Shown here: positions 1 to 64,000 of the stretch, in pieces
Layout of the letters: each line of letters begins with the position of its first letter
Numbering within the stretch: position 1 is the first letter of the stretch
Position numbers and translations under genes: made by a program
Notes under the pieces: model-generated
What the model saw: only the letters and a program-made list of their open reading frames with translations
What the model was told of the DNA's origin: nothing
Databases searched by the model: none
Virus record (IMG/VR): IMGVR_UViG_3300049048_000052
Location: 124,001-188,000 of that record
Strand: one strand, 5' to 3'
Length of the DNA: 64,000 nucleotides

Positions 1-55
1 TCAAAAGAGGGCACCCATAGGTAATACTGAAACTACGCTTTGTCTCATTAAGCAT

Positions 56-301
56 GTGCCAACAGGTACTCTAGGTTATGGGACTGGGGGTGAATGGAGG
101 GTACCTGAGTACATTATCGATCAGCTAAATGAATGTGGTGAGATGGGTAAGACTCAGGTTAAGGGTGCTCAACCCTTAGATAAGCTAGCTATTGGTGGTA
201 GTGTTATTGATGCTATCACAGGTGGGAGATGGAATAGGGTTGACCAAATAGAGGTTGCCACTATACATGCCCTTGCTTATTTGTTACATGAAGTAGAATA
301 G
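56..301 (+). CDS. hypothetical protein
   Basis: ORF track; followed by a hairpin at about 308-323 and tRNA genes. Confidence 0.5.
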   Translation: MPTGTLGYGTGGEWRVPEYIIDQLNECGEMGKTQVKGAQPLDKLAIGGSVIDAITGGRWNRVDQIEVATIHALAYLLHEVE

Positions 302-328
302 ATCATAGCCCCTTAAGTGGGGCACCAC

Positions 329-402
329 GTCCCTGTGGTCCAACTGGTAGAGGTAACGGACTTAAAATCCGTGTGTTGTGGGTTCGAATCCCACCAGGGA
401 CA
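329..402 (+). tRNA. tRNA-Leu(UAA), short variable loop
   Basis: Acceptor GTCCCTG/CAGGGAC+A; anticodon arm ACGGA-CTTAAAA-TCCGT; T arm GTGGG-TTCGAAT-CCCAC; 5-nt variable loop; no CCA. Confidence 0.9.
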
Positions 403-405
403 TTT

Positions 406-480
406 GCCGCAGTAGCCCAATTGGGTAGAGGCTGTAGGTTGAGGGCTTACATGTTACAGGTTCAAATCCTGTCTGCGGTA
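406..480 (+). tRNA. tRNA-Leu(GAG), short variable loop
   Basis: Acceptor GCCGCAG/CTGCGGT+A; anticodon arm GTAGG-TTGAGGG-CTTAC; T arm ACAGG-TTCAAAT-CCTGT. Confidence 0.85.
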
Positions 481-501
481 TTATCACTATAAAGGATATG
501 T

Positions 502-2526
502 ATGTTTGAGCAATTAAGATCGGCCGTTAAGGCTCGTTTTGCTTCCCTCGTTGTAGGGAATGGTGAGAATATGTTTGTCCTGGATATCTCTAGGGATGAT
601 CTATGGAACACTTATATAACTGGATATCCAGAGGGCGCTGAAAGACAAGAGAACAACTGCAACGCCTGTAGATCTTTCATTAAGAATTATGGAGGTCTTG
701 TATGGGTAGACCCCAACACCTATGAGCTCCATAATATCTGGCAGCTAGAAGGACCCATGGCTGACTATGGCCCAGTTAAGGCTCTGAGAGAATTGGTAGA
801 ACTAGCTACTATTCGGGATGCGTTCATTAACGATACCCGTAAGTTAGGTGTTGACTATAACTTCGCCGCTGAGAGTATGACCAAGTGGACACATCTCTTC
901 TATGAGATGCCTAGGTCATTTCCTACGCAGGTACGTAGTGAAGTGCCTACCCTGCTTAATGATATTAGGACTGGTGCTAAGGCGTTTGAAAGGGCTCTAA
1001 TTGAGCTAACTACAGACAGTGTAGAGACAGTCCTAGAACTCATAGAGACTAACTCAATCTATCGAGGTGCTGAAAGTAAGGGGGTCCTTCAATCCTTCTT
1101 AACCCTAAAGCAGACCTATGATGCCTTACCAGATTACTCTAGGAAGCAAGCCTTCGCTTGGCTTACCTCTAGGAGGAATCCTGGTATAAGCCGTATCAAG
1201 AATACGGCTATCGGTACTCTGCTGGAGGATATATCTGGGGGCATGGAGCTAACCCCTGCTGTTCACAGATTTGTGGATAAAATGGATCCCAATAAGTACC
1301 AGAGACGTACTGCTGTAGTATCCTCTGGTATGATCAAGCAGGCAGAGCAGAAAGTCCTAGAGTTAGGTCTGGATACAGCCTTAGCTAGACGACACTCGAC
1401 CCTGGATGACCTGCGTATTGAGGATGTCCTCTATGTTAATAGAGATGCTGTCAAGGGAGCCCAGTCTCTCTTTGGTGAGATCATGGGAGAGGTAGAGACT
1501 AAGGTTGATCCCAAGAAGTTTGAGGACCTCAAGGATGTTACAGTAGATACGTTCCTAGAGAGTGTACTACCCGGTGCATCTAAGGTAGAGGTTCTCTTTG
1601 AGGGTAGACACTTCTCTAACCTGGTCAGCTTGACTACCGCAGTTAACCCTGATGCCAAGTATCTCTTCAAATGGGATAACCATCACTCCTGGTGTTACAA
1701 TGGGGCCCTTGCGGACTCAAGTACTAAGGCTTTGGTTAAGGCGGCAGGTGGTCAAGTAGAGGGTATACTTCGGTGTTCTCTAGGTTGGGGCAATGGAGAT
1801 GATCTAGACTTGCATCTTGAGGAACCTAACGGTTTCCATATTTACTTTGGATCTAAGAAATCTCCAACTGGAGGGGCCCTAGATGTAGATATGAATGCTG
1901 GCGGTATTGACAATAGTACCAACCCAGTAGAGAACATTATCTACCCCTATGGTAGTAACATGAGGGAAGGGGTGTATAAGGTCTGGGTAAATAACTACTC
2001 TAAGAGATCCAACGATGGCTCTGGCTTTGAGGTAGAGATGGAGTTTGGGGGACGCATCCTGAAGTTTGTCCATCCTAAACCACTGACTAATCACTCTAGT
2101 TACACTGTAGCCACCTTCAGCTACAGCAAGACAAAAGGTATCGAGCTAATCTCAGGTACTCCAGACAGCACAGGCAGCCTAAGTAAGGAGATATGGGGTA
2201 TCCAAACAGATACCTTCCATCCCGTGCAGGCTGTAACCCTATCCCCCAACTATTGGGGAGATAAGCAAATAGGTAACAAACACATGTTCCTATTCATCGA
2301 GGCCTGTAAGAATGATGGCATCGTCCGAGGACTCTTTAATGAGTTCCTACGTCAGGAATTGGCCCCGCATAGGACCGCCTTTGAGTTATTAGGAGCCAAA
2401 CTTCAGGTAGCCCAGAGTGATGGTCCTCAATTAAGCGGACTTGGCTTCTCATCCACTCAGGCTGCAGACTTTGTAGTCAGAGTGACCGGGAAGACGGTTC
2501 GTATGTTACGTGTGAAGACTTTGTAG
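502..2526 (+). CDS. large phage protein with C-terminal YfaP/DUF2135-like domain
   Basis: 674 aa; LGWGNGDDLDLHLEEP...LDVDMN...ENI motif; N-terminal CNAC. Confidence 0.6.
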   Translation: MFEQLRSAVKARFASLVVGNGENMFVLDISRDDLWNTYITGYPEGAERQENNCNACRSFIKNYGGLVWVDPNTYELHNIWQLEGPMADYGPVKALRELVELATIRDAFINDTRKLGVDYNFAAESMTKWTHLFYEMPRSFPTQVRSEVPTLLNDIRTGAKAFERALIELTTDSVETVLELIETNSIYRGAESKGVLQSFLTLKQTYDALPDYSRKQAFAWLTSRRNPGISRIKNTAIGTLLEDISGGMELTPAVHRFVDKMDPNKYQRRTAVVSSGMIKQAEQKVLELGLDTALARRHSTLDDLRIEDVLYVNRDAVKGAQSLFGEIMGEVETKVDPKKFEDLKDVTVDTFLESVLPGASKVEVLFEGRHFSNLVSLTTAVNPDAKYLFKWDNHHSWCYNGALADSSTKALVKAAGGQVEGILRCSLGWGNGDDLDLHLEEPNGFHIYFGSKKSPTGGALDVDMNAGGIDNSTNPVENIIYPYGSNMREGVYKVWVNNYSKRSNDGSGFEVEMEFGGRILKFVHPKPLTNHSSYTVATFSYSKTKGIELISGTPDSTGSLSKEIWGIQTDTFHPVQAVTLSPNYWGDKQIGNKHMFLFIEACKNDGIVRGLFNEFLRQELAPHRTAFELLGAKLQVAQSDGPQLSGLGFSSTQAADFVVRVTGKTVRMLRVKTL

Positions 2527-2542
2527 TTGTAAGGAAAGACTA

Positions 2543-2932
2543 ATGCAAGACATGATGTATAAGAAGGCTGTTCGCATGAAGCTGCGTTTCCAGGCAGCTA
2601 AAGGGCAGATTACAATGGAGGACCTATATGGTCTTTCCTTGGAAGTCCTAAATGGCATGGCCAATGAGGTGAACGAACGCCTCAACAAGAATGCCGTCAG
2701 CTTCATCCCTGATGCCACCGTCAACAAGGGTAACGAAGAGGATACACTAAGACTGGAGATCCTCAAGGATGTAATCCTGACTAAATATCAGGAGCAACAG
2801 GCCCGAGCCAATGCTGCAGAGTTAGCCCGTAGGAAACAAGACCTTATGGATGCTTTCCATCAAGTGCAGCAGAAAGATCTCTTGAGTAAGACCCCTCAAG
2901 AGATTGAGGCAATGATTGCAGCCTTAGGATAG
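2543..2932 (+). CDS. hypothetical coiled-coil phage protein
   Basis: 129 aa, KLRF...G.IT.EDLY motif; co-transcribed with the upstream gene. Confidence 0.7.
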   Translation: MQDMMYKKAVRMKLRFQAAKGQITMEDLYGLSLEVLNGMANEVNERLNKNAVSFIPDATVNKGNEEDTLRLEILKDVILTKYQEQQARANAAELARRKQDLMDAFHQVQQKDLLSKTPQEIEAMIAALG

Positions 2933-2943
2933 TCGATAACCTA

Positions 2944-2965
2944 GAGGGGGTAGTAATACCCCCTC
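2944..2965 (+). terminator. stem-loop, probable terminator
   Basis: GAGGGGGTA-GTAA-TACCCCCTC. Confidence 0.6.
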
Positions 2966-3006
2966 AACGTCAAGGCTTAGTTACAATAGTTAGTTAGGAG
3001 ATAACT

Positions 3007-3405
3007 ATGAGGAAGGCTAAAGCGACCAGGATAGGTTCTACGAAGAGTAGAATCTCAGTTAGTAGGAATGGTTTGTGGGAGGCTCAGGGGGCTATTGTAG
3101 CCTTAGCTGGGACTTTAGCCACAGATCCTTTCGTTATGGCTAATCTACTTAGCATAAGGAAGAGATTACCACGGGCCCCTATTGCTCATACCTTAGAGGC
3201 ATGTCAAAAGATCAGTGCTTCTCTAAGAGGAACCGCAATCTACTTAAGACACGACACAACCAACGAGTTAGTAAAGGTGGTAAATGCCGCTCAGTTCTGC
3301 AGAGAACGAGGGCTACATAGCAATGGTAATGGTATAAGCATGATGCTAAGAGGTAGCGTCAGGAGTTACCATGGGTGGCGGCTGGTAGGACAGAACGATT
3401 TATAG
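3007..3405 (+). CDS. NUMOD3/NUMOD1-like DNA-binding protein (homing-endonuclease remnant?)
   Basis: ACQKISASLRG and NAAQFCRERGL...ISMMLRG..RSYHGWRL; no nuclease motif seen. Confidence 0.5.
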   Translation: MRKAKATRIGSTKSRISVSRNGLWEAQGAIVALAGTLATDPFVMANLLSIRKRLPRAPIAHTLEACQKISASLRGTAIYLRHDTTNELVKVVNAAQFCRERGLHSNGNGISMMLRGSVRSYHGWRLVGQNDL

Positions 3406-3460
3406 ATAAGATACAATAGGCCCTTGATCTTTATCTTGGGCCTTATAGAGGACAATAACT

Positions 3461-3679
3461 ATGGCAAACGATTGGGATACTTTGGATAAAGGAATCGACG
3501 CCCTAGACCAAATTGTGACTAAGTGTGAGGAAGCTAAGTTTAATTACTTCCATGGTGATAGTGATATTCATGATTTTGAGGGTGGTAGGCTAGTAGGTGC
3601 CTTTGAGTTAGCCCGTGAGATTATACATATAATAAGGAGCATTAGGGATGACGGATCAGGAGAAACTGAAAGTAATTAA
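3461..3679 (+). CDS. hypothetical protein
   Basis: ORF with GAGG SD. Confidence 0.6.
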   Translation: MANDWDTLDKGIDALDQIVTKCEEAKFNYFHGDSDIHDFEGGRLVGAFELAREIIHIIRSIRDDGSGETESN

Positions 3680-3792
3680 GGATATGTGTAATGGTGCCCT
3701 GAAGGAGACTTATGAGTCCTGGGATACAACTTGGGATTGCGGTTTCATATCAGGTAAAAAGGATTTATCAGAGAGTATATTGAAGGTCTTAG

Positions 3793-4392
3793 GTGATGGT
3801 TAAGAAAGTAAAAACTAGGTGTAAGAGAATCCTAGAAACGTACGGGAGAAGATATAGCAATATAGTAGATAAGATGTCTGCTGCCCTAAGTTGTGAAGTA
3901 TATAAGCTTTGTACCGATTGGAAGATTAACTTCAAACCACAGGTATTGTGGGGCCTTGGATTTACATGCGCCTATTCCTATAGAGGTAAAGAGATCCACT
4001 ACAACATGGGAGTCAGCTTTGATAAAACCATCGAGGTTATGGACCTAGACCTTTACAAAGCTATGGATACCTATGTAGGTCTAAAGTCACATACGCCCAT
4101 TGGTAACCTAGTAAAGGACTGGGACTGTTCCTTACTTTATGAAGAAGAGGCTACCCTTATTAAGATTGGGACTGGCTTTAAGGATGACCCAAAAGGGAAA
4201 GAGTTAAGCCTGGTGGCTTGCAATGAGGACCTAATATTTGAAAGAGGTTTCAGTTATGTAGGTCCTGTATATAAGGATAGAGCGTTAGAAGTGGCTGAGG
4301 TTTACCAGAACAATCCTGAGCAAGGTAAATGGGCAGTAACAGGTCTAGGTTATTTTGGGCCTAATGAATTAGAGAAGCTAACTAAATCCTAG
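3793..4392 (+). CDS. hypothetical protein
   Basis: 199-aa ORF in gene array. Confidence 0.6.
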   Translation: MMVKKVKTRCKRILETYGRRYSNIVDKMSAALSCEVYKLCTDWKINFKPQVLWGLGFTCAYSYRGKEIHYNMGVSFDKTIEVMDLDLYKAMDTYVGLKSHTPIGNLVKDWDCSLLYEEEATLIKIGTGFKDDPKGKELSLVACNEDLIFERGFSYVGPVYKDRALEVAEVYQNNPEQGKWAVTGLGYFGPNELEKLTKS

Positions 4393-4418
4393 GATCTATG
4401 GTATACTCCATATACCAA

Positions 4419-4490
4419 CGGGGTGTAAGTCACCGGTAGACGTTCTGATTTGGGGTCAGAAAGAAGTTAGTTCGATTCTAACCATCCCGA
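4419..4490 (+). tRNA. tRNA-Pro(UGG)
   Basis: Acceptor CGGGGTG/CATCCCG+A; anticodon arm TCTGA-TTTGGGG-TCAGA; T arm GTTAG-TTCGATT-CTAAC. Confidence 0.9.
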
Positions 4491-4554
4491 CTTTACCTAC
4501 AAATAGTCCATGGGTTACCCTCTATAATCACCAGTATTATAGAGAGGTACTGCT

Positions 4555-4827
4555 ATGAGCTATGAGAGTCCTAATGATCTTATTGTGGGATTCTATGTCA
4601 ATAGGATCTTAGAGTTAGCTGAGACAGACCCTGAGCTAGAGGAAACATTTGACTATATAGAGGAGAACCTTAGCGATGCTACTGAAGAGATCATAGCTGA
4701 GGTTACCATCAAGGTAGGTAGAAGATTAAAGGATAAACATAAGGGTAAGTACATATTGTTCTTAGTCTATATGTATGGACCTGATACTGAAGATATATTA
4801 CAGATAGATAGGAAGATCATATGTTAA
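4555..4827 (+). CDS. hypothetical protein
   Basis: ORF with GAGAGG SD. Confidence 0.6.
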   Translation: MSYESPNDLIVGFYVNRILELAETDPELEETFDYIEENLSDATEEIIAEVTIKVGRRLKDKHKGKYILFLVYMYGPDTEDILQIDRKIIC

Positions 4828-5375
4828 TAGAGAGGCTCCTAATGGAGGGGGCGGATGTATCTATATATTACATAGATAACCTTGATACGGCAATGTTAAT
4901 GGATGAGTTAACAAAAGCTGTAGAATGGGATACTATGGGTGGTACTAGAAGGAAGATGGCATGGTTTGGAAGGGGAGAGTATACCTATCGGGATAGACTT
5001 CATAAACCTCAGGATATGCCATTGGTCGTTAAGATAGCTAAGGCACCAGTAGAACGAGTGACTGGCCACACCTACAATGGTTGTCTAGCTAATTGTTATG
5101 AGAATGGGAGGATAGGGGTTAACTGGCATTCAGATGATGAGTCTATACCAGGTTCACCTATAGCCATACTATCTCTAGGTGCAACCCGTACCTTTAGGAT
5201 GATGCATAAAGTATTAGGTATCAGCAGGGAGTGGAGACTGGCAGCAGGTACTGTACTTGTCATGTCTGGTCCTACTCAAGAGAACTGGATGCATTGCATT
5301 CCTAAAGAGGGAGAAGTTAAAGAGGCTCGTATCAGTCTTACATACAGACAAACTAAGTTGACCTCCGTAGATTGA
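4821..5375 (+). CDS. alkB: AlkB-family 2OG-Fe(II) dioxygenase
   Basis: N.CLANCY..G....WHSDDE, SLGATRTF, WMHCIPK, RISLTYR motifs. Confidence 0.9.
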   Translation: MLIERLLMEGADVSIYYIDNLDTAMLMDELTKAVEWDTMGGTRRKMAWFGRGEYTYRDRLHKPQDMPLVVKIAKAPVERVTGHTYNGCLANCYENGRIGVNWHSDDESIPGSPIAILSLGATRTFRMMHKVLGISREWRLAAGTVLVMSGPTQENWMHCIPKEGEVKEARISLTYRQTKLTSVD

Positions 5376-5417
5376 GGGGTTATGCTTAGAGTATATAGTT
5401 AGTAATCTTATACTCTA

Positions 5418-5831
5418 ATGCATAGCAAGTCGAAGGGTAACATAGGGCAGTTTTATGCTGCTGCTAAATTGGCCGAGTTAGAGTTCGCCGTATTCACTGA
5501 GGAGGGAGATAACTCCAAGGTGGATATAATAGGGGTTAAGGATAATATAATACTTAGGTTTCAGGTAAAAGCTGTAACTCCTAAGAATAATACATTAGCT
5601 TTAATGCTGAAGAAATCTGGTCCTAATTATAAGTTTAAGTATAAAGAGGAGATGTTTGACTACTTTATAGTAGTTGACCTTATTAGCTTTAAAGTATATG
5701 CTGTAAGTTCGGAGGTACTAAGAACCCATCAAGATACTTTTACTATAAGATTAGTAGCAGCGAAAAACAAGCAGAGTTGTAATACGAATGAGGCAGACGA
5801 TTACCTCATGGAGAAAGTTTTGGGTCATTAA
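5418..5831 (+). CDS. PD-(D/E)XK homing endonuclease (I-Ssp6803I-like)
   Basis: SKSKGNIG, VDII...RFQVK, Y..EMFDYF motifs; stop codon lies inside tRNA-Lys. Confidence 0.75.
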   Translation: MHSKSKGNIGQFYAAAKLAELEFAVFTEEGDNSKVDIIGVKDNIILRFQVKAVTPKNNTLALMLKKSGPNYKFKYKEEMFDYFIVVDLISFKVYAVSSEVLRTHQDTFTIRLVAAKNKQSCNTNEADDYLMEKVLGH

Positions 5832-5894
5832 CTTAGCGGCTAAAGTACCTAGCTTTTAACTAGGGAACCGAAGGTTCGAGTCCTTCATGACCCA
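5822..5894 (+). tRNA. tRNA-Lys(UUU)
   Basis: Acceptor GGGTCAT/ATGACCC+A; anticodon arm CCTAG-CTTTTAA-CTAGG; T arm GAAGG-TTCGAGT-CCTTC. Confidence 0.95.
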
Positions 5895-5953
5895 CTGGTT
5901 CTATAAAATAGAACTGGTTGAGGGGGAGTGGTGTAATGGTAGCCACGCAGGTC

Positions 5954-6499
5954 TTAACTCATTGGAGTTAGTTGGTGTATTAGTTTATAAGCGTTCTTAA
6001 CTAGATCTCTAGAGAGCATCTTACCACCAGATATCAATTTTATAATTGGGTTCTTGCGTGAGTGGTCTAACTGAAATCTAGCTTGAGGATATAAGTCCAG
6101 GAAGGATGTGGCAGTATCTTTATTAGAGGCAGCTATTTCTATCCTATAAGTCTTAACTTTATAGACTTGTACTAAAAGTTGCTTTATCAGATCTATTAAA
6201 GTAGGATCCTGGTTGCAGAAGTAAACATGATTTGTTTTATCTGTATGCCAGCCCTCACATAAATAGGCCGTATGGGCAGCAATGGAAAGAGGTGTTAGGA
6301 GTAAATCATCTGTAGGGGAGATATAGTTCTTCCTAGCTAGAAAGTTATACTCTGAGGCAGATCTCATTGGTATATGGTACTTCCTTAAGTAAGACCTAAT
6401 AGTCTTATGGTTACAGGCTAGTAACTGACCTATCTGATAGGGATTAAGTTCCTGAGTCAGGTATAGATCCTCAAGTACCTCTTTATTAATTAACTTCAT
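5954..6499 (-). CDS. intron-encoded HTH + LAGLIDADG-like endonuclease, antisense to the intron
   Basis: N-terminal HTH (LEDLYL...QIGQLLACNHKTIRSYLRKYHI); AYLCEGW...VYFCNQDPTLI LAGLIDADG-like block. Confidence 0.7.
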   Translation of the reverse strand: MKLINKEVLEDLYLTQELNPYQIGQLLACNHKTIRSYLRKYHIPMRSASEYNFLARKNYISPTDDLLLTPLSIAAHTAYLCEGWHTDKTNHVYFCNQDPTLIDLIKQLLVQVYKVKTYRIEIAASNKDTATSFLDLYPQARFQLDHSRKNPIIKLISGGKMLSRDLVKNAYKLIHQLTPMS

Positions 6500-6753
6500 A
6501 ATCCTGAGCCTTCATGTAGAAATACATGTTGTGAACGAAGCTATATGCGGGAAACGCTTAAAGCCTACAACACTATATGTCTACCAAGATATAAGTAACA
6601 GTTTGTAGGATGTAACAATAGCCAATCCGCAGGGAAGATACCTAGGTATCCCCTCAGAGACTAAACGCTTTGCACCTTAACGTAGAGACGAAGGTGATGA
6701 TATAGTCCAGACTACAACAGCTTACGCTGGCCTATGAAAGTAGGAGTAGTAAG
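5956..6753 (+). mobile_element. group I intron in tRNA-Leu anticodon (after U34)
   Basis: Exon ends in U, intron ends in G; core elements ATATGCGGGAAA (P), AATCCGCAGG (Q), TCAGAGACTAAA (R), GATGATATAGTCC (S); IGS-like GAGCCT at 6506-6511. Confidence 0.9.
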
Positions 6754-6908
6754 AGGAACCTGTGCCGCAAGGCGTGAGAGTTCGAATCTCTCCTCCCCCA
6801 TTTACAGTAGTGAGCACACGGTATGATGTAGGGTTCCCCCTACTTGTACTAAGGCTAATACCTTTGCTATATTCACTACTGTAAACATATTGATTGTTTC
6901 TAATAATT

Positions 6909-7325
6909 ATGGAAACACAAATGGCATTATTTGGTTTTGGTGGTTCTAACTCTGCTATCGATGAGTTAAGCCGTGTCTTAGGTGCAAGTAGCTCTATTGC
7001 TAGCCAACAGAGTCCCCCGTATGAAATTGGGATCTCTGATCGTAAACTAGTAGTTAAGTTCATAGTACCTGGTATCGATAAGGATACTGTTGATGTGACC
7101 ATCCATGATAAGTACGTAGAGCTATATGGCATGCGTAAGAAGGATGATAAGTTAGCAGTTGAACTGAGTGAGTTCTATTACGGTAAGGTTTATCGTACAG
7201 CCCCACTAAGTCAGAGAGTAGACAGAAACTCTGCCTCTGTATCTTACTCAGATGGTATTCTGACTCTCTCTATGGATCTATTACCAGTTAATCCTCCCAC
7301 TGCGGTTAGGGTTAAATTAGGTTAA
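6909..7325 (+). CDS. hsp20: small heat shock protein Hsp20
   Basis: VPGIDKDTVDVTI, EFYYGKVYRT, ASVSYSDGILTL alpha-crystallin motifs; start moved to ATG 6909. Confidence 0.9.
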   Translation: METQMALFGFGGSNSAIDELSRVLGASSSIASQQSPPYEIGISDRKLVVKFIVPGIDKDTVDVTIHDKYVELYGMRKKDDKLAVELSEFYYGKVYRTAPLSQRVDRNSASVSYSDGILTLSMDLLPVNPPTAVRVKLG

Positions 7326-7347
7326 ACATTATAGGAGTTATTGATCT

Positions 7348-7860
7348 ATGCAGTTAAACATTATGAGTGGTTCTACGGGGGATCCACCTTGGAGAACAGA
7401 TGATGTGGGTAGGCGTATCCCAGACCGAACTGGGACAACTAAGGGTGGTTATATACCGGACTATCCTGGTATCGGTTTCCCTAAGCCTCCTAATACTTTC
7501 TATCACCTAATTAACTCAACCTATAAGGCACCTGCTGATATACCATGTGATGCTAATAGTGTTGGCACTCAGTTCATCGCTGTGTTCAACTTGGGTGGTG
7601 TAAGGAAGGAGGATATTGATATCACTGTCCATCCTGACAGAGTAGAGATATCTGCTACTAGAAGTCTCAGCGGCCCTAAGTCGTTGAGTCTTTATAGTAG
7701 TGAAGTCTCCTGCGGTAAGCTAAGGCGCACCATCCCATTTGAGGATACTAAGGTCAACATCGAGACAGCTAAGGCTGACTATGATAATGGACTGGTAACT
7801 CTCACAATGGACCTGCTTCAACCTAAGCCGCCACCGGCCGTCAAGGTAGAAATCAAATAA
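7348..7860 (+). CDS. hsp20: small heat shock protein Hsp20 (second copy)
   Basis: LGGVRKEDIDITV, GKLRRTIPF, AKADYDNGLVTL. Confidence 0.9.
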   Translation: MQLNIMSGSTGDPPWRTDDVGRRIPDRTGTTKGGYIPDYPGIGFPKPPNTFYHLINSTYKAPADIPCDANSVGTQFIAVFNLGGVRKEDIDITVHPDRVEISATRSLSGPKSLSLYSSEVSCGKLRRTIPFEDTKVNIETAKADYDNGLVTLTMDLLQPKPPPAVKVEIK

Positions 7861-7924
7861 GAAGGATACCTTCCTTACTGTATAACTGCTATAGTTATCA
7901 TTAGTAAGGAAGGTATTAACTTAT

Positions 7925-8272
7925 ATGGAAATGGATATATTTAGCCCCTCAAGACTCGTCTGTATTCACTATGGAAATAATGCTATAGATGAGATAATGG
8001 ATGGTAGAGCTGAGGAAGCCCTAGATAAACTAGAGAAGGCTCGTGAGGATGATATGTTCGATATGGAGCATTATCAATCTATACTGCTCTATGTGGGTGC
8101 ATGCCTTAAACAAGAGAGCATGGGCCATTATATACAATTCCTATTGACTATCTTTGATGAAGATGATATTACTAGTATTAACACCGCAGATTCTAAGGTC
8201 AATGGTGTCCTAGCGGAAGCGGCAGCAATCCATAGCGGGGATGGAGCAACGGGAGGCTCGATGGTCTCATAA
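7925..8272 (+). CDS. hypothetical protein (3' end overlaps tRNA)
   Basis: ORF with AAGGAAGG SD; stop codon falls in the anticodon loop of the tRNA at 8234. Confidence 0.55.
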   Translation: MEMDIFSPSRLVCIHYGNNAIDEIMDGRAEEALDKLEKAREDDMFDMEHYQSILLYVGACLKQESMGHYIQFLLTIFDEDDITSINTADSKVNGVLAEAAAIHSGDGATGGSMVS

Positions 8273-8308
8273 GCCATACATCGCTGAGTTCAATTCTCAG
8301 CCCCGACA
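8234..8308 (+). tRNA. tRNA-Met(CAU), initiator-like body, irregular acceptor stem
   Basis: D stem GAGC/GCTC; anticodon arm ATGGT-CTCATAA-GCCAT; T arm CTGAG-TTCAATT-CTCAG; only CGGGG/CCCCG of the acceptor pairs. Confidence 0.7.
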
Positions 8309-8310
8309 TT

Positions 8311-8535
8311 GTCAGTTTACCTGTCCTGACGTTGTGAAAAGATAGGTGTAGGTCATAGGCCTAACTAGCAAGAATTGAGTTCGAATCTCAACAGGTCCAT
8401 TTCGAGGGCCTGACTTGGTAATCGATTGTTAGCATGAGGAACTATGACTGAAGGTGTGTACAACCAAAGTACAGAACAACAAGTGCAACCAATAACATTG
8501 TACCCTTCTCAAGGGTAAGTTCTATAGTAGTGTAA
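8311..8535 (+). ncRNA. ssrA: tmRNA, circularly permuted (two-piece): acceptor piece about 8311-8399, coding piece from 8406; tag ORF 8485-8535 ATNNIVPFSRVSSIVV*
   Basis: T arm TTGAG-TTCGAAT-CTCAA and CAGGTCC-A lie upstream of the 5' strand GGGCCTG (G3:U70); P2 helices GTCATAG/CTATGAC and CTAGCAA/TTGTTAG; pseudoknots at 8311-8347 and about 8453-8473; cyanobacterial-type NNIVPF tag. Confidence 0.9.
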
Positions 8536-8540
8536 TCTAC

Positions 8541-9305
8541 TCAGGCGTTTAGTATACTAAACGCCTGCTCTTTTTTACGCATACAGTAGGGACCACCTAA
8601 GTTATATAACCTAAATATAAAAGTCTTAAGGATTTTACCTTGAAAGGAGAAACCGTACTGATTATTCCAGTTGGGATTCTTACTTTGCAAGTCCCTCATA
8701 TGTACATTAAGGGATATATCTAGTAGTTTGTTGAGCCTAGAGGCTAGAGTATACATAAAAGACTTTGAGCATCCATAGGCTGTAAGTCTACGGGAGGACC
8801 AACACCCGTCAGAGTCTAGATATCCTCTAATGAAATCTAACTCGTAGACGCTGTCTATAAGAGGCTCAGGGTAAATCATAGTCTTGGACTTATTACTTTC
8901 TAACTTTAGGATAGTAGTTAGATCTCTATGTAGACTAGTGGAACATATAGCGAGCTGAAGACAGTTAGAAGCTATATTCCTTATTTTATAATCGGTATTG
9001 AGGTTAGATTGTATCTGTTCTAGAATATCCCTGTCCGAGGTAGTAAATACTATCTGACATCCATTTCTATGTAAGTGACCATCCCCATACAATACACCTA
9101 ACATCCAAGCTTTAAAGGTGTCCATAGGGAACAATTTATAGTTCTTAAGCTTAGATAATGGCTTATAGGACATTGCCCCGGAGCTCTGCAGGACTTTGTA
9201 TATACAATAAGAGGATAGCCCTAATTTAGAACTAATATTTGTAACAGACTGACCCTCCTTATACATAGTTATAATAGGCGTTGGGTTAATATGAGTAGAT
9301 TTCAT
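8541..9305 (-). CDS. double-motif LAGLIDADG homing endonuclease with N-terminal HTH
   Basis: AWMLGVLYGDGHL and DFIRGYLDSDGCW motifs. Confidence 0.9.
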   Translation of the reverse strand: MKSTHINPTPIITMYKEGQSVTNISSKLGLSSYCIYKVLQSSGAMSYKPLSKLKNYKLFPMDTFKAWMLGVLYGDGHLHRNGCQIVFTTSDRDILEQIQSNLNTDYKIRNIASNCLQLAICSTSLHRDLTTILKLESNKSKTMIYPEPLIDSVYELDFIRGYLDSDGCWSSRRLTAYGCSKSFMYTLASRLNKLLDISLNVHMRDLQSKNPNWNNQYGFSFQGKILKTFIFRLYNLGGPYCMRKKEQAFSILNA

Positions 9306-9369
9306 AAAATTTGTATTGACTACATGCTTATATTACTAAAGTAATATAGGAAAGAGTGGGTTAATGTTC

Positions 9370-9405
9370 GTACCCTTTGCACGCACCCGCGTAGCAGTAG
9401 GTTAA
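9370..9405 (+). other. displaced 3' half of the tmRNA tag reading frame (VPFARTRVAVG*)
   Basis: GTACCCTT direct repeat with 8500-8507; translates as a cyanobacterial-style tag C-terminus. Confidence 0.75.
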
Positions 9406-9409
9406 TTTA

Positions 9410-9436
9410 GAGAGGGCTCCTTGGGGGGGCCCTTTC
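9410..9436 (+). terminator. GC-rich stem-loop terminator
   Basis: GAGAGGGCTCC-TTGGG-GGGGCCCTTTC. Confidence 0.6.
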
Positions 9437-9451
9437 ACATTAGGAGGGTGT

Positions 9452-9706
9452 ATGGACTCTGATCTCTTAGAGAAGTGGATACTACAATTCTTGGCAGAGC
9501 ACAAAGGGAATCCTAGACTAGTAACCCAAATACTACACGGTGTAAGGATGGATAGTCTAGGTGCGGACTACATTCAAGTAGGTAAGGCTTTACGTACTTT
9601 AAAGGTAAAGGGTCTTATCAAAGTACATAAGATGTATCTAGGTCAGCATTCAAAGAGGTGGCGGCCCTGCTATGAGTTAGAGGAGGTATTCTTAAATGAA
9701 TATTGA
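9452..9706 (+). CDS. hypothetical protein, possible winged-helix
   Basis: GGAGG SD; ILQFL...VGKALRTLKVKGLI pattern. Confidence 0.55.
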   Translation: MDSDLLEKWILQFLAEHKGNPRLVTQILHGVRMDSLGADYIQVGKALRTLKVKGLIKVHKMYLGQHSKRWRPCYELEEVFLNEY

Positions 9707-9911
9707 TACATGTTCCTATGTATTAAATATTGTTGATAGAATATGTCACAGGATACTGTTATACTTATTGGCAACAGCTATAATACATCTATTACTAGAG
9801 CGCTTGGGTATAGGCGCATGGTTAATAGAGGCCGCAGTATTGGCTACCTATAGTATAATAGCTGTGCTTGATATAAACCTTTGTATCCGTATCCAAAAGA
9901 AAGATGAATAA
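9696..9911 (+). CDS. small membrane protein
   Basis: two hydrophobic segments; overlaps neighbours. Confidence 0.5.
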   Translation: MNIDTCSYVLNIVDRICHRILLYLLATAIIHLLLERLGIGAWLIEAAVLATYSIIAVLDINLCIRIQKKDE

Positions 9912-10122
9912 TCTAGATGAGATCGAGCAGGTGTTGGCTTACTTTGGGTTCGTAGAGAAGCTATTCGTAGGAGTACTACTCTCCTTGTTAGCTGTTATCT
10001 TAATTAGATCCTGTACTATACCGTGGTTAGATGTAACCATAGCTATATTAGGAGGGCTGGTTATACCAGTTGCTACCTTATGGTATATAGACAGTTGTAG
10101 TAGTAAATGGAGAGACTGGTAA
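9904..10122 (+). CDS. small membrane protein
   Basis: two hydrophobic segments. Confidence 0.5.
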   Translation: MNNLDEIEQVLAYFGFVEKLFVGVLLSLLAVILIRSCTIPWLDVTIAILGGLVIPVATLWYIDSCSSKWRDW

Positions 10123-10128
10123 ATACCT

Positions 10129-10200
10129 GCCACCTAGGCCAAATGGTGCGGCGGTGAGTTCATACCTCACTTATAGTAAGTTCGATTCTTACAGGTGGTA
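10129..10200 (+). tRNA. tRNA with CAU anticodon (Met or Ile2)
   Basis: Acceptor GCCACCT/AGGTGGT+A; anticodon arm GTGAG-TTCATAC-CTCAC; T arm GTAAG-TTCGATT-CTTAC. Confidence 0.85.
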
Positions 10201-10220
10201 TTGTCGAGTTAAAGGAATAT

Positions 10221-10640
10221 ATGAGTCTTAGTCAGCAAGTAAAAGATTTCTTAAGTGTGGCCCCAGCTAGCTGGATTCCTCCAAGGAAACTTATCACTAC
10301 TAAGTTGAGAGAGCCTATCAAGGGATGTCCTCAACTGAATGTTTACCCCCTGAACCAAGTACTAGAAATTAGCATGGATGGGGCACCCTTCTATCAACCC
10401 AATACTATATGTAGACTAACGGATTCAGATTTCCAGTTCACTATGGTCTACGTTCCAGGAAGGGGTCCCATAGAAGTCTATGTGATTAAAGATCAGAGTA
10501 CTGCCTATGTGTTTGAGGATCAGGTAGAGGCCTTTGCATTCCTCTACACTATTAAGCCCTACGAGCTAACTCAACTGGACGGAGATCCAACCTATGAGTG
10601 GGCACAGTTCAGATCTCACCTAGCCCCAGTACCCGCTTGA
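10221..10640 (+). CDS. hypothetical protein
   Basis: 139-aa ORF with AAGGA SD. Confidence 0.65.
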   Translation: MSLSQQVKDFLSVAPASWIPPRKLITTKLREPIKGCPQLNVYPLNQVLEISMDGAPFYQPNTICRLTDSDFQFTMVYVPGRGPIEVYVIKDQSTAYVFEDQVEAFAFLYTIKPYELTQLDGDPTYEWAQFRSHLAPVPA

Positions 10641-10648
10641 TATAATTA

Positions 10649-10672
10649 TGACTACAGTATATACTGTAGTCA
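10649..10672. repeat. perfect 24-bp palindrome
   Basis: TGACTACAGTAT-ATACTGTAGTCA immediately 5' of tRNA-Thr. Confidence 0.8.
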
Positions 10673-10675
10673 CTG

Positions 10676-10747
10676 GCACCCTACCCCTATATGGTGAGGG
10701 ACCTGCCTTGTAAGCAGGACAACACAGTTCGAGTCTGTGAGGGTGCT
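10676..10747 (+). tRNA. tRNA-Thr(UGU)
   Basis: Acceptor GCACCCT/AGGGTGC+T; anticodon arm CCTGC-CTTGTAA-GCAGG; T arm CACAG-TTCGAGT-CTGTG. Confidence 0.9.
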
Positions 10748-10750
10748 TTT

Positions 10751-10919
10751 ATATGTGCCTATCTTATTCAGTCGGCATATGTAACTATATAAATATCTCC
10801 ATCAAACTGATAGAGTCATAGAGCCTATATGGTCTCTGACTAAGAGCTGATACGGATGGAATATTGGGGGATAGGTACTCCCGATGAGGGCCCCAGCTCT
10901 CAACACAAATATCAGCTCT
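10751..10919 (+). ncRNA. unassigned structured RNA candidate
   Basis: ORF-free; several complementary segments (ATATGTGCC/GGCATATGT, TCCATC/GATGGA, AGTCA/TGACT, AGAGCTGATA/TATCAGCTCT, TGGGG/CCCCA). Confidence 0.45.
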
Positions 10920-10922
10920 CCT

Positions 10923-10991
10923 AGCAACTAACTGGCTTATGCTAACCCTTAATCAGGTAATCATATATTGGTTCAACTCCAATAGTTGCTT
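10923..10991 (+). ncRNA. tRNA-like RNA / pseudo-tRNA
   Basis: Acceptor AGCAACT/AGTTGCT and T arm ATTGG-TTCAACT-CCAAT intact; D and anticodon arms degenerate. Confidence 0.55.
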
Positions 10992-11061
10992 TTCCCAGTC
11001 GCATAACTTGCGTTCCCAACTGGGATTCTTAGCAATGGTTGGCTTAGTCCAATCATTTCTT

Positions 11062-11134
11062 GAGGCTGTCGTCTAAAATGGTAGGACTCCCCAAGTTAGT
11101 GGGGCAGATGTAGGTTCAAATCCTACCGGCTTCA
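11062..11134 (+). tRNA. tRNA-like RNA with 6-nt anticodon loop (undetermined isotype)
   Basis: Acceptor GAGGCTG/CGGCTTC+A (G3:U70); D stem GTCT/GGAC; CCCCA-AGTTAG-TGGGG; T arm GTAGG-TTCAAAT-CCTAC. Confidence 0.7.
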
Positions 11135-11139
11135 TTTAT

Positions 11140-11211
11140 GCAGTGTTGGTCTAATGGATAAGACGTCTCCAAACTAAGGAGTTAATGTAGGTTCGATTCC
11201 TGCTAACTGCG
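11140..11211 (+). tRNA. tRNA-like RNA, loop AAACTAA (nominal ACT, no U33)
   Basis: D stem GTCT/AGAC; CTCC-AAACTAA-GGAG; T arm GTAGG-TTCGATT-CCTGC; 5-bp acceptor GCAGT/ACTGC. Confidence 0.6.
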
Positions 11212-11316
11212 TTTGTGATTTATACAACTTAATATAGTGACCATAATCACCCCACATTACACAAAGCATATCCTCTTAATATTCAGTATTAACTACTGTA
11301 GGTATTAGAGGATATT

Positions 11317-11598
11317 ATGAGTAAGTGGGAATGTCCCCAACAATGCCCCTATCAGGCAGATGATTCTAAGTGGCCCCATATCCGACTCTTCCTCTTAACT
11401 GTGGTTGCGGTCGGCATCCTCTGGGGAACAAAGATATATAAGCAGCAGGACATAGAACCAGCTGATTGGGGTATAGGCTTAACGGCCCTAGTCCTAGCAT
11501 CTAATCACCCTGAGACCCTACACAAGATAACTACTAAGGCAGCTAATAAGTTATTGGACTTAAACCCTGCGGAGGAAGATGAAAGTGAGGGAAGATAA
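11317..11598 (+). CDS. small membrane protein
   Basis: two hydrophobic segments, acidic tail, AGAGG SD. Confidence 0.6.
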   Translation: MSKWECPQQCPYQADDSKWPHIRLFLLTVVAVGILWGTKIYKQQDIEPADWGIGLTALVLASNHPETLHKITTKAANKLLDLNPAEEDESEGR

Positions 11599-12155
11599 TG
11601 ACAAGTACAACGTCCTTAAGCCGCTTCCTAGAGTGGCTTAAGAGTCTGTTCTATAAGAAATCTAAGGGTGAAAAGAGCCATGTCAGGATTATTGAAGAAA
11701 TTAAGAGTCCTATATCCAGGACTATTCGGATTAACAGGGATTACCCAGGGGCAGTTGATACCTGGAAGTCCATACCAATGTATGAGTCAGCCTATGACTT
11801 TTATTGCCTCGTTGATAGAACGAAGCGGGAGGAAATGGGCCGAGATAACCTGTTCTTGCGAGCAGGCAATACCACTATACGAGTTAGAGCTGATCCAAGG
11901 AGTGGACTGGGAGGGGATATTAACTCTTCACATAGAATCACAATCGTTGGAGTCTCAAGACTACCAATAGGTAAAGGTCAGTATCAAACTGAGGTCCTAT
12001 ATGTAGGCCTATTTAATCTAGTTAAGTCCTTCAATTCATATGATAGTGTAGCTAAGGTCTTAGCTCATCGTATAGCTAAAAAGATGAGTGTTGTTATAGT
12101 TGATAATATGGATTGGTGTACATTTATAAATGATGAGAAGAATAGGTTGATATAA
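11598..12155 (+). CDS. hypothetical protein
   Basis: 185 aa, coupled to the previous stop (TAATG). Confidence 0.6.
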   Translation: MTSTTSLSRFLEWLKSLFYKKSKGEKSHVRIIEEIKSPISRTIRINRDYPGAVDTWKSIPMYESAYDFYCLVDRTKREEMGRDNLFLRAGNTTIRVRADPRSGLGGDINSSHRITIVGVSRLPIGKGQYQTEVLYVGLFNLVKSFNSYDSVAKVLAHRIAKKMSVVIVDNMDWCTFINDEKNRLI

Positions 12156-12221
12156 TGATTCTCTATTAGTTACTTTAGGACCTCAGGGTGATTACCTTGG
12201 GGTCTTATCTTTAGGAGGGAT

Positions 12222-12365
12222 ATGTCTAGGAGTGATCCTTTACCTGTTACTTGTCAGACCTGTAAGGGCCATGGTAAGTTGTTTGATAGGAGACCAGGTC
12301 GTGGGGATGGCAAGAAGTGCTATGAGTGTGATGGCAGTGGTTTCTCAGTGCAGTCTAATGATTAA
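12222..12365 (+). CDS. 47-aa DnaJ-type zinc-finger miniprotein (not in ORF track)
   Basis: AGGAGG SD; CQTCKGHG...CYECDGSG. Confidence 0.65.
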   Translation: MSRSDPLPVTCQTCKGHGKLFDRRPGRGDGKKCYECDGSGFSVQSND

Positions 12366-12382
12366 AGGGTGTGATGTAAGTT

Positions 12383-12592
12383 ATGTCTAGAGGTGGTGGT
12401 TGGGCAGTCTGTCATGTATGTAATGGTACTGGCGTATTGCTAGATAGAGAGGACGAGGTCATCGACTGTAAGACCTGTAACAATAGCGGTTTAGAAGAAG
12501 TAGATAATGACTTTACTAAGGTTAAAGACCTATGGAAGTTATTAGTAGGTCAAACACTAGTAGAGAGGATGAGTGCTAATGTCGGGGCCTAA
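12383..12592 (+). CDS. DnaJ-type zinc-finger miniprotein
   Basis: CHVCNGTG...CKTCNNSG. Confidence 0.65.
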   Translation: MSRGGGWAVCHVCNGTGVLLDREDEVIDCKTCNNSGLEEVDNDFTKVKDLWKLLVGQTLVERMSANVGA

Positions 12593-12838
12593 GGAGGAAA
12601 AGGATGATGCGGTTGTGTTGAGTATGGGGGATGTCACCTTTGTTCTCTTTAAGAATGCTAATGGAGAGGTAGTTGCCCTTCCAGTAGATGAGGATGATGA
12701 AGATGACATGCCCTTTGGGATTCAGATGCCCCAATGAACCTTGTAACGAATGGACCGACTGTGACTATAAGGATAGATTAATATATCTACCTGAGAAGCA
12801 TGAGGACCCTAATGATTGGCAGGATGCCAGTTAAGCCT

Positions 12839-12918
12839 CCCCGCTACGTCCTAAGGTAGGACACCTGCCTTCTAAGCAGGCGCCTTGAGCATAACAGGTT
12901 CGATTCCTGTAGCGGGGG
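12839..12918 (+). tRNA. tRNA with UCU (Arg) anticodon and 13-nt variable arm
   Basis: Acceptor CCCCGCT/AGCGGGG+G; D stem GTCC/GGAC; CCTGC-CTTCTAA-GCAGG; variable CGCCTTGAGCATA; T arm ACAGG-TTCGATT-CCTGT. Confidence 0.85.
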
Positions 12919-13943
12919 TTAATACATTTGGAGAAGAGTATGTCGGAAGTCTGGTTGGCTATAGGTATTACTATGTGGTTATGTGTAGGTATAGGAGCTA
13001 TGTTCCTTAACCTCTTTAAGATTAGTATAAAAGAGTTTATGGGAGTGAAGACTGATGCGGTCCATCTTACGTTAATGTCTTTATCTATCATTGCTCTGGG
13101 CCCAATAGGTCTAGCCATTGTTATTTGGGGGTAATATGAAGGATCCAAAACAGAATCCTGGTCAGGCCGCTGCTGCGGTCGCTATTGTTGTAGGCTTGAT
13201 TGCAGGGGGCGCAGTTATAAGGGACGAGATCGTTAGGAACGTCAATACTCAGGAGCAAAAGCATGACCGATAAGAAAGAAGAGAAGGATACTGGTAAAGG
13301 TTCAAGTAATAAACCGATAACTAAGGAAAGCGATAAACCAAACGGCGGATCACAATATATCGGCGGTATACCTGGCCTGGGGGATAAATGAAGTTAGTGT
13401 CTATTTGTCTAGGGTTCCTAGCAGTAGTTACGGGACTGTGTTTTATATCTATTCAATCCAACCTACCCTGCGATTCGTGGGTGATGGGGATGGCTATGAC
13501 TTACCTATTATCATTGGGAGGTATATCCTTCCTCTTATACACTGTTTGATTAATGAAGGGGCCTCAATTAAGGGGCCCATAAAAGGAGAAAGATGATTGG
13601 AACAATGTGGAGAAATAGAGTCAGTGGTATACCCCATTGGGTGGTAGGTCATATGATTATAAATCCTATAAGATTAGATACCCACACTAATACTCACGGT
13701 ACGTGGATCATATTAGAACATAGGGCAAGTGGACCTAAGGAACTATATGTTTCTGAGCATGAGCTATCTGAGCTCTATAATATGGAAGGCAATATATGAT
13801 AATGGAATTCTGGATGCAGCCTGTTATACAGGAGTTTGCTACTGTAATATTGCTTTCTATCGTGGCCCCTATATTGATATCATTGCTATTCTATTGGTTG
13901 TATAAGGATTAATTGATTGGTTACTTAGTAAGGAATCAATATA

Positions 13944-14273
13944 ATGGCAGTTATCCAATTAGATAATGGTATTCACTTTGAGGGTACCAATGAGGCTGTG
14001 CTAATGGTTGCAGAGGCAGTTAAGCCAGTTAAGCCTTTAGCCACTGACCTGAAGAAGCATGAGGATTATGTACACATGTCCCATGGCGGCCCTATTAAAG
14101 TCGGTGCTATGTCTAAGCAACATATGGCTAACCTTATAAAGAAGGACATAGAGACCTTGGTTAAGTTCTCTAGTCTTAGAGATCTGTGCGATATAGCAGA
14201 GCTATTAGGCGGACGTCTTGATAGAAGGGCTATAGAGTCTATCATTAAGGTAGCTAGGGCTCGTAATTATTGA
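13944..14273 (+). CDS. hypothetical protein (paralog of next gene)
   Basis: GIHFEGTNEAV...M..QHMANLI shared pattern. Confidence 0.65.
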   Translation: MAVIQLDNGIHFEGTNEAVLMVAEAVKPVKPLATDLKKHEDYVHMSHGGPIKVGAMSKQHMANLIKKDIETLVKFSSLRDLCDIAELLGGRLDRRAIESIIKVARARNY

Positions 14274-14305
14274 TTGATATATATATATATAAATAGGAAG
14301 TACTT

Positions 14306-14611
14306 ATGAAGGTTACTGTAAAAGGTGTAACGATTGAGGGTAGTGAGGATCAAGTAGCGGCAGTCCTTAGGGCTATGGGTGAGGGAGATGGTGAGTTGTT
14401 CTATAACTCTACTAGCAAAGGTCTAATACTCATTGCTAGTATGAATGCGGTTCACCTTAGGAATGCACTTATGGTTGAGTATGAGAAGTGGTTAGCCAGC
14501 CTAAAAGCTTTGGATGTTAACAAACTAATTGCTGCTATTGAGGAAGGTCCTACGGATAATAAAACTCTCATGGCCCTATACAAAGAACTAAAGGGTAGAC
14601 CTGCTCATTAA
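14306..14611 (+). CDS. hypothetical protein
   Basis: GVTIEGSEDQV...MNAVHLRNAL. Confidence 0.7.
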   Translation: MKVTVKGVTIEGSEDQVAAVLRAMGEGDGELFYNSTSKGLILIASMNAVHLRNALMVEYEKWLASLKALDVNKLIAAIEEGPTDNKTLMALYKELKGRPAH

Positions 14612-14674
14612 TATTATATATTGACTGATTACTTAATAGGTGACTAGGAGGCCAATGGCCCCTTTCTTATAACT

Positions 14675-15109
14675 ATGACTATTGAAATACAAGTACACAA
14701 TAGAGAGACTATTGTTAAGGCAGTAACAGAGTTGCCCAAGGGCAACCGTACGATGGTTATCAGTATAACCAATGAGCAAGACTGGCCTCGACTACCTCCT
14801 GTGAAGCTAGAGGAGTACGTTATGCTCAGCTTCTATGATAATGATGGGCCTGATAGTTGTACACCATGTATGACCAGGGGACAGGCTAAGAGAGTAGTAT
14901 CTACCTTTATGGCATGTAAGGATAAGCTAACCCATCTGCTAATCAATTGTGATGCTGGAATATCCCGAAGCGCAGGTATGGCAGAAGCTTTCTCGCTACT
15001 TGTGTATGGTAAGGACTATTACTATACATGTGATAGAATCCCCGCCCCTAATGCTTGGGTGAAGAGGCTGACATTGGAGGCCGGGGGTCTTGCTCATGGC
15101 TACCAGTGA
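14675..15109 (+). CDS. protein-tyrosine/dual-specificity phosphatase-like protein
   Basis: CX5R loop NCDAGISRSAG; ISIT, LSFYD and PN motifs. Confidence 0.8.
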   Translation: MTIEIQVHNRETIVKAVTELPKGNRTMVISITNEQDWPRLPPVKLEEYVMLSFYDNDGPDSCTPCMTRGQAKRVVSTFMACKDKLTHLLINCDAGISRSAGMAEAFSLLVYGKDYYYTCDRIPAPNAWVKRLTLEAGGLAHGYQ

Positions 15110-15368
15110 TGATAAGGAGAAGGCTGAGAGGCTTAAATATAGGAAGTCAGTCCTAGGACCTACTATTGTTAAGGCCCATGATGCTCTATCAACTATGAGT
15201 AAAGGGGAGAGAGCCGATCTAATAGAGGAGCTCAAGTTAGACCCATCTATATTCGATGTTAAAAAAGCGCCTAAGAAAGAGAAGGATGCACTGACCATAT
15301 GGGATTTCATATGGTTCAGTCTATGCCTTCTGTTTGGTATTAGGGTTGTCATAGTTCTTATGAGGTGA
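15090..15368 (+). CDS. hypothetical protein with C-terminal TM helix
   Basis: ORF track. Confidence 0.5.
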   Translation: MLMATSDDKEKAERLKYRKSVLGPTIVKAHDALSTMSKGERADLIEELKLDPSIFDVKKAPKKEKDALTIWDFIWFSLCLLFGIRVVIVLMR

Positions 15369-15371
15369 GGA

Positions 15372-15674
15372 ATGAATATCGCTTTGGCACTGACGCTGGT
15401 TAGTCAACCGGTATTATTAAGTCAGTTACCTAAATGTAATGATGCAGCAGGTAGCTACTCCTATGTTTCTATTCCGGCTATTAAGAGGTCTCAAGCACAG
15501 TCAGATATGGCCCAGGCTCTTAGAGACTCAGGAGGTGGTAGTCAAGCTACCTGTATTGGCGGTGATAATAGTACTAAGACTATTGGGTTTGCTCTAAATA
15601 GTAATCATGCTTTTAGAGAACTACCCCGTAAATTAAGAGCTATGGGATACTCACCTGGTATTCATTACCGGTAA
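15372..15674 (+). CDS. hypothetical, possibly exported protein
   Basis: hydrophobic N-terminus; GAGG SD. Confidence 0.55.
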   Translation: MNIALALTLVSQPVLLSQLPKCNDAAGSYSYVSIPAIKRSQAQSDMAQALRDSGGGSQATCIGGDNSTKTIGFALNSNHAFRELPRKLRAMGYSPGIHYR

Positions 15675-15683
15675 TTCCAACTT

Positions 15684-15718
15684 TATTGACTTTATTGATT
15701 GGTCCGCTTTTATTGATT
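15684..15718 (+). promoter_or_regulatory. tandem TATTGAYT motifs (recurrent upstream element)
   Basis: copies at 15684, 15693 and 15711; same motif upstream of many + strand genes. Confidence 0.55.
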
Positions 15719-15756
15719 GTGAAAACAAACACAAACAAAAAGGATCAATTTCTATC

Positions 15757-16206
15757 ATGGCTAACGTAATCACTGCACAAACCCCCATCCGTATCACCAT
15801 TGCTACCCCCGGTCGTAATGGTAATATCAGTGGGGATATTGTATCTCGTGTAGTAATGGCAAGCGTACTGGGCTTCCCCAAAGAGGGTTTGGAAGCCCCA
15901 GTATTCCCTCAACAAGAGGTAGCATCTATCAATGGTAATGAGAAGCTGACGGCCGCTGATAAGCAGTCCCGTGTTAACGCTATCATTCTTGAGTACACTG
16001 AAGCCCAGAATGCATTCCTGCATTCTGGTGGCGTCAATGCATTGGATATGGTGCCCTCTGCTGTTGTGGATTATCTGGTAGCACATGAAGGCTTCTCTGC
16101 TAATGGTAGAGATGAAAAGCCTTATGTTCGTGCTACGGACTTGGTTGCTAACTTCGTTGAAGATGGCACCGCTGTCCAAGTTTATCCTAGCGCAACCTGG
16201 GGTTAA
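15757..16206 (+). CDS. putative ubiquitin-like (MoaD/ThiS-type beta-grasp) protein with insertion
   Basis: C-terminus VEDGTAVQVYPSATWG* matches the register of MoaD-type L.DGD.V.F.PPV.GG*; first gene of the operon containing the E1. Confidence 0.6.
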   Translation: MANVITAQTPIRITIATPGRNGNISGDIVSRVVMASVLGFPKEGLEAPVFPQQEVASINGNEKLTAADKQSRVNAIILEYTEAQNAFLHSGGVNALDMVPSAVVDYLVAHEGFSANGRDEKPYVRATDLVANFVEDGTAVQVYPSATWG

Positions 16207-16258
16207 TACCTAGGCATATTGATTTTATTGATTGTCCCTATTAGTTTGAATTAGGACA

Positions 16259-17746
16259 ATGGAAGTGGATAGAGTTAGTTACAGACAATACAGTCCTGCA
16301 CTGAGAAGATTAAACCTCAGGGATGGTAAATACTATCTGGACTATGGGTATGATGATATAGAAGTAAAGCTGCAGCCCTTATCTGAGTTAGGTAAGAAGC
16401 TACTGGGTGATAATACTTCTAGAGTTATAGATCGTAGATTACTCAATAAGTATGACTTTGATGATGGGCACTGGAGGATCAACGGTAGATTCTGTAAGAC
16501 TCCTGTGGTACCAGTCTATCTAGACTCGTTACTGAATAACTCTCACCCTCTAATGACCTTGGGTGATGATGTGGCAGGTATTGTAGAGCTAGGGGAGAAG
16601 CTCTTAGCTGACTTTCAGCCCCCTCAGATCAATAATGAGGGCTACACTAAGATACTTACTCAGGGTACACATGATAGATCAGGTCACTTCTACCCTCGTC
16701 TGACTCAGGTTACAATCAATGGCAAGGGGGGAATAGATGATAAGACTGAGGAACTCTACCGTCTTATCAGTAGTTACTTGGAGATCCTTGATGTCTCTGG
16801 AGTGGCAGTTAGGGATAGTGCTATCTACACATCCGTAGTCCATCAGAAACTTAAGGAGGCTAAGGTCACCATAAGAAACGCTAGGGATGAGCATGCTGGA
16901 GGTGGTCGCCCTGATATCCTGTTTGCGGATACGCTAAGTGTTCCCAAGCTTACGGAGGAAGAGGCAGCAAAGCTAATCATGAACGCACGTAGAGAGAATA
17001 GGTTGAGAGGTTACATAACTGATAAACCTACACTCTCTGAGTTGGAAGATAACACTGAGATGCTAGCTAAGTTCCAGGAAGCTACTAAGTCTATTAAGGG
17101 CTTAGTTATTAGCTATCTCCGTAAGCGTGATCCCATTGTATTCACCGCAGGTAGTAACTTCGGGGTTTCACCTGAGGCTTGGAATATGGATCTTGAGGAG
17201 AAGGATAGAATGGGACCCCTAACCGCTATCATAGATCATGAGGGTAATATAGGTTGGGGTAGCCCTCATAAAGAGGGTAACCGTATGATCTCCAACAATG
17301 GTCCTATTGTTCACTATATGGGCCCTAGCTGGTGTGTTAGATTCCATTATGTGAATGATGAGGGTGTTACCATCGATGTGCTTCAGGATAATGAGATATT
17401 CTGCGTCACAGGTCAGATGTATGCAGATGCTATTAGACCTTACCGGCCAGACCTGCTAGAGTTATGGCAACCAGATCCTGAGGCTATCTACTTTGTATGT
17501 AGCTACTGGTGCCAAAGAAGTGGGGCCTTTGCTAAGCATAACGGTATCCTGGACTTCTATAATGTCTTCCGTATGCGTTGGACATTGGCAGAATGGATTA
17601 CATATTCTCTAGTGCCTAAGTGTGTAAACATGGGTATTAACATACCTGGTTACAATGAGAAAGCCATGGTTGATGGACAGACTCAGTCCGCCAGACTTGC
17701 AGCTATCAAGGATTATCTAACTAAGGCTAATGCCCTTAAAAGTTAA
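16259..17746 (+). CDS. hypothetical protein in Ubl/E1 operon (E2-like C-terminus possible)
   Basis: 495 aa; Cys/Trp-rich C-terminal region; position between Ubl and E1. Confidence 0.7.
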   Translation: MEVDRVSYRQYSPALRRLNLRDGKYYLDYGYDDIEVKLQPLSELGKKLLGDNTSRVIDRRLLNKYDFDDGHWRINGRFCKTPVVPVYLDSLLNNSHPLMTLGDDVAGIVELGEKLLADFQPPQINNEGYTKILTQGTHDRSGHFYPRLTQVTINGKGGIDDKTEELYRLISSYLEILDVSGVAVRDSAIYTSVVHQKLKEAKVTIRNARDEHAGGGRPDILFADTLSVPKLTEEEAAKLIMNARRENRLRGYITDKPTLSELEDNTEMLAKFQEATKSIKGLVISYLRKRDPIVFTAGSNFGVSPEAWNMDLEEKDRMGPLTAIIDHEGNIGWGSPHKEGNRMISNNGPIVHYMGPSWCVRFHYVNDEGVTIDVLQDNEIFCVTGQMYADAIRPYRPDLLELWQPDPEAIYFVCSYWCQRSGAFAKHNGILDFYNVFRMRWTLAEWITYSLVPKCVNMGINIPGYNEKAMVDGQTQSARLAAIKDYLTKANALKS

Positions 17747-17758
17747 CTAGGAAATAGA

Positions 17759-18463
17759 ATGAATCTAATATTAGTTGGGGCTGGGCAATTGGGCTCAGCC
17801 TTTATCTTGGAATTGCTTAAACGGATATCGGCTACAGGTTTCACTGCTATCACTATACATATCTATGATGATGATATCGTAGAGGATAGGAATACCCATG
17901 TACAGTATTTCACCCCCAGGGATCGAGAGAAGCCCAAGGCTGTGGTTATGGCTGACCTGGCTGCAGAGTATGGTATAAAGGCCATCGCCCATGTTGAGCG
18001 CTTTGCCTTCCCAGATCTACAAGCTATGGAGAACGTGGTAGTGGTTGATGCTGTAGACAATGTCAGCACCAGGTATGCTCTGTGGAACTATGCGGTAACA
18101 CAGAATGTACCCCTGATGACTATGGGTAATAGCCTGAAGGGTAATGGCTTTGTCACATGGACCTGTGCTGCCTTTGATCACAACACCTGGGGCCTAGGTG
18201 CAGGTAGCTACACTGCAATCATGAATGCAATCGAGAAAGAAAAGGAACCTGAAGAGAAGGTACCCCCTTGTGAACTAACTAAGTATAGAGGTCTAGCCCT
18301 TAATACTGCGTTGGCCGCATGTGAGGCATTCCTTATCTATTGGGGTCAGGATGTCATGATTAGAATAGACCCTGAGGTATATCAAGCTGGCTTCGTCACT
18401 GAGTGGCGTATCAAGCCCGAGGGTTATGAGTTGGTTCACATTAGTTATATGGAAGGTAAGTAG
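17759..18463 (+). CDS. ThiF/E1-like adenylating enzyme
   Basis: VGAGQLGS, YDDDIVEDRN..Q, KPKA, DAVDN..TR, MGN; PPC (Cys171) candidate thioester Cys; no CxxC Zn motifs. Confidence 0.9.
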   Translation: MNLILVGAGQLGSAFILELLKRISATGFTAITIHIYDDDIVEDRNTHVQYFTPRDREKPKAVVMADLAAEYGIKAIAHVERFAFPDLQAMENVVVVDAVDNVSTRYALWNYAVTQNVPLMTMGNSLKGNGFVTWTCAAFDHNTWGLGAGSYTAIMNAIEKEKEPEEKVPPCELTKYRGLALNTALAACEAFLIYWGQDVMIRIDPEVYQAGFVTEWRIKPEGYELVHISYMEGK

Positions 18464-19798
18464 ATGGTTTATTATCAAGCAGCAGCAAGTCTAACTCCTA
18501 AACTCTATGTAGAGGTTGTAGGTGGTATCAATTGGCATATCACATCAGCCACTCAGTACCTTATCAATATTGTTAAGGAGCATATGGATTGCTTCGAGGG
18601 TATTGCTGATGGGGTAAAGTATGTTAAGGCCTTGATCCCGCCAGAAAGAGCGGCCTACACATCATCAACACCACAGGTCCTTACTTGTGGTCTAGTGGCA
18701 ACCTCAGCCTACATGAAACACAATCTGGGGATGGAAACAGATAACCATGATGAGTACTGGTACAAGACTCATCCTCTATGTGTTGCATCTGGTTTACCTC
18801 AGCAACATACGCTGAGTGTTATCCATCATCTGGTCAACCCTTATGGCCTGGGTATCTCTAAGGTATTCCATCGACGTGGAGTATCTATGAGCCCTGATGC
18901 TATTAAGTGGATGACTTATCTACCTCCTAATCCTATGGGCTATGGTAATCGTACTACTAGCAATAAGGAATATGCGGAGCTATGTGGCTTTGATCCTAAA
19001 GTTGTAGAGTCGGAGTACTCTACGGAGTTCGTGGATAAGCCTAAGGGTCCTGTTATCCTGTTCAATGCAGTGGCAGCTACTACATCCTTTGCTAGTGGAG
19101 GGGGCCACGCTAGTTATGCAGGTCCTAGAGCTAAATTCCATAGTTGGGAGATGGCCATCCGACTTGATAGACTGGAGAGGATCAACTATGCAGTTGAACC
19201 TGAGATCGTTGAGGTTGAGCCTAAGCTAAATCAAGTCCTAGATGTATGGAAGTGCTTGACCAAGGATGGTGCAACTCTTGAGAGCAAGAAGCCTCAGGGT
19301 ACTACCTTTGTTGTGCCTCCTATGCAGAAGAGTCTATTGCCTCTATTACCCTCTAATAATAGTCTTATTATCAGTAAGGGAGAGTTTGAGGACTTCAAGA
19401 GATATAATCCTAACCGGATTACGGATGATGACTATAAGGAAGTATTGAAGCATCCTGTAAATAAGGAGAGGGTAGAAAGCTTCCTTAGTATGTTGATGAA
19501 TGAAGTCGATAAACTAGGTGAGACATCTGACATTCTGGTGGCGGCGGGTGGTGTTAAACTAAAGGATCTATCTCAGAAGATAGGCGCTGTCCAATGTATC
19601 ACAGACTTGAAGAATAAGTTATGTGCTATAGCCAAGGGTGTTACTGAGCTTACCTTATCAGATATCATCTATTTCAACCGGCAGTTGGTCGAGGATAAGA
19701 CCTATGATATTATCTGGGCACTTGGTGACGAGATGCTAGATAACATGTTGGATGAATGGATTCTGAACCTGTATGGTGTTAACGACTATACTAAATGA
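18464..19798 (+). CDS. hypothetical protein in Ubl/E1 operon
   Basis: 444 aa, start abuts the E1 stop codon. Confidence 0.7.
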   Translation: MVYYQAAASLTPKLYVEVVGGINWHITSATQYLINIVKEHMDCFEGIADGVKYVKALIPPERAAYTSSTPQVLTCGLVATSAYMKHNLGMETDNHDEYWYKTHPLCVASGLPQQHTLSVIHHLVNPYGLGISKVFHRRGVSMSPDAIKWMTYLPPNPMGYGNRTTSNKEYAELCGFDPKVVESEYSTEFVDKPKGPVILFNAVAATTSFASGGGHASYAGPRAKFHSWEMAIRLDRLERINYAVEPEIVEVEPKLNQVLDVWKCLTKDGATLESKKPQGTTFVVPPMQKSLLPLLPSNNSLIISKGEFEDFKRYNPNRITDDDYKEVLKHPVNKERVESFLSMLMNEVDKLGETSDILVAAGGVKLKDLSQKIGAVQCITDLKNKLCAIAKGVTELTLSDIIYFNRQLVEDKTYDIIWALGDEMLDNMLDEWILNLYGVNDYTK

Positions 19799-19856
19799 GT
19801 ACTTTTAGTACTCTAACTATTGATTGAATTGATTTACTCTTTATTATTGGTCCAGT

Positions 19857-21968
19857 ATGGATAGAAGATATTTTGAACTGATTAAACCTAAGTACTTGAC
19901 TTGGGAGTTTCTATCTAAGTATGTGGAGGTCAAGCCTCCTTTTGGGGCTATAGGACCCATCGTATATCTAAGGACATACTCTAGGTTTGTCCCTCAAATG
20001 AGCAGGAGGGAGTTGTGGTGGGAGACCTGTATGAGGGTAACTGAATATAGTATGTCCCTATTCCCAGCTAAGCCTAGGTACCCTATGTCCTTCGAGGAGT
20101 TACAGGCAGAGGCAGAGGAACTCTTTGATAACCTATTCTGGATGAAGGTCTTTGCTGCAGGGCGTACTATGTTCACTGGAGGGGCCCAACTGAAGACTGG
20201 GGACTCTCAATTCAATTGTAGCTTTATTGCTGTTAGTGAGTTGAAGGCATTCAAGGATGCCCTGTATCTCCTGATGAATGGTTGTGGTGTTGGTTTCTCA
20301 GTTGAGAGGCAGTACACGGAGAATCTACCCAGGTTCAGACAGGACTTTAAGGTTAGACATCTGGATTATAATCCGATAGCTAGGGGAAAAAGAGAGGACA
20401 TCACTCGTCTTGAAGAGGATGATAACAACCACATAATCAAGATAGGAGATAGTAAGGAAGGCTGGTGCGATGCACTGTTTGGTTTCCTGTCTAACTTAGC
20501 AGATCTGAGCTGTTGGAAGAACTTTGTATTTATATACAACGATGTCAGACCTGAGGGTGAGAAGCTTAAGACCTTTGGTGGTAGAGCCAGTGGGCCTGCA
20601 CCCCTAAGACTAATGTTCGAGCGTATTGAACAGACCATCAAGGAAGCGCCTAAGGGTCATCTGAGACCTGTAGACGTAATGGATATCATGAATATCATTG
20701 CGGCCGCAGTAGTTGTAGGTGGTGTCCGTAGGTCCTCTGAGATTGCCTTTGGTAACCTAGATGATGTGGACTTCGTAGAGGCTAAGCTGAACCTATGGTC
20801 TGATCCAGATAAGCAAAGGTACCAGGCTACTAGAGTTCTCTCCAATAACTCTGTGGCTATATGGGAGAAACCTAGTAAGGCCCAGCTAGTAGATATATTT
20901 GAACGTATTAAGAATAATGGTGAGCCTGGCATCTCTATTGCAGGTAATGCCGCTAAGAGAAGACCTAACTATAAGGGCTCTAATCCATGTCATGAGATCC
21001 TATTGGATCATAATGGAGTATGTAATTTAACTACTATAAATATGGCTGCCTTTGTGGAGGCTGATCGTATCTTTAACTGGAAGGCCTTTGAGAGAGCGCT
21101 TTATCATGCAGTCCGTATGGGTTCCCGTATTACCAATGTTAATATGTGGGATCCTGATTGGGATTATGTTCAGAAGAGAGACCGCCTACTAGGTGTATCC
21201 CTAACTGGTCAAATGGACTGCTGGAATAAGATGGGGGTAGACTTTGATAGTACTACTGCCATCAATATACTCTCTAGTGCTAAGGCTTATGCTAGGGCAT
21301 ACGCAGATGAATACCATAATATCATGGGTATTCCTACATCCCTTCTGATTACTACTGTTAAACCAGAGGGCACGATCTCTCAGTTACCTACAGTAAGCAG
21401 TGGGGTCCATGCTAGTTATGCTCCTTATTACATTAGGAGAGTAAGGATTAGTAGTAATGATCCTGTGGCTAAAGCACTAAGGGACATGGGTCTAGAACCT
21501 CAGCCTGAGAATGGACAAGGTAAAGACCTGGATGCTCCTGACTGTTCCACCTGGGTATTCAGCTTCCCCATTAAGACTGATGCTAAGATCAGGGCCATTG
21601 ATGAGCCTGCGATCCGTCAGCTTAAGAGGTACAAGGTTATGATGGATGAGTATGTTGATCATACTTGTTCTATTACCGTTACTGTGGCCCCGGATGAATG
21701 GGATGAGGTAGTAGATTGGGTCTACGACAATTGGGAGTCCTGTGTAGGTATTGCATTCTTACCTAGGTTTGATCCTAGTGAGCCGGGTAACATGTACCCT
21801 CAGATGCCATATGAGACATGTACTGAAGAACAGTACCATGAGATGGTTAAGGCCATGGGTACCATCGATGAGGATGAGCTTGTAGCTTTGATCTCAGTCT
21901 TTGAGCAGGAGTACGAGGAGCATGAGCTTGATGCAGGCTGTGCTACTGGTATGTGTCCCGTTAGATAA
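19857..21968 (+). CDS. nrdJ: class II (B12-dependent) ribonucleoside-triphosphate reductase
   Basis: YLRTYSR, FNCSF, GCGVGF, NPCHEI, CNL, TTVKPEGTISQL, C-terminal CATGMCPVR. Confidence 0.95.
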   Translation: MDRRYFELIKPKYLTWEFLSKYVEVKPPFGAIGPIVYLRTYSRFVPQMSRRELWWETCMRVTEYSMSLFPAKPRYPMSFEELQAEAEELFDNLFWMKVFAAGRTMFTGGAQLKTGDSQFNCSFIAVSELKAFKDALYLLMNGCGVGFSVERQYTENLPRFRQDFKVRHLDYNPIARGKREDITRLEEDDNNHIIKIGDSKEGWCDALFGFLSNLADLSCWKNFVFIYNDVRPEGEKLKTFGGRASGPAPLRLMFERIEQTIKEAPKGHLRPVDVMDIMNIIAAAVVVGGVRRSSEIAFGNLDDVDFVEAKLNLWSDPDKQRYQATRVLSNNSVAIWEKPSKAQLVDIFERIKNNGEPGISIAGNAAKRRPNYKGSNPCHEILLDHNGVCNLTTINMAAFVEADRIFNWKAFERALYHAVRMGSRITNVNMWDPDWDYVQKRDRLLGVSLTGQMDCWNKMGVDFDSTTAINILSSAKAYARAYADEYHNIMGIPTSLLITTVKPEGTISQLPTVSSGVHASYAPYYIRRVRISSNDPVAKALRDMGLEPQPENGQGKDLDAPDCSTWVFSFPIKTDAKIRAIDEPAIRQLKRYKVMMDEYVDHTCSITVTVAPDEWDEVVDWVYDNWESCVGIAFLPRFDPSEPGNMYPQMPYETCTEEQYHEMVKAMGTIDEDELVALISVFEQEYEEHELDAGCATGMCPVR

Positions 21969-21972
21969 ACAA

Positions 21973-21996
21973 TAAGGGCCCCATATGGGGCCCTTA
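21973..21996. terminator. perfect palindromic stem-loop
   Basis: TAAGGGCCCCAT-ATGGGGCCCTTA. Confidence 0.7.
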
Positions 21997-22151
21997 ATAA
22001 TTAGAGGATATAAATATGAATAATGAAGAGCGTAGAACACACCTCAATAATCAGAGGGACCGTATAACTAAAAGAATGGAAGCAGCTAAGGATAACCCTG
22101 AGTTGCTAGCTATTCTAATAGAAGAGGAGAAGGGTCTCTGGAATCAGCTAT

Positions 22152-22916
22152 CTAAGCTGAAATAAAGTGAGCCCACATACCTATTGAGTCAACGCAGGTT
22201 TCTGTCATCATGTTATATGAGTACAGGACCTGCTTGCCCTTGGCTGGGTTGGAACTGTCATTCCTATCGTAGCCCCATTGGTACCACTCACCATAAGGAT
22301 CATTTACAATGAAGCCCTTGCTATTGTAACCGACCAGCGTAACTATGTGACCAGAGGAAGTAAAGTAGCCATGGACAACAACAGGGAAGCCCTTACGTAA
22401 CCATGCCTTTACCTCATCAAAGTTAGCATTATCAACGAAGGTATCCTTAAATCCGAAACCCTTAACAGCCTCAGCCAAGTGTTGAGGAGAGTGTCTAGAT
22501 AAACCATTAGACTCTACCCACATCTGAATTTCATCCTCTAACTGATCAGGGCCCGAGGCACTTAGACCTAGGTATGCCATGGCCATAGCTATAGAGGTAA
22601 CATTACAGGAGCCATATGGATACATCTTATTATCCAATTGGCTGAAGTAAGGTACATCTAGTAGTACCTCACCATTAGGTGCCTCCTTGATCTCATGGTC
22701 TACAGAGCAATGACCCATGAATACATACCAGGTATTCATATTGTTAATAAGGTTAGCAGGGTTAAGTACTACTCTATAATGACCTTTCTCAGTAGCAAGT
22801 GAATCAACAATGAAGGACTTACCTTTAACTACTGCAGCCTTCTGATCCTTAGGTAGTTCACTAGCCTGAGCATTGGATCTTTTGAACGTAGTATCAACGT
22901 TTACTATTAATTTCAT
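22152..22916 (-). CDS. C39-like cysteine peptidase with cyanobacterial-type N-terminal domain (possible endolysin)
   Basis: LDVPYFSQLDN, SCNVTSIAMA, GHIV, VNDPYG catalytic motifs. Confidence 0.85.
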   Translation of the reverse strand: MKLIVNVDTTFKRSNAQASELPKDQKAAVVKGKSFIVDSLATEKGHYRVVLNPANLINNMNTWYVFMGHCSVDHEIKEAPNGEVLLDVPYFSQLDNKMYPYGSCNVTSIAMAMAYLGLSASGPDQLEDEIQMWVESNGLSRHSPQHLAEAVKGFGFKDTFVDNANFDEVKAWLRKGFPVVVHGYFTSSGHIVTLVGYNSKGFIVNDPYGEWYQWGYDRNDSSNPAKGKQVLYSYNMMTETCVDSIGMWAHFISA

Positions 22917-22958
22917 ATGATTGGTATTGAGGAAATAACTATAACATTATACTAACTT

Positions 22959-24077
22959 ATGGACAGTGAAATAGTAAGCAAGAGGACAATATTGTTAGGC
23001 CTTGGGGGTAGTCATTCCTATGGTCTAAATGTAGAAGGTTCTGATATAGATGGTAAGGGTATATGTGTAGGGCTAAAGGAGCATTACCTAGGCTTCACTA
23101 CATTTGAACAGAAGGACGCAGGTTGGGATATAAGTAAGACGTTATGGAAGGATCATCCTATTAAGATAGGTGAGGACCTAGTTGTATATGAACTACGTAA
23201 GTACCTGCAGTTGGCTGCGGATGCTAATCCTAATATACTAGAACTCCTATGGTTGAAACCAGAGCAGTATCTATTACAGACAGAGGTAGGTGCTGAGCTG
23301 ATAAAGCATAGGCAACTGTTTATGACTAGTAAGTGTAAATGGACCTTTAGTGGTTATGCCCATAGCCAATTAAAGAAGATACAGGCTCACCGTAAGTGGT
23401 TATTGGATCCACCGGATAGGAGACCTGAGCCACAGGACTTTGGTCTTGGTCTGGGTAATAAAGATCCTATGACCAAGGAACAACTACATGCCTTCTATGA
23501 GTTTCTATATATCCTGGTTAGAGATGCTATCGAATATGCTCAACCAGCTGAGGACTTATATAACATATTAATTGCTCGTATAGATTACAAGGGTCTATTC
23601 AAACAACATCCACTATCTATAGGGGTACTGCCCTATGTACAATCCTTAACTAGATCCTCTGATGACTTTATAAGTCTACTGCATGCTAGTCAGGAGTATA
23701 GAGGAGCTCTGACCCGTTGGGATGCTTATCAGAATTGGAAGCTTAATCGTAACAAGAAGAGGGCAGCTACTGAGGCCGCTATTGGTTATGACAGCAAACA
23801 TGGTATGCATCTAGTAAGACTGTTGTCTATGGGTATTGAGATCCTAGAGACAGGGGAGCTTATAGTGGATAGAGGCATAGCTGGGGATAGAGATGATCTT
23901 ATGGCCATACGTAACTGCGAGTGGCCCTATGAGAAGCTAATGGACTATGTTAGTCTCTTAGAGCAAAGAGTAGAGGATGCGTTTAAGCAAACTAGACTTC
24001 CTAGATCCTGTGACCGAACTAAGGTCAATGAGTTGTGTATTGAGTTAGTTGAGATAATGGGTTGGTATGACTATTAG
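22959..24077 (+). CDS. Pol-beta superfamily nucleotidyltransferase (YcgL/RlaP-like)
   Basis: GSHSYGL...SDIDGKGI, NPNILELL, FSGYA..Q, GYDSKHGMHLVRLL. Confidence 0.85.
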   Translation: MDSEIVSKRTILLGLGGSHSYGLNVEGSDIDGKGICVGLKEHYLGFTTFEQKDAGWDISKTLWKDHPIKIGEDLVVYELRKYLQLAADANPNILELLWLKPEQYLLQTEVGAELIKHRQLFMTSKCKWTFSGYAHSQLKKIQAHRKWLLDPPDRRPEPQDFGLGLGNKDPMTKEQLHAFYEFLYILVRDAIEYAQPAEDLYNILIARIDYKGLFKQHPLSIGVLPYVQSLTRSSDDFISLLHASQEYRGALTRWDAYQNWKLNRNKKRAATEAAIGYDSKHGMHLVRLLSMGIEILETGELIVDRGIAGDRDDLMAIRNCEWPYEKLMDYVSLLEQRVEDAFKQTRLPRSCDRTKVNELCIELVEIMGWYDY

Positions 24078-24567
24078 GAAACTATACGGGGACATTGTCA
24101 GTCTCGCCATTGATGCTTCTACTACACATAAGATAGTGATAGCCCATCAGGTTAATTGTATCCCTATTATGGGAGCTGGATTAGCTCTGCAAATAGCGAA
24201 TGCTTTTCCTAATGTGGAGAGGGAGTATCGTCTTAAGCATGATGGTTGGAGATTAGGGGATCTACAGATCGTAACCACACATTACTACCCTAATATCTGT
24301 GTGGCTAACCTAGCAGGTCAGAGAGGTGTAAAGAGCCGTACTAATCCAGTACCCACTAATCTGAAGGCCCTTAGTTTGGCTTTGGAGGGTTTGTCTCAGT
24401 GGAGATCCTCTGATGAGGCTACTGGGTACAAGCTATTATTCCCTATTGGTATGGGTTGCGGTCATGGGGGAGAATCCTGGGAAAGGGTTCAACCTATTAT
24501 TGAGGAAAGGATGCAGCCTCATCATGAGTTCTGCTTCTTTGTTAAGAGAGACAGAAGAAGGACGTAA
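24067..24567 (+). CDS. macro domain (ADP-ribose processing) protein
   Basis: GDI...IAHQVNC..MGAGLALQI, ANLAGQ, FPIGMGCGHGG..W. Confidence 0.9.
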   Translation: MTIRKLYGDIVSLAIDASTTHKIVIAHQVNCIPIMGAGLALQIANAFPNVEREYRLKHDGWRLGDLQIVTTHYYPNICVANLAGQRGVKSRTNPVPTNLKALSLALEGLSQWRSSDEATGYKLLFPIGMGCGHGGESWERVQPIIEERMQPHHEFCFFVKRDRRRT

Positions 24568-24600
24568 TTAGGGGGCCTATAACAGGCCCTCATTAACAAT

Positions 24601-26688
24601 ATGAAACTAGCTATACCCACAGTAAATATAGAAAGATCGGACGTTACTACTGAGGTGGTAATGGGTATTGATGATGCTAATAAGCACGTCATTATGAACT
24701 TATTGAGATCAGAGCTGTACTCTGACCCTATAGGATCCTTTGTCAGAGAGATTATTAGTAACGCTGTTGATGCACATACTCGATCTAAACAGGATCGGCC
24801 TGTAGAGGTAACATTACCTAATCCATTTGCCCCTGAGTTAGTAGTTAGGGACTATGGATACTCTATGACTATAAAGGTTATAGAACTTATATATTCTCAG
24901 TTAGGTACCTCTACTAAAAGAGATAGTAATGAGGAGTTAGGATGCTTTGGTATTGGCGCAGCCAGTCCTCTATCCTATGCTAGTAACTTTAGTATAGAAA
25001 CTATTACATTAGAAGATAATAGGTTTATTAAGAGACTTTGGGTACAGTATGTAGATGAAAGTCTCATCGGTAAGCTGAGTCTACTTGGTGAGGAGGAAGT
25101 TGAGGGCCCTACAGGTACCACTATCAAAATACCTATAGAGAAGGATGATTATACAACTGTGTCTAACTCGGTTGTGTACTTTACTCAGTTCCTAAGGGAT
25201 AGGGTTAGTATTACCAATATTGGTAATAGGAGCTATAAGGAGTATACCTACTATCATGAACAGGATGACTGGAAGTGGATAGGCAGTCATGTTGGTAGCC
25301 CCTATCAGATGGATCGGGTTGCTGATAACTCACTGGTCATCATGGGCGGCATACCATATCCTATAAACACTAGCTCGTTAGGTTTAAAGGATAGTAAGAT
25401 GGTAACCCTAATGAAGTCGGGTCTACATCTACATGCCCCATTAGGTTCTGTTACTCTAACACCTAGTAGGGAGAATCTTAAATATAGCGATAAGACTAAA
25501 CAGTATTTAGCTAATAAGCTTATTGAGATATCTGCTGAATTAACTAAGGTAGCCGAACGTTCTGTAGCGGACTGTAAGTATATACATACAGCAGCTAAGA
25601 CTTATAGTGAGTTGCCTCAAGCATTGAAGGCTGTCGTGAATTGTAGCCAATGGAGGGGTCATGTCCTGAAGTCAGGTATAAACCTACCTGAGGGATTAAG
25701 GGCTGAGTCTTTTGGTGTTGAGAATGCTTATACTAATCAGGGCTATAAGGAAGTTGTTAAGTCTAAGAAGTTAGCTAGTGTAGAGCTATTACGTGATACC
25801 ACCTTCTGGATTAATGATCTAGGAGGTAAGATAGCTAACAAGGAGATCGTCACCAAATATGTCATAGAGAAGAAAGGGTCCCTTGTTGTATTCACAACCC
25901 TAGAACCTAGTGATGAAATAACTGAGTTCCTTAAGTTGTTCGATACAAGTCTCATGAGCACCTTATATCCTAACTTTGTTAAGACAAAGAATAGAGCATT
26001 AAGAGGTCATGTCGATGGATATACCTTTGACCCTGATCTACACAGATCTAATACAAGAGGGATACATGCTAACTTATTACCTACTAAGATACCAAGGGAT
26101 AAGGGCGGTATATATCTAGTTGTGGATGGGGGTATCCGCTGTACTCATGCTGTTAGTATGGGGGCCTGGTATTACGGTCAACAACCTGCAGAACTAGATA
26201 GACTAACTAAGACCTTAGGTTGTGAGGTAAAGGGTATGCCTGTCTTTAATAAGTCTGTCCTACAGAAACTAGATGAGACATGGTTGACCTTTCAGCAGGC
26301 AGTAGATAACTATGTGGATGCTCTACCTAATAAGGAGCAACTCATGTCTAACCTATTGGATACTGACTATTATTATAATAAGCAATACTCACAGCTCTAT
26401 AAGCAGAGTAAGGACTTTCTAGAAGGGTTAGATCCTAAGTCAATGTTAATTACTTATATGGTAACGTCCTCTACGAAAGAGGTTAAGATGCGGGATGATA
26501 AGACCAGTCCTTATCATATGATAGCCAGCTGTACTCAATATCATACCTATAAATTAGAAGGTAAGTCAGAGTTAAAGGATTTATATACAGCCTGCAGATC
26601 AAGGTACCCAATGTTAGAACTTGGAACCTATGTAACTCCTGCTGATAAGTTAGTAGACTATATAAAGCTAATGGATAGCCTGGCCTAA
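24601..26688 (+). CDS. rIIA: rIIA-like protein with GHKL ATPase domain
   Basis: LYSDPIGSFVREIISNAVDAH, RDYG, STKRDSN...GCFGIG, GTTIKIP, PSRENLKY. Confidence 0.85.
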   Translation: MKLAIPTVNIERSDVTTEVVMGIDDANKHVIMNLLRSELYSDPIGSFVREIISNAVDAHTRSKQDRPVEVTLPNPFAPELVVRDYGYSMTIKVIELIYSQLGTSTKRDSNEELGCFGIGAASPLSYASNFSIETITLEDNRFIKRLWVQYVDESLIGKLSLLGEEEVEGPTGTTIKIPIEKDDYTTVSNSVVYFTQFLRDRVSITNIGNRSYKEYTYYHEQDDWKWIGSHVGSPYQMDRVADNSLVIMGGIPYPINTSSLGLKDSKMVTLMKSGLHLHAPLGSVTLTPSRENLKYSDKTKQYLANKLIEISAELTKVAERSVADCKYIHTAAKTYSELPQALKAVVNCSQWRGHVLKSGINLPEGLRAESFGVENAYTNQGYKEVVKSKKLASVELLRDTTFWINDLGGKIANKEIVTKYVIEKKGSLVVFTTLEPSDEITEFLKLFDTSLMSTLYPNFVKTKNRALRGHVDGYTFDPDLHRSNTRGIHANLLPTKIPRDKGGIYLVVDGGIRCTHAVSMGAWYYGQQPAELDRLTKTLGCEVKGMPVFNKSVLQKLDETWLTFQQAVDNYVDALPNKEQLMSNLLDTDYYYNKQYSQLYKQSKDFLEGLDPKSMLITYMVTSSTKEVKMRDDKTSPYHMIASCTQYHTYKLEGKSELKDLYTACRSRYPMLELGTYVTPADKLVDYIKLMDSLA

Positions 26689-26731
26689 CTTAATTCATTT
26701 CTATTTATTCATTGATTCGTACTTTAGAATC

Positions 26732-27238
26732 GTGAATGTTATGAGAACAGTTACACATGATATGTATGAACAGGCCTTAGAAGATAAGGGCCTGATGGAT
26801 AGAGTTAATAAATATCTAGTTAAGCAAGGTGATCATGATTGCTGGAACTGGGTGGGAGCCACGTTTAATGGTGATCTGCCTAGAATTAGATGGTCTGGTC
26901 TTAAAAAGGGAGAGTCACTCTCAGTTAGAAGTCTAATGTATGTTGCTAGTGGTAGGAAGCTCACCAACAGATATGTACGTACGATCTGCGGCAATCCTTT
27001 ATGTTTGAACCCTAACCATCTTACTTGTGGACCTAGAGCGGAGATCCAGGAGATTTATGTACCTAATGGCGTAGCCTACAAAGGTGGTCCTGGCTATAAG
27101 CTAACCAAGGAAGATGTATCCCTAATGCTTTCCATGTTTGAGTCTGGGCTTTACACTCAGGGGAAACTAGCGGAGATGTTTGATGTAACTCCCTGCAATG
27201 TAAGTAACATAGTAAGAGGTAGAACTTGGTTCCTCTAA
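26732..27238 (+). CDS. HNH-endonuclease-like protein with C-terminal HTH (possibly inactive)
   Basis: CWNWVG...VRTICGNPLCLNPNHL (first His absent); TQGKLAEMFDVT...IVRGRTW. Confidence 0.7.
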   Translation: MNVMRTVTHDMYEQALEDKGLMDRVNKYLVKQGDHDCWNWVGATFNGDLPRIRWSGLKKGESLSVRSLMYVASGRKLTNRYVRTICGNPLCLNPNHLTCGPRAEIQEIYVPNGVAYKGGPGYKLTKEDVSLMLSMFESGLYTQGKLAEMFDVTPCNVSNIVRGRTWFL

Positions 27239-27423
27239 ACTACCAGGGACACGCTGACTTCGCGTATGAAGCCCGAGACTATATAGCCGAGCAGGGCTTC
27301 TACTATGCAGACATGTATGATGAAGATATGCTAGAATTAGATTTAGAGCTAAGGGATGATAACCCAGACCCTCGAATGTCTAAACCTATTATTGATTTTA
27401 AGAAATATAAAGGAACAAATATA

Positions 27424-27705
27424 ATGACTGAAGTAAACCAAGCCGAAGTAGTACTTAATGAAGTTCAGACGCTATTAGAATTTAAACCAGTAGCTGGAAC
27501 TATTATTGTTAGACTACGTAATGGCAAGCCTACAGTTTCTAGTGTGCTCAAGTCAGTAAGAGCGGGTCAAAAGAATGTTAACCTGGTTGTAGCTGGTATG
27601 AAGAGTGGTACTAGCGCATCTACGACTGAGAAGTATCGTAAACTGGAAGTGCTTGTATCAGAGCAGGTATATGCTGAGCTAGTTGCTCGTGCTGCAGCTG
27701 AGTAG
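27424..27705 (+). CDS. hypothetical protein
   Basis: AAGGA SD before ATG 27424; TATTGATT at 27390. Confidence 0.6.
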   Translation: MTEVNQAEVVLNEVQTLLEFKPVAGTIIVRLRNGKPTVSSVLKSVRAGQKNVNLVVAGMKSGTSASTTEKYRKLEVLVSEQVYAELVARAAAE

Positions 27706-27722
27706 AACAGTTATATAAAGTA

Positions 27723-27750
27723 ATAAGGGGGACCAATTGGTCCCCCTTAT
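27723..27750. terminator. bidirectional terminator between convergent blocks
   Basis: perfect 28-bp palindrome ATAAGGGGGACCAA-TTGGTCCCCCTTAT. Confidence 0.8.
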
Positions 27751-28311
27751 TTATTGGTCCCCCTCTTTGGGTAAACTTGGACTGTCCGGACCTAATGCTC
27801 TAACGAATGTAGAGGCTATAAACAAAGACTTACTACCAGGCTCTAACATGTAAGTATGAGTGTTAAGGGCTGGGAACGCATACACCTTTCCCTTCTTAAG
27901 ACTAATAGCCTTGTGGTGTCTGAACTCTAACTTAGCGTCCTTGGCACAATCAAGCACAAAGATAACCTTCAGCACTCTCTCTAAAGTATCAAAGCCTTCG
28001 TTATTGGAGATCCAATGGGCAGGCTTTTTAGTCCACTCCTGAATCTGATATCCTTCATCTACCAATGATTGATATAAGAAGGGTATACCTAAGTCTGTTA
28101 TGTACTCACCAAGTAGTGTGGATATAGCAGCTATCAGAATAAGCTCTGCCTGTGTGGCAGTCTCAATATAAGAGGTATAGCCGACGGTACTCCCGTCTAG
28201 TGCAAGATTAATCTCTGACCTAGTTTCATTTAATGCTTTAAACTCTTTTACCAGTAGGGCAGCATCTTCTCTACTAAAGGGGCTACCGTAGGATCTAACG
28301 AAGTCTTCCAT
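27751..28311 (-). CDS. degenerate 2OG-Fe(II) oxygenase-like protein
   Basis: GYQIQ...RVLKVIFVL...LEF...KKGKVYAFPA fold pattern; HxD...H triad not evident. Confidence 0.6.
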   Translation of the reverse strand: MEDFVRSYGSPFSREDAALLVKEFKALNETRSEINLALDGSTVGYTSYIETATQAELILIAAISTLLGEYITDLGIPFLYQSLVDEGYQIQEWTKKPAHWISNNEGFDTLERVLKVIFVLDCAKDAKLEFRHHKAISLKKGKVYAFPALNTHTYMLEPGSKSLFIASTFVRALGPDSPSLPKEGDQ

Positions 28312-28344
28312 ATGATTATCTGTATTATGTACAGACCTATAATA

Positions 28345-28737
28345 TCATGACTTCAGACCGCTTACTATGAGTTCTCTGCCTTCACCTTGTCTAAGTATAA
28401 ATCTACGAGGTAGCCTAGAGACATATGCCCTATATAGTCTAGGGTTAAGTACAGTAAAGATGAACTCTGTACCCTCAGGACTTAACAGGATAACCTCCTC
28501 TAACATATCCATGGCCCATTTGAAGGCTGTATAGGAGGATCCTCCAGTAGTTAGGTTATGGAACCTATCAAAAGAAAGAGACAGTAAGTAACTCTCTACT
28601 ACTGTCCTACTTCTATGAAATATCATAAGTACCTGATAACTAGAAGGAGTATTAGGCTCAAAGACTAAGCCCATGTATACCCCCTCAGCATTCTTCTGGA
28701 TAAACTTATGGCGCCTTAATGGTAAAGTCAAATCCAT
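28345..28737 (-). CDS. hypothetical protein
   Basis: ORF in minus-strand operon. Confidence 0.55.
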   Translation of the reverse strand: MDLTLPLRRHKFIQKNAEGVYMGLVFEPNTPSSYQVLMIFHRSRTVVESYLLSLSFDRFHNLTTGGSSYTAFKWAMDMLEEVILLSPEGTEFIFTVLNPRLYRAYVSRLPRRFILRQGEGRELIVSGLKS

Positions 28738-29320
28738 GTTTCTTCAGTAACGAGTTAAGTAGCTTGAGATCAGAGGCAGCTAGTCCACCCTCTAACCCAT
28801 TTATCAATAGGTTCAGAGAGGATTCAATGCGAGGATCATCAAAGAGTACTGTCGTATTAACTACTAGGTAAGTCAGATGAATCATATTAGAACTCTGACT
28901 TAACTTATCCATTAGACCTGAGCTCTGAAGGGCCTGTAGGAAGTTAGTATACTTGGACATTGGATTCTCTACCTCGGCTGAGGTAAAGCTCTCCCTCATC
29001 TTAGCTAGTTGAGCTTTAGAGGCCTCATCCCTAGCTGCTTTCTTAGCTACTAGTTCCTCTACCTTAGATAAGAATAGATCACCCTTAGCCCAGTTGGGAT
29101 CTAGGTACACCCTATTAGAAGGATCAAACTTCTTGAGGGCCTCCTTACGATCTAGGTAATGATTGACACCTGGCTCATAGTAGCTACCCACATATTGTGG
29201 TGGTAGATCATAAGGAGTGTCTACATCTTTGAGGAATTGCTCTAAGGTCTCCACATAAGAGATGCCATCCCTCATTATGGTTATATAGTTATCTTGATTG
29301 TGTTGAAAGAAATTAGGCAT
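28706..29320 (-). CDS. tail-associated hypothetical protein
   Basis: coupled to the tail collar gene. Confidence 0.6.
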   Translation of the reverse strand: MPNFFQHNQDNYITIMRDGISYVETLEQFLKDVDTPYDLPPQYVGSYYEPGVNHYLDRKEALKKFDPSNRVYLDPNWAKGDLFLSKVEELVAKKAARDEASKAQLAKMRESFTSAEVENPMSKYTNFLQALQSSGLMDKLSQSSNMIHLTYLVVNTTVLFDDPRIESSLNLLINGLEGGLAASDLKLLNSLLKKHGFDFTIKAP

Positions 29321-30300
29321 TAGCTGACCCTCATAATAAATGCTAGAGCGTAGAAGGGGTTAGTGATGTTTAAGGTCTGTGTAGGTATGCTAATGGTGTG
29401 AGTGTGAGCTGCAGTGCTACCTAATACGTTGTGAGCGTGAGGTGCTCCTAAACCCTTAGCCGTATAACCTATAGTACTAACGTAACCAACAAGCTGTGGG
29501 TTACTACCTTTCTTACCTCCACTACCTCCAGTATAGATAGGATACTCTGAACCACCTGGGTAGAGTAATGTATTAACAGGAGTATGAACGTGAGGTGGCA
29601 TCTGGTTCTCATTGATAGAGGTACCATCTGTATACAGACCACCTGCAGGAACACTAGTAGCGCCTGTTGTACTGTTAATACTAAAGGTAGTAGTAAAGGA
29701 CCCACCCGTGGCGCCTACTGTTCTAGTACCCCCAGCACCAATAATAAATCTATCTCTTAGATCAGGAGTTCCATTGGTACCATCACATAGTTTGTATTTA
29801 CCTGGTATAGCATTTATGCCACCAGACCACATAACTATAATACCAACAGGACTTACCTCGTCTACCTTGCCTTCTAATACAGTCACCCTAGTGTTAAGTG
29901 TATTATAAGCTGCGGTAAGAGAACTGCAACAAGTCTCTAGTGCTTCTAACCTATTATTAACTGTTACTAGTATGGCCTCTATATCAATGATCTTATCGTT
30001 TATCACGTTGATAAGATTCATCAGCTCAGTTCTCAGGTTATTAATGGCCTGATATACTGCACCGCTAGTATCATAGATCTCTATCTTTAACTGATTAATC
30101 TCAGTAGTCAGATCAGCACAACACTGTATTAAATCTTTTATATATTGAAAGTTACGGACGCAGAGCTCTAGATCATATATAGAGTTACAGGGTTGGGTGC
30201 CAGTATGGTTGGCCCTATCAAGTAACCTATCTATATTCTCGTCAAACTCTGCACATGTTAGAGGACGATTGAGGTCACCTCTCTTTATAGGCTTAGGCAT
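29320..30300 (-). CDS. tail fibre / tail collar domain protein
   Basis: coiled coil, then PVGIIVMWSG..IP..Y.LCDGTNGTPDLRDRFIIGAG, HxH repeats, PFYALAFIMR. Confidence 0.9.
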   Translation of the reverse strand: MPKPIKRGDLNRPLTCAEFDENIDRLLDRANHTGTQPCNSIYDLELCVRNFQYIKDLIQCCADLTTEINQLKIEIYDTSGAVYQAINNLRTELMNLINVINDKIIDIEAILVTVNNRLEALETCCSSLTAAYNTLNTRVTVLEGKVDEVSPVGIIVMWSGGINAIPGKYKLCDGTNGTPDLRDRFIIGAGGTRTVGATGGSFTTTFSINSTTGATSVPAGGLYTDGTSINENQMPPHVHTPVNTLLYPGGSEYPIYTGGSGGKKGSNPQLVGYVSTIGYTAKGLGAPHAHNVLGSTAAHTHTISIPTQTLNITNPFYALAFIMRVS

Positions 30301-30360
30301 AAGTTATCTCTTTGGATTGTCATCTTAATATATTCAGGTACTAAGGGTATTTAATAAGCT

Positions 30361-30687
30361 TTACTTACTGGTAACCCTACCAATAACGTATACCTTACCC
30401 GCAGCAACCCTAATAGGACTGCTCTCACCTGAAGGATATACGAACACATCATATGAGTAAGGTAGCCCCCTGGCCATTAGGAGACTAGTCTTGATGGCAG
30501 GTAGGGTTAATATGATCTTAGTATTAGCTACTATAGAACAGTCAAAACTCTGTATGACCTTCCAAGCCCCAGGACCTATCTTAATATCACTATATATATT
30601 AGTACCTGAAAGACTGAGGGTGGTATCTATAGTGGTTATAGAGGTAACACCCTGTTCAATAGTTATGTCCTGTTCTATAGCTGCCAT
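30361..30687 (-). CDS. virion/baseplate-associated protein
   Basis: DITIEQG...LTLPA..T...Y.YDV...RV..G beta-sandwich pattern. Confidence 0.6.
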   Translation of the reverse strand: MAAIEQDITIEQGVTSITTIDTTLSLSGTNIYSDIKIGPGAWKVIQSFDCSIVANTKIILTLPAIKTSLLMARGLPYSYDVFVYPSGESSPIRVAAGKVYVIGRVTSK

Positions 30688-30697
30688 GTTCTATTAC

Positions 30698-31120
30698 CTA
30701 AATATGAACTGTAGAATCTAGGTGACTCTCTGTTACTAGGAGATTCCAAGTAGACTTATGAACACTCCATTCAGTCTGCTCAGCCTCAGTTAGTTCCAAT
30801 GCTTCTATATCAGCCTTCAATTCATTGATCGCTACATATAGAGCAGGTACCGCCTTAGTAGTAGTTATAGTAGTCATAAGTACAGTAAAGGAGGTGTTAA
30901 CTCCTAAGTCTAACTTAGATTTAGCCTTAACCCATAAGAATAAGGCTAAACCTTTATCAGGATCAATCAAGGATTGGTAGAGCTTATTCCAGTCTATTGG
31001 AGGTGTTGCAGGAGGTAATAAGGATCTCCATTGGGCCTCATCGATAGGTTGTGTCATTGTACCCTGGGGTACAGCCACGGCACCCCTTGTAGGGTCCGTA
31101 GGATCATAATACATTATCAT
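30698..31120 (-). CDS. tail-associated hypothetical protein
   Basis: in tail operon. Confidence 0.6.
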   Translation of the reverse strand: MIMYYDPTDPTRGAVAVPQGTMTQPIDEAQWRSLLPPATPPIDWNKLYQSLIDPDKGLALFLWVKAKSKLDLGVNTSFTVLMTTITTTKAVPALYVAINELKADIEALELTEAEQTEWSVHKSTWNLLVTESHLDSTVHI

Positions 31121-32028
31121 AGTGTGATATCCTCATATCCTAATACATTAAATGCAGTTCTTTCATTAGCACTGTTATAGCTGCTACCTTGCCTAACAAA
31201 CCTTAACTGCCCTAAGTTATTGGTTACCCTACTTATCTCGTGTACTGTGTTGTACCAGAATAATAAGGAGCCGCTAGCATAGTAAGCAGCATAGGCAGTA
31301 CCTGATATATTACCAGAGTTACCTGCCTCGTTTGTACCACTAAGGAAGTTACCTACCTGAGCAGGACTTGTTACTAATATAGAGAATTGGTTACTGTTAT
31401 AAGCAGGAAGGCCTGGCGCTATCACACCTTGAATCCTCATGTTCACACCCGTGGGTACCGGCATGGCGATAAGTTCGGGGGTAGTAGCAACCGCATAGTT
31501 AACTAGGGCTTGCTGGACTACCTTATACTCATAATAGCGACCATACTGTGTAAAGTCCACTATAGAGCCTGCTACCACTAACACAGAACCTATCCTCCTA
31601 AAGGAGTTATAGGAACCTGGTAAGGTTGGGTTAGTAGGATTGATACTGGCTAACACATCAGTAGCTAGTGCAGGACCTGAGATTATAAATATGTGATACG
31701 TACCATTACCAAAGGTACCAGTATCTAACATACCTTGACTATCACCTACCACCCAAGGACCAAAGTTCTTAGTTATTGGTGTGGTAAGGGTAGTGATAGA
31801 TCTAACATTAGCTGTGGTCTTAGTTATGGCAAAGCCTGACCTTACTAGAAGTTGTTGATTAGCAACCCTCTGTAAGCCTAGACCCTCCATGGCAGTAACA
31901 GCAGTTGAGGGTACTAATGTACTTGACTCAAATGCGGATACCCATGCAGTACCGTTCCACGTATGTGTAATATTATTATTGTTAAATGTTTGCCCTAGGG
32001 TTGGGTTATTGGGAAAATTTAGTGGCAT
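31117..32028 (-). CDS. tail fibre protein
   Basis: NFP..PT.GQ...W.G.AW N-terminal motif; YHIFII...PTLPGSY..FRRIGS. Confidence 0.75.
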   Translation of the reverse strand: MPLNFPNNPTLGQTFNNNNITHTWNGTAWVSAFESSTLVPSTAVTAMEGLGLQRVANQQLLVRSGFAITKTTANVRSITTLTTPITKNFGPWVVGDSQGMLDTGTFGNGTYHIFIISGPALATDVLASINPTNPTLPGSYNSFRRIGSVLVVAGSIVDFTQYGRYYEYKVVQQALVNYAVATTPELIAMPVPTGVNMRIQGVIAPGLPAYNSNQFSILVTSPAQVGNFLSGTNEAGNSGNISGTAYAAYYASGSLLFWYNTVHEISRVTNNLGQLRFVRQGSSYNSANERTAFNVLGYEDITL

Positions 32029-32037
32029 AGTTGTTCC

Positions 32038-33003
32038 TTATACTGAGAAGTCCTCATATCCAAATACTCTGAAGGTGCTTTGATAGGCTGTACTATAATA
32101 GGCAGAGTTGGTACTTCTTCTAAAGTAGAGTCTACCTGAGGTATCCGTAGTACGGGTTAACTCATGAGCATTACTATCAGCGTAGGCACCATAGTATGTA
32201 GTTACAGAGGTATCAAAGTCATACCCATACATCTGCTCGGTAGGTGCATAAGGAGTTTGATCAGCACTTAGAAGAAGGATACTGATGTAGTAACCTGGGT
32301 AAGGTAGACCAACTCCTAATATACCTCTAACATTTACCTTAATACCTGTAGGCACCGGCATAGCAATAAGCTCTCCCGCTGTAGGTATAGCGTAATTATT
32401 AAGGCCCCTAACTAGACTCGTATATTCATAATACTTACCATGCTGATTAAAGTTAGGTATAGCATTACTAACAACTATAATGGAGCCTATTCTACGGTAA
32501 TGCGTGAAGCCAGCCGGTAATGAGGGCGTCAATGATCTAGAAAAGGTTATGTCACTAGTGGTACCGCTTGCATTACCTATAAGGTAGATATGGTAGGTAC
32601 CGTCAGTTACAGCCCCAGATAGAATACCGTTACCATTGTCCCCCTCACTAAATGGGGAGGCCAACTTCTTAGTAATAGAGGTAGTCCTAGCTAGGACGGT
32701 CCTGTTACCTGATATGTCAGAGGCAGTAGCCCTACCTGCTGTAATCACTATCTCTAGTGGGGCAGACCTAATAACTCTTAGACCTTCTAGACCTGTAAAG
32801 GGTAGGGTGCTACTGGTTATAACTGGGACACCCTGGGTGGTTATAGTACCTGTTACAGTTAAGCTGCCATTAACTATACCTCCATTGAGGATACTCTGGT
32901 CTATGGCCCCACTTACCCAGGACTTACCATCCCATTGGTATCTAACACCACTAGAGACGAATAGGTCACCTATATTAGGACTATTTGGAAATTCTATAGC
33001 CAT
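32038..33003 (-). CDS. tail fibre protein (paralog of 31117-32028)
   Basis: same domain order; shared GTYHI, RRIGS, YYEY, ELIAMPVPTG, GYED. Confidence 0.75.
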   Translation of the reverse strand: MAIEFPNSPNIGDLFVSSGVRYQWDGKSWVSGAIDQSILNGGIVNGSLTVTGTITTQGVPVITSSTLPFTGLEGLRVIRSAPLEIVITAGRATASDISGNRTVLARTTSITKKLASPFSEGDNGNGILSGAVTDGTYHIYLIGNASGTTSDITFSRSLTPSLPAGFTHYRRIGSIIVVSNAIPNFNQHGKYYEYTSLVRGLNNYAIPTAGELIAMPVPTGIKVNVRGILGVGLPYPGYYISILLLSADQTPYAPTEQMYGYDFDTSVTTYYGAYADSNAHELTRTTDTSGRLYFRRSTNSAYYSTAYQSTFRVFGYEDFSV

Positions 33004-33011
33004 GTCGCCTC

Positions 33012-33452
33012 CTATTTATAATTGATGTAAGGGTTAGGATCTAGCTCAGGCCATATGCTAACTAGATCATCAGTAGTCTCAGCGGCCTCAATAGCAGGAT
33101 CTATAGTTAAATCCCTAAGAGCCTGTTTTGCAGATGTAATTGGTTTAAGGTCCTCACCTTTCTCTAGAGCTATCTGGAACTTAATATCTAACTCTTTAAG
33201 TTTAGGTTCTCTACCTATTCTGAGAAAGGACCTGTGGACATCCCTAGCCTTATTCATATCTATAGAGATCTTATCGTTCTTAATAGACCAAGCATCCTGG
33301 AATATATAGCTGGGCATCTCATCCCTATCTATAACTATATACTTAGCACCTTTAGGTACATCATTCTTTAGACATTCATCTACAGAAGATTCGGCAGGTA
33401 TCATAAGGGATACCCCGGTGCCGTTATTAAATAGAATTACATTTTGACTCAT
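33012..33452 (-). CDS. tail fibre assembly chaperone
   Basis: DVPKG...FQDAW...IDMNKAR...KQALRDLT...WP. Confidence 0.75.
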   Translation of the reverse strand: MSQNVILFNNGTGVSLMIPAESSVDECLKNDVPKGAKYIVIDRDEMPSYIFQDAWSIKNDKISIDMNKARDVHRSFLRIGREPKLKELDIKFQIALEKGEDLKPITSAKQALRDLTIDPAIEAAETTDDLVSIWPELDPNPYINYK

Positions 33453-33454
33453 AA

Positions 33455-35770
33455 TTAAGCTCCGAATACAACTGCTGTAAGTGTTTGTGGATCATAAGGG
33501 GCTCCATTACCATAGGCCACAGTTAATTGAGCAAAGTTAGTATTTAAGTTAAGTAAGGTAACATCAAATACGTTTACTCCAGTAGTACCTGCTGAGGTAA
33601 TAGAACCAGCATTGCCTACTACGACATACTGATTATTAACCATTGGAACACTAAAGTTAATAGTGTAGTTACCTGCGCTCTGTCTACTAGCTGAGCTTAT
33701 GTTATATGAACTAAGGATGGTTCCGTTAGTTACAGAGTAAACAATCCATGCCTTGGCAGTACTAATAGAATGGATAACACCATTAGCTGTGGCCCTAGTA
33801 CCACCACCTACCAAGAGTGTACCACTTACGGCAAGGCTACCTGCGCTAGGTTGATAGATTCCTGTAGCAGGATCATTTAGGAAGTACAAGCTAGGAACAG
33901 TAGGACTACCTGCTGCCAAGCCAACCATACCCGAACCTGCACTAGTGCTATTAACTAGTGCTTGTGGTGTAGCATCCACCCACTGACTGGAATCCTGATC
34001 TACGTAATAGATCATCAACTTAGCTGTAGTACTATCCCACCATAGGTTGGAGTTATTGGGGCTAGGAGGAGGATTATCAGATATAGTTATAGATGCAGTG
34101 TTAGCGGCATTCTGAGGGCTAGCGTCTACCCATTGTGAACTAGTACCATCATTATAGAAGATCTTAAGCTTACCTTGCTCAGAGCTCCACCACATGTCAC
34201 CCGCTACAGGTGTGGGACTTACAGGAGGATTATCACCTATAAATACCCTACTACCTGAGGCCGTTACAGTAGAAGGCTCGTACCTATTAGTACCAGCATT
34301 AAATACTAGGGTCTGACCATCAGTCGGTGCTGTAGCTAATACGTTAACACCCTGTATCCTTCTAGCATTCCATAGGGCAGTGTCATTGCCTATGGCAGCA
34401 GGAGTCAGGTTAGTTAGACCGCTACCATCGCCACTAACAGTAGTAGCATTTAGGGTGGCCGCTGTTGTAGTACCTGTTAGTGTGACGTTGTTATATAAAC
34501 CAGCAATATCAGATGGAACTAGTACCACGCTGCCCGTCTTACCATTGACCGAGGCCACTGGGAAGTTGATAGGTGTATTGACGATAGTACTAACTCTACC
34601 CTGTGCATCTACAGCAACAGTAGGAACAGCAACCGCCGTACCGTAGGAACCTGGGGTTACTGTGGCTACGTTAGCTAGGAATATAGTATTACCTGCTTTA
34701 CCTAGACCGGTGCCAGGCTCAACCGAACCAGTAACACTAGTGTTATTAAACTTAGCGAAGCTAAGTGGCGTAGTACCTAGAGTGATGGAACCTTGGGTTA
34801 TCAGTACATACTGGCTACCAGCCTGCGTACCTTCCTCAACATAAACAAATGCACCAGTGTTAAGCTCGGCAGAAGTGTCAGCATCAATAGACCTTGTTAG
34901 GGCAGCACCTGCTGTGGTAAACACATAGATACCATTCTCAGCTGGGTTAGTCTGACCAAACAGTAGTATCCTATTGTTGGGCCCAAGGGTAATACCATCC
35001 GCTGCAGCAGGAGCACTAGCTATATTAATATTAGAGTTAACAGCAACCCTAACAGAATCCTTAGGATCATACAGACCCATTGCTATGGAATCTACATAGG
35101 CCTTGGTAGCTAGATCTGTAGCTACAGTAGGAGTAGCCGCATTAATAACCTTATACCCGTTCATATTCAGGTCGCCATTAATGGCTATACCTGTTGGGAA
35201 TATAGGGTTACTAGTGGTAGCGAATGTATTAAGGACAGTCTGTAGGTTGGTAACCTTGGCGATAGATATAGTACCTAACTCATTATCACCAATGGAACCA
35301 GGGGTAATCGTAGTAGGAATAGTAAGATTACCAGAGCCATCAAATTGACCTGAACCTGTAACAGGACCGCTAAGGGCTATCGTTCTAGCATTAGTTAGCT
35401 TATCAGCGGTACCTGCTGTACCACTAATGTTGGTAACGTTGATAGTAGTGCCGCTGCTAACATTAACAGGACCCTGTAGTATTGTCGTACCCTGTATTGT
35501 AGTGGTACCAGTTATTACTGTGTCCCCACTAATTACAGTGGTACCAGTAATGTTTACCCCGTTCCTTGTAACCGCAAAGTAGGTAGTAGCACCTGAGTTA
35601 TTCTGGACCTCAAACAGGTTACCAGTAATAGGAGAGGCAGCATCCCTAAGTGTAAGGGCACCTCTACTTGGATCAAGTATTAACTCAGGGCTATTAGAGT
35701 TGTTATAGGCTGTCTGTATTGTGCTAGTAGTAGTAACTGCACTAGACCCACCGTATCTATTAATTGGCAT
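33455..35770 (-). CDS. long tail fibre protein
   Basis: 771 aa G/T-rich; ARTIALSG, DLATKAYVD, KDSVRVA, ENGIY, SVNGKTG; two WW.S..KL.I.Y.D..S.QWVDA repeats. Confidence 0.85.
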   Translation of the reverse strand: MPINRYGGSSAVTTTSTIQTAYNNSNSPELILDPSRGALTLRDAASPITGNLFEVQNNSGATTYFAVTRNGVNITGTTVISGDTVITGTTTIQGTTILQGPVNVSSGTTINVTNISGTAGTADKLTNARTIALSGPVTGSGQFDGSGNLTIPTTITPGSIGDNELGTISIAKVTNLQTVLNTFATTSNPIFPTGIAINGDLNMNGYKVINAATPTVATDLATKAYVDSIAMGLYDPKDSVRVAVNSNINIASAPAAADGITLGPNNRILLFGQTNPAENGIYVFTTAGAALTRSIDADTSAELNTGAFVYVEEGTQAGSQYVLITQGSITLGTTPLSFAKFNNTSVTGSVEPGTGLGKAGNTIFLANVATVTPGSYGTAVAVPTVAVDAQGRVSTIVNTPINFPVASVNGKTGSVVLVPSDIAGLYNNVTLTGTTTAATLNATTVSGDGSGLTNLTPAAIGNDTALWNARRIQGVNVLATAPTDGQTLVFNAGTNRYEPSTVTASGSRVFIGDNPPVSPTPVAGDMWWSSEQGKLKIFYNDGTSSQWVDASPQNAANTASITISDNPPPSPNNSNLWWDSTTAKLMIYYVDQDSSQWVDATPQALVNSTSAGSGMVGLAAGSPTVPSLYFLNDPATGIYQPSAGSLAVSGTLLVGGGTRATANGVIHSISTAKAWIVYSVTNGTILSSYNISSASRQSAGNYTINFSVPMVNNQYVVVGNAGSITSAGTTGVNVFDVTLLNLNTNFAQLTVAYGNGAPYDPQTLTAVVFGA

Positions 35771-35774
35771 TTAA

Positions 35775-36182
35775 TTACACCCAGTATTCTATTTCTACAA
35801 CAGTGCCAGCAGTAGGACTGGCGAAGTAGAGTGTACCTGTAAACCTACTATTTATAAAGTCCTCGCTCTTCTCACAATCAATAGGTAGTGTCCTAAAGTT
35901 AGATACACCGGATGCAACCACGTTGTTAGCATAGGCAAATCTAATGACCGTATTACTCTGTCTAGATGCAAAGGATACCTTAGCAACGTTATTTAGGTTA
36001 ATACTATACTGCGTATCAGCATTAACAAGTATTATCTGAGTGATAGTAGGTGTTAGGGCTACACTACTGATAGTGACCGGGGGCATCACATCAATATTAT
36101 GGTGAGGTATATGTTCCCCACTAACTACGGTACTCTTAAGGGCGTTCGGGCTGTTATTCCCGTCTCTTACATTAAGTGTCAT
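35775..36182 (-). CDS. virion-associated hypothetical protein
   Basis: in tail operon. Confidence 0.6.
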   Translation of the reverse strand: MTLNVRDGNNSPNALKSTVVSGEHIPHHNIDVMPPVTISSVALTPTITQIILVNADTQYSINLNNVAKVSFASRQSNTVIRFAYANNVVASGVSNFRTLPIDCEKSEDFINSRFTGTLYFASPTAGTVVEIEYWV

Positions 36183-36332
36183 ATTATATTAGTCCTAGAT
36201 ACATAGAATTAGCGGTCTTGTTGTTACTAAAGTCAAGGTTAGGGGAGAGTACAGGTACCTCTATTGTTGTGTTATCAGGGATAACCGCGGTCCTAGCCCT
36301 TGGGGGATATCTTACTTTTCTACCGGATAACA

Positions 36333-37898
36333 TTATAGGGATCTACCTATTGCATTACAGAAGGCTACATATGCGTTGTACAAGGCACTCATCTCTCCTG
36401 AGGTTAAAGCATCACCTACAATGGCAAAGGATAGAGGCCTAGCACTCTGGAACCTAGCAGTACCTAGGGTAGTGTCATGCATACCAAAGAGGTGTATATT
36501 ACCTGAGGGTTGTGCACCCGTAACTGAGTTTGTGCTACTACCTAGGAGAGTACCGTTGCCATATACACCAAGGTTATCTGAGGCCGTTCTGTTTGATATG
36601 AATAGACCTTTGCCTGCTGTAGGATTAAGAGTCTGTAATCTACCGGCCTGACTATAAGAATCAGTCATAGCGAAGCCGCCATTATTGATGGTGGATAACA
36701 AGAGTCTATTGTTAGTAAAACTGTCATCACCAATACCCATATCAACCGTATCAAAACCCTGAGGGGCCTGAGTACTATGACTATAAACACCGATAGCATG
36801 ATTGTTATTGGTGAGTACAGTGGCCGGGTTTATACCTGTATCTAACCAGGGGCCTGCAGTACCAGGAGTAAACCCAGTTGCCTGAGCATAGCTACCTGAT
36901 GTAAATCCATTATTAATAAGTAACTGGTTAGCGGCCGTATGTTTAAGGGCAACTAATCCAGCTGCTAATTGATCACCTGCAGCGGTCCATAGCATCTTGG
37001 CCTTAGCCCAAATACCAGCAGACTTAAGTGTCTCAACAAAGTTGTTGGTAGTTAGTAATGCGGTATTAGATATACTACCGCCGTTAGCTATGATGGAGTT
37101 TTGATAGGCTATTGTTTCAGCATTAAGGGTTACGGTAGGAGTAGTAGGAGTGTTGGGTGGGAACTGTACACCGGCAGCCTCTAGTAATACCATTTCTTTA
37201 GCAGTGTAAGGAGTACCTGCTACAGGCCCTGCTACGTTAACCGTCTGGACACATACAGCAGAGCCTTCCATTACATAGGAGGCATCTGGTGGAATCTTAA
37301 TAGATCCAGGGGCTGCGCTAGCATTAGCACCAAAGTTTAACCATATCTCATAGCTGCCTACGTTCTGAAGGAAGAAGTAACTCCTATCAGCATTGGACAT
37401 TGCTATGGTCTGGTTAGTATTAGCATTCTGTATAGTGCCACTCCTATCCAGCATTACTCCGCTAGAAGGGTGTATGGTAACACTATCAAAGTCCTTATTA
37501 AGTTCTCTGATATGACATAACAGGCCCCCACTTGTTTTGTCTATAGCTAATTGAGCATCTGCCCCAATAGCATAGGAAGGTGCATAAACAGGTCCGTCAA
37601 CTGCTATTGCTAATAGGGGAGTTGGGGGCGTTGGTGTCGTATTATTATTTATAATATCTACCTTAAGCCTGTCATTAACTAGCACAGATGGAAGTCTGCT
37701 TATAATGGCACTAACATTGGCATTTATAAGATCTAGCTTTTGCTGTAGGGGTAACGTATCAAAGTTACCTGAAAATGTACCACCTGTAATATTGATCGGA
37801 CTATTAGGTGATAATATAATACGCCCAAGATCATCTGTGGCGTAAAGGGGATTGAGAATCGAACCTCTCATATCGTTCTGTGTTCTCCTGGGGGACAT
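36333..37898 (-). CDS. virion structural protein with C-terminal ConA/LamG-like domain
   Basis: LKSAGIWAK..., WLDTGINP, IGDALTSGEM.ALY...A...AIGR pattern. Confidence 0.7.
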   Translation of the reverse strand: MSPRRTQNDMRGSILNPLYATDDLGRIILSPNSPINITGGTFSGNFDTLPLQQKLDLINANVSAIISRLPSVLVNDRLKVDIINNNTTPTPPTPLLAIAVDGPVYAPSYAIGADAQLAIDKTSGGLLCHIRELNKDFDSVTIHPSSGVMLDRSGTIQNANTNQTIAMSNADRSYFFLQNVGSYEIWLNFGANASAAPGSIKIPPDASYVMEGSAVCVQTVNVAGPVAGTPYTAKEMVLLEAAGVQFPPNTPTTPTVTLNAETIAYQNSIIANGGSISNTALLTTNNFVETLKSAGIWAKAKMLWTAAGDQLAAGLVALKHTAANQLLINNGFTSGSYAQATGFTPGTAGPWLDTGINPATVLTNNNHAIGVYSHSTQAPQGFDTVDMGIGDDSFTNNRLLLSTINNGGFAMTDSYSQAGRLQTLNPTAGKGLFISNRTASDNLGVYGNGTLLGSSTNSVTGAQPSGNIHLFGMHDTTLGTARFQSARPLSFAIVGDALTSGEMSALYNAYVAFCNAIGRSL

Positions 37899-38024
37899 AC
37901 TTGTGTCCTTAGGCTAATCTGATATGGAGAGTGATTTGTGTTCATGTTTGCCTCTTCTGTTCCTACCTTCTACTACGGTTAGGCTGTATAAGATTAGTCA
38001 ACCATTCCTACATAAGGAAATAGT

Positions 38025-38747
38025 ATGACTAAGAGAAGACTGGCCTTGAAGGAGAAAGAAGTTGTGAATAACGCCCCTATCTCCTTTCCTATAAAGACAG
38101 ACACACTAATCAAGCCTGCTAATTATAATCAGAGGGAGTTAGTCAGAAGCATAAAGCAGAATGATATAACCCTAGCCTATGGTCCTGCAGGTACGGGGAA
38201 GACATTGGTCTCCCTATTTACCGCAGTACAGATGCTAAATAACTCTGATAGTCCTATAGAAAAGATCATTTATATAAGAGCTAATGTGGATTCTAGGGAG
38301 GAGAAAGAACTAGGCGCATTACCTGGTGGTTTCATAGATAAGGTTAAGCCCCTTGCCTATCCAATCCTAGATAACCTTATCCACTTCATGCCTAACAATC
38401 AGGCTACCTACTTAATAGAGAGTGGTAGGATTGAGATTAGTCCCCTAATGATGATCAGAGGCAGATCCTTAGCCAATACTTTTATTCTTGCTGATGAGGT
38501 GCAAAACATTAGCCCTAAAGCTATGAAGACATTACTTACTCGTATATCCTATGGGAGCCGTATGGTCCTAGTGGGAGACCCTGAGCAGGTGGATGTAACT
38601 CATAGAGGAAGGGATGGACTCTCTGATGCGGTCAGTAGACTAGGATCTATTAGGGAGGGCGTGGGTATGATTAGGTTTACAAAGGCTGATATTGTACGTC
38701 ATGGTCTAACAGGAGAAATACTCGATGCCTACGAGGGAGTGTACTAA
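38025..38747 (+). CDS. phoH: PhoH-family protein
   Basis: GPAGTGKT, LGALPG, RGRSL, ILADEVQN, LLTRI, GDPEQVD, DIVRH. Confidence 0.95.
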   Translation: MTKRRLALKEKEVVNNAPISFPIKTDTLIKPANYNQRELVRSIKQNDITLAYGPAGTGKTLVSLFTAVQMLNNSDSPIEKIIYIRANVDSREEKELGALPGGFIDKVKPLAYPILDNLIHFMPNNQATYLIESGRIEISPLMMIRGRSLANTFILADEVQNISPKAMKTLLTRISYGSRMVLVGDPEQVDVTHRGRDGLSDAVSRLGSIREGVGMIRFTKADIVRHGLTGEILDAYEGVY

Positions 38748-39225
38748 TCCCCACTATAGCCATAAATATGGGGTATCTAAAGGCAGGTACCCCATAAAAC
38801 AGATTCGTGATCTGGTAAGACAATATGGTTCATCTTCGGATCCTACTAGGATAGATTTAGATGGAGATCTGGTCTGTGTTACTAGTGAGAGACTTAGAAC
38901 TTTCGCTTCTAAGGGGGTTCAATGTGTCCGTTGTGGTATTACAGGAGATCATTATATTAAAGAGAAGAGTCATATAAGCGATCTCTTCTTTCATCTCAAT
39001 CTGTATAGCACACATAGAAATGGTAACTTCATACTCATGACTAAGGATCATATAATCCCTAAGAGTGCAGGAGGTAGTAATAGCTTGTCTAACCTTCAAC
39101 CTATGTGTGCGCCTTGTAATAGAAAGAAAGGAGATAGCTATGGGCATGGCAGTGAGGGCAAAGACGAGAAAGAAGGTCATTCCTGCTCCGATGAGACTTC
39201 AGGTCTTCCTAAAGGAGTCCATTGA
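38725..39225 (+). CDS. HNH endonuclease
   Basis: CVRCG...MTKDHIIPKSAGGSN.LSNLQPMCAPCN..KG. Confidence 0.85.
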   Translation: MPTRECTNPHYSHKYGVSKGRYPIKQIRDLVRQYGSSSDPTRIDLDGDLVCVTSERLRTFASKGVQCVRCGITGDHYIKEKSHISDLFFHLNLYSTHRNGNFILMTKDHIIPKSAGGSNSLSNLQPMCAPCNRKKGDSYGHGSEGKDEKEGHSCSDETSGLPKGVH

Positions 39226-39670
39226 ATTACCTAAGTCTGTGGCCTCTGTGTCTATTAAGCAGGTAATGTACTGGAAGGGACAGGGTTTAGACTCTATTCT
39301 TCTTCATGGCTTAAATGTAAGACTTGATACTCAAACATTAACCACCTTCAGGAATTCAGGTGTTCACTGTATGATATGTGGTATAAAGGGGATCGTATTC
39401 AATCTCTATCACTTCCTTGATAACAGAGGACGTGAGACTGGGGATGGCTATCTTGTCCTTCATGCTCCTAATCCTAGATATGGGGGTTTCCCTAATCTTA
39501 AGATGGGCACAGATCATATAGTACCCAGATGTATGGGTGGTTCTGATCATATCGATAATCTGCAGACGTGTTGCTGTCAATGTAATGGTACTAAGGGAGG
39601 TGATCTGGATGGGGCTATTAAGGCCCTAATTAAGATGAGACTAGAGAGGAAGGAGCTCCTCAGAGGTTAG
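39140..39670 (+). CDS. HNH endonuclease (paralog)
   Basis: CMICG...DHIVPRCMGGSD.IDNLQTCCCQCN.TKG; GGAG SD before ATG 39140. Confidence 0.85.
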   Translation: MGMAVRAKTRKKVIPAPMRLQVFLKESIELPKSVASVSIKQVMYWKGQGLDSILLHGLNVRLDTQTLTTFRNSGVHCMICGIKGIVFNLYHFLDNRGRETGDGYLVLHAPNPRYGGFPNLKMGTDHIVPRCMGGSDHIDNLQTCCCQCNGTKGGDLDGAIKALIKMRLERKELLRG

Positions 39671-39716
39671 GATAATAGGTGGGGTCAACACTCCACCCAT
39701 TATTTTAAGAGCTAAT

Positions 39717-41257
39717 ATGAAATTAGAAGTACTAGATAAAGGTTTTATAGAGGTGGTCGATACCTTAGGTAGCGATCTAACCGTTGTTAATAGCGCTAGG
39801 GTATCCTTTGGACATCGTAAGGAGTCCCTTGATAAATCAGATATTAAGTTAATTGGATATTTAAAGAAGCACAAGCACTATTCTCCATTTCGCCATATGA
39901 TGGTGCAGCTGCATATCAAGATGCCTGAGGTGGTGGCAAGACAACTGTTAACAGAAATGGTGACCAGTAAATACAACTCCCTTGTATTAATCTAGTAATA
40001 GATTATGCAAAGGATAAATCAATGATTCTAGAGACTAAGGGCGATAAGGTACTACGTAGATGCGATACCTGTGGTAATGAGAAGTGGGTTGAGAAATGGA
40101 AGTACTATAAACTAGAGGAGCACACCTGTAGAGATTGTTACTGCCGATTAAAAGCAGCAGCACGTAAAGGTAAACCTTCTAGATACAAAGGTATTATTAG
40201 GCAACCCAATCCTAAGAGAGGGAGTACTTATATTAATTCCTCAGGTTACGTCGAGGAGTATATAGGTGCTGTAGATAATAATAGGAAAGGCAAGTATTAT
40301 CTCCAACACAGATTAATAGTTGAGAAGTACCTAGGTAGAGTCCTTGATAAATCAGAACTAGTTCACCATATTAATGGTGACAAAACTGATAATCGACTTG
40401 AGAACCTATACCTATGTCAATCTATGTCTCACCACAAGACTCTACACCAACAATTAGAGCAAGTATCTATGCAATTGGTTAAACTAAATCTTATAGAATT
40501 TGATAATGAAGCTGGTAGCTATAGAATAGCAGCCCATATCAGTAATGATATGGTGAATAATCCTGTGAATTCAGGGGAACCCCTAACGTATAATGACGAG
40601 GGCAATCCTGATCCAAGCTTTGAAGAGTAGTCTTCATTGAAGGAGCAACGACTATCCGTAAGGAGTAGGGCTCAAGGGAGCTCGAAGCGCAGGACATCCT
40701 AATAGGATGATGATATAGTCTGAGCTTTAGGGAGACCTAAAGAGAGTGTATGGAGCCGATATACTCGTAACATAACTGATAAACATGTCGTAGGTATTGA
40801 GACCTCCTCTTCCTCTGTATGTAAGGATCATGCATGGAATGAGATTAGTAGACGTTATGTAGAGATAGATGATTACTATGTGCCAGACATCTGGCGCCTG
40901 CAGTCTCCTTCTAATAAGCAAGCATCTCAGTTAGATGAACACGGTAATCCTATAGTTAACGAGGCTATACAAGAGTGGGCCTGTAAGGAATACGCAGACT
41001 TTATAGCTTCCCTAGATCTTAAGGTTAAAGCATTTATAGCTAAGGGTATTGCTAAAGAGCAGGCACAGATCATGCTGCCTATCTCTTTCTATACTGAGAT
41101 CTATTGGACCGCATCATTCCAGGCCATCATGAACTTCATTGAGCTTAGGAATGACAACCATGCCCAATGGGAGATTAGGCAGTATGCCCTTGCACTCCTC
41201 CGAATAATGGAGCAATTATTCCCAGTCTGCACTAATGCATGGTTAGAGAATAGCTGA
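39717..41257 (+). CDS. thyX: flavin-dependent thymidylate synthase, split by group I intron (exons 39717-39948, 40779-41257)
   Basis: NSARVS, HYSPF; spliced junction restores VARQLYKHVVG...WNEISRRY; HAQWEIR. Confidence 0.95.
39949..40778 (+). mobile_element. group I intron in thyX
   Basis: U|...G| boundaries; AATTCAGGGGAA (P), AATCCTGATCCAAG (Q), GCAACGACTA (R), GATGATATAGTCT (S); IGS GCAG at 40529-40532. Confidence 0.9.
40022..40630 (+). CDS. intron-encoded HNH homing endonuclease
   Basis: CxxC pairs; QHRLIVEKYLGR.L...E.VHHINGDKTDNRLENL. Confidence 0.9.
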   Translation: MILETKGDKVLRRCDTCGNEKWVEKWKYYKLEEHTCRDCYCRLKAAARKGKPSRYKGIIRQPNPKRGSTYINSSGYVEEYIGAVDNNRKGKYYLQHRLIVEKYLGRVLDKSELVHHINGDKTDNRLENLYLCQSMSHHKTLHQQLEQVSMQLVKLNLIEFDNEAGSYRIAAHISNDMVNNPVNSGEPLTYNDEGNPDPSFEE

Positions 41258-41290
41258 TATACTCTTGCTAAGGTATTTATAGGTATTTAT

Positions 41291-41785
41291 ATGGAAGATT
41301 CAATAGAAAGCTGTTTACAGGATACTGATGTTATAGCTGTTTATAGGCAGTACATAGAGGTATCAGATCCAGAGAAGTGGACCATAATGCCTCTTAAGGA
41401 ATGGGTAGAGAATGTAGATAAGGGAGACCGTAGAGGTTACTCACTAAAAGAGTCTGTACTATCCTGCATCAGAACTGCTATATGGCATAGGACTACTTCC
41501 TGGGAGGACCAAATGAAGCTAGCCAAGCCTATGGATACTGAGAAGATGCGCTCAATGGGAATGAATACCCAGAAAGCATATCAGTTCTTCAATGAAGATC
41601 CTATAGAGGCTTCTATAGACGATTGCACCCTAGAGGATAGTCTCAAGGCTAGGAAGCTAGAGATCTATATCAAGGAATTAGATATTGATAAGTTAAGAGA
41701 GTTCATATTGGGCTTCTATAAGCAGACGCTTATGAAGGAGGCCCTATATAAAAAGATGTTAAAGGTAAATATAAGTGGAAGCTAA
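41291..41785 (+). CDS. nblA: protein with C-terminal NblA (phycobilisome degradation)-like domain
   Basis: TLE.....R...........D....F....YKQ....EA.Y...LK aligns ungapped to the NblA pattern. Confidence 0.65.
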   Translation: MEDSIESCLQDTDVIAVYRQYIEVSDPEKWTIMPLKEWVENVDKGDRRGYSLKESVLSCIRTAIWHRTTSWEDQMKLAKPMDTEKMRSMGMNTQKAYQFFNEDPIEASIDDCTLEDSLKARKLEIYIKELDIDKLREFILGFYKQTLMKEALYKKMLKVNISGS

Positions 41786-41871
41786 GTCGACAGGCTACGA
41801 GCCTAAGGATCACACTAAGTATACTTGGAGGAAGCTAAAGGTAGACTTAGTCCGTACCCAAGCAGATAAGA

Positions 41872-42261
41872 ATGGTAACTACAGACCTATCTGAACTATT
41901 TAAAGCAATTAAGTCAGGCTCCCTTACAGTAGAAAGGCCTGACTTAATTCCTATTAGAAGACTAGAAAAATATATAAGATACTGCGATTGTCTGGATAGG
42001 ATGAGCGCAGCTATCGCTTATTCTATCTGCTATAACCATAGAGTAGGGGAGGAGTGGACTATATACTATGCAGTAGGACATAAGAGAATTAAGAACATTG
42101 CCCTTTATGTAAAGGGCAATTCTATAAGCTCTTTTGATTCAATTAAGGCTATCGACTATTCAATCCTACTCTCTGATTGCTCTGGTAAATTCTTGGATAA
42201 ATATCCAATGATAAGAAGTAGTATAGTATGGCAACTATCGAGGATCAAGAATGGACAGTAA
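41872..42261 (+). CDS. hypothetical protein
   Basis: ORF track. Confidence 0.55.
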   Translation: MVTTDLSELFKAIKSGSLTVERPDLIPIRRLEKYIRYCDCLDRMSAAIAYSICYNHRVGEEWTIYYAVGHKRIKNIALYVKGNSISSFDSIKAIDYSILLSDCSGKFLDKYPMIRSSIVWQLSRIKNGQ

Positions 42262-42481
42262 CTACTGGACTATAAAACATATAGTTAACAATACTCACAG
42301 CCGTCCTATGAGGATAGTTAGTGGTGAGTATAAGGATATTAACGATAAGTTCATACAACCAAATAGCGGGGTTATGATCACGGTGGACGTACCCTTTGGT
42401 TGTAAACCCTACCATATGAATTATGTAAATATAGATAGCGAGCCTAGTATATACATAGGCTATGTTGATGCAGACTATTGA
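42251..42481 (+). CDS. hypothetical protein
   Basis: ORF track. Confidence 0.5.
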   Translation: MDSNYWTIKHIVNNTHSRPMRIVSGEYKDINDKFIQPNSGVMITVDVPFGCKPYHMNYVNIDSEPSIYIGYVDADY

Positions 42482-42900
42482 CCTATAACCATTACCTCTA
42501 TAAGAGCACTAGGTGTAACTGAAGGGTTCTCTAGTTTAATCTCTAAGGGTTTGGTATAAGTATTAGCAGTAGTCAGGTTACCTTGGGGCACGTCATCATA
42601 CATATCTATAAGTACTGTCCTAGTAAGATGCCAAACATTACCACCAAGGCTATAACCAAACTGCACATTAGACTTAAGGAGTATGGCTCTAATATAGGTC
42701 ATACCTAAGGCTGATAGATCTATAGTCTTGCTTTGCGTAATAGGTATAAGTATATCTAGTTTGAACTGCTTACCCTCTGGTAAGACGTTAGCCATAGCCT
42801 GTCTAAGTGAATCGCTTACTGTCTCTGATCTATTAGAGGGGGTAAGACCTATTGTCTTCTCTGTTTGTAGAGAGACGGCGTAGGAGAAGTTTAAGGACAT
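42475..42900 (-). CDS. hypothetical protein
   Basis: 141-aa isolated minus-strand ORF. Confidence 0.6.
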   Translation of the reverse strand: MSLNFSYAVSLQTEKTIGLTPSNRSETVSDSLRQAMANVLPEGKQFKLDILIPITQSKTIDLSALGMTYIRAILLKSNVQFGYSLGGNVWHLTRTVLIDMYDDVPQGNLTTANTYTKPLEIKLENPSVTPSALIEVMVIGQ

Positions 42901-42953
42901 ATTGTTATCGGTAAGTATAGTCTCCCTATTAATGTAATATTGGTGATATAGAT

Positions 42954-43484
42954 ATGTGGGATATGTACGGGGATGATTATGGCAACATGGAGGGCTGTCC
43001 CCCTGACTTTGCTAGTAACTGTGCCCTTGGTGTAATTGGCTGTCCTAAGTGTTCTGCTAATGGTAAGGGGGATAGACTACTTTATCAACCCATAAGCCCT
43101 GATCTACCCTTAAAGTCCCATCCTACCTATGCTAAACCGGTCAAGGAGACTAAGGTTAAGGATGCTAAAGCTAGGGCCTATAATAGAAAGGGTAGATCCA
43201 TTGAGAAGAAGATCATGAAAGAGTTAGGAGCTAAGTCAACATATATGAGCGGCGCCACTAATCATGATGGTGATGGCCATATAACTATCAAGGGCTTCAA
43301 GTATAGAATAGGTCATAAGAATAGATTTAATAATAGAAATACGTTGGGCCCTACCTCATCCGAGATGAAACAGGATAAGGCAATGGGTATTACTATATGG
43401 GTAACATCTAGTGAGAAGGATGGCTCTATAGTAACTATGAGTAAAGAGTTATTCGAAGAGTTATTGGGTTATATAAATGAGTAA
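42954..43484 (+). CDS. putative PD-(D/E)XK Holliday-junction resolvase-like nuclease
   Basis: Cys cluster; KGRSIEK...SGA...GDG...HK; adjacent to recA. Confidence 0.55.
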   Translation: MWDMYGDDYGNMEGCPPDFASNCALGVIGCPKCSANGKGDRLLYQPISPDLPLKSHPTYAKPVKETKVKDAKARAYNRKGRSIEKKIMKELGAKSTYMSGATNHDGDGHITIKGFKYRIGHKNRFNNRNTLGPTSSEMKQDKAMGITIWVTSSEKDGSIVTMSKELFEELLGYINE

Positions 43485-44550
43485 TAAAACTATTGATACG
43501 GCACAACTAACCTCGGCCTATGCTGAGCTAGATAAGAATCTCAGCAAGAAGTTTGGTGAGAAGTACTTTGGCTTTACTACGGGTCGTAATATAGGTGAGG
43601 TAACCAGGATAAGTACTGACTGCATAACGCTTGATAGAGTGTTAGGTGGTGGTATACCTGAGGGTAGGATGATAGAAGTCTTTGGACCTCCATCAGCCTC
43701 TAAGACTACCCTATGCCTAAGCATAGTTAAGGCATACCAAAAGGCAGGTCTAGCCTGCTTCTGGGTGGATGCTGAACGTGCCTTTGATCCTAAGTATGCT
43801 AGAGCATGTGGCGTAGATCCAGATACTCTAGGTATCCTAGAACCCCTCACTGCTAATGATGCTCTTGAGAGTGTACGCCTAGTAGCTAAGAGTGGTGTTG
43901 TATCCCTAATCATATTAGATAGTACTGCGGCCTTGGTGCCTCAAGATGAATATGAGAAGGATGCAGGCTCAGGTATGATTGGCTCTGTGGCTCGTATCAT
44001 GAGTCAGATGCTTAAGCAGATAGTAAATATAGCAGCAGATAATAAGTGTACTGTTATATTCATTAATCAATTAAGGGCCTCTAATCTAACTGGCTATGGG
44101 TCCAAGACTACTACTACGGGTGGTAATGCACTTGAGTATTATTCCTCTATAAGACTAGAGGTTACCAAGGCAGGCTTCATTGAGGATAAGGGTGAGAAGA
44201 CTGGTATAAATATTAATATACAAACTAAGAAGAATAAGACCCATAGTCCCTTTAAGATAGGAGAACTGAGTGTCTACTTCCCCTTCAAGTATAAGGGTGA
44301 GGTAGTTGCTGGGGTCGATCGAGTTGGTGATATATTAGATAATGCACTTAATTATGATGTTATAGCTAAAGGCGGCTCATGGCTTACCTATAAGGACCAG
44401 AAGGTTCAGGGTAAGGATAAGATGAGGGCCCTACTATTAGAGGACGAAGCTTTACTAGCTGATCTTGAGGCTACGGTAAGAACTAAGTTAAATGATATAG
44501 ATATTAAGGAACAAGATGACGAACAATCAGGAAAAGCCCAAGAGGACTAG
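43477..44550 (+). CDS. recA: RecA recombinase
   Basis: LGGGIPEGR.IEVFGP...KTT, DAERAFDP.YA, DSTAALVP, ARIMSQ, IFINQLR, GGNALEYYSS. Confidence 0.97.
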   Translation: MSNKTIDTAQLTSAYAELDKNLSKKFGEKYFGFTTGRNIGEVTRISTDCITLDRVLGGGIPEGRMIEVFGPPSASKTTLCLSIVKAYQKAGLACFWVDAERAFDPKYARACGVDPDTLGILEPLTANDALESVRLVAKSGVVSLIILDSTAALVPQDEYEKDAGSGMIGSVARIMSQMLKQIVNIAADNKCTVIFINQLRASNLTGYGSKTTTTGGNALEYYSSIRLEVTKAGFIEDKGEKTGININIQTKKNKTHSPFKIGELSVYFPFKYKGEVVAGVDRVGDILDNALNYDVIAKGGSWLTYKDQKVQGKDKMRALLLEDEALLADLEATVRTKLNDIDIKEQDDEQSGKAQED

Positions 44551-44968
44551 AACTAAGGCTTCGCCTTACAAGGATATGTCCCTAGTGGAACTCCTTGCTG
44601 AGAGAAGTAAGCTACAGGACTCTATCAATGACATAGATAAGTTATTGTTGCAGGCTGTTGAGGTCCTAAAGAGTAATGGTGTAATTGGGGGATACAACCC
44701 CAATACTAAAAGAAGTGGTCAGGCTCCAATTGCTCCGTATGGTAGCTACACAGACGACCCTACTAAACTAACCATACCAGCACCTCCGCCTCCTCAAATA
44801 GATAACATGATGACAGGTCCTGTTACCCCACCTCCCTTTGATCCATCTCTAGCCACCTCAGGAGATCTAACACCTATTGTGGGTATATTGGATCCCTCTG
44901 TGGAGGTAGATGCTCTGCATGATGAAATATCTAAGACTATTCAAGGTATCCAAGCAATGGATACCTAA
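44516..44968 (+). CDS. hypothetical protein
   Basis: ORF track; Pro-rich. Confidence 0.6.
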   Translation: MTNNQEKPKRTRTKASPYKDMSLVELLAERSKLQDSINDIDKLLLQAVEVLKSNGVIGGYNPNTKRSGQAPIAPYGSYTDDPTKLTIPAPPPPQIDNMMTGPVTPPPFDPSLATSGDLTPIVGILDPSVEVDALHDEISKTIQGIQAMDT

Positions 44969-45041
44969 CCTATATTGACTGGTATTAAAGACTAATGAGG
45001 GAGTCGAGAGGCTCCCTTTTATATACATATAGGAATCAATT

Positions 45042-45575
45042 ATGAATATCTCACAAGCAACGAAGATATCCTTAGTCTCTGGTATACTGCTCAACCTAGC
45101 ATCAGTCATAGATGATATATATATACCTGATGCTATGCATGAGGAGGATGAGTTTGATCATTTAGTCTCTTATATACATGAAGAGCTAGAGAAGCATGAT
45201 ACTTATAGTTCTCTAATAGCCTTGGAGAAGGCGGAGCAGATGACTCTAGTACATAGCGTACTAGTAAGTTGGAAAGCTAAAAGTGATTTACCTGTAGAGG
45301 CTATACTGGATTGCGGTCTTCTAGTTGGAAAAGAGTATAGGAACGGTGAGTTCCTACTACCCCTAAGACACAGAGAGGATGGACTTATAGACTGTATTCA
45401 TATAACAGGATCCCTTGAGATACAACCTTCAACAGTCGGAGAGATATCTCATTACTACAGTATTGAGTATGATGATGATGACGTTGAACTGGCCTTCAAG
45501 AGGGTTGAGGATTACGAGGACTATCTGAAGTCCCGTCTAGACTTAGCACTAACAGCCAAGTACCGCCTACCCTAG
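45042..45575 (+). CDS. hypothetical protein
   Basis: ORF track. Confidence 0.6.
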   Translation: MNISQATKISLVSGILLNLASVIDDIYIPDAMHEEDEFDHLVSYIHEELEKHDTYSSLIALEKAEQMTLVHSVLVSWKAKSDLPVEAILDCGLLVGKEYRNGEFLLPLRHREDGLIDCIHITGSLEIQPSTVGEISHYYSIEYDDDDVELAFKRVEDYEDYLKSRLDLALTAKYRLP

Positions 45576-45585
45576 AGATAATTAT

Positions 45586-48500
45586 ATGAAACTGATAAAA
45601 GGTTCTGAGATCGACTTCTATTACGTAACCTCTGATGTAGGACCTCTAGTAGAAGCGATCCAGGATCTAGACCTTGTCTTGCTTGATACCGAGACTTATC
45701 CATTAAGTGAGAAGTTCGGTCATACGGCTAATGGTCTAGATCCTCATACATCTAAGATAAGACTTATACAAATTGGTTGGCAGGGTTGCAATATACCTTA
45801 TGTAGTCGATGTTAAAAAGGTAAAGAATATCCAGCCTCTATTAGATCAACTAATGAGGGAGGACCTAAAGAAACTTATACATAATGCTCAGTTCGACCTG
45901 AGACATATATATTCTAACTTTGGTATATGGCTACCTAACGTGTATTGCAGTATGACTGCCATGAAGACCCTATCGGTCTCCACTGGTTGGCAAGTAGGTA
46001 GAATGAGAGGTCATTCACTCAGAAGTCTAGCAAGAGACTTCTGTGATAGACATCTGGATAAGACTGAACAGACTAGTGATTGGTCTAAGGATACACTGGA
46101 TGCTGAGCAGTTAGAGTATGCCGCTATGGATGTAGCACCTTTCATAGTTGATGCTTTCCTATCTATCAAAGAGGCCTTATGTGGACCCATACCATTAGGT
46201 TATGATGAGCCTAAACCTTTTGAGATAGATCAGGGGGCTGTTGTACCCATTGCTAAGATTGAGTATAGGGGCAATTATGTCAGCAGGGAAACATTGGAGA
46301 TCCTACTGAAGGAGTCTACTAGGTTAGCTGAGTCTCATAAACAGAAGCTATGCCAAGTACTAGACTTCCCTATTGAGAGGGAGATAGTAATGGGTGATGA
46401 TGGTCAACTACAGGTTAATACTGTGGTACCTGATAAAGTAGCTAAGTTACTCAATAATAATAAGGGTCTCGTATCACATATAAATAAACTCTTAGAGGGT
46501 TCTGGATTAACTTTAACAAATCTACAGAAAGAAGAGTTAGAGAACCGTTTAGAATTACTGTCTGAGAGTAAAGCATCAGAAGCTGATGAAGAATCTGAGT
46601 CTTCTGATGAGGATATAGATTATGACTATGATTATGGTATCAGTAGTATTAAAGAACTACTACTGTACAAGAAGTATGTAAAGTTGGTCTCAGATGTCAG
46701 TAAGCATATAGATGCTATTAATGTAGTAACAGGTAATATACATACTGACTTCCATATTATCAATGCGGCTACAGGTCGTATGGCATCCTCTTCTAATATG
46801 AATGGGATACGGGTAAACCTACAGCAGGTTAACAAATTTAGTACTAGGGCCCAGGTGCCTATTAGGTTACTAGGGGGAGAGCTGGATGAGCTAGCTGATG
46901 TTAACTTATCTCTTAGAGGCGCCTTCCAAAGTCCTGAAGGACATAGCATGGCAATATGCTTAGCTGGAGATACTCTCGTTTATACGACTAAAGGTTTAGT
47001 TGAGATAAAGGATATCCAGGCTGGGGATCAGGTCATCACTGATGGAGGTACAGCATCTGTATATCATACGAAGAAGACTGAGGGACGCCGTGTCTGGAAG
47101 CTTAAGACTAAACTGGGCTATGAGATAGAGACGACTCCAGGTCACAGATTTATGACTGTGAATGAGGAGGGTGACCTAGACTTCAAGGAGTTAAGACATC
47201 TTAAACCTAATGATTTTATAGTACTGCACAGGAATGAACATAGCTCCTATGAGGTAGACGGTGAACTCATAACTGAGTATGAGGCTACCCAGATAGGTCT
47301 CAACATGAAAGGTAGGAATAATGATAAGCAGGTACCCCCTGTTATTATGAGTGCCTCATCTAAGATTCAAGCTGCTTTCTTAAGGGGCCTCTATACAAAT
47401 GAGGGCTTCCTAGAAATGAACAGTAAGATCAGATATGTTGCCTTATCTACGGGTTCCGAAGTTTACTGTAAGCAGATACAGACCATGCTACTGAGTCTGG
47501 GTATTATATCTAGAAGGACTAGTAGAAGATATGAATGTGAGTATGGATATTATAGTGACTATTGGCTGACAATAGCTGAGATCGATCAGGTCAACCTATT
47601 TCGTAATCTCATAGGCTTCCTTGACGAAGCTAAGACAGAAGCATTAGATAGAAACTGTGATAAGCCTAAGGTATTCAATCGTAGCCATAACATACCCTTC
47701 TCTTTTGTTAAGAAGAGGATAGGTAAATCAGGTAAGCCTGGTATGGCGGACCTTAAACGTAATGGTAATAGATTTGGCACTACTACAAGGTATGCGGTTA
47801 ACAGAGCATACAGACAGGTACCTCATCTATTTGATCCCTCTATGCAACCTATTATAGATGGAACCCTTGCCTTTGATAGGGTGGTATCAATAGTAGATGA
47901 GGGTAAAGTCTGTGATGTTTATGATATTACTGTACCTCGTCTGAGAAGATTCAGTGCTAACGGCATAATAGTTCACAACTGTGACTATAGTAGTCAGGAG
48001 CTAATGATTGCGGCGGCCCTGTCTAATGATAGGGTAATGCTTGATGCTTTCTTTACGCAAAGGGATAATCCAACTCTTATCGATCCTGAAGGTAATGAAT
48101 ACGCTAACCCTTTGGTGGATCTACATACAGTAGCAGCCATGTCCCTATTCCCTCATCTCAATGAGGTGCCCTTGTGGAAGCTTGAGAAGGCTGCCAAGGA
48201 GATAGGTCCTGGAGGTCAGAAGTATCGAGATCTTGCCAAAGTGTTCAATTTTTCCATAATTTATGGTGCTTCTGCCCAGTCCTTAGCTCCTGGTCTTAAG
48301 TGTTCAGTTGAGGAGGCTGAGAGGTTCCTTGCGGCTTACTTTGGTAAGTTTAGAGGCTTAAAGGCATGGCTTGATAGGTCAGCTAAGTTAGCTAAGAAAC
48401 AGAAGTGGGTTACTAGTGCGACTGGCCGTAAGCTCTTCTGCTTTGAGTCTAACAATAAGGGCAGTGATAATGCAGTGGAACGTAAGGGTCCTAATGCATT

Positions 48501-48870
48501 AGTCCAAGGTCTTGCATCTGACATGATGAAGATGGCATTTAGCAGGGCCGTACCTAGGATAGAAAGACTTAATGATAAGAGAAGGTCATTAGATCCAGGA
48601 TGTAAGATAGGTTGGATACAGGCTATCGTACATGATGAGATTGTGGCTATCGTTCCAGGTACTCCTAAGTTAATTGATATAGTTAAAGCTGGTAATAAAG
48701 ACGGTACAGATAAGCTTATATATGAATTCCCAGAGATAGCTATGGAGTATGCTGAGTTAATCAGTGGCACCATGGAGGAGGTTGAGAGTGAATTACTATC
48801 ACCTCTAATTGGTCAGGACTTCCCCGCTAAGGCAGACCCAGGTCTAGGCTTTAGTTGGGCTGATAAGTAA
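45586..48870 (+). CDS. polA: family A DNA polymerase (3'-5' exo + pol) containing an intein
   Basis: DTET, HNAQFD, YAAMD exo motifs; TGRMAS, DYSSQEL, R..AK.FNFSIIYG, VHDE. Confidence 0.95.
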   Translation: MKLIKGSEIDFYYVTSDVGPLVEAIQDLDLVLLDTETYPLSEKFGHTANGLDPHTSKIRLIQIGWQGCNIPYVVDVKKVKNIQPLLDQLMREDLKKLIHNAQFDLRHIYSNFGIWLPNVYCSMTAMKTLSVSTGWQVGRMRGHSLRSLARDFCDRHLDKTEQTSDWSKDTLDAEQLEYAAMDVAPFIVDAFLSIKEALCGPIPLGYDEPKPFEIDQGAVVPIAKIEYRGNYVSRETLEILLKESTRLAESHKQKLCQVLDFPIEREIVMGDDGQLQVNTVVPDKVAKLLNNNKGLVSHINKLLEGSGLTLTNLQKEELENRLELLSESKASEADEESESSDEDIDYDYDYGISSIKELLLYKKYVKLVSDVSKHIDAINVVTGNIHTDFHIINAATGRMASSSNMNGIRVNLQQVNKFSTRAQVPIRLLGGELDELADVNLSLRGAFQSPEGHSMAICLAGDTLVYTTKGLVEIKDIQAGDQVITDGGTASVYHTKKTEGRRVWKLKTKLGYEIETTPGHRFMTVNEEGDLDFKELRHLKPNDFIVLHRNEHSSYEVDGELITEYEATQIGLNMKGRNNDKQVPPVIMSASSKIQAAFLRGLYTNEGFLEMNSKIRYVALSTGSEVYCKQIQTMLLSLGIISRRTSRRYECEYGYYSDYWLTIAEIDQVNLFRNLIGFLDEAKTEALDRNCDKPKVFNRSHNIPFSFVKKRIGKSGKPGMADLKRNGNRFGTTTRYAVNRAYRQVPHLFDPSMQPIIDGTLAFDRVVSIVDEGKVCDVYDITVPRLRRFSANGIIVHNCDYSSQELMIAAALSNDRVMLDAFFTQRDNPTLIDPEGNEYANPLVDLHTVAAMSLFPHLNEVPLWKLEKAAKEIGPGGQKYRDLAKVFNFSIIYGASAQSLAPGLKCSVEEAERFLAAYFGKFRGLKAWLDRSAKLAKKQKWVTSATGRKLFCFESNNKGSDNAVERKGPNALVQGLASDMMKMAFSRAVPRIERLNDKRRSLDPGCKIGWIQAIVHDEIVAIVPGTPKLIDIVKAGNKDGTDKLIYEFPEIAMEYAELISGTMEEVESELLSPLIGQDFPAKADPGLGFSWADK
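46957..47979 (+). mobile_element. intein (341 aa) with LAGLIDADG-type domain
   Basis: N-terminal CLAGDTLV, TPGHRF block B, FLRGLYTNEG, VYDITV...F.ANGIIVHN/C. Confidence 0.95.
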
Positions 48871-48883
48871 TTACTGGAGGACT

Positions 48884-49459
48884 ATGGCTTACAGCGATCC
48901 GTTCAAAGTAGTCTGCTTAGGTTTAATGATGGAGGCATGTGGGGAGCCTGATAACAATAAAAGGCTCCTTGATATGCGTAGTTTAGCTATGGATGGTCCT
49001 GCTGAGGAAGAAGAGCCCTCTAAGGCTGATTATGCTAATTGGTTAGCTGCGGTGGCTCAAGGTCTACTCAATGTACAGGACCTATGGGTATCTTATGCTC
49101 ATAGTTGTCATAAGTACAATATGATCGAGGGTCATGCTGCAGACCAGCAGAGTAATATGCACCTATCCAACATTCAGAATAGGGTGGAACAGTGTCCCTT
49201 AGGTAATGTAGCCCTAATGCCAAATCGTATTGTGGTTTGGCTACTACTACGCTACCGGGGTACCATTACGGATCTTGAGGAGCCTATGACTGAGATAGCT
49301 CATATAGAGTACGCTCTACTGGCCATCAAGGATACTTTGCAAGATATAGGAGCGGCTCAGGCCTTCCAGACAATACAAATATTGTCTACTCCCAAACCTG
49401 GATTTGAACTCCCGGATGATCTACTGCTACCTTACTACCCTGACTTTATCTCGTTTTAA
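48884..49459 (+). CDS. hypothetical protein
   Basis: GGAGG SD. Confidence 0.65.
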   Translation: MAYSDPFKVVCLGLMMEACGEPDNNKRLLDMRSLAMDGPAEEEEPSKADYANWLAAVAQGLLNVQDLWVSYAHSCHKYNMIEGHAADQQSNMHLSNIQNRVEQCPLGNVALMPNRIVVWLLLRYRGTITDLEEPMTEIAHIEYALLAIKDTLQDIGAAQAFQTIQILSTPKPGFELPDDLLLPYYPDFISF

Positions 49460-49539
49460 GTAGATGAAATTCAGGAGCCGTTGAGCCCTAATATGTTCTA
49501 CGACCTTGTGGAGTTTAACCAGTACAATTAAAGAAGACA

Positions 49540-50316
49540 ATGAAGAAGATCACTGGACTGTTGTTATTGTTCACGTTGTGGAGTTCACTAACTGTTCTTG
49601 CTGCCTGTAATGGCAGCACGGTTCAATATGTTAGTCCTGAGACAGAAGATGTGGTACTACCCCCAGCAACTAATGTAGGGGGTATCGTTGACGGTACCTA
49701 TATTGTTACCGCTGCCACTTTGAATACAGGTACTAATGAGTACACCTTTAACTTAAAGGGTGTCCCTACTAGTATCACAATACCCATGCAGAACTTAGTA
49801 TGGGGTCGTGCTCGTGGTAGTAAACAGACGCTAACCGTGTTTGGTGGTACCTATAAGTTCAACATACATCCAGGTACTCGTATCACTTGGATGCAAGCTA
49901 ACTACCAGCCTGTTTATTGGAGCCCCTATAGCTCCTCTTTAGATAGCTCTGGTCCCAGCTTTTACATTGCGCCTCCCCCTCGTGCAAATGTAACTAATGT
50001 TAATGTTTACACAGGCGGTACAACAGGCCGTAACTACAGTCAAGTTAGGGAGACTGTCAGTAAAAGGTATGGTAAGACCTACCAATTGCCTGCAGCACCT
50101 AAGGTGAGGGATCGTAGTGCCATCAGGACTACTGGCTACAATGTTAGTAGCAGCGATAGTAATACCTCCATTAACAAGACTGATAGTAGGAGAGGTAAAT
50201 CAACCTACAACAGTTCTTCCTACTCCAATAGGAAAAGCAGCTCCCCTTCTACTGGCTTTAGTAATAGAGGAGGTGGTGGAGGTAGATCTGTGAGTACCAG
50301 TAGAAGTAGAAGGTAG
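49540..50316 (+). CDS. putative lipoprotein with S/R/G-rich tail
   Basis: MKK + hydrophobic stretch + LAAC lipobox. Confidence 0.65.
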   Translation: MKKITGLLLLFTLWSSLTVLAACNGSTVQYVSPETEDVVLPPATNVGGIVDGTYIVTAATLNTGTNEYTFNLKGVPTSITIPMQNLVWGRARGSKQTLTVFGGTYKFNIHPGTRITWMQANYQPVYWSPYSSSLDSSGPSFYIAPPPRANVTNVNVYTGGTTGRNYSQVRETVSKRYGKTYQLPAAPKVRDRSAIRTTGYNVSSSDSNTSINKTDSRRGKSTYNSSSYSNRKSSSPSTGFSNRGGGGGRSVSTSRSRR

Positions 50317-50378
50317 TAACAAAGGGCCTGCTCGGGGGGCCCACCCTATTATTGATTGGTTACCCTTAGGGAACCATT

Positions 50379-51542
50379 ATGTTATTAGTACAAGAGTATC
50401 TGTCTTCTGGCAAGTCACTAGAAGACTTATCAAATGAGTTAGGATTAAATATTAAGCATCATCCTGTCGATCCTCTAGTCATCATTGACTATGATCAGAT
50501 CAGGAGTCCTAGAAAGGATCCTATTGTGCGTGAGTGCAGAGGTCTTGTCCTAGAGAAGGATACGTGGAAGGTAGTAGCCAGATCATTCAATCGCTTCTAT
50601 AATTGGGGAGAGTTCCCTGAGGAGGAGCACCTATTTGATTGGAAGAATGCTACCTGTGATGAGAAGATAGATGGATCTATGATCATCCTCTACCATTACA
50701 ATGGAACCTGGAGAGTTAACACTAGATTCAGTTGGGCTGATAGTATAGTGGGCGATGGTCCCTATACCTGGACCCAATTGTTTGAGATAGCTATGGGTAA
50801 AACACTACAAGAAGTTGGGGATATCCTAATAGCTGAGAATAATAGGTCCTATGTATTCGAATTGGTATCTCCGTATAACAAGGTAGTCCGCTGGTACCCT
50901 AAACCTAAACTTTACCTATTAGGGGAGTTTAGGTTGGATGTGGATCACGATGAGTACCATGATGCGGGTTTAGCTTTGCATGCGGCCTTCCTTGATGTAG
51001 ATAGGCCTAATCGCTATATCCTCAATAATATAAGGGCTATCAAGAAGTACCTAAGGGAACTAGAGGCTAATGACCCAACTAATGAGGGTGTAGTCATCAA
51101 TGATGGTATTCACTATTGGAAGTTAAAGAATGAGAAGTACTTGGTCCTCCATAAGATGAGGGGCGACTCAGGTAACTTATATCATCCTAAATACTTAGTA
51201 CCCTTTATTCTTACTGGTGAGACCTATGAGCTACTCACTTACTTCCCAGAGGTAGAGGATAAGTTACTAGAGTATAAGGCTCGTATAGATAAAGAGTATG
51301 ACCTATTACAAAAGGTATGGGCTGATGCTTGTGGCATACGCTCTAGGAAAGACTTTGCTCTTGCTATCAAGGATGCTACTAGATTCAATAGTCTACTCTT
51401 TAGTCTTCGTAATGAGACCGATGTAATCCTATTCCCAGAGGAGGAACTAGGAGATAGTATGGACCGCCTAGATGAGATGTGGCGTAACTCTTTAGACTTA
51501 ATACTAAAAGTATTATTTGCTAAGGAGGTTGTTCATGTCTAA
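50379..51542 (+). CDS. RNA ligase, T4 Rnl1 family
   Basis: ECRGLVL, FNRFYN, EKIDGS, FELVSP, EGVV, KLKN. Confidence 0.9.
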   Translation: MLLVQEYLSSGKSLEDLSNELGLNIKHHPVDPLVIIDYDQIRSPRKDPIVRECRGLVLEKDTWKVVARSFNRFYNWGEFPEEEHLFDWKNATCDEKIDGSMIILYHYNGTWRVNTRFSWADSIVGDGPYTWTQLFEIAMGKTLQEVGDILIAENNRSYVFELVSPYNKVVRWYPKPKLYLLGEFRLDVDHDEYHDAGLALHAAFLDVDRPNRYILNNIRAIKKYLRELEANDPTNEGVVINDGIHYWKLKNEKYLVLHKMRGDSGNLYHPKYLVPFILTGETYELLTYFPEVEDKLLEYKARIDKEYDLLQKVWADACGIRSRKDFALAIKDATRFNSLLFSLRNETDVILFPEEELGDSMDRLDEMWRNSLDLILKVLFAKEVVHV

Positions 51543-52038
51543 GGCAGGTATAGTATTGATAACCATTGGTATACCTGGATCCGGTAAGTCTACATTCATA
51601 AAGGAAAAGATAAAGGCGTTTCCTGATGCGGTCTATATAAATGCTGACAGTATTAGAGAGGAGCTAACAGGTGATGCTGGTAATGGTACTAGGGACCGTC
51701 AGGTTTGGAATCTATTAGATGAGAGATACCTAGAGGCCCTAAGAAGTGAGAAAGAAGTTATAGCATTAGACTGTACCTTTACTCGACCCAAGAGAAGGAA
51801 GCCCTATATACAACGGGCTAAGAGCTTTGGTTATATAGTACATTTATTGTTTATGGATTGTCCTCTCGAATTAGCAATAAAGAGGCAGGACTATAGAGAT
51901 AGGAAGGTGCCAATAGATGTCATCAAGACCATGTATGATAAGCTAACAGGTGCCACAGAATACGAGGAGATAAACTGTCGTGTACATAGAATTACTCAGA
52001 AGGATAGTGGACCTAATGGGGGACTGCGATTACCGTAA
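51535..52038 (+). CDS. polynucleotide kinase (AAA_33) domain protein
   Basis: GIPGSGKST, NADSIR, D.T....RR, R...R.RKVP.DVI. Confidence 0.85.
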   Translation: MSKAGIVLITIGIPGSGKSTFIKEKIKAFPDAVYINADSIREELTGDAGNGTRDRQVWNLLDERYLEALRSEKEVIALDCTFTRPKRRKPYIQRAKSFGYIVHLLFMDCPLELAIKRQDYRDRKVPIDVIKTMYDKLTGATEYEEINCRVHRITQKDSGPNGGLRLP

Positions 52039-52300
52039 GAACCAGAATGGTACCTATACTATGACAGTGGGTTACCATGAGAGCTATAAATCTTTTAATG
52101 GGCCTACTATAGAGGACGTTACAGAGCAGGCATGTAAAGAATTAAATATTGGAGATGACAATGAACAGGCAGGAATTGCTAGGTGATCTAAATAAGAGAT
52201 TGGCAGCTATGGACATCCTTACTCTTAGAAAAGCAGCTAGGCTTATCAGCAATATAGAAGAGAACAAACAGACTTGGACTCTACACAGAGTAGGGGACCA

Positions 52301-53017
52301 ATGAGATACGCACTTATAGCTGATGTACATGGCTGTTATAACCAATTAATAATAGCACTTAAGTATCTAGGGTTTTATAGAGATGAGGAGGGTACCTGGA
52401 CCACTAATGGTAAGTACTTCGTTATTTCATTAGGAGACCTTAATGATTATAGACACAAGGAAGGTCTAGAGAAGTCTAGTTCTATAGGTTGTATTAATAC
52501 AATGATGCAGCTAAATCAACTAGGCTGGTCAGAGACCGTTAACTCTAATCACCAGGATAAGTTTGTCCGTTGGCTTAGGGGTAATAGGGTAACTACTACC
52601 TGGGGTCTAGAACATACTGTTGAGGAGTTCAAGAGGTATGCCTCTGAAGGCACTAGGGAGGAGGTTAGGCAAAGACTACTTAAGTGGCTTGAGTGTAGAC
52701 CTAATTACTATTACTTTGAGGAGGATGGTAAGAAGTATGTGGCAGCACATGCTTATTACTCACCCAATACACCTAATAAGGAACCTAAGCAGGCTAAGGA
52801 TATATCTATATATGGACCTAGAGTAGGTGGTGGTTCTAATCAGCGTGCTGAGTGGTGGAAGTATCAGGCGCCTCATGACCGGTTTGTTATAGTGGGTCAC
52901 TATCATGAAACATGGTTCCTTGAGGGATCCGCTGGTATAGATGGGGGTGCAGGAGAGGGAGGACCTCTTAATATCTACATACCCTCTACCAAGGAACTGA
53001 TAAGTATAGAATACTAA
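52301..53017 (+). CDS. metallophosphoesterase (Pnkp-type phosphatase)
   Basis: DVHG, GDLND, SNHQDK, AAHA, VGHYH, IDGG. Confidence 0.85.
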   Translation: MRYALIADVHGCYNQLIIALKYLGFYRDEEGTWTTNGKYFVISLGDLNDYRHKEGLEKSSSIGCINTMMQLNQLGWSETVNSNHQDKFVRWLRGNRVTTTWGLEHTVEEFKRYASEGTREEVRQRLLKWLECRPNYYYFEEDGKKYVAAHAYYSPNTPNKEPKQAKDISIYGPRVGGGSNQRAEWWKYQAPHDRFVIVGHYHETWFLEGSAGIDGGAGEGGPLNIYIPSTKELISIEY

Positions 53018-53058
53018 TTATTGATTTTATTTATTGTTTACATTCAGGAACTATATGT

Positions 53059-53607
53059 ATGAATCCATATGAATTAATGGTGGTATTAGGTAGCACAGCT
53101 ATGGCTTCTGTGGTAGAAGATGCCAGTATAAAACTATGCGAAGAAGAGTGGGGTAAATGGGTAATAGAGGGGTTTTATAAGGACACTCCGCTTCTAATCA
53201 GGTTAAATTGCTTAGAAGAAGTAGAATTTAACCTACCACTTATTACCTGTGATAGTACCTTGTCTGAGTCTATATTAACTCCCTTATTAATAAGTTGTGA
53301 TGGTCTGTCTGGCACTATAGGTATATGTAGATCTTATAGCGATGCAGTCTTTCTTTGCTACAAAGTATCGGCCCTATTTGATTTGAGTGATAAGGAAGAT
53401 TATGTGGCCATAGCTACGACTATTAAATCTGAGTATTTAGCTATTCGTGGTAGGTTTAAATCTATAAGAAAGATGATGGGCGCACTCAATAAGAGTACGG
53501 ATGAGCCTACTAGTAAAGCTCCTACTCCAGTTGCTTTTAGTCTAGATAGTCTTAATAAAATGTTTGATACAGATAATAAAGAAGAGCAAGAAGACGATGA
53601 AGTTTAA
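53059..53607 (+). CDS. hypothetical protein
   Basis: ORF track. Confidence 0.6.
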   Translation: MNPYELMVVLGSTAMASVVEDASIKLCEEEWGKWVIEGFYKDTPLLIRLNCLEEVEFNLPLITCDSTLSESILTPLLISCDGLSGTIGICRSYSDAVFLCYKVSALFDLSDKEDYVAIATTIKSEYLAIRGRFKSIRKMMGALNKSTDEPTSKAPTPVAFSLDSLNKMFDTDNKEEQEDDEV

Positions 53608-54748
53608 TGTAGAAGATATCGCTACTTATAAGAGAGTGGTGGCTGCTGTAGCTAGTCTAACTAGTAGTAAGATCAATAGTCCTATCGAGCAGTGTGTTAA
53701 GGTAGAGGCTACTAAAAGGGGTGTGACCTTAACTGCTTTAGAGAGTGATTCTCATTGTATGAGTGTCACCGTACCTGCCATGGTTCAGGAAGAGGGTGTG
53801 GTATATATATTAGGCTCTAAGCTTAATGGTATGACCAAGAAGTTAACACCTAAGGCAGTTCTAGCTGTAACACTAGCTAATAACAATCTGATATATAAGT
53901 TACCTATCTTAGGTGCTATAAGTGAATCTATATTTCATGATCAGGCTGGCTTTAAGCAATCTATAGTAACTCTTAAAGATAATGAGTTTACGGATTTGTT
54001 AGGAGGATCTGATCTATTACCCTCCTTACTCAGGAGTATATGTTCATCAGTCTTTGCTAATAAGAATGTATTAATGAAGACTGATGTTAATAAGGTCTTT
54101 ATGTACTCTCAGTTCAGTGAGACTGGATACATTAAGTATGTCCTCCCTGCTATATGCGGTGAGCAGTGTGCTATTTACTTGTCTCCTAATCTACTGAGGA
54201 TGGCCTCCTCGTTGGGTGAGGAATTAGATGTTTATTATAATAAGGCTAATAAGGTCCTAAGATTTAAATGTGATGATAGTGTGCTAACTGTTAAGGGGGA
54301 CACCCTAGATAGTAAGAGTCACATTGTTGTAGATAGTCTATTGGATCTAGCACCGGTGGGTGAGGCCGTAGTTAATCATGCCGACCTCACCTCAGCCCTT
54401 AACTGGCAAAGTTATGGTGCTGGTGTAGGTCAGGGTGTTGAACTAGATGTTAAGGATGGTAATCTGATAGTCCGTAGCAATAAAACTGATAATCCTGCTA
54501 GCATTGGTTGTGATCAGGATGTAGGATTCCAGGCTATTAATGTACCCTTAGTATCCTTAGTTACTGCCCTTAAAGCTATAGGCAATTCTAAGAACGCAGT
54601 CCTTATGGTTAATAGTGTGAGCCTAGAGGAGAGAGTCCATAAGGTTGGGGATATGGAGATAAAACTCCTATCGATATCCCCGGCTGATGATGTGGATACT
54701 CTGGGTAGAGCATTGATATACGAACAAGTAAGATCTAGTAATAAGTAA
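53597..54748 (+). CDS. dnaN: DNA polymerase III beta-clamp-like protein
   Basis: MKF.V...V....SSK...PI...V.VEA....VTLTA; about 380 aa; near clamp loader. Confidence 0.7.
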   Translation: MKFNVEDIATYKRVVAAVASLTSSKINSPIEQCVKVEATKRGVTLTALESDSHCMSVTVPAMVQEEGVVYILGSKLNGMTKKLTPKAVLAVTLANNNLIYKLPILGAISESIFHDQAGFKQSIVTLKDNEFTDLLGGSDLLPSLLRSICSSVFANKNVLMKTDVNKVFMYSQFSETGYIKYVLPAICGEQCAIYLSPNLLRMASSLGEELDVYYNKANKVLRFKCDDSVLTVKGDTLDSKSHIVVDSLLDLAPVGEAVVNHADLTSALNWQSYGAGVGQGVELDVKDGNLIVRSNKTDNPASIGCDQDVGFQAINVPLVSLVTALKAIGNSKNAVLMVNSVSLEERVHKVGDMEIKLLSISPADDVDTLGRALIYEQVRSSNK

Positions 54749-54754
54749 GAATAT

Positions 54755-56250
54755 ATGATGAACTTTATAAAAACTATTCAATGGGTGGCCTTACCTCATT
54801 GCCCACAGGGGCAACTAATTAAACCAGGGGACCCTACGGATGCTGGTTATGATATCAAGGCAGCTAAGGATATGATTATCCGGCCCTTTGTTGAGCTTCC
54901 CTTTGAGTGGGAGAGCATAGGTAATATCAAGGATAAGGATCCTGAGTTCGTGGATGAGCTTAGAGCAATGGATGAGAGGAGACCTAAATTCTATGATATT
55001 AAAATAGATGAGGATGGTAATATCCTACGTCAAAAGTTCAAGCCTCAGTTGGTCCCCACAGGTATTAAGTTACAGCCTAAGGATCTAATGTGGTGTGGTA
55101 TCTATAATAGATCAGGTAATCCTGGTAAGTACAATTATGCCTTAGCTAATAGTGTAGGTGTTATAGACTTTGAACAACAATAACCACTATGTTAGTTGTA
55201 TAGACTAGTTATAGTTTATGTATTAGCTTATGCAACTAAATTGTGTTATATGTGAATCTAGTTTCGAGAGATATGGTAAACAAGCTCTGACAGCTAAGAC
55301 CTGTTCCAGGGAGTGTATGGGAGTTTATCTTAGGGCTCCTAAGGATCTTACCTGTGATTACTGTGGCACTTCCTTTCATGTAAAAGTTAGCCGAGTACAA
55401 AGATACAAGAGGACTCTTGGTCTGTTTTGTTCTAGGTACTGTGCTAGTCAAGCTAAAAAGGAAGCTTACTTAGGAGAGCTCAATCCTAACTTTAGGAATG
55501 TAGGTAAGGAAAATGGATACCTTGTAGACTACAAACCTGGGGAGAAAAGGATTATGTCGCATAGAAGAGTGGTCAAAGAGTACCTAGAGATAGCCAATAT
55601 ACCTAAAGGTTATGAGGTTCATCATAGGGATTGCGATAAGACTAATAATAATGTGGGAAACCTAGCATTATTAAGTAAGTCAGATCATTGGTGGTTACAT
55701 AAAAACTACGGTATAGATGCCCTCTCTGCAATTATTAGAGGGGCTGTAGCTCTAGATGTAGCCGCTACCTGGTCTTCAGATCCTAATAGAGCTCTGAGTC
55801 TATTGAAACTAGATATAACTAAACAACTTGAAGTCTTTAAACTGGGTGAATTCGGTGAAAGTCCTGAAGAGGGTAACGCCGATCCAAGCTATTCCTAGCT
55901 AGAAGGGAATAGAAGGAGTAGAGCATAGAAGGTGAGTAGCTAACAATAATCCTTCCACGAGCGCCCAGCTTCTATATGAATGTAGAAGATGACATATGCC
56001 GAGCTACGTTTATAACATAATGAAGACGTAGAACTAGGGGATAAAAAGCCCCTAGGATAACATAATGAAGTACGGTAATGAGTTATTCGTTCTTATGCAT
56101 GCTATATGGGCCCCTACAATAATCAGCAGGGGTGAGAGGATTGCTCAACTTATTCCTATGACTCAGATGCCCCTTGAGCTGAGGGAAATGTATCCTGATG
56201 AGGAGTTCACCAATGAAAGAGGTGGATTTAACTCTACAGGCTTATTCTAA
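54755..56250 (+). CDS. dut: dUTPase, split by group I intron (exons 54755-55171, 56068-56250)
   Basis: AGYDI, VPTGI, RSG; spliced GVIDF|KYGNEL; GERIAQLI, RGGFNSTG. Confidence 0.92.
55172..56067 (+). mobile_element. group I intron in dut
   Basis: IGS GAAGTCT (55830-55836) pairs exon AGACTTT with U:G; AATTCGGTGAAA (P), AACGCCGATCCAAG (Q), P7 GCATA/TATGC; ends in G. Confidence 0.9.
55230..55898 (+). CDS. intron-encoded HNH homing endonuclease
   Basis: two Cys-rich zinc modules; HRRVV...EVHHRDCDKTNN..GNL...H..LH. Confidence 0.9.
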   Translation: MQLNCVICESSFERYGKQALTAKTCSRECMGVYLRAPKDLTCDYCGTSFHVKVSRVQRYKRTLGLFCSRYCASQAKKEAYLGELNPNFRNVGKENGYLVDYKPGEKRIMSHRRVVKEYLEIANIPKGYEVHHRDCDKTNNNVGNLALLSKSDHWWLHKNYGIDALSAIIRGAVALDVAATWSSDPNRALSLLKLDITKQLEVFKLGEFGESPEEGNADPSYS

Positions 56251-56305
56251 CTATTAAATAAAAGGAGATGACTGGTACTCTTTTACAGTACCAGTCAATT
56301 AAACT

Positions 56306-56986
56306 ATGGTTTACTTTAGAATTAAGGATTTAGATCTTAGGTGCAAGAGATGTAACCTAAGTACAGGCCAGTCAATCTTTGGTCAGGCAGAAGTCCCGTT
56401 AGATGATGTCTGTCTAGCAGTTATATCTGCATATCCTGGTAAAGAAGAGCTTAAACAGAATATTAGTCTGGCTCCTATAGAGAAAGGATTCAATGCTGGT
56501 AAGTTCTTTAGGCTATCTATAAGTGCTACTTTTGATAATGATGATAGGATACCTGAGACCTATAAACCCTTTATAAAGAAAGTCTTTATTACTAATGCTA
56601 TTAAATGCAGTCCTGCTAAGGGTGGAGTTAAACCACCTAATATAGCTAAGTGTAGAGATTGGTTAGAAATGGAGATGAGGTCCTTACCTCCTAATGTCCC
56701 TATATTGTTAGCTGCTAGTGAGGCAGTTAAGAGTATATTGGGATCAGATCAGGGTCTCTATACTAATAGGAGAAAGACTGAGCTTACATGGGAAGGTCAC
56801 CCTCTAGTGGTTACATTCAATCCTATTGAACCTCTGAGGTATGCCCTAGAAACCCAAGTGGGGGATAGTGACAAGTTCACCTTCTGGAAACCCGTTCCTT
56901 ATGGTGAGATGCGCTGGCACTACATGAATGACCTCGAACTAATCAAGACGTTTGTAATTAGATATCTGGAAAGTAAGCATGGCTAA
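56306..56986 (+). CDS. family 4-like uracil-DNA glycosylase
   Basis: CKRCNL, .YPG.EE, ITNAIKC.P, I.KC..WL..E. Confidence 0.8.
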   Translation: MVYFRIKDLDLRCKRCNLSTGQSIFGQAEVPLDDVCLAVISAYPGKEELKQNISLAPIEKGFNAGKFFRLSISATFDNDDRIPETYKPFIKKVFITNAIKCSPAKGGVKPPNIAKCRDWLEMEMRSLPPNVPILLAASEAVKSILGSDQGLYTNRRKTELTWEGHPLVVTFNPIEPLRYALETQVGDSDKFTFWKPVPYGEMRWHYMNDLELIKTFVIRYLESKHG

Positions 56987-57326
56987 GACAAAGGTAAAAG
57001 AGGCTACCATTAATCCTAATGGTAGAGTTATGCGTACCGAGATCATTGTGGTAGGAAATATAGATTTCACCCTAATAATGATGGAAGGCATGGTGGTACC
57101 TGGGGGTAAGGATCTAAATCCTGTTGCTTTTGTACAAGGACCTGGCACCTTTGCTGGCTTCTCATTCCCGGAATGTAAAGCAATGAGGCCTGGTAAGCGA
57201 GGTAAGGAAGTAGAACAAAGCATTAGTGCCTATGAGGCTACCAGGGATAGGGCTGTAGATTATATCAATAAGATAGGAAGAAGTATAAATGAGCCTGGCA
57301 AACCAACAGAGACCGACGAAGCTTAG
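56979..57326 (+). CDS. hypothetical protein
   Basis: ORF track. Confidence 0.55.
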   Translation: MAKTKVKEATINPNGRVMRTEIIVVGNIDFTLIMMEGMVVPGGKDLNPVAFVQGPGTFAGFSFPECKAMRPGKRGKEVEQSISAYEATRDRAVDYINKIGRSINEPGKPTETDEA

Positions 57327-58533
57327 TGCCTATGTTGGTCAAGGTAATGATAGTGGAGGTCATGTGGACTACATCAAGGCGGTCATATCAAGAGGTATGA
57401 CCCCAGGGGCTATGTGGCTCACGGGTCCGCCTGGAAGTGGTAAGAGTACCTTAGCTAGGTTAATAGCTGCGGCTACCCTATGTCCCAATAGAAAGCAGGG
57501 TGAATATGAACCCTGTGGAGAGTGTGATGTATGTAAAGGTGATAACACTGATAACATAACGCACTATGTGGTTAGGGATGCTACTGAAGTAAAAGAGGTG
57601 TTCCAACAGCTTATTGATCAGGCTTACAGTGCTCCTCATAGTACTACTGATAGACCTGATCAGTTGAGAAGGTTTATTATTGTTGACGAATTACAGAACG
57701 CCAGTAAACAAAGTATTAGTATGTTATTGGACCCACTTGAGTTTGGTCCTCCAACTACTACCTGGATACTGGTTAGTATGGACCCAGATAAGCTGGATCC
57801 TATAGTAAGGGATGCTATCGAGTCTAGATGTAAAGAGATAAACCTTAACAAGTTATCTGTATCTGATATAAAAGATACTATGACTAAGGCCTATCCAGAT
57901 TTAGATGAGAGTGGCGCCCTGGCTATCGCTAGACTATCTAACGGTAATATGAGACGTGCCTGGTCTGTACTAGAGATGTACATGACCACTAAGCATATGT
58001 CCGATATAACTGAGGCGGTGGTACTTGGAGATCGAGCAGGAGGGGCCTCTAGGAATAAGAGGAAGATCTTATGGGATTTAATGAAAGATCAACGTAATGT
58101 AAGTAAGGTAAGGGATCTCGTAGATTCTTGGACGGCTAAGGCCGATCCTGAATCTGTAGCTCAACTTCTAATAGAGGACATACTTAGGGATCATATAAAG
58201 GATCCTGTTTGTCTAAGGTTATTGGCAAGCTTATCTCGTTGGATCTCTGATAAGCATAAGGCCCCGCTGTCCACTTACTTCGTGTTACATGTCTATGACC
58301 GGCAAATAAGAGGAGAAGTCCCTGAGAATGTTGATCTTCCTAAGATAGAGGACTTTCCTACAACAGTAGGAGTTCTGGCTACTGTGGATCAACCCAGTCC
58401 TGGTCTTGAGGATAGGGTAAACGCTAAGATATCTCAGTTATGCAGTGCTCTGTCTAAGATGCAATTGGGTAATAAAAGAGATGGCTTAGAGCTGCCAATG
58501 TCCTTTGCAGAGTTAATGGAGAAGTACGGGTGA
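57289..58533 (+). CDS. dnaX: clamp loader, DnaX (gamma/tau)-like
   Basis: RP......VGQ, GPPGSGKST.AR, EPCGEC..C, IVDE, IESRC, GNMRRA. Confidence 0.85.
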   Translation: MSLANQQRPTKLSAYVGQGNDSGGHVDYIKAVISRGMTPGAMWLTGPPGSGKSTLARLIAAATLCPNRKQGEYEPCGECDVCKGDNTDNITHYVVRDATEVKEVFQQLIDQAYSAPHSTTDRPDQLRRFIIVDELQNASKQSISMLLDPLEFGPPTTTWILVSMDPDKLDPIVRDAIESRCKEINLNKLSVSDIKDTMTKAYPDLDESGALAIARLSNGNMRRAWSVLEMYMTTKHMSDITEAVVLGDRAGGASRNKRKILWDLMKDQRNVSKVRDLVDSWTAKADPESVAQLLIEDILRDHIKDPVCLRLLASLSRWISDKHKAPLSTYFVLHVYDRQIRGEVPENVDLPKIEDFPTTVGVLATVDQPSPGLEDRVNAKISQLCSALSKMQLGNKRDGLELPMSFAELMEKYG

Positions 58534-59390
58534 TATATGTAACTGACTCCCCCATAAGTCTATTAACCTATTATGTATTAGACACCTGGAAGAGGAAGCC
58601 TAAGATAATTAGGGAGGCCAATGAGGTAGATGTTAGAGCGGCTTGTATCTCAATGGGAGGTATAGGAGATAGTCTAGACGCTATGGAACAATCTATACAC
58701 ATCCTTGAGTACAAGTCTAAGAAGATACCCTTTTTAGAGGAACATGGAGTCTTTAACACTACCTATATATGGCTGTCGGAGTTAAATGATAGTTGGGATG
58801 ACTACATAAAAGAGTGGAAGCATATAGAGTATCTTAAGTTAAGTCCTAATCTCTATAAGAAGAATGTGGATGCTCTATCTTCAATATTCACTAGGGATGG
58901 TCTGGAATACTTTTGGTATAAACTATGCCTAAAAAGGTTTGATCAGAATCCATTAAAGTGGAATATAGAGTTAAGTTCTCTCCTGGTTAAATTCTCCATA
59001 AGTAAGGAGAGGTTTACTGAGGATATGCTTAAGTCTATATATGATAAGTCAGAGGGTAACAGCTCTTACCTATCTAACATTGGTACAGACTTAGGTACCC
59101 AAGTACTAAGGGATATGGATAAATCAGAACTATGGACTATGTTCATAGGATCAGATTCCAGGCCCCCGGCACTCTATGGATATCTGATGGGTAGATGCCC
59201 AGATCTCTGGACCTATGTATCCATCCTAAGAGAGGCGGTAATAGATGGTGCTACTGACCTAAGAGTAGGCGCTATCATAATGAATGAAGGGTTTATCCGT
59301 CTAGGATTAATCCGTAAGTTTAAGACTATTGATATTGATTGTAGAGACAGTTTTAGTTTAGAAAGCTATAGGAATTTGATATATGAGTAG
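58530..59390 (+). CDS. hypothetical protein (possible divergent clamp-loader delta subunit)
   Basis: size and position directly after dnaX; no motif recognised. Confidence 0.45.
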   Translation: MIYVTDSPISLLTYYVLDTWKRKPKIIREANEVDVRAACISMGGIGDSLDAMEQSIHILEYKSKKIPFLEEHGVFNTTYIWLSELNDSWDDYIKEWKHIEYLKLSPNLYKKNVDALSSIFTRDGLEYFWYKLCLKRFDQNPLKWNIELSSLLVKFSISKERFTEDMLKSIYDKSEGNSSYLSNIGTDLGTQVLRDMDKSELWTMFIGSDSRPPALYGYLMGRCPDLWTYVSILREAVIDGATDLRVGAIIMNEGFIRLGLIRKFKTIDIDCRDSFSLESYRNLIYE

Positions 59391-60507
59391 TATTGTTAAA
59401 GGCGGCGGTGAGTTTGATGCTAATGCTTATCTAGAGCTAGCAGCCAGCCTCAATATACCTTTGGATGATGGGCATGGTGAACTGTTAGAGGGAGAATCTA
59501 ATAGTTATACAGCATTTCCCGTACCCGAAGGAGTAAGAAAGGTAGTAGATGCTTATAAGAAAGATACTATCGAATGGAATATACCTGGTCAGACTTCTGA
59601 GTTCAAAGAGAAGTTCTACAGAGTAATTGCAGGTGAGCAAGTAGAATACGGTGCTCCACTTGAAATAGGTGGTATCATCGTTGGCTATACACAAAGAGAT
59701 CATCTGGCCCATTATGACGGCGAGAACCTAAATGTAGAGTGCTCCGTTATTGGTTATAAACATCCTCAGGATGGTCTCATCAAAGAGCTGCCTCCTATCC
59801 CCTATAAGAATAAGTATGCTTGGGTTGATAAGAAGTTAGACAGGATGACGCCTGATCCTATGGTGGAGCGCCTTGGTCTTGTAGGTTCCCGTAAGATGAC
59901 TTGTGAGGAATGTATCCGTTGTGGTATGTCCTTCAAGGATGTTGAGGTCAAGAATGGCGATAAGATAGAAACTAAGACTATCGAGTGTGAGCCTAGAGGC
60001 CAACTGCTAATTGCAGTTAGCGAACTGACTAAGATCAACATTAAGAAGAGTCCTGTTAAGGGGCAAGAGCCTATTGAAGAAAGAAGCTCTATGTCTATCT
60101 ATGATCTAGTGGATGAGGATGGTAATCCTTTTACTAAGCCTCTCCTGGTTTGTCTCCCTATGTCTAAGTCCTTTATTAGAGGGGCATTCAAGTCAGGCAT
60201 CGTAGGTTATGCAGACTATATTAGAAACTTAGAGAAGAATCATAAGAATAGTCCTCAAAAGAATGTGATATTCAACTTCACTACTATTAGAATGAGGAAG
60301 GCTGAGGGTGGCGTTATATTCCAACCTCACTTCCAATCTTATGGTGTACCATCTACGGATGATATCAAGGCGGCAGTAAACAGCTATCAGAAACCTGTTA
60401 GATCTGCCATGCCCTTGGCTCTTCCTAGTGTTTCTGTTGTAGCTAACTATGAGAATAGTGATAATGGTTACAGCGGTAACAATGATTATGAAGATAGCCC
60501 ATTCTAG
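59383..60507 (+). CDS. putative ssDNA-binding protein
   Basis: acidic C-terminus ...DYEDSPF resembling the SSB tail; replication context. Confidence 0.5.
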   Translation: MSSIVKGGGEFDANAYLELAASLNIPLDDGHGELLEGESNSYTAFPVPEGVRKVVDAYKKDTIEWNIPGQTSEFKEKFYRVIAGEQVEYGAPLEIGGIIVGYTQRDHLAHYDGENLNVECSVIGYKHPQDGLIKELPPIPYKNKYAWVDKKLDRMTPDPMVERLGLVGSRKMTCEECIRCGMSFKDVEVKNGDKIETKTIECEPRGQLLIAVSELTKINIKKSPVKGQEPIEERSSMSIYDLVDEDGNPFTKPLLVCLPMSKSFIRGAFKSGIVGYADYIRNLEKNHKNSPQKNVIFNFTTIRMRKAEGGVIFQPHFQSYGVPSTDDIKAAVNSYQKPVRSAMPLALPSVSVVANYENSDNGYSGNNDYEDSPF

Positions 60508-60585
60508 ATAAACTATTTATTTAGGTTGTAAGATAAAAGGGGACCATAAGGTCCCCTTTACTATAGTTAATTGATTATATTGATT

Positions 60586-62097
60586 ATGATGATAACTGGT
60601 GTATTTGATGGTGCCACATGCTTCTTCAATGGGGATATTAGCACTAATGTTCTTAATGAGCTGAATAGACTGCTTGCCATCAGTCCCGAGGAGTCTACCC
60701 TTGCTAGCTTTAGCAAGATAATGGTTCTAAGGGATGGCCTTACCTTATTGATGAACAATGAGAATGGTTATGTGGTTCCCACTGGTCTGATTAAAAGTAT
60801 CATGTCAGTGGTAAGGGCTATAGAACCTGAGACTCAGATGCACTTTCGTAATGGGAGCATGGGGGTTAAAGCTATAGCTCAGCTTAGCCCTATACTATTT
60901 GAGCATCAGAGGAATGCAGTAGAGACTGCTATAGATAAGATAAGGGGCATCATTAAGGCGCCTACAGGCGCAGGTAAGTCCTATATCATAGGCAATCTAG
61001 CCTATAACTGTACCCAGGTATGGCTCACTACGTTCCGAGCCACCGTACTTATTACTGTTCCTACTCGTAACCTCTTATATCAAATGAAGAAAGATATAGA
61101 GGAATTCTATGAGAAGAGTGGATACGATACACCTGACATAGGATTAATAGGCGATGGTAATTATGAGTTGTCTAAGAGTATAACTATTGCTATACCTGAT
61201 ACCCTGCATTCTAGGAGAGATGATGAAAAGCTACAGAGTTTCCTAGGGAATATCTACTGTCTAATAGGTGATGAGTGTCATGAGTATGCTACACCCAGCT
61301 ATTATGCAGTTAGTTTATTGATGAAGCGTAGGAAGTACTCTATAGGTCTATCAGCTACCCCCTGGACTAACAATGGGATGAATATACTCCTTGAGGGTAT
61401 GTTTGGTCCTAGGATCGTAGATATCAATGAGGCTGATATGATAGATAAGGGTATCATCATGAAGCCTCAGTTTAAGTTCTACTATGCTCCAGGGGCATAT
61501 ATCTCTCCCAAGTTAATGAGTATGGGCTATAGTCATTGGGTATATAACCAGGCTTATAAAGCTCTAATACTCAATAATAAAGGTAGGAATGAACTCATTG
61601 TTGATCTAGCTATAGAAGAGATAAAGAAGAATGAGGGGCCTATAGTTATCCTAGTGAATAAGGTAGGTACAACTGTTAATAAGAAGACAGGTAAGCCCAG
61701 CGCCAGTCATGCTCAAGTGTTATATGACATGCTACTGGCTAGAGGTATAGACCTACCCATTGTTCATGGTGGCACTCCAGGACCCGTTCAGGATCTTATA
61801 CTTAGACAGTTAGCTGGATATGAAATAGGTGGGGTTATAGCTGGCCCGCAAGTGCTATCCGCCGGTATATCCATTCATTCTATTGTGTCCGTAATACTCG
61901 CTGGAGCAGGTAGAACAGATAATACATTAATACAGAGAGTAGGTAGGGCCCTTAGATTAAAAGAGGGTAAAGCTAGACCTACAATCATAGACTTCATAGA
62001 TCCCCTATACTACTTTGCTACGCAGTCATCTGTACGTATGGATGTAGTAGAGAGTGTGTATCCAGGATGTACGGAAGTCATAACTAGGAATAAATAA
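60586..62097 (+). CDS. superfamily 2 DNA helicase (UvsW/RAD25-like)
   Basis: APTGAGKS, DECH, GLSATP, QRVGRALR. Confidence 0.9.
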   Translation: MMITGVFDGATCFFNGDISTNVLNELNRLLAISPEESTLASFSKIMVLRDGLTLLMNNENGYVVPTGLIKSIMSVVRAIEPETQMHFRNGSMGVKAIAQLSPILFEHQRNAVETAIDKIRGIIKAPTGAGKSYIIGNLAYNCTQVWLTTFRATVLITVPTRNLLYQMKKDIEEFYEKSGYDTPDIGLIGDGNYELSKSITIAIPDTLHSRRDDEKLQSFLGNIYCLIGDECHEYATPSYYAVSLLMKRRKYSIGLSATPWTNNGMNILLEGMFGPRIVDINEADMIDKGIIMKPQFKFYYAPGAYISPKLMSMGYSHWVYNQAYKALILNNKGRNELIVDLAIEEIKKNEGPIVILVNKVGTTVNKKTGKPSASHAQVLYDMLLARGIDLPIVHGGTPGPVQDLILRQLAGYEIGGVIAGPQVLSAGISIHSIVSVILAGAGRTDNTLIQRVGRALRLKEGKARPTIIDFIDPLYYFATQSSVRMDVVESVYPGCTEVITRNK

Positions 62098-62098
62098 T

Positions 62099-62725
62099 AT
62101 GAATGTGAGAAGTAACCTAATTGCCATAGAGGGCATAGATGGATGTGGTAAGTCTATACAGACGGACCTACTAGTCCAGTGGCTTATAAGTAAGGATATA
62201 AAAGTTAGAAAGACAGCACAGTCTGGCGGTACCGCTATAGGTAGTCTTATAAGAAGATTAACCTTTGATACAGACAAACATGAGGGTGAGACCTTAGGGC
62301 CGCTGGCTACCCAACTACTATTTATGGCAGATAGGGTACATCATCAGGAAGAGGTTATTATACCTGCCCTTAATGCTGGACATATTGTTGTTAGTGATAG
62401 ATATATACAATCTGGCTTTGCATATGGTCAAGCACATGGGCTAACTGAGAATCAATGTAAGTCTATGTTTGAGGCCTGTACCTTTGTCAAACCCGCTGTA
62501 ACTATATGGTTGGATCTACCCGTACAATTAGCCCTATCAAGGGTAAGAGTACAACAAAGCTTTGAGAAGTTAGGTAGACCTTTCTATGTAAAGCTAAGGG
62601 AACATTATTGGAACCTCTTTATAGATGACCATAGTATGGAACGTATAGAGATAACTGAACATGACGATGTTGTATCCGTACAGGATCAAATAAGGGATAT
62701 TGTAAAGGAATACTTGAGGATCTAA
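62099..62725 (+). CDS. tmk: thymidylate kinase
   Basis: IEGIDGCGKS, LLFMADR..H, VVSDRY..S..AYG. Confidence 0.95.
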   Translation: MNVRSNLIAIEGIDGCGKSIQTDLLVQWLISKDIKVRKTAQSGGTAIGSLIRRLTFDTDKHEGETLGPLATQLLFMADRVHHQEEVIIPALNAGHIVVSDRYIQSGFAYGQAHGLTENQCKSMFEACTFVKPAVTIWLDLPVQLALSRVRVQQSFEKLGRPFYVKLREHYWNLFIDDHSMERIEITEHDDVVSVQDQIRDIVKEYLRI

Positions 62726-63354
62726 TGATTACAACCTATGGCCCTATTCCTAGGGAAGTAGGTCTAGCATTATCAGGTGGATGTGACTCAATGGCTGTAC
62801 TGGACTATCTACTATTAAGTAGAAGAAAGGTTACAGCCATTCATGTTGATCATGGGGATGAATACTCAGCTGAATGTGTAGACCTGGTAACTAAATATTG
62901 TAAATATAGAGATGTACCATTATACGTCTCTGAGCCTATTGGACCTAAACCAATGGGAATGTCTGAAGAAATGTGGTGGAGACAGGAACGCTATGAGTTC
63001 CTCCGGCATATACAATCTATTATTGATTTACCTATTATTACTGCCCATAACCTTGATGATCAGGTAGAGACCTGGTTAATGAGTATGATTAAGGGCACCC
63101 CCAAGTTAATCCCAAGCTATAGGGATAACCCTAATATTATTAGGCCCTTTCTACTTACAAGGAAAGAGAGTCTGAGAGACTGGTGTATACAAAAAGCTGT
63201 GCCCTTCCTAGATGACCCCGAGAATGATAATTGGGAACATGAGAGATGTTATACAAGACATCACCTGGTGTCTGCAGTAACCGATATTAATCCTGGCATT
63301 CATCGTAAGGTAGCTAAGTTAGTGAGAGACAAATATGGAGAATTATCCAGGTGA
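62725..63354 (+). CDS. tilS: tRNA(Ile)-lysidine synthetase, catalytic domain only
   Basis: ALSGGCDS, HVDHG, R..RY, TAHNLDDQVET, IRPFL, DDPEN. Confidence 0.85.
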   Translation: MITTYGPIPREVGLALSGGCDSMAVLDYLLLSRRKVTAIHVDHGDEYSAECVDLVTKYCKYRDVPLYVSEPIGPKPMGMSEEMWWRQERYEFLRHIQSIIDLPIITAHNLDDQVETWLMSMIKGTPKLIPSYRDNPNIIRPFLLTRKESLRDWCIQKAVPFLDDPENDNWEHERCYTRHHLVSAVTDINPGIHRKVAKLVRDKYGELSR

Positions 63355-63799
63355 GTGGAACCCTTATGATATATACTGGGCCAACCTAATAGTTGTGAAG
63401 TCACACCTTTGGATGCCCTATAGGCTGTCCAAAGATATGATAGGAATGGTAGTAAAGGTTGATGATGATACAGCCCAAAGACTCTATGGTCGTTACTATA
63501 ATTGGTTGACACTTCACTACCTAGTAAAAGTAGAGAGTGATCCTAAGGACAGAAGTAAACGGAGGGCTACCTGGGAGAGACCAGGAGACTATAAGGCTCA
63601 GATATATAGTGTTGATGATGCTAGCTATGGAGCTTGGTTGCTACCCCGTAAACTACATGAAATAGATTACATGTGGCATCAGATAGAATGTTTCCTGATG
63701 AACAAACAGGACAACTGGCTTGAGAAGGGGCTGAATGGGCAGAAGTTCTTAGACTTCTGTAATGACAACTTCACAGCAACTAGTTTTGATTACAATTGA
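63335..63799 (+). CDS. hypothetical protein
   Basis: ORF track. Confidence 0.6.
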   Translation: MENYPGEWNPYDIYWANLIVVKSHLWMPYRLSKDMIGMVVKVDDDTAQRLYGRYYNWLTLHYLVKVESDPKDRSKRRATWERPGDYKAQIYSVDDASYGAWLLPRKLHEIDYMWHQIECFLMNKQDNWLEKGLNGQKFLDFCNDNFTATSFDYN

Positions 63800-64000
63800 G
63801 GAGAAATGAGAATGTTGTACTATGCAATAGTCTACAATAAGGTTAGCCTTAAAAGTTCCCTAGTAAGCGCGGGCAGCCCTGGGGCTAGATTTACCGATCC
63901 TCAGGTTGCCGAGACTAGACTAAGGAATGCAATCAAATCAGAAACAGAGTTTGGCTGTGTTTATGGAGGTCTGGGTTATACAAACGCGCTTAGGCATCCT

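What the first reader, a model, noticed from the sequence alone, without database searches (positions are those of the whole stretch)
10923..11211. Cluster of three tRNA mimics with intact T arms but non-decoding anticodon loops
10923-10991 has perfect acceptor and T arms with shrunken D/anticodon arms. 11062-11134 is a full cloverleaf with G3:U70 and A73 (Ala identity) but a 6-nt loop AGTTAG. 11140-11211 has loop AAACTAA without U33. Stems are preserved while loops are broken, suggesting selection for shape. Possible roles: decoys for anticodon nucleases or tRNA-sensing defences, aminoacyl donors, or processing signals. Two more hairpins lie at about 10993-11056.
Basis: partly seen in the sequence, partly recalled or inferred. 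Interest (0 to 1): 0.6.

Follow-up and report, generated by a model that had tools for sequence, protein, structure and literature searches.

The report
Non-decoding tRNA look-alikes in a jumbo phage
A 252-kb phage from a soil metagenome carries three tRNA-shaped genes in a row that keep the parts needed to be cut out like a tRNA but have anticodon loops that cannot read codons normally. They belong to a set of at least nine such genes in this genome, and what they do is still unknown.

Summary
Window 10923-11211 holds three tRNA-shaped elements on the + strand. E2 (11062-11134) is a complete cloverleaf with a 6-nt loop and the genome's only G3:U70/A73 acceptor stem among its tRNA(-like) genes. 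E3 (11140-11211) has a 7-nt loop with A33 and three non-pairs. E1 (10923-10991) keeps only a perfect acceptor stem and T arm. A scan for acceptor stem plus T arm finds 21 such elements on the + strand, none on the - strand and none in 20 shuffles.

The window is part of a 251,780-bp phage with about 16 normal tRNAs and at least 9 non-decoding look-alikes. These have 5- and 6-nt loops, a stretched anticodon arm, a 100-nt variable arm, and in one case a tRNA nested inside a tRNA-like. Eight of the nine share the 'TT' 3' trailer seen in 10 of the 16 normal tRNA genes (P about 1e-9). They are about ten times commoner here than in four distant tRNA-rich relatives.

My best reading is tRNA-derived RNAs kept for tRNA-type processing and shape, not for decoding. 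Plain pseudogenes remain a serious rival. No orthologues and no RNA data exist, so neither covariation nor expression could be tested. Suppressor decoding and Y-RNA membership found no support.

The parts
10637..10665 (+). Sigma-70-like promoter candidate (TTGATA, 17-nt spacer, TATACT; 10 of 12 matches) just upstream of tRNA-Thr. It overlaps a unique perfect 24-bp palindrome at 10649-10672.
   Evidence: This is a consensus match only. The number of such sites in the region is no higher than in shuffles.
10675..10748 (+). Canonical tRNA-Thr(UGU), the first gene of the non-coding block.
   Evidence: ARAGORN. RF00005 scores 46.5 bits with a 7-nt loop CTTGTAA.
10843..10919 (+). Structured 77-nt element with no family match. 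A perfect 10-bp closing stem encloses an 8-bp hairpin and a 6-bp hairpin. It ends 3 nt before E1.
   Evidence: Inverted repeat I5. Folds. No Rfam match at E<=10.
10923..10991 (+). E1, a tRNA 'top half' mimic. It has a perfect 7-bp acceptor stem, a perfect T arm and T loop, discriminator U and a TT trailer. The D and anticodon arms are shrunken.
   Evidence: RF00005 does not report it.
10993..11060 (+). Two stable spacer hairpins, at 10993-11025 and 11031-11060.
   Evidence: -23.5 kcal/mol, z = -4.19, 0 of 200 shuffles as stable.
11062..11134 (+). E2, a full cloverleaf with a 6-nt anticodon loop AGTTAG. It has G3:U70 and A73, an intact elbow (where D and T loops meet) and a TT trailer.
11140..11211 (+). 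E3, a cloverleaf with a 7-nt loop AAACTAA (A33). It has non-pairs at 6:67, 7:66 and 27:43, discriminator G73 and a TT trailer. ARAGORN's label 'Ser(ACT)' is not credible, because there is no long variable arm.

Best explanation
E1-E3 are tRNA-derived genes that no longer decode. I think they are kept because they are still handled as tRNAs.

Proposed course of events:
1. They are transcribed on the + strand together with tRNA-Thr, probably from the promoter-like site at 10637.
2. Host RNase P cuts at their 5' ends.
3. An RNase Z-type endonuclease cuts right after the discriminator, before the conserved UU.
4. The host enzyme adds CCA. No CCA is encoded in the genes, and the phage has no CCA-adding enzyme.

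This would release stable tRNA-shaped RNAs. The same cuts would divide the long same-strand transcript, leaving the downstream mRNA (ORF 11317) with a defined 5' end near 11212. On this reading they work like the 't-elements' of plant mitochondria. Selection acts on the acceptor stem, T arm, elbow and trailer, and the anticodon arm is free to shrink, stretch or take insertions.

What is shown:
- the anatomy;
- the genome-wide family;
- the shared trailer;
- the excess over relatives.

What is inferred:
- transcription;
- the cleavages;
- that punctuation or stability is the selected function, rather than a trans-acting role of the released RNA.

I put about 0.7 on 'processed like tRNAs and not decoding' and about 0.4 on the whole statement.
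For: 1. The conserved parts are the processing determinants.
- Acceptor and T stems are perfect in E1 and E2, and the elbow residues are intact in E2 and E3.
- Acceptor mismatches are as rare in the 9 odd elements (3 in 63 pairs) as in the 16 normal tRNAs (4 in 112 pairs).

2. A feature outside the structure used to find them is shared.
- 'TT' directly follows the discriminator in 8 of 9 odd elements and 10 of 16 normal ones. The background frequency is 0.061, giving P = 1.6e-9 and 3.9e-9.

3. The anticodon arm varies in every direction across the 9 elements:
- a 5-nt loop;
- four 6-nt loops;
- an 8-nt loop;
- A33;
- an arm extended to about 12 bp;
- a 100-nt hairpin in the variable region;
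- a 16-bp stem enclosing a whole tRNA-Arg.
Several of these are constructive changes, not decay.

4. Excess over relatives.
- The count is 9 of 25 here against about 6 of 154 in four tRNA-rich phages that share the DUF8224 protein (Fisher P = 1.4e-5).
- By ARAGORN loop size alone it is 3 of 20 against 1 of 148 (P = 0.005).

5. In this genome tRNA(-like) genes sit singly between same-strand ORFs. Gaps are often 6-40 nt, so cutting them out necessarily cuts the mRNAs.

6. Proof of principle in the wider phage group.
- G024 and G008 share an orthologous tRNA-like with a nearly invariant 17-18-nt 'anticodon' loop.
- It has 5 compensatory pair changes in the acceptor and T stems.

7. Precedent. Acceptor/T-arm mimics define mRNA ends in plant mitochondria (PMC1920247).
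Against: - No orthologue of E1-E3 was found, so there is no covariation or conservation evidence for these three.
- No RNA-seq run holds the locus.
- Three elements in tandem next to a real tRNA-Thr are more than punctuation needs. E3 lies 105 nt from the next ORF, and E1 and E2 lie further away.
- E3 carries three non-pairs and E1 lacks the elbow, as ageing pseudogenes might.
- There is ascertainment bias. My scan and the covariance model can only find elements whose stems are intact.
- The TT trailer would also persist in a young pseudogene.
- The comparison genomes are very distant (40-44% identity on one protein).
Confidence: 0.4

Rival explanations
1. E1-E3 are plain tRNA pseudogenes. They would be leftovers of the rapid gain and loss of phage tRNA genes, with no function of their own, not yet deleted and not yet decayed beyond recognition.
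For: - E2 differs from a working tRNA by what could be a single 1-nt deletion.
- E3 has A33 plus three broken pairs. E1 has lost its D and anticodon arms.
- No orthologues were found, and the neighbouring ORFs are orphans in a poorly sampled lineage.
- E2 and E3 look like an old tandem duplicate, with T arm and trailer 73% alike.
- Detection is biased towards intact stems.
- Other jumbo phages also carry an occasional aberrant tRNA.
Against: - Nine 'fresh' pseudogenes beside 16 working genes is a rate about ten times that of the four comparison phages.
- Lesions concentrate on the anticodon arm, while acceptor stems are as clean as in working tRNAs.
- E1 is old enough to have remodelled two arms, yet it keeps 12 of 12 top-half pairs, the T loop and the TT trailer.
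- Several family members show built-up structure: a 16-bp stem around a nested tRNA and a 100-nt perfect hairpin.
- Phage genomes usually lose useless DNA fast (general knowledge).
Confidence: 0.3
2. E1-E3 are trans-acting decoys or sponges. The released tRNA-shaped RNAs would soak up host factors that recognise tRNA by shape (acceptor stem, T arm, CCA tail). Examples are tRNA-tail or acceptor-cleaving defence nucleases. Because the decoys cannot enter translation, they would do no harm there.
For: - The shape is kept and decoding is lost.
- There are many copies with different acceptor sequences.
- The genome carries an RNA-repair kit, which points to pressure from tRNA-directed attack: a Thg1-like enzyme, two PF09414 RNA ligases and an AAA_33 kinase. 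For context see PMC7824862.
- Defence nucleases that read the acceptor stem, T arm and CCA tail rather than the anticodon exist (Cas12a3, PMC12851939).
- Phage tRNAs are known counter-defences (PMC10264068, PMC11464382, PMC11555353).
Against: - No such decoy has been described, and none of the papers I opened mentions one.
- E1 lacks the elbow.
- The host and its defences are unknown.
Confidence: 0.14
3. E1-E3 are unconventional decoders. They would be stop-codon suppressors or frameshift (doublet or quadruplet) readers. All three loops contain a triplet complementary to a stop codon: UUA in E1 and E2, CUA in E3.
For: - The triplets are present.
- The genome has a canonical CUA-anticodon tRNA at genome 50858-50929.
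- Distant relatives also carry CUA tRNAs, and G001 has an 8-nt loop containing UCA.
Against: - The triplets are not at positions 34-36 behind a U33.
- There is no sign of stop-codon reassignment. Standard-code ORFs tile the genome, all three stops are used (TAA 98, TAG 67, TGA 32 on long ORFs), and same-frame ORF pairs are not enriched for any stop.
- The one same-frame triple nearby is three genes, each with its own ATG.
- Finding such triplets in A/U-rich loops is not rare, roughly 0.2-0.3 per loop by my estimate.
- Only one of the four other odd loops that can be read as a short loop contains one.
Confidence: 0.06
4. E2 alone is an alanine-accepting RNA. AlaRS would charge it through G3:U70/A73. 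It would then serve a non-decoding purpose, such as an aminoacyl donor, a sink for AlaRS, or a partner of the phage's own tmRNA system.
For: - E2 is the only one of the 25 tRNA(-like) genes with G3:U70, and it has A73.
- AlaRS does not read the anticodon (established knowledge; reviewed in PMC9976931).
- The only other G3:U70/A73 acceptor stem found is the permuted tmRNA 2.5 kb upstream.
Against: - One G:U pair in one stem of 25 can arise by chance.
- No alanine-using transferase was sought or found.
- Nothing links E2 to the tmRNA.
Confidence: 0.05

Closest known systems
t-elements of plant mitochondria (Forner et al. 2007, PMC1920247)
   Same: They are tRNA-like structures that keep an acceptor stem and T arm mimic but do not decode. 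They lie between genes in polycistronic transcripts, where RNase P and RNase Z cleavage at them creates mRNA ends.
   Different: They occur in an organelle, not a phage. Their cleavage sites were mapped experimentally, and none are mapped here. E2 and E3 are much more complete tRNAs than typical t-elements. The resemblance is functional only.
Canonical phage-encoded tRNAs, including nuclease-resistant variants (PMC10264068, PMC11464382, PMC11555353)
   Same: They have the same gene type and the same genomic setting. E2 and E3 pass the Rfam tRNA threshold, and the alteration lies in the anticodon loop.
   Different: Those variants keep a 7-nt loop with U33 and still decode. Here the loop length (E2), U33 (E3) or the whole arm (E1) is lost.
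tRNA pseudogenes and 'undetermined' tRNAs in phage and bacterial annotations (for example PMC9897764 on tRNA gene fragments)
   Same: These are aberrant tRNA-like hits reported by tRNA finders.
   Different: The elements here are full-length with clean acceptor and T stems and a shared trailer. They are about ten times commoner than in the comparison phages.
Small stable RNAs in the phage T4 tRNA cluster (species 1 and 2; recalled from memory, not checked here)
   Same: They are non-decoding stable RNAs encoded among phage tRNA genes and matured by the tRNA-processing machinery. Their function is still unknown.
   Different: No sequence or structure comparison was made. I offer this as a lead only.
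Bacterial Y RNAs (YrlA) with a tRNA-like domain (PMC4201824)
   Same: They are non-coding RNAs that mimic the tRNA elbow and acceptor. Some jumbo phages encode the Ro/TROVE partner protein (PMC7824862).
   Different: This genome has no TROVE protein and no Rfam Y-RNA match. The architecture also differs, because Y RNAs close with a long Ro-binding stem.

Membership tests
tRNA (Rfam RF00005), working decoder | Covariance-model score above the curated threshold (29 bits) | tested here: met
   E2 scores 42.6 bits and E3 37.1 bits. E1 is not reported even at E<=10, so this feature is not met for E1.
tRNA (Rfam RF00005), working decoder | 7-nt anticodon loop with U33, a purine at 37, and the anticodon at 34-36 | tested here: not met
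   E2 has a 6-nt loop AGTTAG. E3 has a 7-nt loop but A33. E1 has an 8-nt loop on a 3-bp stem.
tRNA (Rfam RF00005), working decoder | Intact acceptor and T arms, with D-loop/T-loop elbow residues (G18G19, T54-C56, A58) | tested here: met
   E2 meets it fully. E3 keeps the elbow but has only 5 of 7 acceptor pairs. E1 keeps the acceptor and T arms but has no GG in the D loop and has A8.
Suppressor tRNA / recoded genetic code | A stop-complementary anticodon in canonical position, and in-frame stops in genes | tested here: not met
   The triplets are off-register. There is no recoding signal.
t-element-like processing signal | An acceptor/T-arm mimic lying between co-transcribed genes | tested here: met
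   The TT trailer is shared with normal tRNA genes of the genome.
t-element-like processing signal | Mapped RNase P and RNase Z cleavage that creates transcript ends | not testable with these tools
   No RNA run holds the locus.
tmRNA | A tRNA-like domain with G3:U70 plus an mRNA-like tag reading frame and pseudoknots | tested here: not met
   E2 has G3:U70/A73 but is a 73-nt cloverleaf with no coding part. A separate permuted tmRNA lies at 8326-8562.
Y RNA / YrlA | A Ro60 (TROVE) partner gene and a match to a Y-RNA model | tested here: not met
   PF05731 is absent from the genome. There is no Rfam Y-RNA hit.
tRNA pseudogene | Neutral decay: lesions spread over stems and loops, no expression, and canonical orthologues in relatives | tested here: inconclusive
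   Lesions are concentrated in the anticodon arm. E3 nevertheless has three stem non-pairs. Orthologues and expression data are unavailable.

The most novel reading that the evidence does not exclude
This phage maintains a dedicated repertoire of at least nine tRNA-shaped, non-decoding RNAs as a counter-defence. They would be 'top-half' mimics, matured and CCA-tailed like tRNAs. They would titrate host nucleases or toxins that recognise tRNA by its acceptor stem, T arm and tail. E2 would additionally be alanylated. This would be a new class of RNA anti-defence factor. It would also explain why the anticodon arm is the one part allowed to degenerate.
Probability: 0.12. Interest if true: 0.85.

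Novelty: new variant of a known kind. Interest (0 to 1): 0.55.

Why it matters
Why phages carry tRNA genes is an old question that has been reopened by the discovery of many tRNA-directed defence systems. Here more than a third of one genome's tRNA-shaped genes cannot decode, yet they keep every feature needed for tRNA-type maturation. That pattern suggests phage 'tRNA genes' can be kept for reasons other than translation, such as transcript processing or titration of tRNA-binding factors.

The locus is small (about 600 nt) and could be tested directly by expression, end mapping and charging assays. If these elements turn out to be pseudogenes, the genome still documents unusually fast tRNA gene turnover. 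It also warns against counting tRNA-finder hits as decoders.

Tried and rejected
Search for relatives of the locus. All attempts were blank or too distant.
- Megablast and blastn against GenBank phages found nothing.
- DNA patterns from E1 and E2 found nothing in IMG/VR or in 185,579 prokaryote genomes. No pattern was run for E3.
- The 185-aa downstream ORF has no homologue but itself. The 495-aa ORF gave no scored hit, and the helicase gave none.
- The 674-aa DUF8224 protein has more than 1000 homologues, but none above 46% identity.
- Their contigs are not syntenic with this region. They hold no sequence relatives of E1-E3 or of the other odd elements.

Origin by similarity. Neither the odd elements nor the normal tRNAs of this genome find same-anticodon partners in the comparison phages.

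Expression. Only one public run holds the DNA. It is a DNA run and probably the source sample.

Stop-codon recoding is rejected.

Y RNA with a Ro partner is rejected.

Other genes looked for in the genome:
- A phage CCA-adding enzyme (PF01743) and RtcB (PF01139) are absent.
- Neighbouring ORFs have no family, feature or fold hits of use.

The 24-bp palindrome at 10649-10672 is unique in the genome, so it is not a repeated phage promoter motif.

Literature searches for 6-nt anticodon loops or tRNA decoys in phages returned nothing specific.

Full report
WHAT THE WINDOW IS

The window is bases 124001-188000 of a 251,780-bp IMG/VR virus record. CheckV rates it 100% complete and its G+C content is 42.5%.
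- It encodes a family-A DNA polymerase with an intein, a class II ribonucleotide reductase, helicases, LAGLIDADG endonucleases and several group I introns.
- The nearest named phages, by reductase, are Nodularia cyanophages at 47% amino-acid identity.
- A cyanobacterial-type permuted tmRNA lies at 8326-8562. The host is therefore probably a cyanobacterium.
- The only public run that holds the DNA is a soil metagenome, probably the source sample. Its independent Logan assembly is identical over 10000-13000 with no indels.

THE OBSERVATION

Positions 10641-11316 carry no credible ORF. On the + strand the block reads in this order:
- a promoter-like site at 10637-10665;
- a canonical tRNA-Thr(UGU) at 10675-10748;
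- a hairpin;
- a 77-nt three-way structure at 10843-10919;
- E1 at 10923-10991;
- two strong hairpins at 10993-11060 (z = -4.2);
- E2 at 11062-11134;
- E3 at 11140-11211;
- ORF 11317, about 105 nt further on.

E2 passes the Rfam tRNA threshold at 42.6 bits.
- All 21 of its stem pairs are standard, and all the usual tertiary residues are present.
- Its loop has six nucleotides (AGTTAG).
- It has G3:U70 with A73. It is the only one of the genome's 25 tRNA(-like) genes with that pair.

E3 scores 37.1 bits.
- Its loop is AAACTAA, so position 33 is A.
- It has three non-pairs, at 6:67, 7:66 and 27:43.

E1 is not seen by the covariance model at all. It does have a perfect 7-bp acceptor stem, a perfect T arm and a T loop TTCAACT.

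To ask whether E1 could be chance, I scanned the genome for a 7-bp acceptor stem directly abutting a perfect T stem with a TTCRANN loop. There are 21 distinct elements on the + strand, none on the - strand and none in 20 shuffles. E1 is real.

THE WIDER PICTURE IN THE SAME GENOME

ARAGORN, Rfam and the scan together give about 16 ordinary tRNAs and at least 9 that cannot decode normally. Besides E1-E3 they are, in genome coordinates:
- 50463-50548: the anticodon arm is stretched to about 12 bp.
- 50941-51009: a 6-nt loop.
- 51520-51591: a 6-nt loop, in an otherwise strong tRNA that scores 56.8 bits.
- 101265-101337: a 5-nt loop. Both tRNA finders missed it.
- 103982-104146: an outer tRNA-like whose 16-bp 'anticodon' stem encloses the complete tRNA-Arg(CCU).
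- 112396-112567: a 6-nt loop plus a 100-nt hairpin in the variable region.

In every case the anticodon arm is the part that is altered. Acceptor stems are as clean in the odd set (3 non-pairs in 63) as in the normal set (4 in 112).

AN INDEPENDENT SHARED FEATURE

No gene encodes CCA. In 8 of 9 odd elements and 10 of 16 normal tRNAs the discriminator is followed directly by TT. The background frequency of TT is 0.061, giving P = 1.6e-9 and 3.9e-9.

This trailer played no part in finding the elements. From memory, uridines just after the discriminator favour RNase Z cleavage of CCA-less precursors in Bacillus. I did not check that here. The trailer suggests that odd and normal genes are matured in the same way.

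The phage has no CCA-adding enzyme, so the host enzyme would add the tail.

COMPARISON WITH OTHER PHAGES

No close relative exists in any collection I could reach.

The 674-aa DUF8224 protein 8 kb upstream has more than 1000 homologues, all at 46% identity or less. I fetched three complete tRNA-rich genomes and part of a fourth from that group.
- They hold 148 ARAGORN tRNAs.
- Only one has a 6-nt loop, and about six elements are non-canonical in all.
- The contrast with 9 of 25 here gives Fisher P = 1.4e-5. By ARAGORN loop size alone it is P = 0.005.

None of these genomes carries a sequence relative of E1-E3.

Two of them (G024 and G008) do share an orthologous tRNA-like.
- Its 17-18-nt 'anticodon' loop is nearly invariant.
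- Its acceptor and T stems carry five compensatory changes.
Conserved non-decoding tRNA-likes therefore exist in this broad group.

INTERPRETATION

What is conserved is the acceptor stem, the T arm, mostly the elbow, and the trailer. That is the set of features tRNA-processing enzymes read. What is free is the part the ribosome reads.

tRNA(-like) genes in this genome mostly sit singly between same-strand ORFs with short gaps. Excising them must therefore cut the mRNAs.

The simplest function that needs nothing beyond what is observed is a processing or stability module, like the t-elements of plant mitochondria (PMC1920247). I give the full statement about 0.4, and about 0.7 to the narrower claim that they are processed like tRNAs and do not decode.

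RIVALS

Pseudogenes (0.3).
- For: E3's lesions, E1's degeneracy, the lack of orthologues and the detection bias.
- Against: the excess over relatives, the clean top halves, the kept trailer and the built-up structures.

Trans-acting decoy (0.14).
- It fits badly for anticodon-specific nucleases, because the loop is not mimicked.
- It stays open for nucleases that read the acceptor stem, T arm and CCA tail, such as Cas12a3 (PMC12851939).
- The genome's RNA-repair genes show that tRNA damage matters to this phage: a Thg1-like enzyme, two PF09414 ligases and an AAA_33 kinase (context in PMC7824862).

Unconventional decoding (0.06).
- All three loops contain a stop-complementary triplet, and a canonical CUA tRNA exists elsewhere in the genome.
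- The triplets are off-register, and the genome shows no recoding.

An alanine-accepting role for E2 (0.05). It rests on one G:U pair.

MEMBERSHIP

- E2 and E3 are members of the tRNA sequence family but fail the defining features of a decoder.
- E1 is tRNA-like only in its top half.
- None of them is a tmRNA or a Y RNA. There is no TROVE gene and no model hit.

NOVELTY

Aberrant tRNA-like genes in phages are known, and so are tRNA-like processing signals. What is new is their density and variety in one phage, with evidence that the processing determinants are kept. I rate this a new variant of a known kind, with interest 0.55. The main limit is that neither conservation nor expression could be tested.

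OPERATORS' NOTES

No other genetic code was used, and no step needed referral.

Noticed in passing
window 8326-8562 (+): A permuted (two-piece) tmRNA of cyanobacterial type lies directly after tRNA-Met. RF04321 scores 45.0 bits (cut-off 47, E = 1e-7) and RF01851 scores 43.1 bits (E = 1.8e-10). ARAGORN calls it 'permuted' with tag ATNNIVPFSRVSSIVV. The tRNA-like domain has G3:U70 and A73. It hints at a cyanobacterial host. It was missed at Rfam gathering thresholds.
   Followed up: partly
G000:C1:103982-104146 (outside the window): A nested tRNA. An outer tRNA-like has a perfect acceptor stem, a D-like hairpin and a T arm. Its 16-bp 'anticodon' stem encloses the complete canonical tRNA-Arg(CCU) at 104025-104096. 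Excising the inner tRNA would split the outer one in two.
   Followed up: partly
L007:1464-1549, 1942-2010, 2521-2592 (genome 50463-51591): A second cluster of odd tRNA-likes lies beside a canonical CUA-anticodon tRNA (L007:1859-1930). One has a stretched anticodon arm whose tip reads GGAGG, a spacer, then ATG TAC TGA. Two have 6-nt loops, CATTGT and CGTTTG.
   Followed up: partly
L008:897-1068 (genome 112396-112567) and G000:C1:101265-101337: One tRNA-like has a 6-nt loop CTCTCA and a near-perfect hairpin of about 100 nt in the variable region. Another has a 5-nt loop GATAA, and both ARAGORN and Rfam miss it.
   Followed up: partly
all tRNA(-like) genes of G000, e.g. window 10749-10750, 10992-10993, 11135-11136, 11212-11213: 'TT' follows the discriminator directly in 18 of 25 tRNA(-like) genes, and none encodes CCA. 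This is probably a 3'-processing signal.
   Followed up: yes
window 10843-10919 (+): An unclassified 77-nt structure ends 3 nt before E1. A perfect 10-bp closing stem encloses two hairpins. No Rfam match.
   Followed up: partly
window 10649-10672: A perfect 24-bp palindrome, unique in the genome, overlaps the -10 box of the promoter-like site upstream of tRNA-Thr. It may be an operator or a transcript 5' hairpin.
   Followed up: partly
window 11268-11315 (+): A hairpin pairs the Shine-Dalgarno-like AGAGGA of ORF 11317 with an upstream TCCTCT. This suggests translational control of the first gene after the tRNA-like block.
   Followed up: no
window 8233-8309 (+) and G000:C1:98714-99133: tRNA-Met(CAU) has two non-pairs at the 5' end of its acceptor stem. 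The genome encodes a Thg1-like 3'-5' polymerase. 5' editing or repair of phage tRNAs is a possibility worth testing.
   Followed up: no
L102:5578-5660 and L127:4646-4729 (phages G024 and G008): An orthologous tRNA-like occurs in two distant jumbo phages. Its 17-18-nt 'anticodon' loop (AAUUUUAGUAUGC.CACA) is nearly invariant, and its acceptor and T stems carry five compensatory changes. This is a conserved non-decoding tRNA-like of unknown role.
   Followed up: partly
genome 50858-50929; also G024 (three copies), G008, G005: CUA-anticodon (amber-reading) tRNAs recur across this phage group. G000 shows no TAG reassignment.
   Followed up: partly
window 6487-6728 and 6743-6800; window 40510-40742; L009:1-656: There are three group I introns. 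A 58-nt element with a perfect T arm and a C-rich 3' end follows the first intron directly (RF00005 18 bits). I could not find a matching 5' exon, so it is unclear whether it is part of a split tRNA.
   Followed up: partly
L003:2187-2260 (-) and L004:3410-3671 (-) (phage G001): The distant relative G001 carries a tRNA with an 8-nt anticodon loop (CTTTCAAT) and a tmRNA with tag AKTFAQAA.
   Followed up: no

Follow-up and report, generated by a model that had tools for sequence, protein, structure and literature searches.

Gene content of the locus

The 64,000-nucleotide stretch of IMG/VR virus record IMGVR_UViG_3300049048_000052 analysed here (positions 124,001 to 188,000 of that record, hereafter the window) carries four co-directional genes, g1 to g4, separated by gaps of 52, 12 and 0 nt (Table 1). 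The open reading frames are exactly those described in the initial annotation, whose observation of a tightly linked four-gene cassette we confirm. The genes are not chance reading frames, as all four have homologues in the same order in many independent viral contigs at 20-40% protein identity.

Table 1. Positions of the cassette genes and neighbouring features within the window
Feature	Position	Strand	Description
Promoter-like boxes before g1	15692-15719 (15692-15701 and 15710-15719)	+	Two exact copies of the TTATTGATTG box
g1	15757-16206	+	149 aa, ends ATWG (Trp148-Gly149); candidate activated modifier
Hairpin	16196-16214	+	Weak; overlaps the g1 stop codon
Boxes before g2	16217-16234		TATTGATT boxes, including the repeat at 16225-16234
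g2	16259-17746	+	495 aa; candidate Cys-dependent transfer (E2-like) component
g2 conserved C-terminal domain	17006-17743		~aa 250-495
g2 Cys418 codon	17510-17512		Motif WCxR
g3	17759-18463	+	234 aa; ThiF/E1-like adenylation enzyme
g3 Cys171 codon	18269-18271		Only candidate nucleophile
g4	18464-19798	+	444 aa; candidate thiol peptidase or transferase
g4 conserved N-terminal domain	18641-19243		~aa 60-260
g4 Cys75 codon	18686-18688		Invariant
Promoter-like box after g4	19817-19826	+	CTATTGATTG; marks the downstream boundary of the cassette
Class II ribonucleotide reductase (RNR) gene	19857-21968		Follows the CTATTGATTG box

The initial annotation noted TATTGATT repeats before the first two genes. 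These repeats are present, but they are a general, promoter-like motif of this phage and are not specific to the cassette. The same TTATTGATTG box occurs 21 times in the window against 5.3 expected, and lies upstream of many other genes, including those at 13944, 14306, 19857, 26732, 50379 and 53059. On the basis of a consensus match alone, the hairpin at the end of g1, together with the boxes that follow it, may separate g1 expression from that of g2-g4.

g3 is a real but very divergent ThiF/E1 adenylation enzyme, which matches Pfam ThiF at 51.9 bits against a cut-off of 28.1 and aligns to TcdA, UBA6 and ThiF structures across the ATP-binding core. Although its best family-level matches are ThiF/MoeB-type adenylyltransferases, it falls below every equivalog cut-off. 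The protein is minimal, starting at the GxGxxG loop (G7, G9, G12), with D37, D39, R44-N45, K60 and D100, and it has neither a separate Cys domain nor a UFD domain. It has V in place of the Arg of the N-x-x-R-Q motif and lacks the N-terminal helix that supplies an Arg finger in MoeB/ThiF. Its cysteines are at positions 136, 171 and 188, so it has no zinc CxxC pair, as the initial annotation stated, and C171 sits in VPPCEL. The initial annotation placed this cysteine where E1-type enzymes carry the thioester Cys, which is not supported. Compared with MoeB and UBA5, the PPC cysteine aligns with the first zinc-ligand or PxCT position at the base of the crossover loop, and not with the classical catalytic-Cys position. 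In this family the loop after it is almost deleted (PPCEL-xxxR-GL), so C171 is the only candidate nucleophile, a role inferred from sequence alone.

The AF2 model of g1 is confident (pLDDT 85, pTM 0.65) and places strands at residues 10-16 and 28-34, helices at 52-60, 66-89 and 95-110, strands at 129-134 and 139-144, and a free tail at 145-149. The free C-terminal Gly noted in the initial annotation is present, but a beta-grasp fold was not demonstrated. Foldseek searches of the PDB gave a best E-value of 0.7, ubiquitin variants reached a probability of at most 0.04, the only resemblance was to the four-strand protein L B1 domain, and nothing was found in BFVD. For g2, the N-terminal ~250 residues are variable and poorly predicted, and the model is confident only for residues ~250-470, which gave no UBC/E2 match at any E-value up to 10. 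Neither g2 nor g4 has detectable homology to known families, and g4 shows no Pfam, PDB or profile similarity to peptidases, JAB domains, E2s or RINGs.

The initial annotation also found no thiamine or Moco partners. Consistently, none of the 35 larger ORFs of the window that we scanned has a thiamine, Moco, rhodanese or desulfurase domain, and the precomputed Pfam tables of the related loci show none either.

Conservation of the cassette in viral sequence

The order g1-g2-ThiF-g4 recurs in about 25 loci, numbered here L005-L010, L022-L030 and L048-L057, most of which are jumbo-phage contigs of 194-395 kb. Only these four genes are shared between loci. Homologues of g1, g2 and g4 occur in no locus that holds only a generic ThiF (L011-L021, L031-L047 and L058-L081), and g4 homologues always lie directly downstream of the ThiF gene. 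Failure of the four genes to co-occur in other genomes had been named beforehand as grounds for rejecting the proposal, and the genes co-occur strictly, although no g1 gene was found directly upstream in L022 or L057 and g1 is not adjacent to g2 in L053/L054. No full-length family member was found in 185,579 cellular species genomes or among cultured phages, so that the module was seen here only in viral sequence. We found no prior description of it.

The g3 family comprises 255 cluster representatives, nearly all 230-260 aa long. Across the 60 members aligned, G7, G9, G12, D37, D39, R44, N45, K60, D100, R105, P170, C171 and L173 are invariant, with the family cysteine lying in LPPCEL. The 16 homologous g1 ORFs end in WG, WGR, WGK, WGL, WGF, FG, FGK or YLG. 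The terminal Gly is invariant in the 13 that were aligned and is preceded by W, F or Y, except in L007, where Leu precedes it. About half of the homologues carry one extra residue (K, R, L or F) after the Gly, which is the signature of an activated and processed C-terminus.

The g2 homologues keep an invariant Cys418 in WCxR and an invariant Trp446, and extra g2-like paralogues sit beside a single E1 in L006 and L007. The g4 homologues keep an invariant Cys75 and a near-invariant Asp96, and the conserved N-terminal domain of g4 has the motif GGGH215ASYxGPR. A His lies about 140 residues downstream of the Cys in most members, although this His is not at the same position in the L009/L010/L030 subgroup. 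Where many g4 homologues carry an 8-Cys zinc module, the copy in the window has a helical C-terminus.

A candidate virus-encoded conjugation system

Our analysis partly supports the interpretation in the initial annotation of a phage-encoded ubiquitin-like conjugation system. The E1-superfamily assignment, the conserved terminal Gly of g1, the co-occurrence of the four genes and the lack of sulfur-pathway partners hold. The description of g2 and g4 as E2, E3 or peptidase-type components, however, remains an inference from invariant Cys residues, and the lytic lifestyle and counter-defence role remain suppositions. With moderate confidence, we favor a phage-encoded, E1-driven conjugation system that works like ubiquitination and whose partners have no detectable relatives, in effect what looks like a protein-tagging machine made of new parts. 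In this model, g1 is made, in many relatives with one extra residue after the Gly, which would be removed by a thiol peptidase (candidate: the g4 N-terminal domain, Cys75/His215). The minimal homodimer-type E1 would then bind ATP and adenylate Gly149 of g1, after which the acyl group would pass to Cys171, the only invariant E1 cysteine, and then to Cys418 of g2, acting like an E2, and/or to the invariant cysteine of g4. Ultimately, g1 would be placed on an amino group of a host or phage target, with target choice supplied by the variable N-terminal region of g2 and by the zinc module that many g4 homologues carry. The g2-like paralogues beside a single E1 fit several transfer or specificity subunits served by one E1.

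What the data establish is the gene set, its conservation and apparent restriction to viral sequence, an intact E1 nucleotide-binding core, the aromatic-Gly end with its optional one-residue tail, and one invariant Cys in each of g2, g3 and g4, whereas every chemical step, the roles given to g2 and g4, and the target are inferred. Against this model stand the absence of a recognizable Ubl fold in g1 and of an E2 or peptidase match for its partners, the missing N-terminal helix and the V in the N-x-x-R-Q motif of g3, the shifted g4 His in the L009/L010/L030 subgroup, the lack of a g1 gene found directly upstream in L022 or L057, and the bulky penultimate residue of g1, which is unlike the Gly-Gly of ubiquitin, ThiS and MoaD.

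Two alternatives are possible but unlikely. In the first, the cassette is a sulfur-carrier system, in which g3 adenylates g1 as MoeB/ThiF/TtuC do, the acyl-adenylate is converted to a g1 thiocarboxylate with the g2 and g4 cysteines acting as a persulfide relay, and sulfur is donated for a thio-modification, for example of the phage's own tRNAs, of DNA or of a cofactor. This reading is consistent with the best family-level matches of g3, its single-domain architecture without a separate catalytic-Cys domain, and a phage tRNA array that includes tRNA-Lys(UUU), a class that is 2-thiolated in cells. In addition, C-terminal extensions removed by a peptidase also occur in some sulfur carriers such as QbsE and CysO (PMC1779556). 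However, no rhodanese, cysteine desulfurase, PP-loop thiolase, ThiG or MoaE appears in the cassette, in the scanned ORFs of the window or in any related locus. The terminus is aromatic-Gly and not the Gly-Gly of known carriers, g1 is about twice the size of ThiS or MoaD with a three-helix insert, all NCBIfam sulfur-carrier E1 models score far below their cut-offs, and no zinc site is present.

In the second alternative, g3 adenylates g1, or a piece cut from it, as the E1-like enzymes MccB, PaaA and the RiPP-type ThiF enzymes do, and the activated carboxylate is captured by a small molecule, a lipid or an intramolecular nucleophile rather than by a protein lysine, with g2 and g4 acting as tailoring or processing enzymes. 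E1-like enzymes that modify peptide C-termini without E2s are established (PMC12250964; 10.1101/2024.05.13.593989), neither g2 nor g4 shows an E2, JAB or RING fold or motif in our searches, and Atg8, the closest analogue for the C-terminal motif, is attached to a lipid. Against this, g1 is predicted to be a well-folded 150-aa domain conserved over its whole length and not a leader-core peptide, the three invariant cysteines, one per enzyme, are what a thioester relay needs, and no transporter, immunity gene or other biosynthetic gene is conserved next to the cassette.

Interference with host systems is still less likely. In this view, the phage E1 and its partners would capture or cap host Ubl-type C-termini (Bil Ubl, or the cGAS-like enzymes used by CBASS Cap2), or g1 would act as a decoy substrate, making the module a counter-defence device. 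The cassette lies among early, auxiliary-type genes, namely RNR, an RlaP nucleotidyltransferase and rIIA in the window, and NAMPT and a Macro domain in L048 and L055. Host Bil and CBASS systems depend on E1-type chemistry (PMC11601596; PMC10097602), and the family was found only in large phages and viral contigs. However, g1 co-evolves with the E1 in the same cassette and keeps its own conserved terminus, which points to a cognate pair, there is no similarity to BilA-D or Cap2/Cap3 beyond the generic Rossmann core, and nothing in the data speaks to targets. That the four genes are merely neighbours is very unlikely and close to refuted by synteny kept across about 25 loci with otherwise unrelated flanks, despite the separate promoter-like boxes of g1 and g2 and the displaced or undetected g1 in the four loci named above.

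Relation to known E1-containing systems

The bacterial E1-containing conjugation operons Bil (BilABCD), Bub, CBASS Cap2/Cap3 and the PRTRC cassette likewise encode a ThiF/E1-like adenylation enzyme next to a small protein with a conserved C-terminal Gly and further cysteine enzymes. Weak sequence matches exist to BilD (26.7 bits), to Cap2-type E1-E2 models and to PRTRC_ThiF (40 bits against a cut-off of 144.75), but every curated cut-off is missed. PRTRC ThiF is about the same size as g3, and its model also begins close to the GxGxxG loop. The present cassette is encoded by phages and not by hosts or conjugative elements, its E1 is a single 234-aa domain with no inactive adenylation domain, Cys domain or E2/JAB fusion (PMC11601596), no E2, JAB or DUF6527 homologue was detected, and the g1 model is not recognizably a beta-grasp.

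The MoeB-MoaD, ThiF-ThiS and TtuC-TtuB sulfur-carrier pairs share a minimal, probably dimeric E1-like enzyme beside a small protein whose C-terminal Gly would be adenylated. The cassette differs in having no zinc CxxC pairs, N-terminal helix or Gly-Gly terminus and no rhodanese, desulfurase, ThiG, MoaE or TtuA partner, and its scores are 5-10 fold below the equivalog cut-offs.

By functional analogy alone, the eukaryotic Atg7 - Atg8/Atg12 - Atg3/Atg10 - Atg4 system has modifiers ending in aromatic-Gly, often with a short tail that a Cys protease (Atg4) must remove (yeast Atg8 FG|R, GABARAP YG|L, human ATG12 WG), a non-canonical E1 (Atg7) without a separate Cys domain, and non-canonical E2s. 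No sequence or fold homology was detected for g1, g2 or g4, and g3 has no Atg7 N-terminal domain. MccB, PaaA and the RiPP-type ThiF-like adenylyltransferases (PMC12250964) also act on the C-terminus of a ribosomally made substrate without a recognizable E2, but those substrates are short peptides with other terminal residues and the enzymes carry an N-terminal peptide-clamp (RRE) domain, whereas g1 is a predicted folded 150-aa protein and g3 has no extra domain. In the lambdoid/T1 phage tail-assembly system (PMC1779556), a phage-encoded protein with a ubiquitin-like role and a conserved C-terminal Gly (TAPI) sits next to a JAB/NlpC peptidase (TAPK). TAPI systems have no E1 and lie in tail-morphogenesis clusters, while this cassette has no JAB or NlpC domain, has an E1 and lies among replication and auxiliary genes.

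Genomic setting and conservation of the four-gene cassette

The ORF listing confirms four co-directional genes, g1 to g4, separated by gaps of 52, 12 and 0 nt and followed by a class II (B12-dependent) ribonucleotide reductase (RNR) gene. The window belongs to IMGVR_UViG_3300049048_000052, a 251,780-bp viral contig that carries typical large-phage genes, including rIIA, PolA with an intein, a clamp and clamp loader, RecA, PhoH, an RNA ligase, tail-fibre-like proteins and an array of tRNA genes. The TATTGATT repeats described in the initial annotation are real, and we considered whether they act as an operon-specific operator. However, the box TTATTGATTG occurs 21 times in the window against 5.3 expected, almost always 25-45 nt upstream of a gene, including the RNR gene. 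The repeats are therefore window-wide, and the box is a general promoter-like element that is probably a promoter or regulator site of this phage. This also implies that g1, g2-g4 and the RNR gene may each have their own start of transcription. Scans for sigma-70 promoters and terminators were no better than shuffled controls. The features of the window and of the related loci are listed in the table below.

Features of the window and of related loci (L-numbers denote loci recovered in this study; strand is given where reported)
Sequence	Feature	Position	Strand	Description
Window	tRNA array	329-12919		10 tRNA genes: Leu x2, Pro, Lys-UUU, Met x2, Thr, Ser, Arg-UCU and one odd call
Window	tmRNA call	8310-8626		Permuted tmRNA called by ARAGORN; may be spurious or interrupted
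Window	LAGLIDADG-type ORF	8541-9305	minus	Overlaps the tmRNA call
Window	Box TTATTGATTG	e.g. 13910, 14267, 15692, 15710, 16225, 19817, 26705, 50349, 53018		Examples among 21 sites
Window	144-aa ORF	14675-15109		Two genes upstream of g1; CX5R signature (NCDAGISRS)
Window	g1	15757-16206		149 aa, ending ...ATWG
Window	Hairpin	16196-16214		Short, GC-containing; overlaps the g1 stop codon; might lower read-through into g2-g4
Window	g2	16259-17746		495 aa
Window	g3	17759-18463		234 aa
Window	g4	18464-19798		444 aa
Window	Class II RNR gene	19857-21968		Follows the cassette
Window	Peptidase_C39_2 / endolysin-like gene and RlaP-type nucleotidyltransferase gene	22152-22916 (minus) and 22959-24077		Just downstream of the RNR gene
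Window	Family A DNA polymerase gene	45586-48870		Interrupted by an intein with a LAGLIDADG endonuclease domain
L006	Extra g2-like paralogues	3335-4267 and 4263-4907		g2 C-terminal domain, each with the conserved Cys, beside a single E1 gene
L007	Extra g2-like paralogues	5114-5965 and 5965-6801		g2 C-terminal domain, each with the conserved Cys, beside a single E1 gene
L007	g4 homologue	3759-4733		Ends in an eight-cysteine module
L024	g4 homologue	708-1967		Ends in an eight-cysteine module
L026	g4 homologue	3116-4180		Ends in an eight-cysteine module
L027	g4 homologue	1402-2865		Ends in an eight-cysteine module
L028	g4 homologue	1257-2774		Ends in an eight-cysteine module
L009, L010, L030	g4 homologues			End in an eight-cysteine module
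L048	NAMPT (NAD salvage) and Macro-domain genes	1097-2554 and 3461-3961		Cassette lies just downstream
L055	NAMPT (NAD salvage) and Macro-domain genes	630-2201 and 3612-4112		Cassette lies just downstream

Searches with blastn and tblastn against 50,697 cultured-phage records found no match for the region or for g2, g3 or g4, a word-indexed protein search found only g3 itself and nothing for g2, single-protein locus scans returned only the source contig, and a first metagenome scan found nothing. The family was opened by a full HMMER search with g3 (see below), after which scans seeded with family alignments fetched relatives from three sources. These were IMG/VR (L005-L010, L053 and L054, on contigs of 235, 194, 33, 240, 395, 332, 93 and 40 kb), metagenomes (L022-L030) and the protein-to-contig index (L048-L057, including 243-251 kb scaffolds). 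A g4-seeded viral scan added no new locus. Across these loci, tblastn, jackhmmer and profile searches showed that a g4 homologue lies directly downstream of the ThiF gene in every locus with enough downstream sequence, and that a g2 homologue lies upstream in every locus with enough upstream sequence. A g1 homologue lies upstream of that in 16 of 18 such loci, and was not found in L022 or L057. Identities are only 20-40%.

None of the three partner families occurs in the 52 loci that hold only generic ThiF/MoeB relatives. An all-against-all clustering shows that these four are the only genes shared between the loci, whereas the flanks differ. The 144-aa ORF two genes upstream of g1, which has a weak DSPc phosphatase match (21.6 bits, below the cut-off of 33.5), is not conserved next to the cassette in other loci. 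RlaP homologues also lie near the cassette in L008 and L009. A pattern scan of one genome from each of 185,579 bacterial and archaeal species returned only partial matches to the generic Rossmann half. The module is therefore real, self-contained and under selection and, as far as these searches reach, it is confined to viruses, mostly very large ones.

The E1-like protein g3 and its candidate modifier g1

g3 matches Pfam ThiF (PF00899) at 51.9 bits against a gathering cut-off of 28.1, covering residues 3-176, and aligns with the ATP-binding core of TcdA, UBA6 and ThiF structures. It is thus a member of the E1-like/ThiF superfamily, but it reaches no curated equivalog cut-off (adenyl_thiF 40.5 against 275, MoeB 24.7 against 266, TcdA 25.6 against 304 and PRTRC_ThiF 40 against 144.75), and hits to BilD and Cap2-type models are weak. 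A full HMMER search of 1.84 billion cluster representatives found only 255 proteins at E <= 0.001, and 108 at E <= 1e-10. Nearly all are 230-260 aa long and match end to end, indicating a discrete family of short E1-like proteins. One 2073-aa protein matched g3 residues 23-79 in 13 separate stretches, and may be a repeat protein or an assembly artefact.

In 60 aligned family members, G7, G9, G12, D37, D39, R44, N45, K60, D100, R105, G130, W134, P170, C171 and L173 are invariant. The GxGxxG glycines, the acidic residues after strand 2, the Lys and the Mg-binding Asp (G7, G9, G12, D37, D39, K60 and D100) align to TcdA and, although the Arg of the N-x-x-R-Q motif is V48, R44-N45 is invariant. The nucleotide-binding core is therefore intact. 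Cysteines occur in g3 only at 136, 171 and 188, with no CxxC, and the structural zinc site of MoeB/ThiF enzymes, made of two CxxC pairs, is absent. The single conserved cysteine in the family is C171, in the motif LPPCEL, the same residue that the initial annotation had singled out. In MoeB and UBA5, this Cys aligns with the first zinc ligand (the 'PxCT' position) at the base of the crossover loop. In this family only about four residues separate it from the next helix, so that the classical crossover loop is essentially missing and C171 is the only candidate nucleophile.

All 16 homologous g1 ORFs found (130-184 aa) end in WG, FG or YLG (Leu-Gly in L007), and about half of them have one further residue, giving WGR, WGK, WGL, WGF or FGK. 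The L048 homologue, for example, has the WGR form. The Gly is one of only four invariant columns in the 13-sequence alignment. AlphaFold2 (AF2) on that alignment gave a confident model (pLDDT 85, pTM 0.65) with predicted strands 10-16 and 28-34, helices 52-60, 66-89 and 95-110, strands 129-134 and 139-144, and then a five-residue free tail (145-149) outside secondary structure. Foldseek found nothing significant in the PDB or BFVD. The top PDB hits are protein L B1 domains, with E 0.7-2.5 and TM by target 0.34-0.46, which have a four-strand, one-helix fold that SCOP places in the beta-grasp class, while ubiquitin variants appear only at negligible probability (at most 0.04). A beta-grasp fold is compatible with the predicted topology but is not demonstrated. 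The conserved, processed-looking C-terminal Gly next to an E1 is strong evidence that this end is the activated group. An aromatic-Gly end with a short removable tail is the pattern of Atg8/GABARAP and Atg12, not of ubiquitin, ThiS or MoaD.

The partner proteins g2 and g4

Searches with g1, g2 and g4, both as single sequences and as family profiles, gave nothing in Pfam, NCBIfam, PHROGs, PADLOC or PDB sequences. Homologues of g2 are 266-794 aa long and diverge quickly in the N-terminal half, but share a C-terminal domain in which Cys418 (in the motif WCxR) and Trp446 are invariant and Arg420 is nearly so. A rhodanese-type CX5R reading of the WCxR motif was rejected because the spacing is not conserved. 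The AF2 model of g2 has an overall pLDDT of 54, though in residues ~250-470 most of the chain scores 70-93, and there the predicted order is helices, a run of strands, Cys418 just after a strand, then three helices. Foldseek against the PDB gave no hit below E 0.37 and no E2 among the best 50, so that a UBC fold was not found, although this negative result is weakened by the shallow alignment. L006 and L007, two of the IMG/VR loci, each carry two further g2-like paralogues. An E2 role for g2 is therefore inference from the invariant Cys, the position next to the E1 and the paralogue expansion, and is not a finding.

The conserved part of g4 is the N-terminal ~200 residues, in which Cys75 is invariant and Asp96, Gly110 and Tyr127 are conserved, along with the motifs GLPQ, PYGLGIS and GxGHAxYxGPR. 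A Cys followed about 140 residues later by a His is the order and spacing of papain-like (clan CA) thiol peptidases, in which the His lies about 130-200 residues downstream of the Cys nucleophile in a papain fold. However, His215 is present in most members but is displaced in one subgroup (L009, L010 and L030), and a profile comparison with the window's own C39_2 peptidase, considered as a possible relative, was negative (hhalign probability 0.1%). A PP-loop reading of the g4 SGGGH motif was also rejected, as it is in the wrong position and lacks the Asp. Many g4 homologues end in an eight-cysteine, double-zinc-ribbon-like module (CxxC ... CxxCW ... C..C ... CxxC) that could be a binding or E3-like part, whereas the window's g4 has a helical C-terminus instead.

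Interpretation and relation to known E1-dependent systems

The observation of this set of four genes is confirmed, and is considerably stronger than could be known when it was first annotated, because the cassette is conserved and was found only in viral sequence. The initial interpretation as a ubiquitin-like conjugation system is supported in part: the E1 and a C-terminal Gly as its activated group are well supported, but the ubiquitin-like fold of g1 and the E2, E3 or peptidase roles of its partners are not shown. The data fit best with an E1-driven relay, which we hold with moderate confidence. In this view, the tail of g1 would be trimmed where there is one, g3 would adenylate Gly149, the acyl group would pass through the invariant cysteines of g3, g2 and/or g4, and g1 would be ligated to a target. 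Our analysis establishes the cassette, its conservation, the intact nucleotide-binding core of g3, the conserved end of g1 and the invariant cysteines, whereas binding of the g1 tail in the E1 ATP site, the formation of adenylate, thioester and conjugates, and the roles of g2 and g4 are inferred.

In this reading the cassette works like the Bil, Bub, Cap2 and PRTRC-type bacterial systems and like eukaryotic Ubl pathways, but it meets the defining features of none of them. The E1 is a bare single domain and no E2, JAB, DUF6527 or RING homologue is present. Relative to the Bil architecture (PMC11601596), g3 has a single domain of 234 aa, the BilD model matches only its Rossmann core (26.7 bits), and there are no BilA, BilB or BilC hits. 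Bub systems have a DUF6527 serine protease, a JAB-E1 or E2-E1 fusion and Ser-based intermediates, whereas no DUF6527, JAB or E2 Pfam hit appears in g1-g4 or in the g2 and g4 homologues scanned, and the conserved nucleophile candidates here are Cys. For the PRTRC cassette, which comprises PRTRC proteins A-F and ParB in addition to the ThiF equivalog, there are no hits for g1, g2 or g4. The only phage-encoded Ubl-like system that we are aware of is the lambda TAPI/TAPK tail-assembly pair, which has no E1 (PMC1779556).

E1-driven conjugation in prokaryotes has so far been described as a host weapon against phages (Bil, Bub, CBASS Cap2) or as a feature of conjugative elements. We know of no E1-type system described as encoded by phages themselves, and full-text literature searches for a phage-encoded E1/Ubl system found no description. 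E1-based C-terminal activation is already known, and what differs here is a distinct short E1 family of 255 sequence clusters, in viral contigs wherever genomic context could be seen, that travels with three partner families with no detectable relatives. It is tempting to speculate that jumbo phages carry their own complete E1-driven conjugation cascade, in which the modifier, transfer enzyme and peptidase/ligase are new folds or derivatives too diverged to recognise. This would be an independent, virus-specific reinvention of ubiquitin-like tagging around a minimal E1, used during infection to tag host or phage proteins, though we regard this reading as tentative and somewhat less likely than not. 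If the cassette conjugates, protein tagging would be used on both sides of the phage-host conflict, new enzyme folds would be added to Ubl chemistry, and a compact four-gene system that can be reconstituted in E. coli would be at hand. If it does not, it is still a new E1-dependent chemistry that is widespread in very large phages.

Other explanations are less likely. A thiocarboxylate sulfur carrier is weakened by the non-Gly-Gly end of g1 and by the complete absence of sulfur-transfer partners, as no ThiG, MoaE, rhodanese or desulfurase was found among the 35 ORFs scanned in the window or in relatives. An MccB-like or lipid-directed C-terminal chemistry is equally unlikely. A counter-defence decoy or interceptor, which differs from the main model mostly in its target, is slightly less likely still. 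Chance adjacency of the four genes is very improbable. In L048 and L055, two ~250-kb phage scaffolds from the protein-to-contig index, the position of the cassette just downstream of NAMPT and Macro-domain genes suggests host takeover or counter-defence.

What the first reader, a model, noticed from the sequence alone, without database searches (positions are those of the whole stretch)
41291..41785. NblA-like phycobilisome-degradation domain fused to a ~110-aa N-terminal extension
Residues encoded at about 41627-41764 (TLEDSLKARKLEIYIKELDIDKLREFILGFYKQTLMKEALYKKMLK) align without gaps to Nostoc NblA as I recall it (SLEQQFSIRSFATQVQNMSHDQAKDFLVKLYEQMVVREATYQELLK), matching LE, R, D, F, Y.Q, EA.Y and LK. 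NblA is normally about 60 aa and adapts phycobiliproteins to Clp proteases; phage nblA genes are known. The long extension is unusual and might retarget the adaptor. With the altered tmRNA tag and the Ubl operon, this suggests broad manipulation of host proteolysis.
Basis: partly seen in the sequence, partly recalled or inferred. Interest (0 to 1): 0.7.

Follow-up and report, generated by a model that had tools for sequence, protein, structure and literature searches.

The report
Two-domain NblA adaptor in a cyanophage
A 252-kb uncultured cyanophage encodes a real NblA (the small adaptor that sends the cyanobacterial light-harvesting antenna to a protease) fused to a conserved, previously undescribed 90-residue helical domain, and in another phage-like element that domain is a separate gene two genes downstream of nblA (one small ORF between), so the two parts probably work together.

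Summary
Window 41291-41785 (+) is a 164-aa ORF. Residues 113-158 match Pfam NblA (24.4 bits for the whole protein, 27.1 bits for the last 60 residues, cut-off 25) and align without gaps to the solved Anabaena NblA 1OJH.

The N-terminal extension is not an annotation artefact. Six other metagenomic proteins of 163-193 aa have the same two-part build. A profile of their C-terminal parts hits all four solved NblA sequences (best E 3e-22).

Where long contigs exist, the gene sits in the same collinear block (phoH - thymidylate synthase - fusion - ... - recA - polA). It is therefore a vertically inherited gene of an uncultured phage clade, distantly related to Ma-LMM01-type Microcystis phages.

The N-domain models confidently as a helical bundle and has no convincing sequence or fold relative. 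It also occurs alone:
- in a PaV-LD-like element, two genes downstream of a 62-aa nblA;
- in two other phage contigs;
- in 1 of 401 cyanobacterial genomes searched.

Best reading: a tethered two-module version of the NblA proteolysis adaptor. What the N-domain binds is unknown. The link to tmRNA and Ubl genes is untested. I rate it a new variant of a known kind, of moderate interest.

The parts
41291..41785 (+). Whole gene: 164-aa two-domain protein (stop codon included)
   Evidence: ORF list and translation. Coding score is positive in this frame only. Full-length relatives P0002-P0007 have E 2.8e-20 to 1.6e-5.
41291..41560 (+). N-domain, residues 1-90: conserved all-helical domain of unknown function. 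Invariant positions are D11, Y21, G45, L52, A78, with a G-E..G-[YF]-S-L-K motif.
   Evidence: Alignments A1 and A2. In the AlphaFold2 model built with the alignment, the 10-residue block means of pLDDT are 90-97 for residues 11-70; predicted helices are 5-9, 12-24, 35-44, 52-68, 71-88. The domain occurs alone in P0008, P0009, P0010 and in L022. No Pfam, PHROG or PDB sequence match.
41561..41626 (+). Linker, residues 91-112: poorly conserved, variable-length, low-confidence tether
   Evidence: pLDDT is under 50 for residues 96-99 and 101-108. Linker length differs by up to about 30 residues among relatives, and there is no conserved Met.
41627..41764 (+). NblA domain, residues 113-158: helix-loop-helix
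   Evidence: Pfam PF04485 positions 3-48 of 50. Ungapped alignment to 1OJH. Model helices 114-129 and 132-162. VIA-align: 1OJH Z 5.9, rmsd 2.4 A over 52 of 52 residues; 2Q8V Z 5.3; 3CS5 Z 4.8, rmsd 1.5 A over 48 of 48 residues. The family profile hits four solved NblA sequences.

Best explanation
The gene encodes a phage version of the NblA proteolysis adaptor built from two modules joined by a flexible linker. Shown here: the C-terminal 50 residues are a true NblA homologue with the NblA helix-loop-helix. The N-terminal 90 residues are a separate, conserved, folded helical domain. The fusion is a conserved gene of an uncultured clade of large phages related to Ma-LMM01-type cyanophages. The two modules also occur as separate genes close together on one strand in another phage-like element. 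Inferred from what is known of NblA: during infection the NblA module dimerises, binds phycobiliproteins through its C-terminal motif (here Y-K-K-M-L-K), and engages the host ClpC-ClpP protease through the motif at the start of the hairpin. The nitrogen-rich phycobilisome is then dismantled to feed phage production, as shown for short phage NblAs. Inferred with less confidence: the tethered N-domain is an accessory docking module that gives the adaptor a second contact, either on the phycobilisome or on the host protease machinery. This would resemble the way SspB and MecA separate cargo binding and protease binding into two tethered parts. The phage has no ClpP of its own, so it must use the host's.
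For: NblA identity: (7 of 9 family members hit Pfam NblA, best E 3.7e-18). The NblA part of relative P0004 is 56% identical to the 65-aa host NblA of a Microcoleus MAG.

Fusion is real and conserved.

Collinear synteny in L003, L004, L012 and L013, partly also in L005: phoH, thyX or thyA, fusion, 129-aa, 76-aa, 141-aa (minus strand), 176-aa, recA, polA.

Functional link of the two modules: in L009, L010 and L011 a 62-aa nblA, a 57-aa ORF and the 110-aa stand-alone N-domain lie in a row on one strand. That element's integrase is closest to that of Planktothrix phage PaV-LD.

Cyanobacterial host: PolA, PhoH and the 176-aa ORF are closest to Microcoleus and Microcystis phages. There is a sub-threshold cyanobacterial-type permuted tmRNA. 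The N-domain is found in a cyanobacterial chromosome.

No phage ClpP.

Known biology of NblA and of phage NblA: PMC7966870, PMC4103541, PMC12695635.
Against: No experiment or expression data exist; no RNA run holding the stretch was found.

The window's own NblA score is only at Pfam's threshold. Two aromatic positions of the N-terminal motif that are F in typical NblAs are L here, and the K-x-x-W-G-L tail is absent, so activity may be altered.

In the fusion the NblA hairpin no longer has a free N-terminus. That is the end reported to bind ClpC (PMC4103541).

The N-domain also occurs without any nearby nblA: in L006 and L007, and in G076, where nblA lies 423 kb away. Its job therefore need not involve NblA.

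Its fold matches are weak and ambiguous.

The host is inferred, not shown; the source sample is labelled a soil metagenome.
Confidence: 0.65

Rival explanations
1. Retargeting ('degrader') adaptor. The N-domain binds a host protein that is not part of the phycobilisome, and the NblA module serves mainly as the ClpC handle. The fusion then sends a new substrate to the host Clp protease. Stand-alone N-domains would merely bind or block that target.
For: The N-domain exists on its own in phage contigs and in one cyanobacterial chromosome with no nblA nearby, so it has a partner of its own. The flexible linker suits a bridging protein. The fusion evolves faster (26-32% identity) than its neighbours (36-65%), as host-interaction proteins often do.
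Against: The C-terminal phycobiliprotein-binding end of NblA (Y..LK) is kept in all seven fusions, which argues that phycobilisome binding is retained. No target is known. Fold searches give no lead above background.
Confidence: 0.15
2. Exapted NblA hairpin. The C-terminal helix-loop-helix now serves only as a dimerisation element for the N-domain, and the protein works in DNA or nucleotide metabolism rather than in antenna degradation.
For: The gene always sits in the nucleotide-metabolism and replication block, between thymidylate synthase and recA. The window's copy scores only at Pfam's threshold and has lost some typical residues.
Against: Other members of the same orthologous group have strongly canonical NblA domains (best Pfam E 3.7e-18; 56% identity to a host NblA). 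An open frame beginning next to Ma-LMM01's short nblA shows ribonucleotide-reductase-like sequence on my reading, not scanned against any family library. Its nblA and nrdA are studied together in PMC4103541. So this neighbourhood says little. NblA is confined to phycobilisome-bearing organisms and their viruses (control genomes: only Synechococcus rings).
Confidence: 0.1
3. Mis-annotated start. The real product is a short NblA of about 75 residues starting at M86, M89 or M91, and the upstream 85 codons are untranslated or a remnant.
For: Three in-frame ATGs lie close together at residues 86-91, one with a GAGAAG 9 nt upstream.
Against: The upstream part is conserved as protein in nine relatives at 22-35% identity and also occurs as a stand-alone protein. 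It has a coding-type codon score and folds confidently. The relatives have no Met in the linker. An extra short isoform in this one phage is not excluded.
Confidence: 0.04

Closest known systems
Cyanobacterial NblA (Pfam PF04485; solved structures 1OJH, 2Q8V, 2QDO, 3CS5)
   Same: Homologous helix-loop-helix of about 50 residues. Ungapped alignment to 1OJH. The C-terminal Y..(L/M)LK end is kept. The family profile hits all four solved NblA sequences.
   Different: Canonical NblA is a stand-alone protein of about 60 aa (PMC7966870). Here the hairpin is the C-terminal third of a 164-aa protein behind a folded 90-residue domain and a linker, so its ClpC-binding N-terminal end is not free. Two typical F positions are L, and the W-G-L tail is missing in the window's copy.
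Short phage NblAs: Ma-LMM01 gp005, PaV-LD ORF022L, marine T7-like cyanophage NblA
   Same: A phage-borne NblA homologue in a phage whose nearest cultured relatives (PolA, PhoH, 176-aa ORF) are the Ma-LMM01 group. The expected role in infection is the one shown for S-TIP37 NblA (PMC12695635).
   Different: Those are 54-79 aa. Ma-LMM01 NblA has only a 12-residue extra helix (PMC11477984). None carries the N-domain, and the N-domain profile finds nothing in the Ma-LMM01, PaV-LD or Microcoleus phage My-WqHQDG records. Sequence identity to them is too low for tblastn.
Tethered two-module protease adaptors (SspB for ClpXP, MecA for ClpCP). This is an analogy only, from general knowledge.
   Same: A folded domain, a flexible linker and a protease-engaging element in one chain.
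   Different: There is no sequence or fold relationship. Which module binds what is unknown here.
D1 small (lid) domain of Clp/Hsp100 ATPases, and sigma-70 region 2. These are weak shape resemblances of the N-domain.
   Same: VIA-align places residues 1-73 (up to 90) on ClpB1 343-428 (Z 6.4), ClpC1 348-413 (Z 5.7), ClpB NBD1 (Z 5.6) and ClpA 348-414 (Z 5.5), and on ECF sigma factors (Z 4.5-5.4). ESM Atlas shape searches list sigma-70 region 2 clusters at TM under 0.5.
   Different: All Z scores are below the level at which the tool says helical bundles match by common arrangement. Foldseek finds nothing. There is no Pfam hit to AAA lid or sigma families even at E 10. hhalign against a phage sigma factor gives probability 0.4%.

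Membership tests
NblA (PF04485) | Sequence match to the family HMM at the curated threshold | tested here: met
   C-terminal 60 residues: 27.1 bits. Six-frame genome search: 26.3 bits (cut-off 25). Whole protein: 24.4 bits, just under. 7 of 9 aligned family members match, best E 3.7e-18. The profile of the fusion family's C-domains hits 1OJH at E 3.2e-22.
NblA (PF04485) | Helix-loop-helix fold of about 50 residues | tested here: met
   Predicted helices 114-129 and 132-162. They superpose on 1OJH (Z 5.9, rmsd 2.4 A, 52 of 52 residues), 2Q8V (Z 5.3) and 3CS5 (Z 4.8, rmsd 1.5 A, 48 of 48 residues). This is a prediction, not a solved structure, and hairpins also match unrelated coiled coils at similar Z.
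NblA (PF04485) | Small single-domain protein of about 55-65 aa | tested here: not met
   The protein is 164 aa with a second conserved domain. Host and cultured-phage NblAs seen here are 54-79 aa. The 150 listed matches from 401 cyanobacterial genomes lie in open frames of 56-142 aa.
NblA (PF04485) | Conserved C-terminal motif used for phycobiliprotein binding and N-terminal motif used for ClpC binding (Bienert 2006 and Karradt 2008, as summarised in PMC4103541) | tested here: inconclusive
   The C-terminal end is Y-K-K-M-L-K, against Y-Q-E-L-L-K in 1OJH: Y and K kept, L to M. The N-terminal motif is L-E-D-S-L..R-K-L against L-E-Q-Q-F..R-S-F: L, E and R kept, both F replaced by L. Which residues are essential was taken from the literature summary only.
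NblA (PF04485) | Homodimer forming a four-helix bundle | not tested
   The one complex job held two copies of the C-domain, but only the N-domain partner was scored and the job gave no verdict.
NblA (PF04485) | Causes phycobilisome loss (bleaching) and binds ClpC and phycobiliproteins | not testable with these tools
   Needs expression in a cyanobacterium and pull-downs.
NblA (PF04485) | Occurs in phycobilisome-bearing organisms or their viruses | tested here: met
   The nearest cultured relatives of three neighbouring genes are Microcystis and Microcoleus phages. There is a cyanobacterial-type tmRNA candidate. The host itself is not identified.

The most novel reading that the evidence does not exclude
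The N-domain is a new, cyanobacteria-specific protein-binding module. Fused to the ClpC-engaging NblA hairpin, it would make a natural 'targeted degrader' that lets the phage send a chosen host protein (not only antenna proteins) to the host Clp protease. Alternatively, it would clamp the adaptor onto the ClpC ring by imitating its D1 small domain. Either way, it would show that the NblA hairpin is a portable protease handle that phages recombine with different targeting domains.
Probability: 0.18. Interest if true: 0.8.

Novelty: new variant of a known kind. Interest (0 to 1): 0.55.

Why it matters
NblA is the only known specialised ClpC adaptor of cyanobacteria. A 2025 study showed that phage NblA measurably lowers oceanic photosynthesis (PMC12695635). 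How a 60-residue hairpin both grips the antenna and engages ClpC is still only partly understood.

A natural fusion, together with a split version in another element, pins a second conserved protein module to the NblA pathway. That gives a concrete new component to test by pull-down, deletion and structure. It also shows that phage NblAs are not all minimal copies of the host gene.

The practical consequence is modest: annotation pipelines miss this gene. None of the records in the large protein collections carries a name, and the window's protein has no precomputed Pfam domain there.

Tried and rejected
1. BLAST of the region and of the protein against 50,697 phage records found no match. The stand-alone N-domain P0009 also found none.

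2. The word-indexed protein search with the single sequence found only the protein itself. The relatives came from the exhaustive HMMER search.

3. The single-sequence AlphaFold model was poor (pLDDT 51) and was not used.

4. Foldseek against PDB, BFVD and AFDB clusters gave nothing at E 0.001 or better. The one lead was an unnamed 104-aa AFDB entry (E 0.02, TM by hit 0.62). It is probably the cyanobacterial stand-alone N-domain later found in L022, which is also 104 aa. That identity is not proven.

5. The VIA-align second look and two ESM Atlas shape searches gave only weak sigma-region-2-like shapes.

6. The N-domain profile against PDB sequences gave only chance-level hits. hhalign against a phage sigma factor gave none.

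7. Complex prediction with the N-domain against two copies of the NblA domain gave no verdict (score 0.01, mark 0.32). This is neither support nor evidence against binding.

9. The weak N-domain hit inside a 378-aa ORF of G354 (E 7e-5) was set aside as probably spurious. On my reading that ORF looks like a glycosyltransferase; it was not scanned against any family library.

10. No NblA-like ORF lies beside the stand-alone N-domains in L006, L007 or L022.

11. There is no psbA in the genome.

12. Literature searches for an NblA with an N-terminal extension or fusion found none. The papers checked describe only short NblAs, or a 12-residue extra helix.

Full report
**1. What is in the sequence**

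Window 41291-41785 (+) is an ATG-to-TAA ORF of 164 codons. It starts 34 bases after the stop codon of the second thyX exon and ends 86 bases before the next ORF.

- Pfam's NblA model (PF04485) is the only family matched, even at E 10. It scores 24.4 bits (E 4e-5) for the whole protein and 27.1 bits for the last 60 residues, against a cut-off of 25.
- A six-frame search of the whole 251,780-bp virus record finds this one NblA match at 26.3 bits.

**2. The extension is a real, conserved domain**

An exhaustive HMMER search of 1.84 billion representative proteins found eight relatives.

- Six of them (163-193 aa) align over the whole length.
- Two of them (109-110 aa) align only to the first 90-100 residues.
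- A further stand-alone relative of 123 aa came from the profile search.

In the alignment the N-terminal part has invariant positions D11, Y21, G45, L52 and A78 and a G-E..G-[YF]-S-L-K motif. A linker of very variable length follows, then the NblA part.

Seven of the nine aligned proteins hit Pfam NblA, the best at E 3.7e-18. A profile of the seven C-terminal parts hits all four solved NblA sequences: 1OJH at 3.2e-22, 2Q8V at 3e-9, 2QDO at 1e-8 and 3CS5 at 2.4e-7.

Codon usage of the N-terminal 88 codons is that of this genome's genes in this frame only. The window's internal Met codons at 86, 89 and 91 have no counterparts in the relatives. A short product from an internal start is therefore not the conserved form of the gene.

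**3. Structure**

With the nine-sequence alignment, AlphaFold2 gives mean pLDDT 79. The 10-residue block means are 90-97 for residues 11-70. Residues 96-108 are low-confidence, and the C-terminal part forms a hairpin of helices 114-129 and 132-162.

An all-against-PDB structural alignment puts the hairpin on NblA:
- 1OJH: Z 5.9, rmsd 2.4 A, all 52 residues;
- 2Q8V: Z 5.3;
- 3CS5: Z 4.8, rmsd 1.5 A, all 48 residues.

The N-domain has no convincing match.
- Its best rows are the D1 small domain of Clp/Hsp100 ATPases (ClpB1, ClpC1, ClpB, ClpA; Z 5.5-6.4) and ECF sigma factors.
- Atlas searches list sigma-70 region 2 shapes at TM below 0.5.
- These values lie in the range the tool describes as a common arrangement for helical bundles.
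- Foldseek, Pfam, the PDB profile search and hhalign against a sigma factor all give nothing.

The resemblance to the Clp D1 small domain is worth remembering, because NblA's partner is ClpC. It is not evidence.

**4. Genomic setting and lineage**

Around the gene lie phoH, two HNH ORFs, a thyX split by a group I intron that carries an HNH ORF, then the fusion, four small ORFs, recA and a family A DNA polymerase.

The contigs of the full-length relatives are collinear with this: phoH, thyX (thyA plus DHFR in one), fusion, then homologues of the 129-aa, 76-aa, 141-aa and 176-aa ORFs, recA and polA.

The fusion is thus an orthologous gene of one uncultured phage clade. It is more diverged (26-32% identity) than its neighbours (36-65%).

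Among 50,697 phage records, the closest relatives are:
- for PolA, Microcoleus phage My-WqHQDG and the Ma-LMM01/MaMV Microcystis phages;
- for PhoH, the Ma-LMM01/MaMV Microcystis phages;
- for the 176-aa ORF, only the Ma-LMM01/MaMV group.

A permuted tmRNA candidate scores just under threshold for Rfam's permuted and cyanobacterial tmRNA models. The source run is labelled a soil metagenome. A cyanobacterial host is a strong inference, perhaps a soil-crust filamentous form, but it is not shown.

**5. The two modules as separate genes**

The stand-alone N-domain P0009 (110 aa) lies, in one element recovered from four samples, 157 bases downstream of a 62-aa gene that hits Pfam NblA. A 57-aa ORF lies between them and all three are on one strand. 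That element's integrase is closest to that of Planktothrix phage PaV-LD, a cyanophage whose own short nblA lies near its integrase.

A fusion in one lineage and neighbouring genes in another is the classic sign of a shared function. It is, however, a single independent instance.

Other stand-alone N-domains have no nblA nearby.
- P0008 and P0010 sit after an SSB gene in phage contigs. The Gp3-like protein of one contig has its only phage match in a Microcystis phage. Its sigma factor matches Synechococcus phages at the highest coverage (85%), although Enterococcus and faecal-sample phage records rank as high or higher by E-value at 66-77% coverage.
- A 104-aa copy sits among toxin-antitoxin-like genes (named by eye) in 1 of 401 cyanobacterial genomes searched, 423 kb from that genome's nblA.
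- The N-domain profile finds nothing in Ma-LMM01, PaV-LD or the Microcoleus phage.

**6. How it most likely works**

Established knowledge:
- NblA is a roughly 60-residue helix-loop-helix that forms dimers, binds phycobiliproteins and ClpC, and triggers phycobilisome degradation (PMC7966870).
- It binds ClpC through a motif near its N-terminus and phycobiliproteins through one near its C-terminus (PMC4103541).
- Phage NblAs are active and benefit the phage (PMC12695635).

The window's NblA part keeps the C-terminal Y..LK end and the L-E and R of the N-terminal motif, but both F positions are L. The genome has no ClpP.

I therefore read the protein as a phage NblA-type adaptor that uses the host Clp protease, with the N-domain as a tethered accessory docking module. 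What the N-domain contacts is not known. The direct test I could run, a complex prediction of the N-domain with the NblA dimer, gave no verdict.

Rival readings:
- a retargeting adaptor for a non-antenna substrate;
- an exapted hairpin used only for dimerisation;
- a mis-called start, which the conservation data make unlikely.

**7. Comparison and novelty**

The C-terminal part passes the sequence and fold tests for NblA. The protein as a whole fails the 'small single-domain' trait. So it is an NblA-domain protein with a new architecture, not a typical NblA.

Host and cultured-phage NblAs seen here are 54-79 aa. The 150 listed NblA matches from 401 cyanobacterial genomes lie in frames of 56-142 aa. 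The only reported phage-specific addition is a 12-residue helix in Ma-LMM01 NblA (PMC11477984). Searches of the paper library found no description of an NblA fused to another domain. That library is incomplete, so this is absence of a report, not proof of novelty.

Verdict: new variant of a known kind; moderate interest.

Noticed in passing
window 39717-41257: thyX is split into two ORFs (39717-39995 and 40880-41257) by a group I intron. Rfam RF00028 scores 91.9 bits at 40510-40742. The intron carries an HNH_3 endonuclease ORF at 40022-40630. In relatives L012 and L013 thyX is a single ORF.
   Followed up: partly
window 6487-6728: A second group I intron match (RF00028, 66.8 bits). The gene it interrupts was not examined.
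   Followed up: no
window 38725-39670: Two overlapping HNH-endonuclease ORFs in different frames (38725-39225 and 39065-39670) lie between phoH and thyX. They may be two homing endonucleases or one frameshifted gene.
   Followed up: no
window 8310-8626: ARAGORN calls a permuted tmRNA with tag ATNNIVPFSRVSSIVV. Rfam sees it only below its gathering scores: tmRNA_permuted 45 bits against 47, and cyano_tmRNA 43.1 bits against 70. I used it here only as a hint of a cyanobacterial host.
   Followed up: partly
genome G000:C1:50858-50929 (outside the window): ARAGORN reports a tRNA with anticodon CTA, which would read TAG. There are 19 other tRNA calls, three of them with unassigned two-base anticodons. 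I did not examine whether TAG is recoded anywhere. The gene studied here ends in TAA.
   Followed up: no
window 17759-18463: A ThiF-family (E1-like) ORF (Pfam 51.9 bits) lies next to large ORFs with no Pfam match and upstream of a class II ribonucleotide reductase (19857-21968). No Prok-JAB and no ClpP were found in the genome.
   Followed up: partly
window 45586-48870; L013 12845-14873 and 15547-18381: The family A DNA polymerase ORF is 1094 aa and matches relatives in two pieces covering only 52-56% of it. In relative L013 both recA and polA are split into two ORFs with an inserted ORF between, and L012 has an intein-bearing protein. Insertions (inteins, introns, homing genes) seem rife in this clade.
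   Followed up: no
window 42954-43484: Among 50,697 phage records, this 176-aa ORF of unknown function has homologues only in the Ma-LMM01/MaMV group of Microcystis phages (36-38% identity). It is a useful marker tying this uncultured clade to that group.
   Followed up: partly
L010 883-1056 (also in L009 and L011): A 57-aa ORF that on my reading has a hydrophobic C-terminal stretch sits between the stand-alone nblA and the stand-alone N-domain in the PaV-LD-like element. It may be a third component.
   Followed up: no
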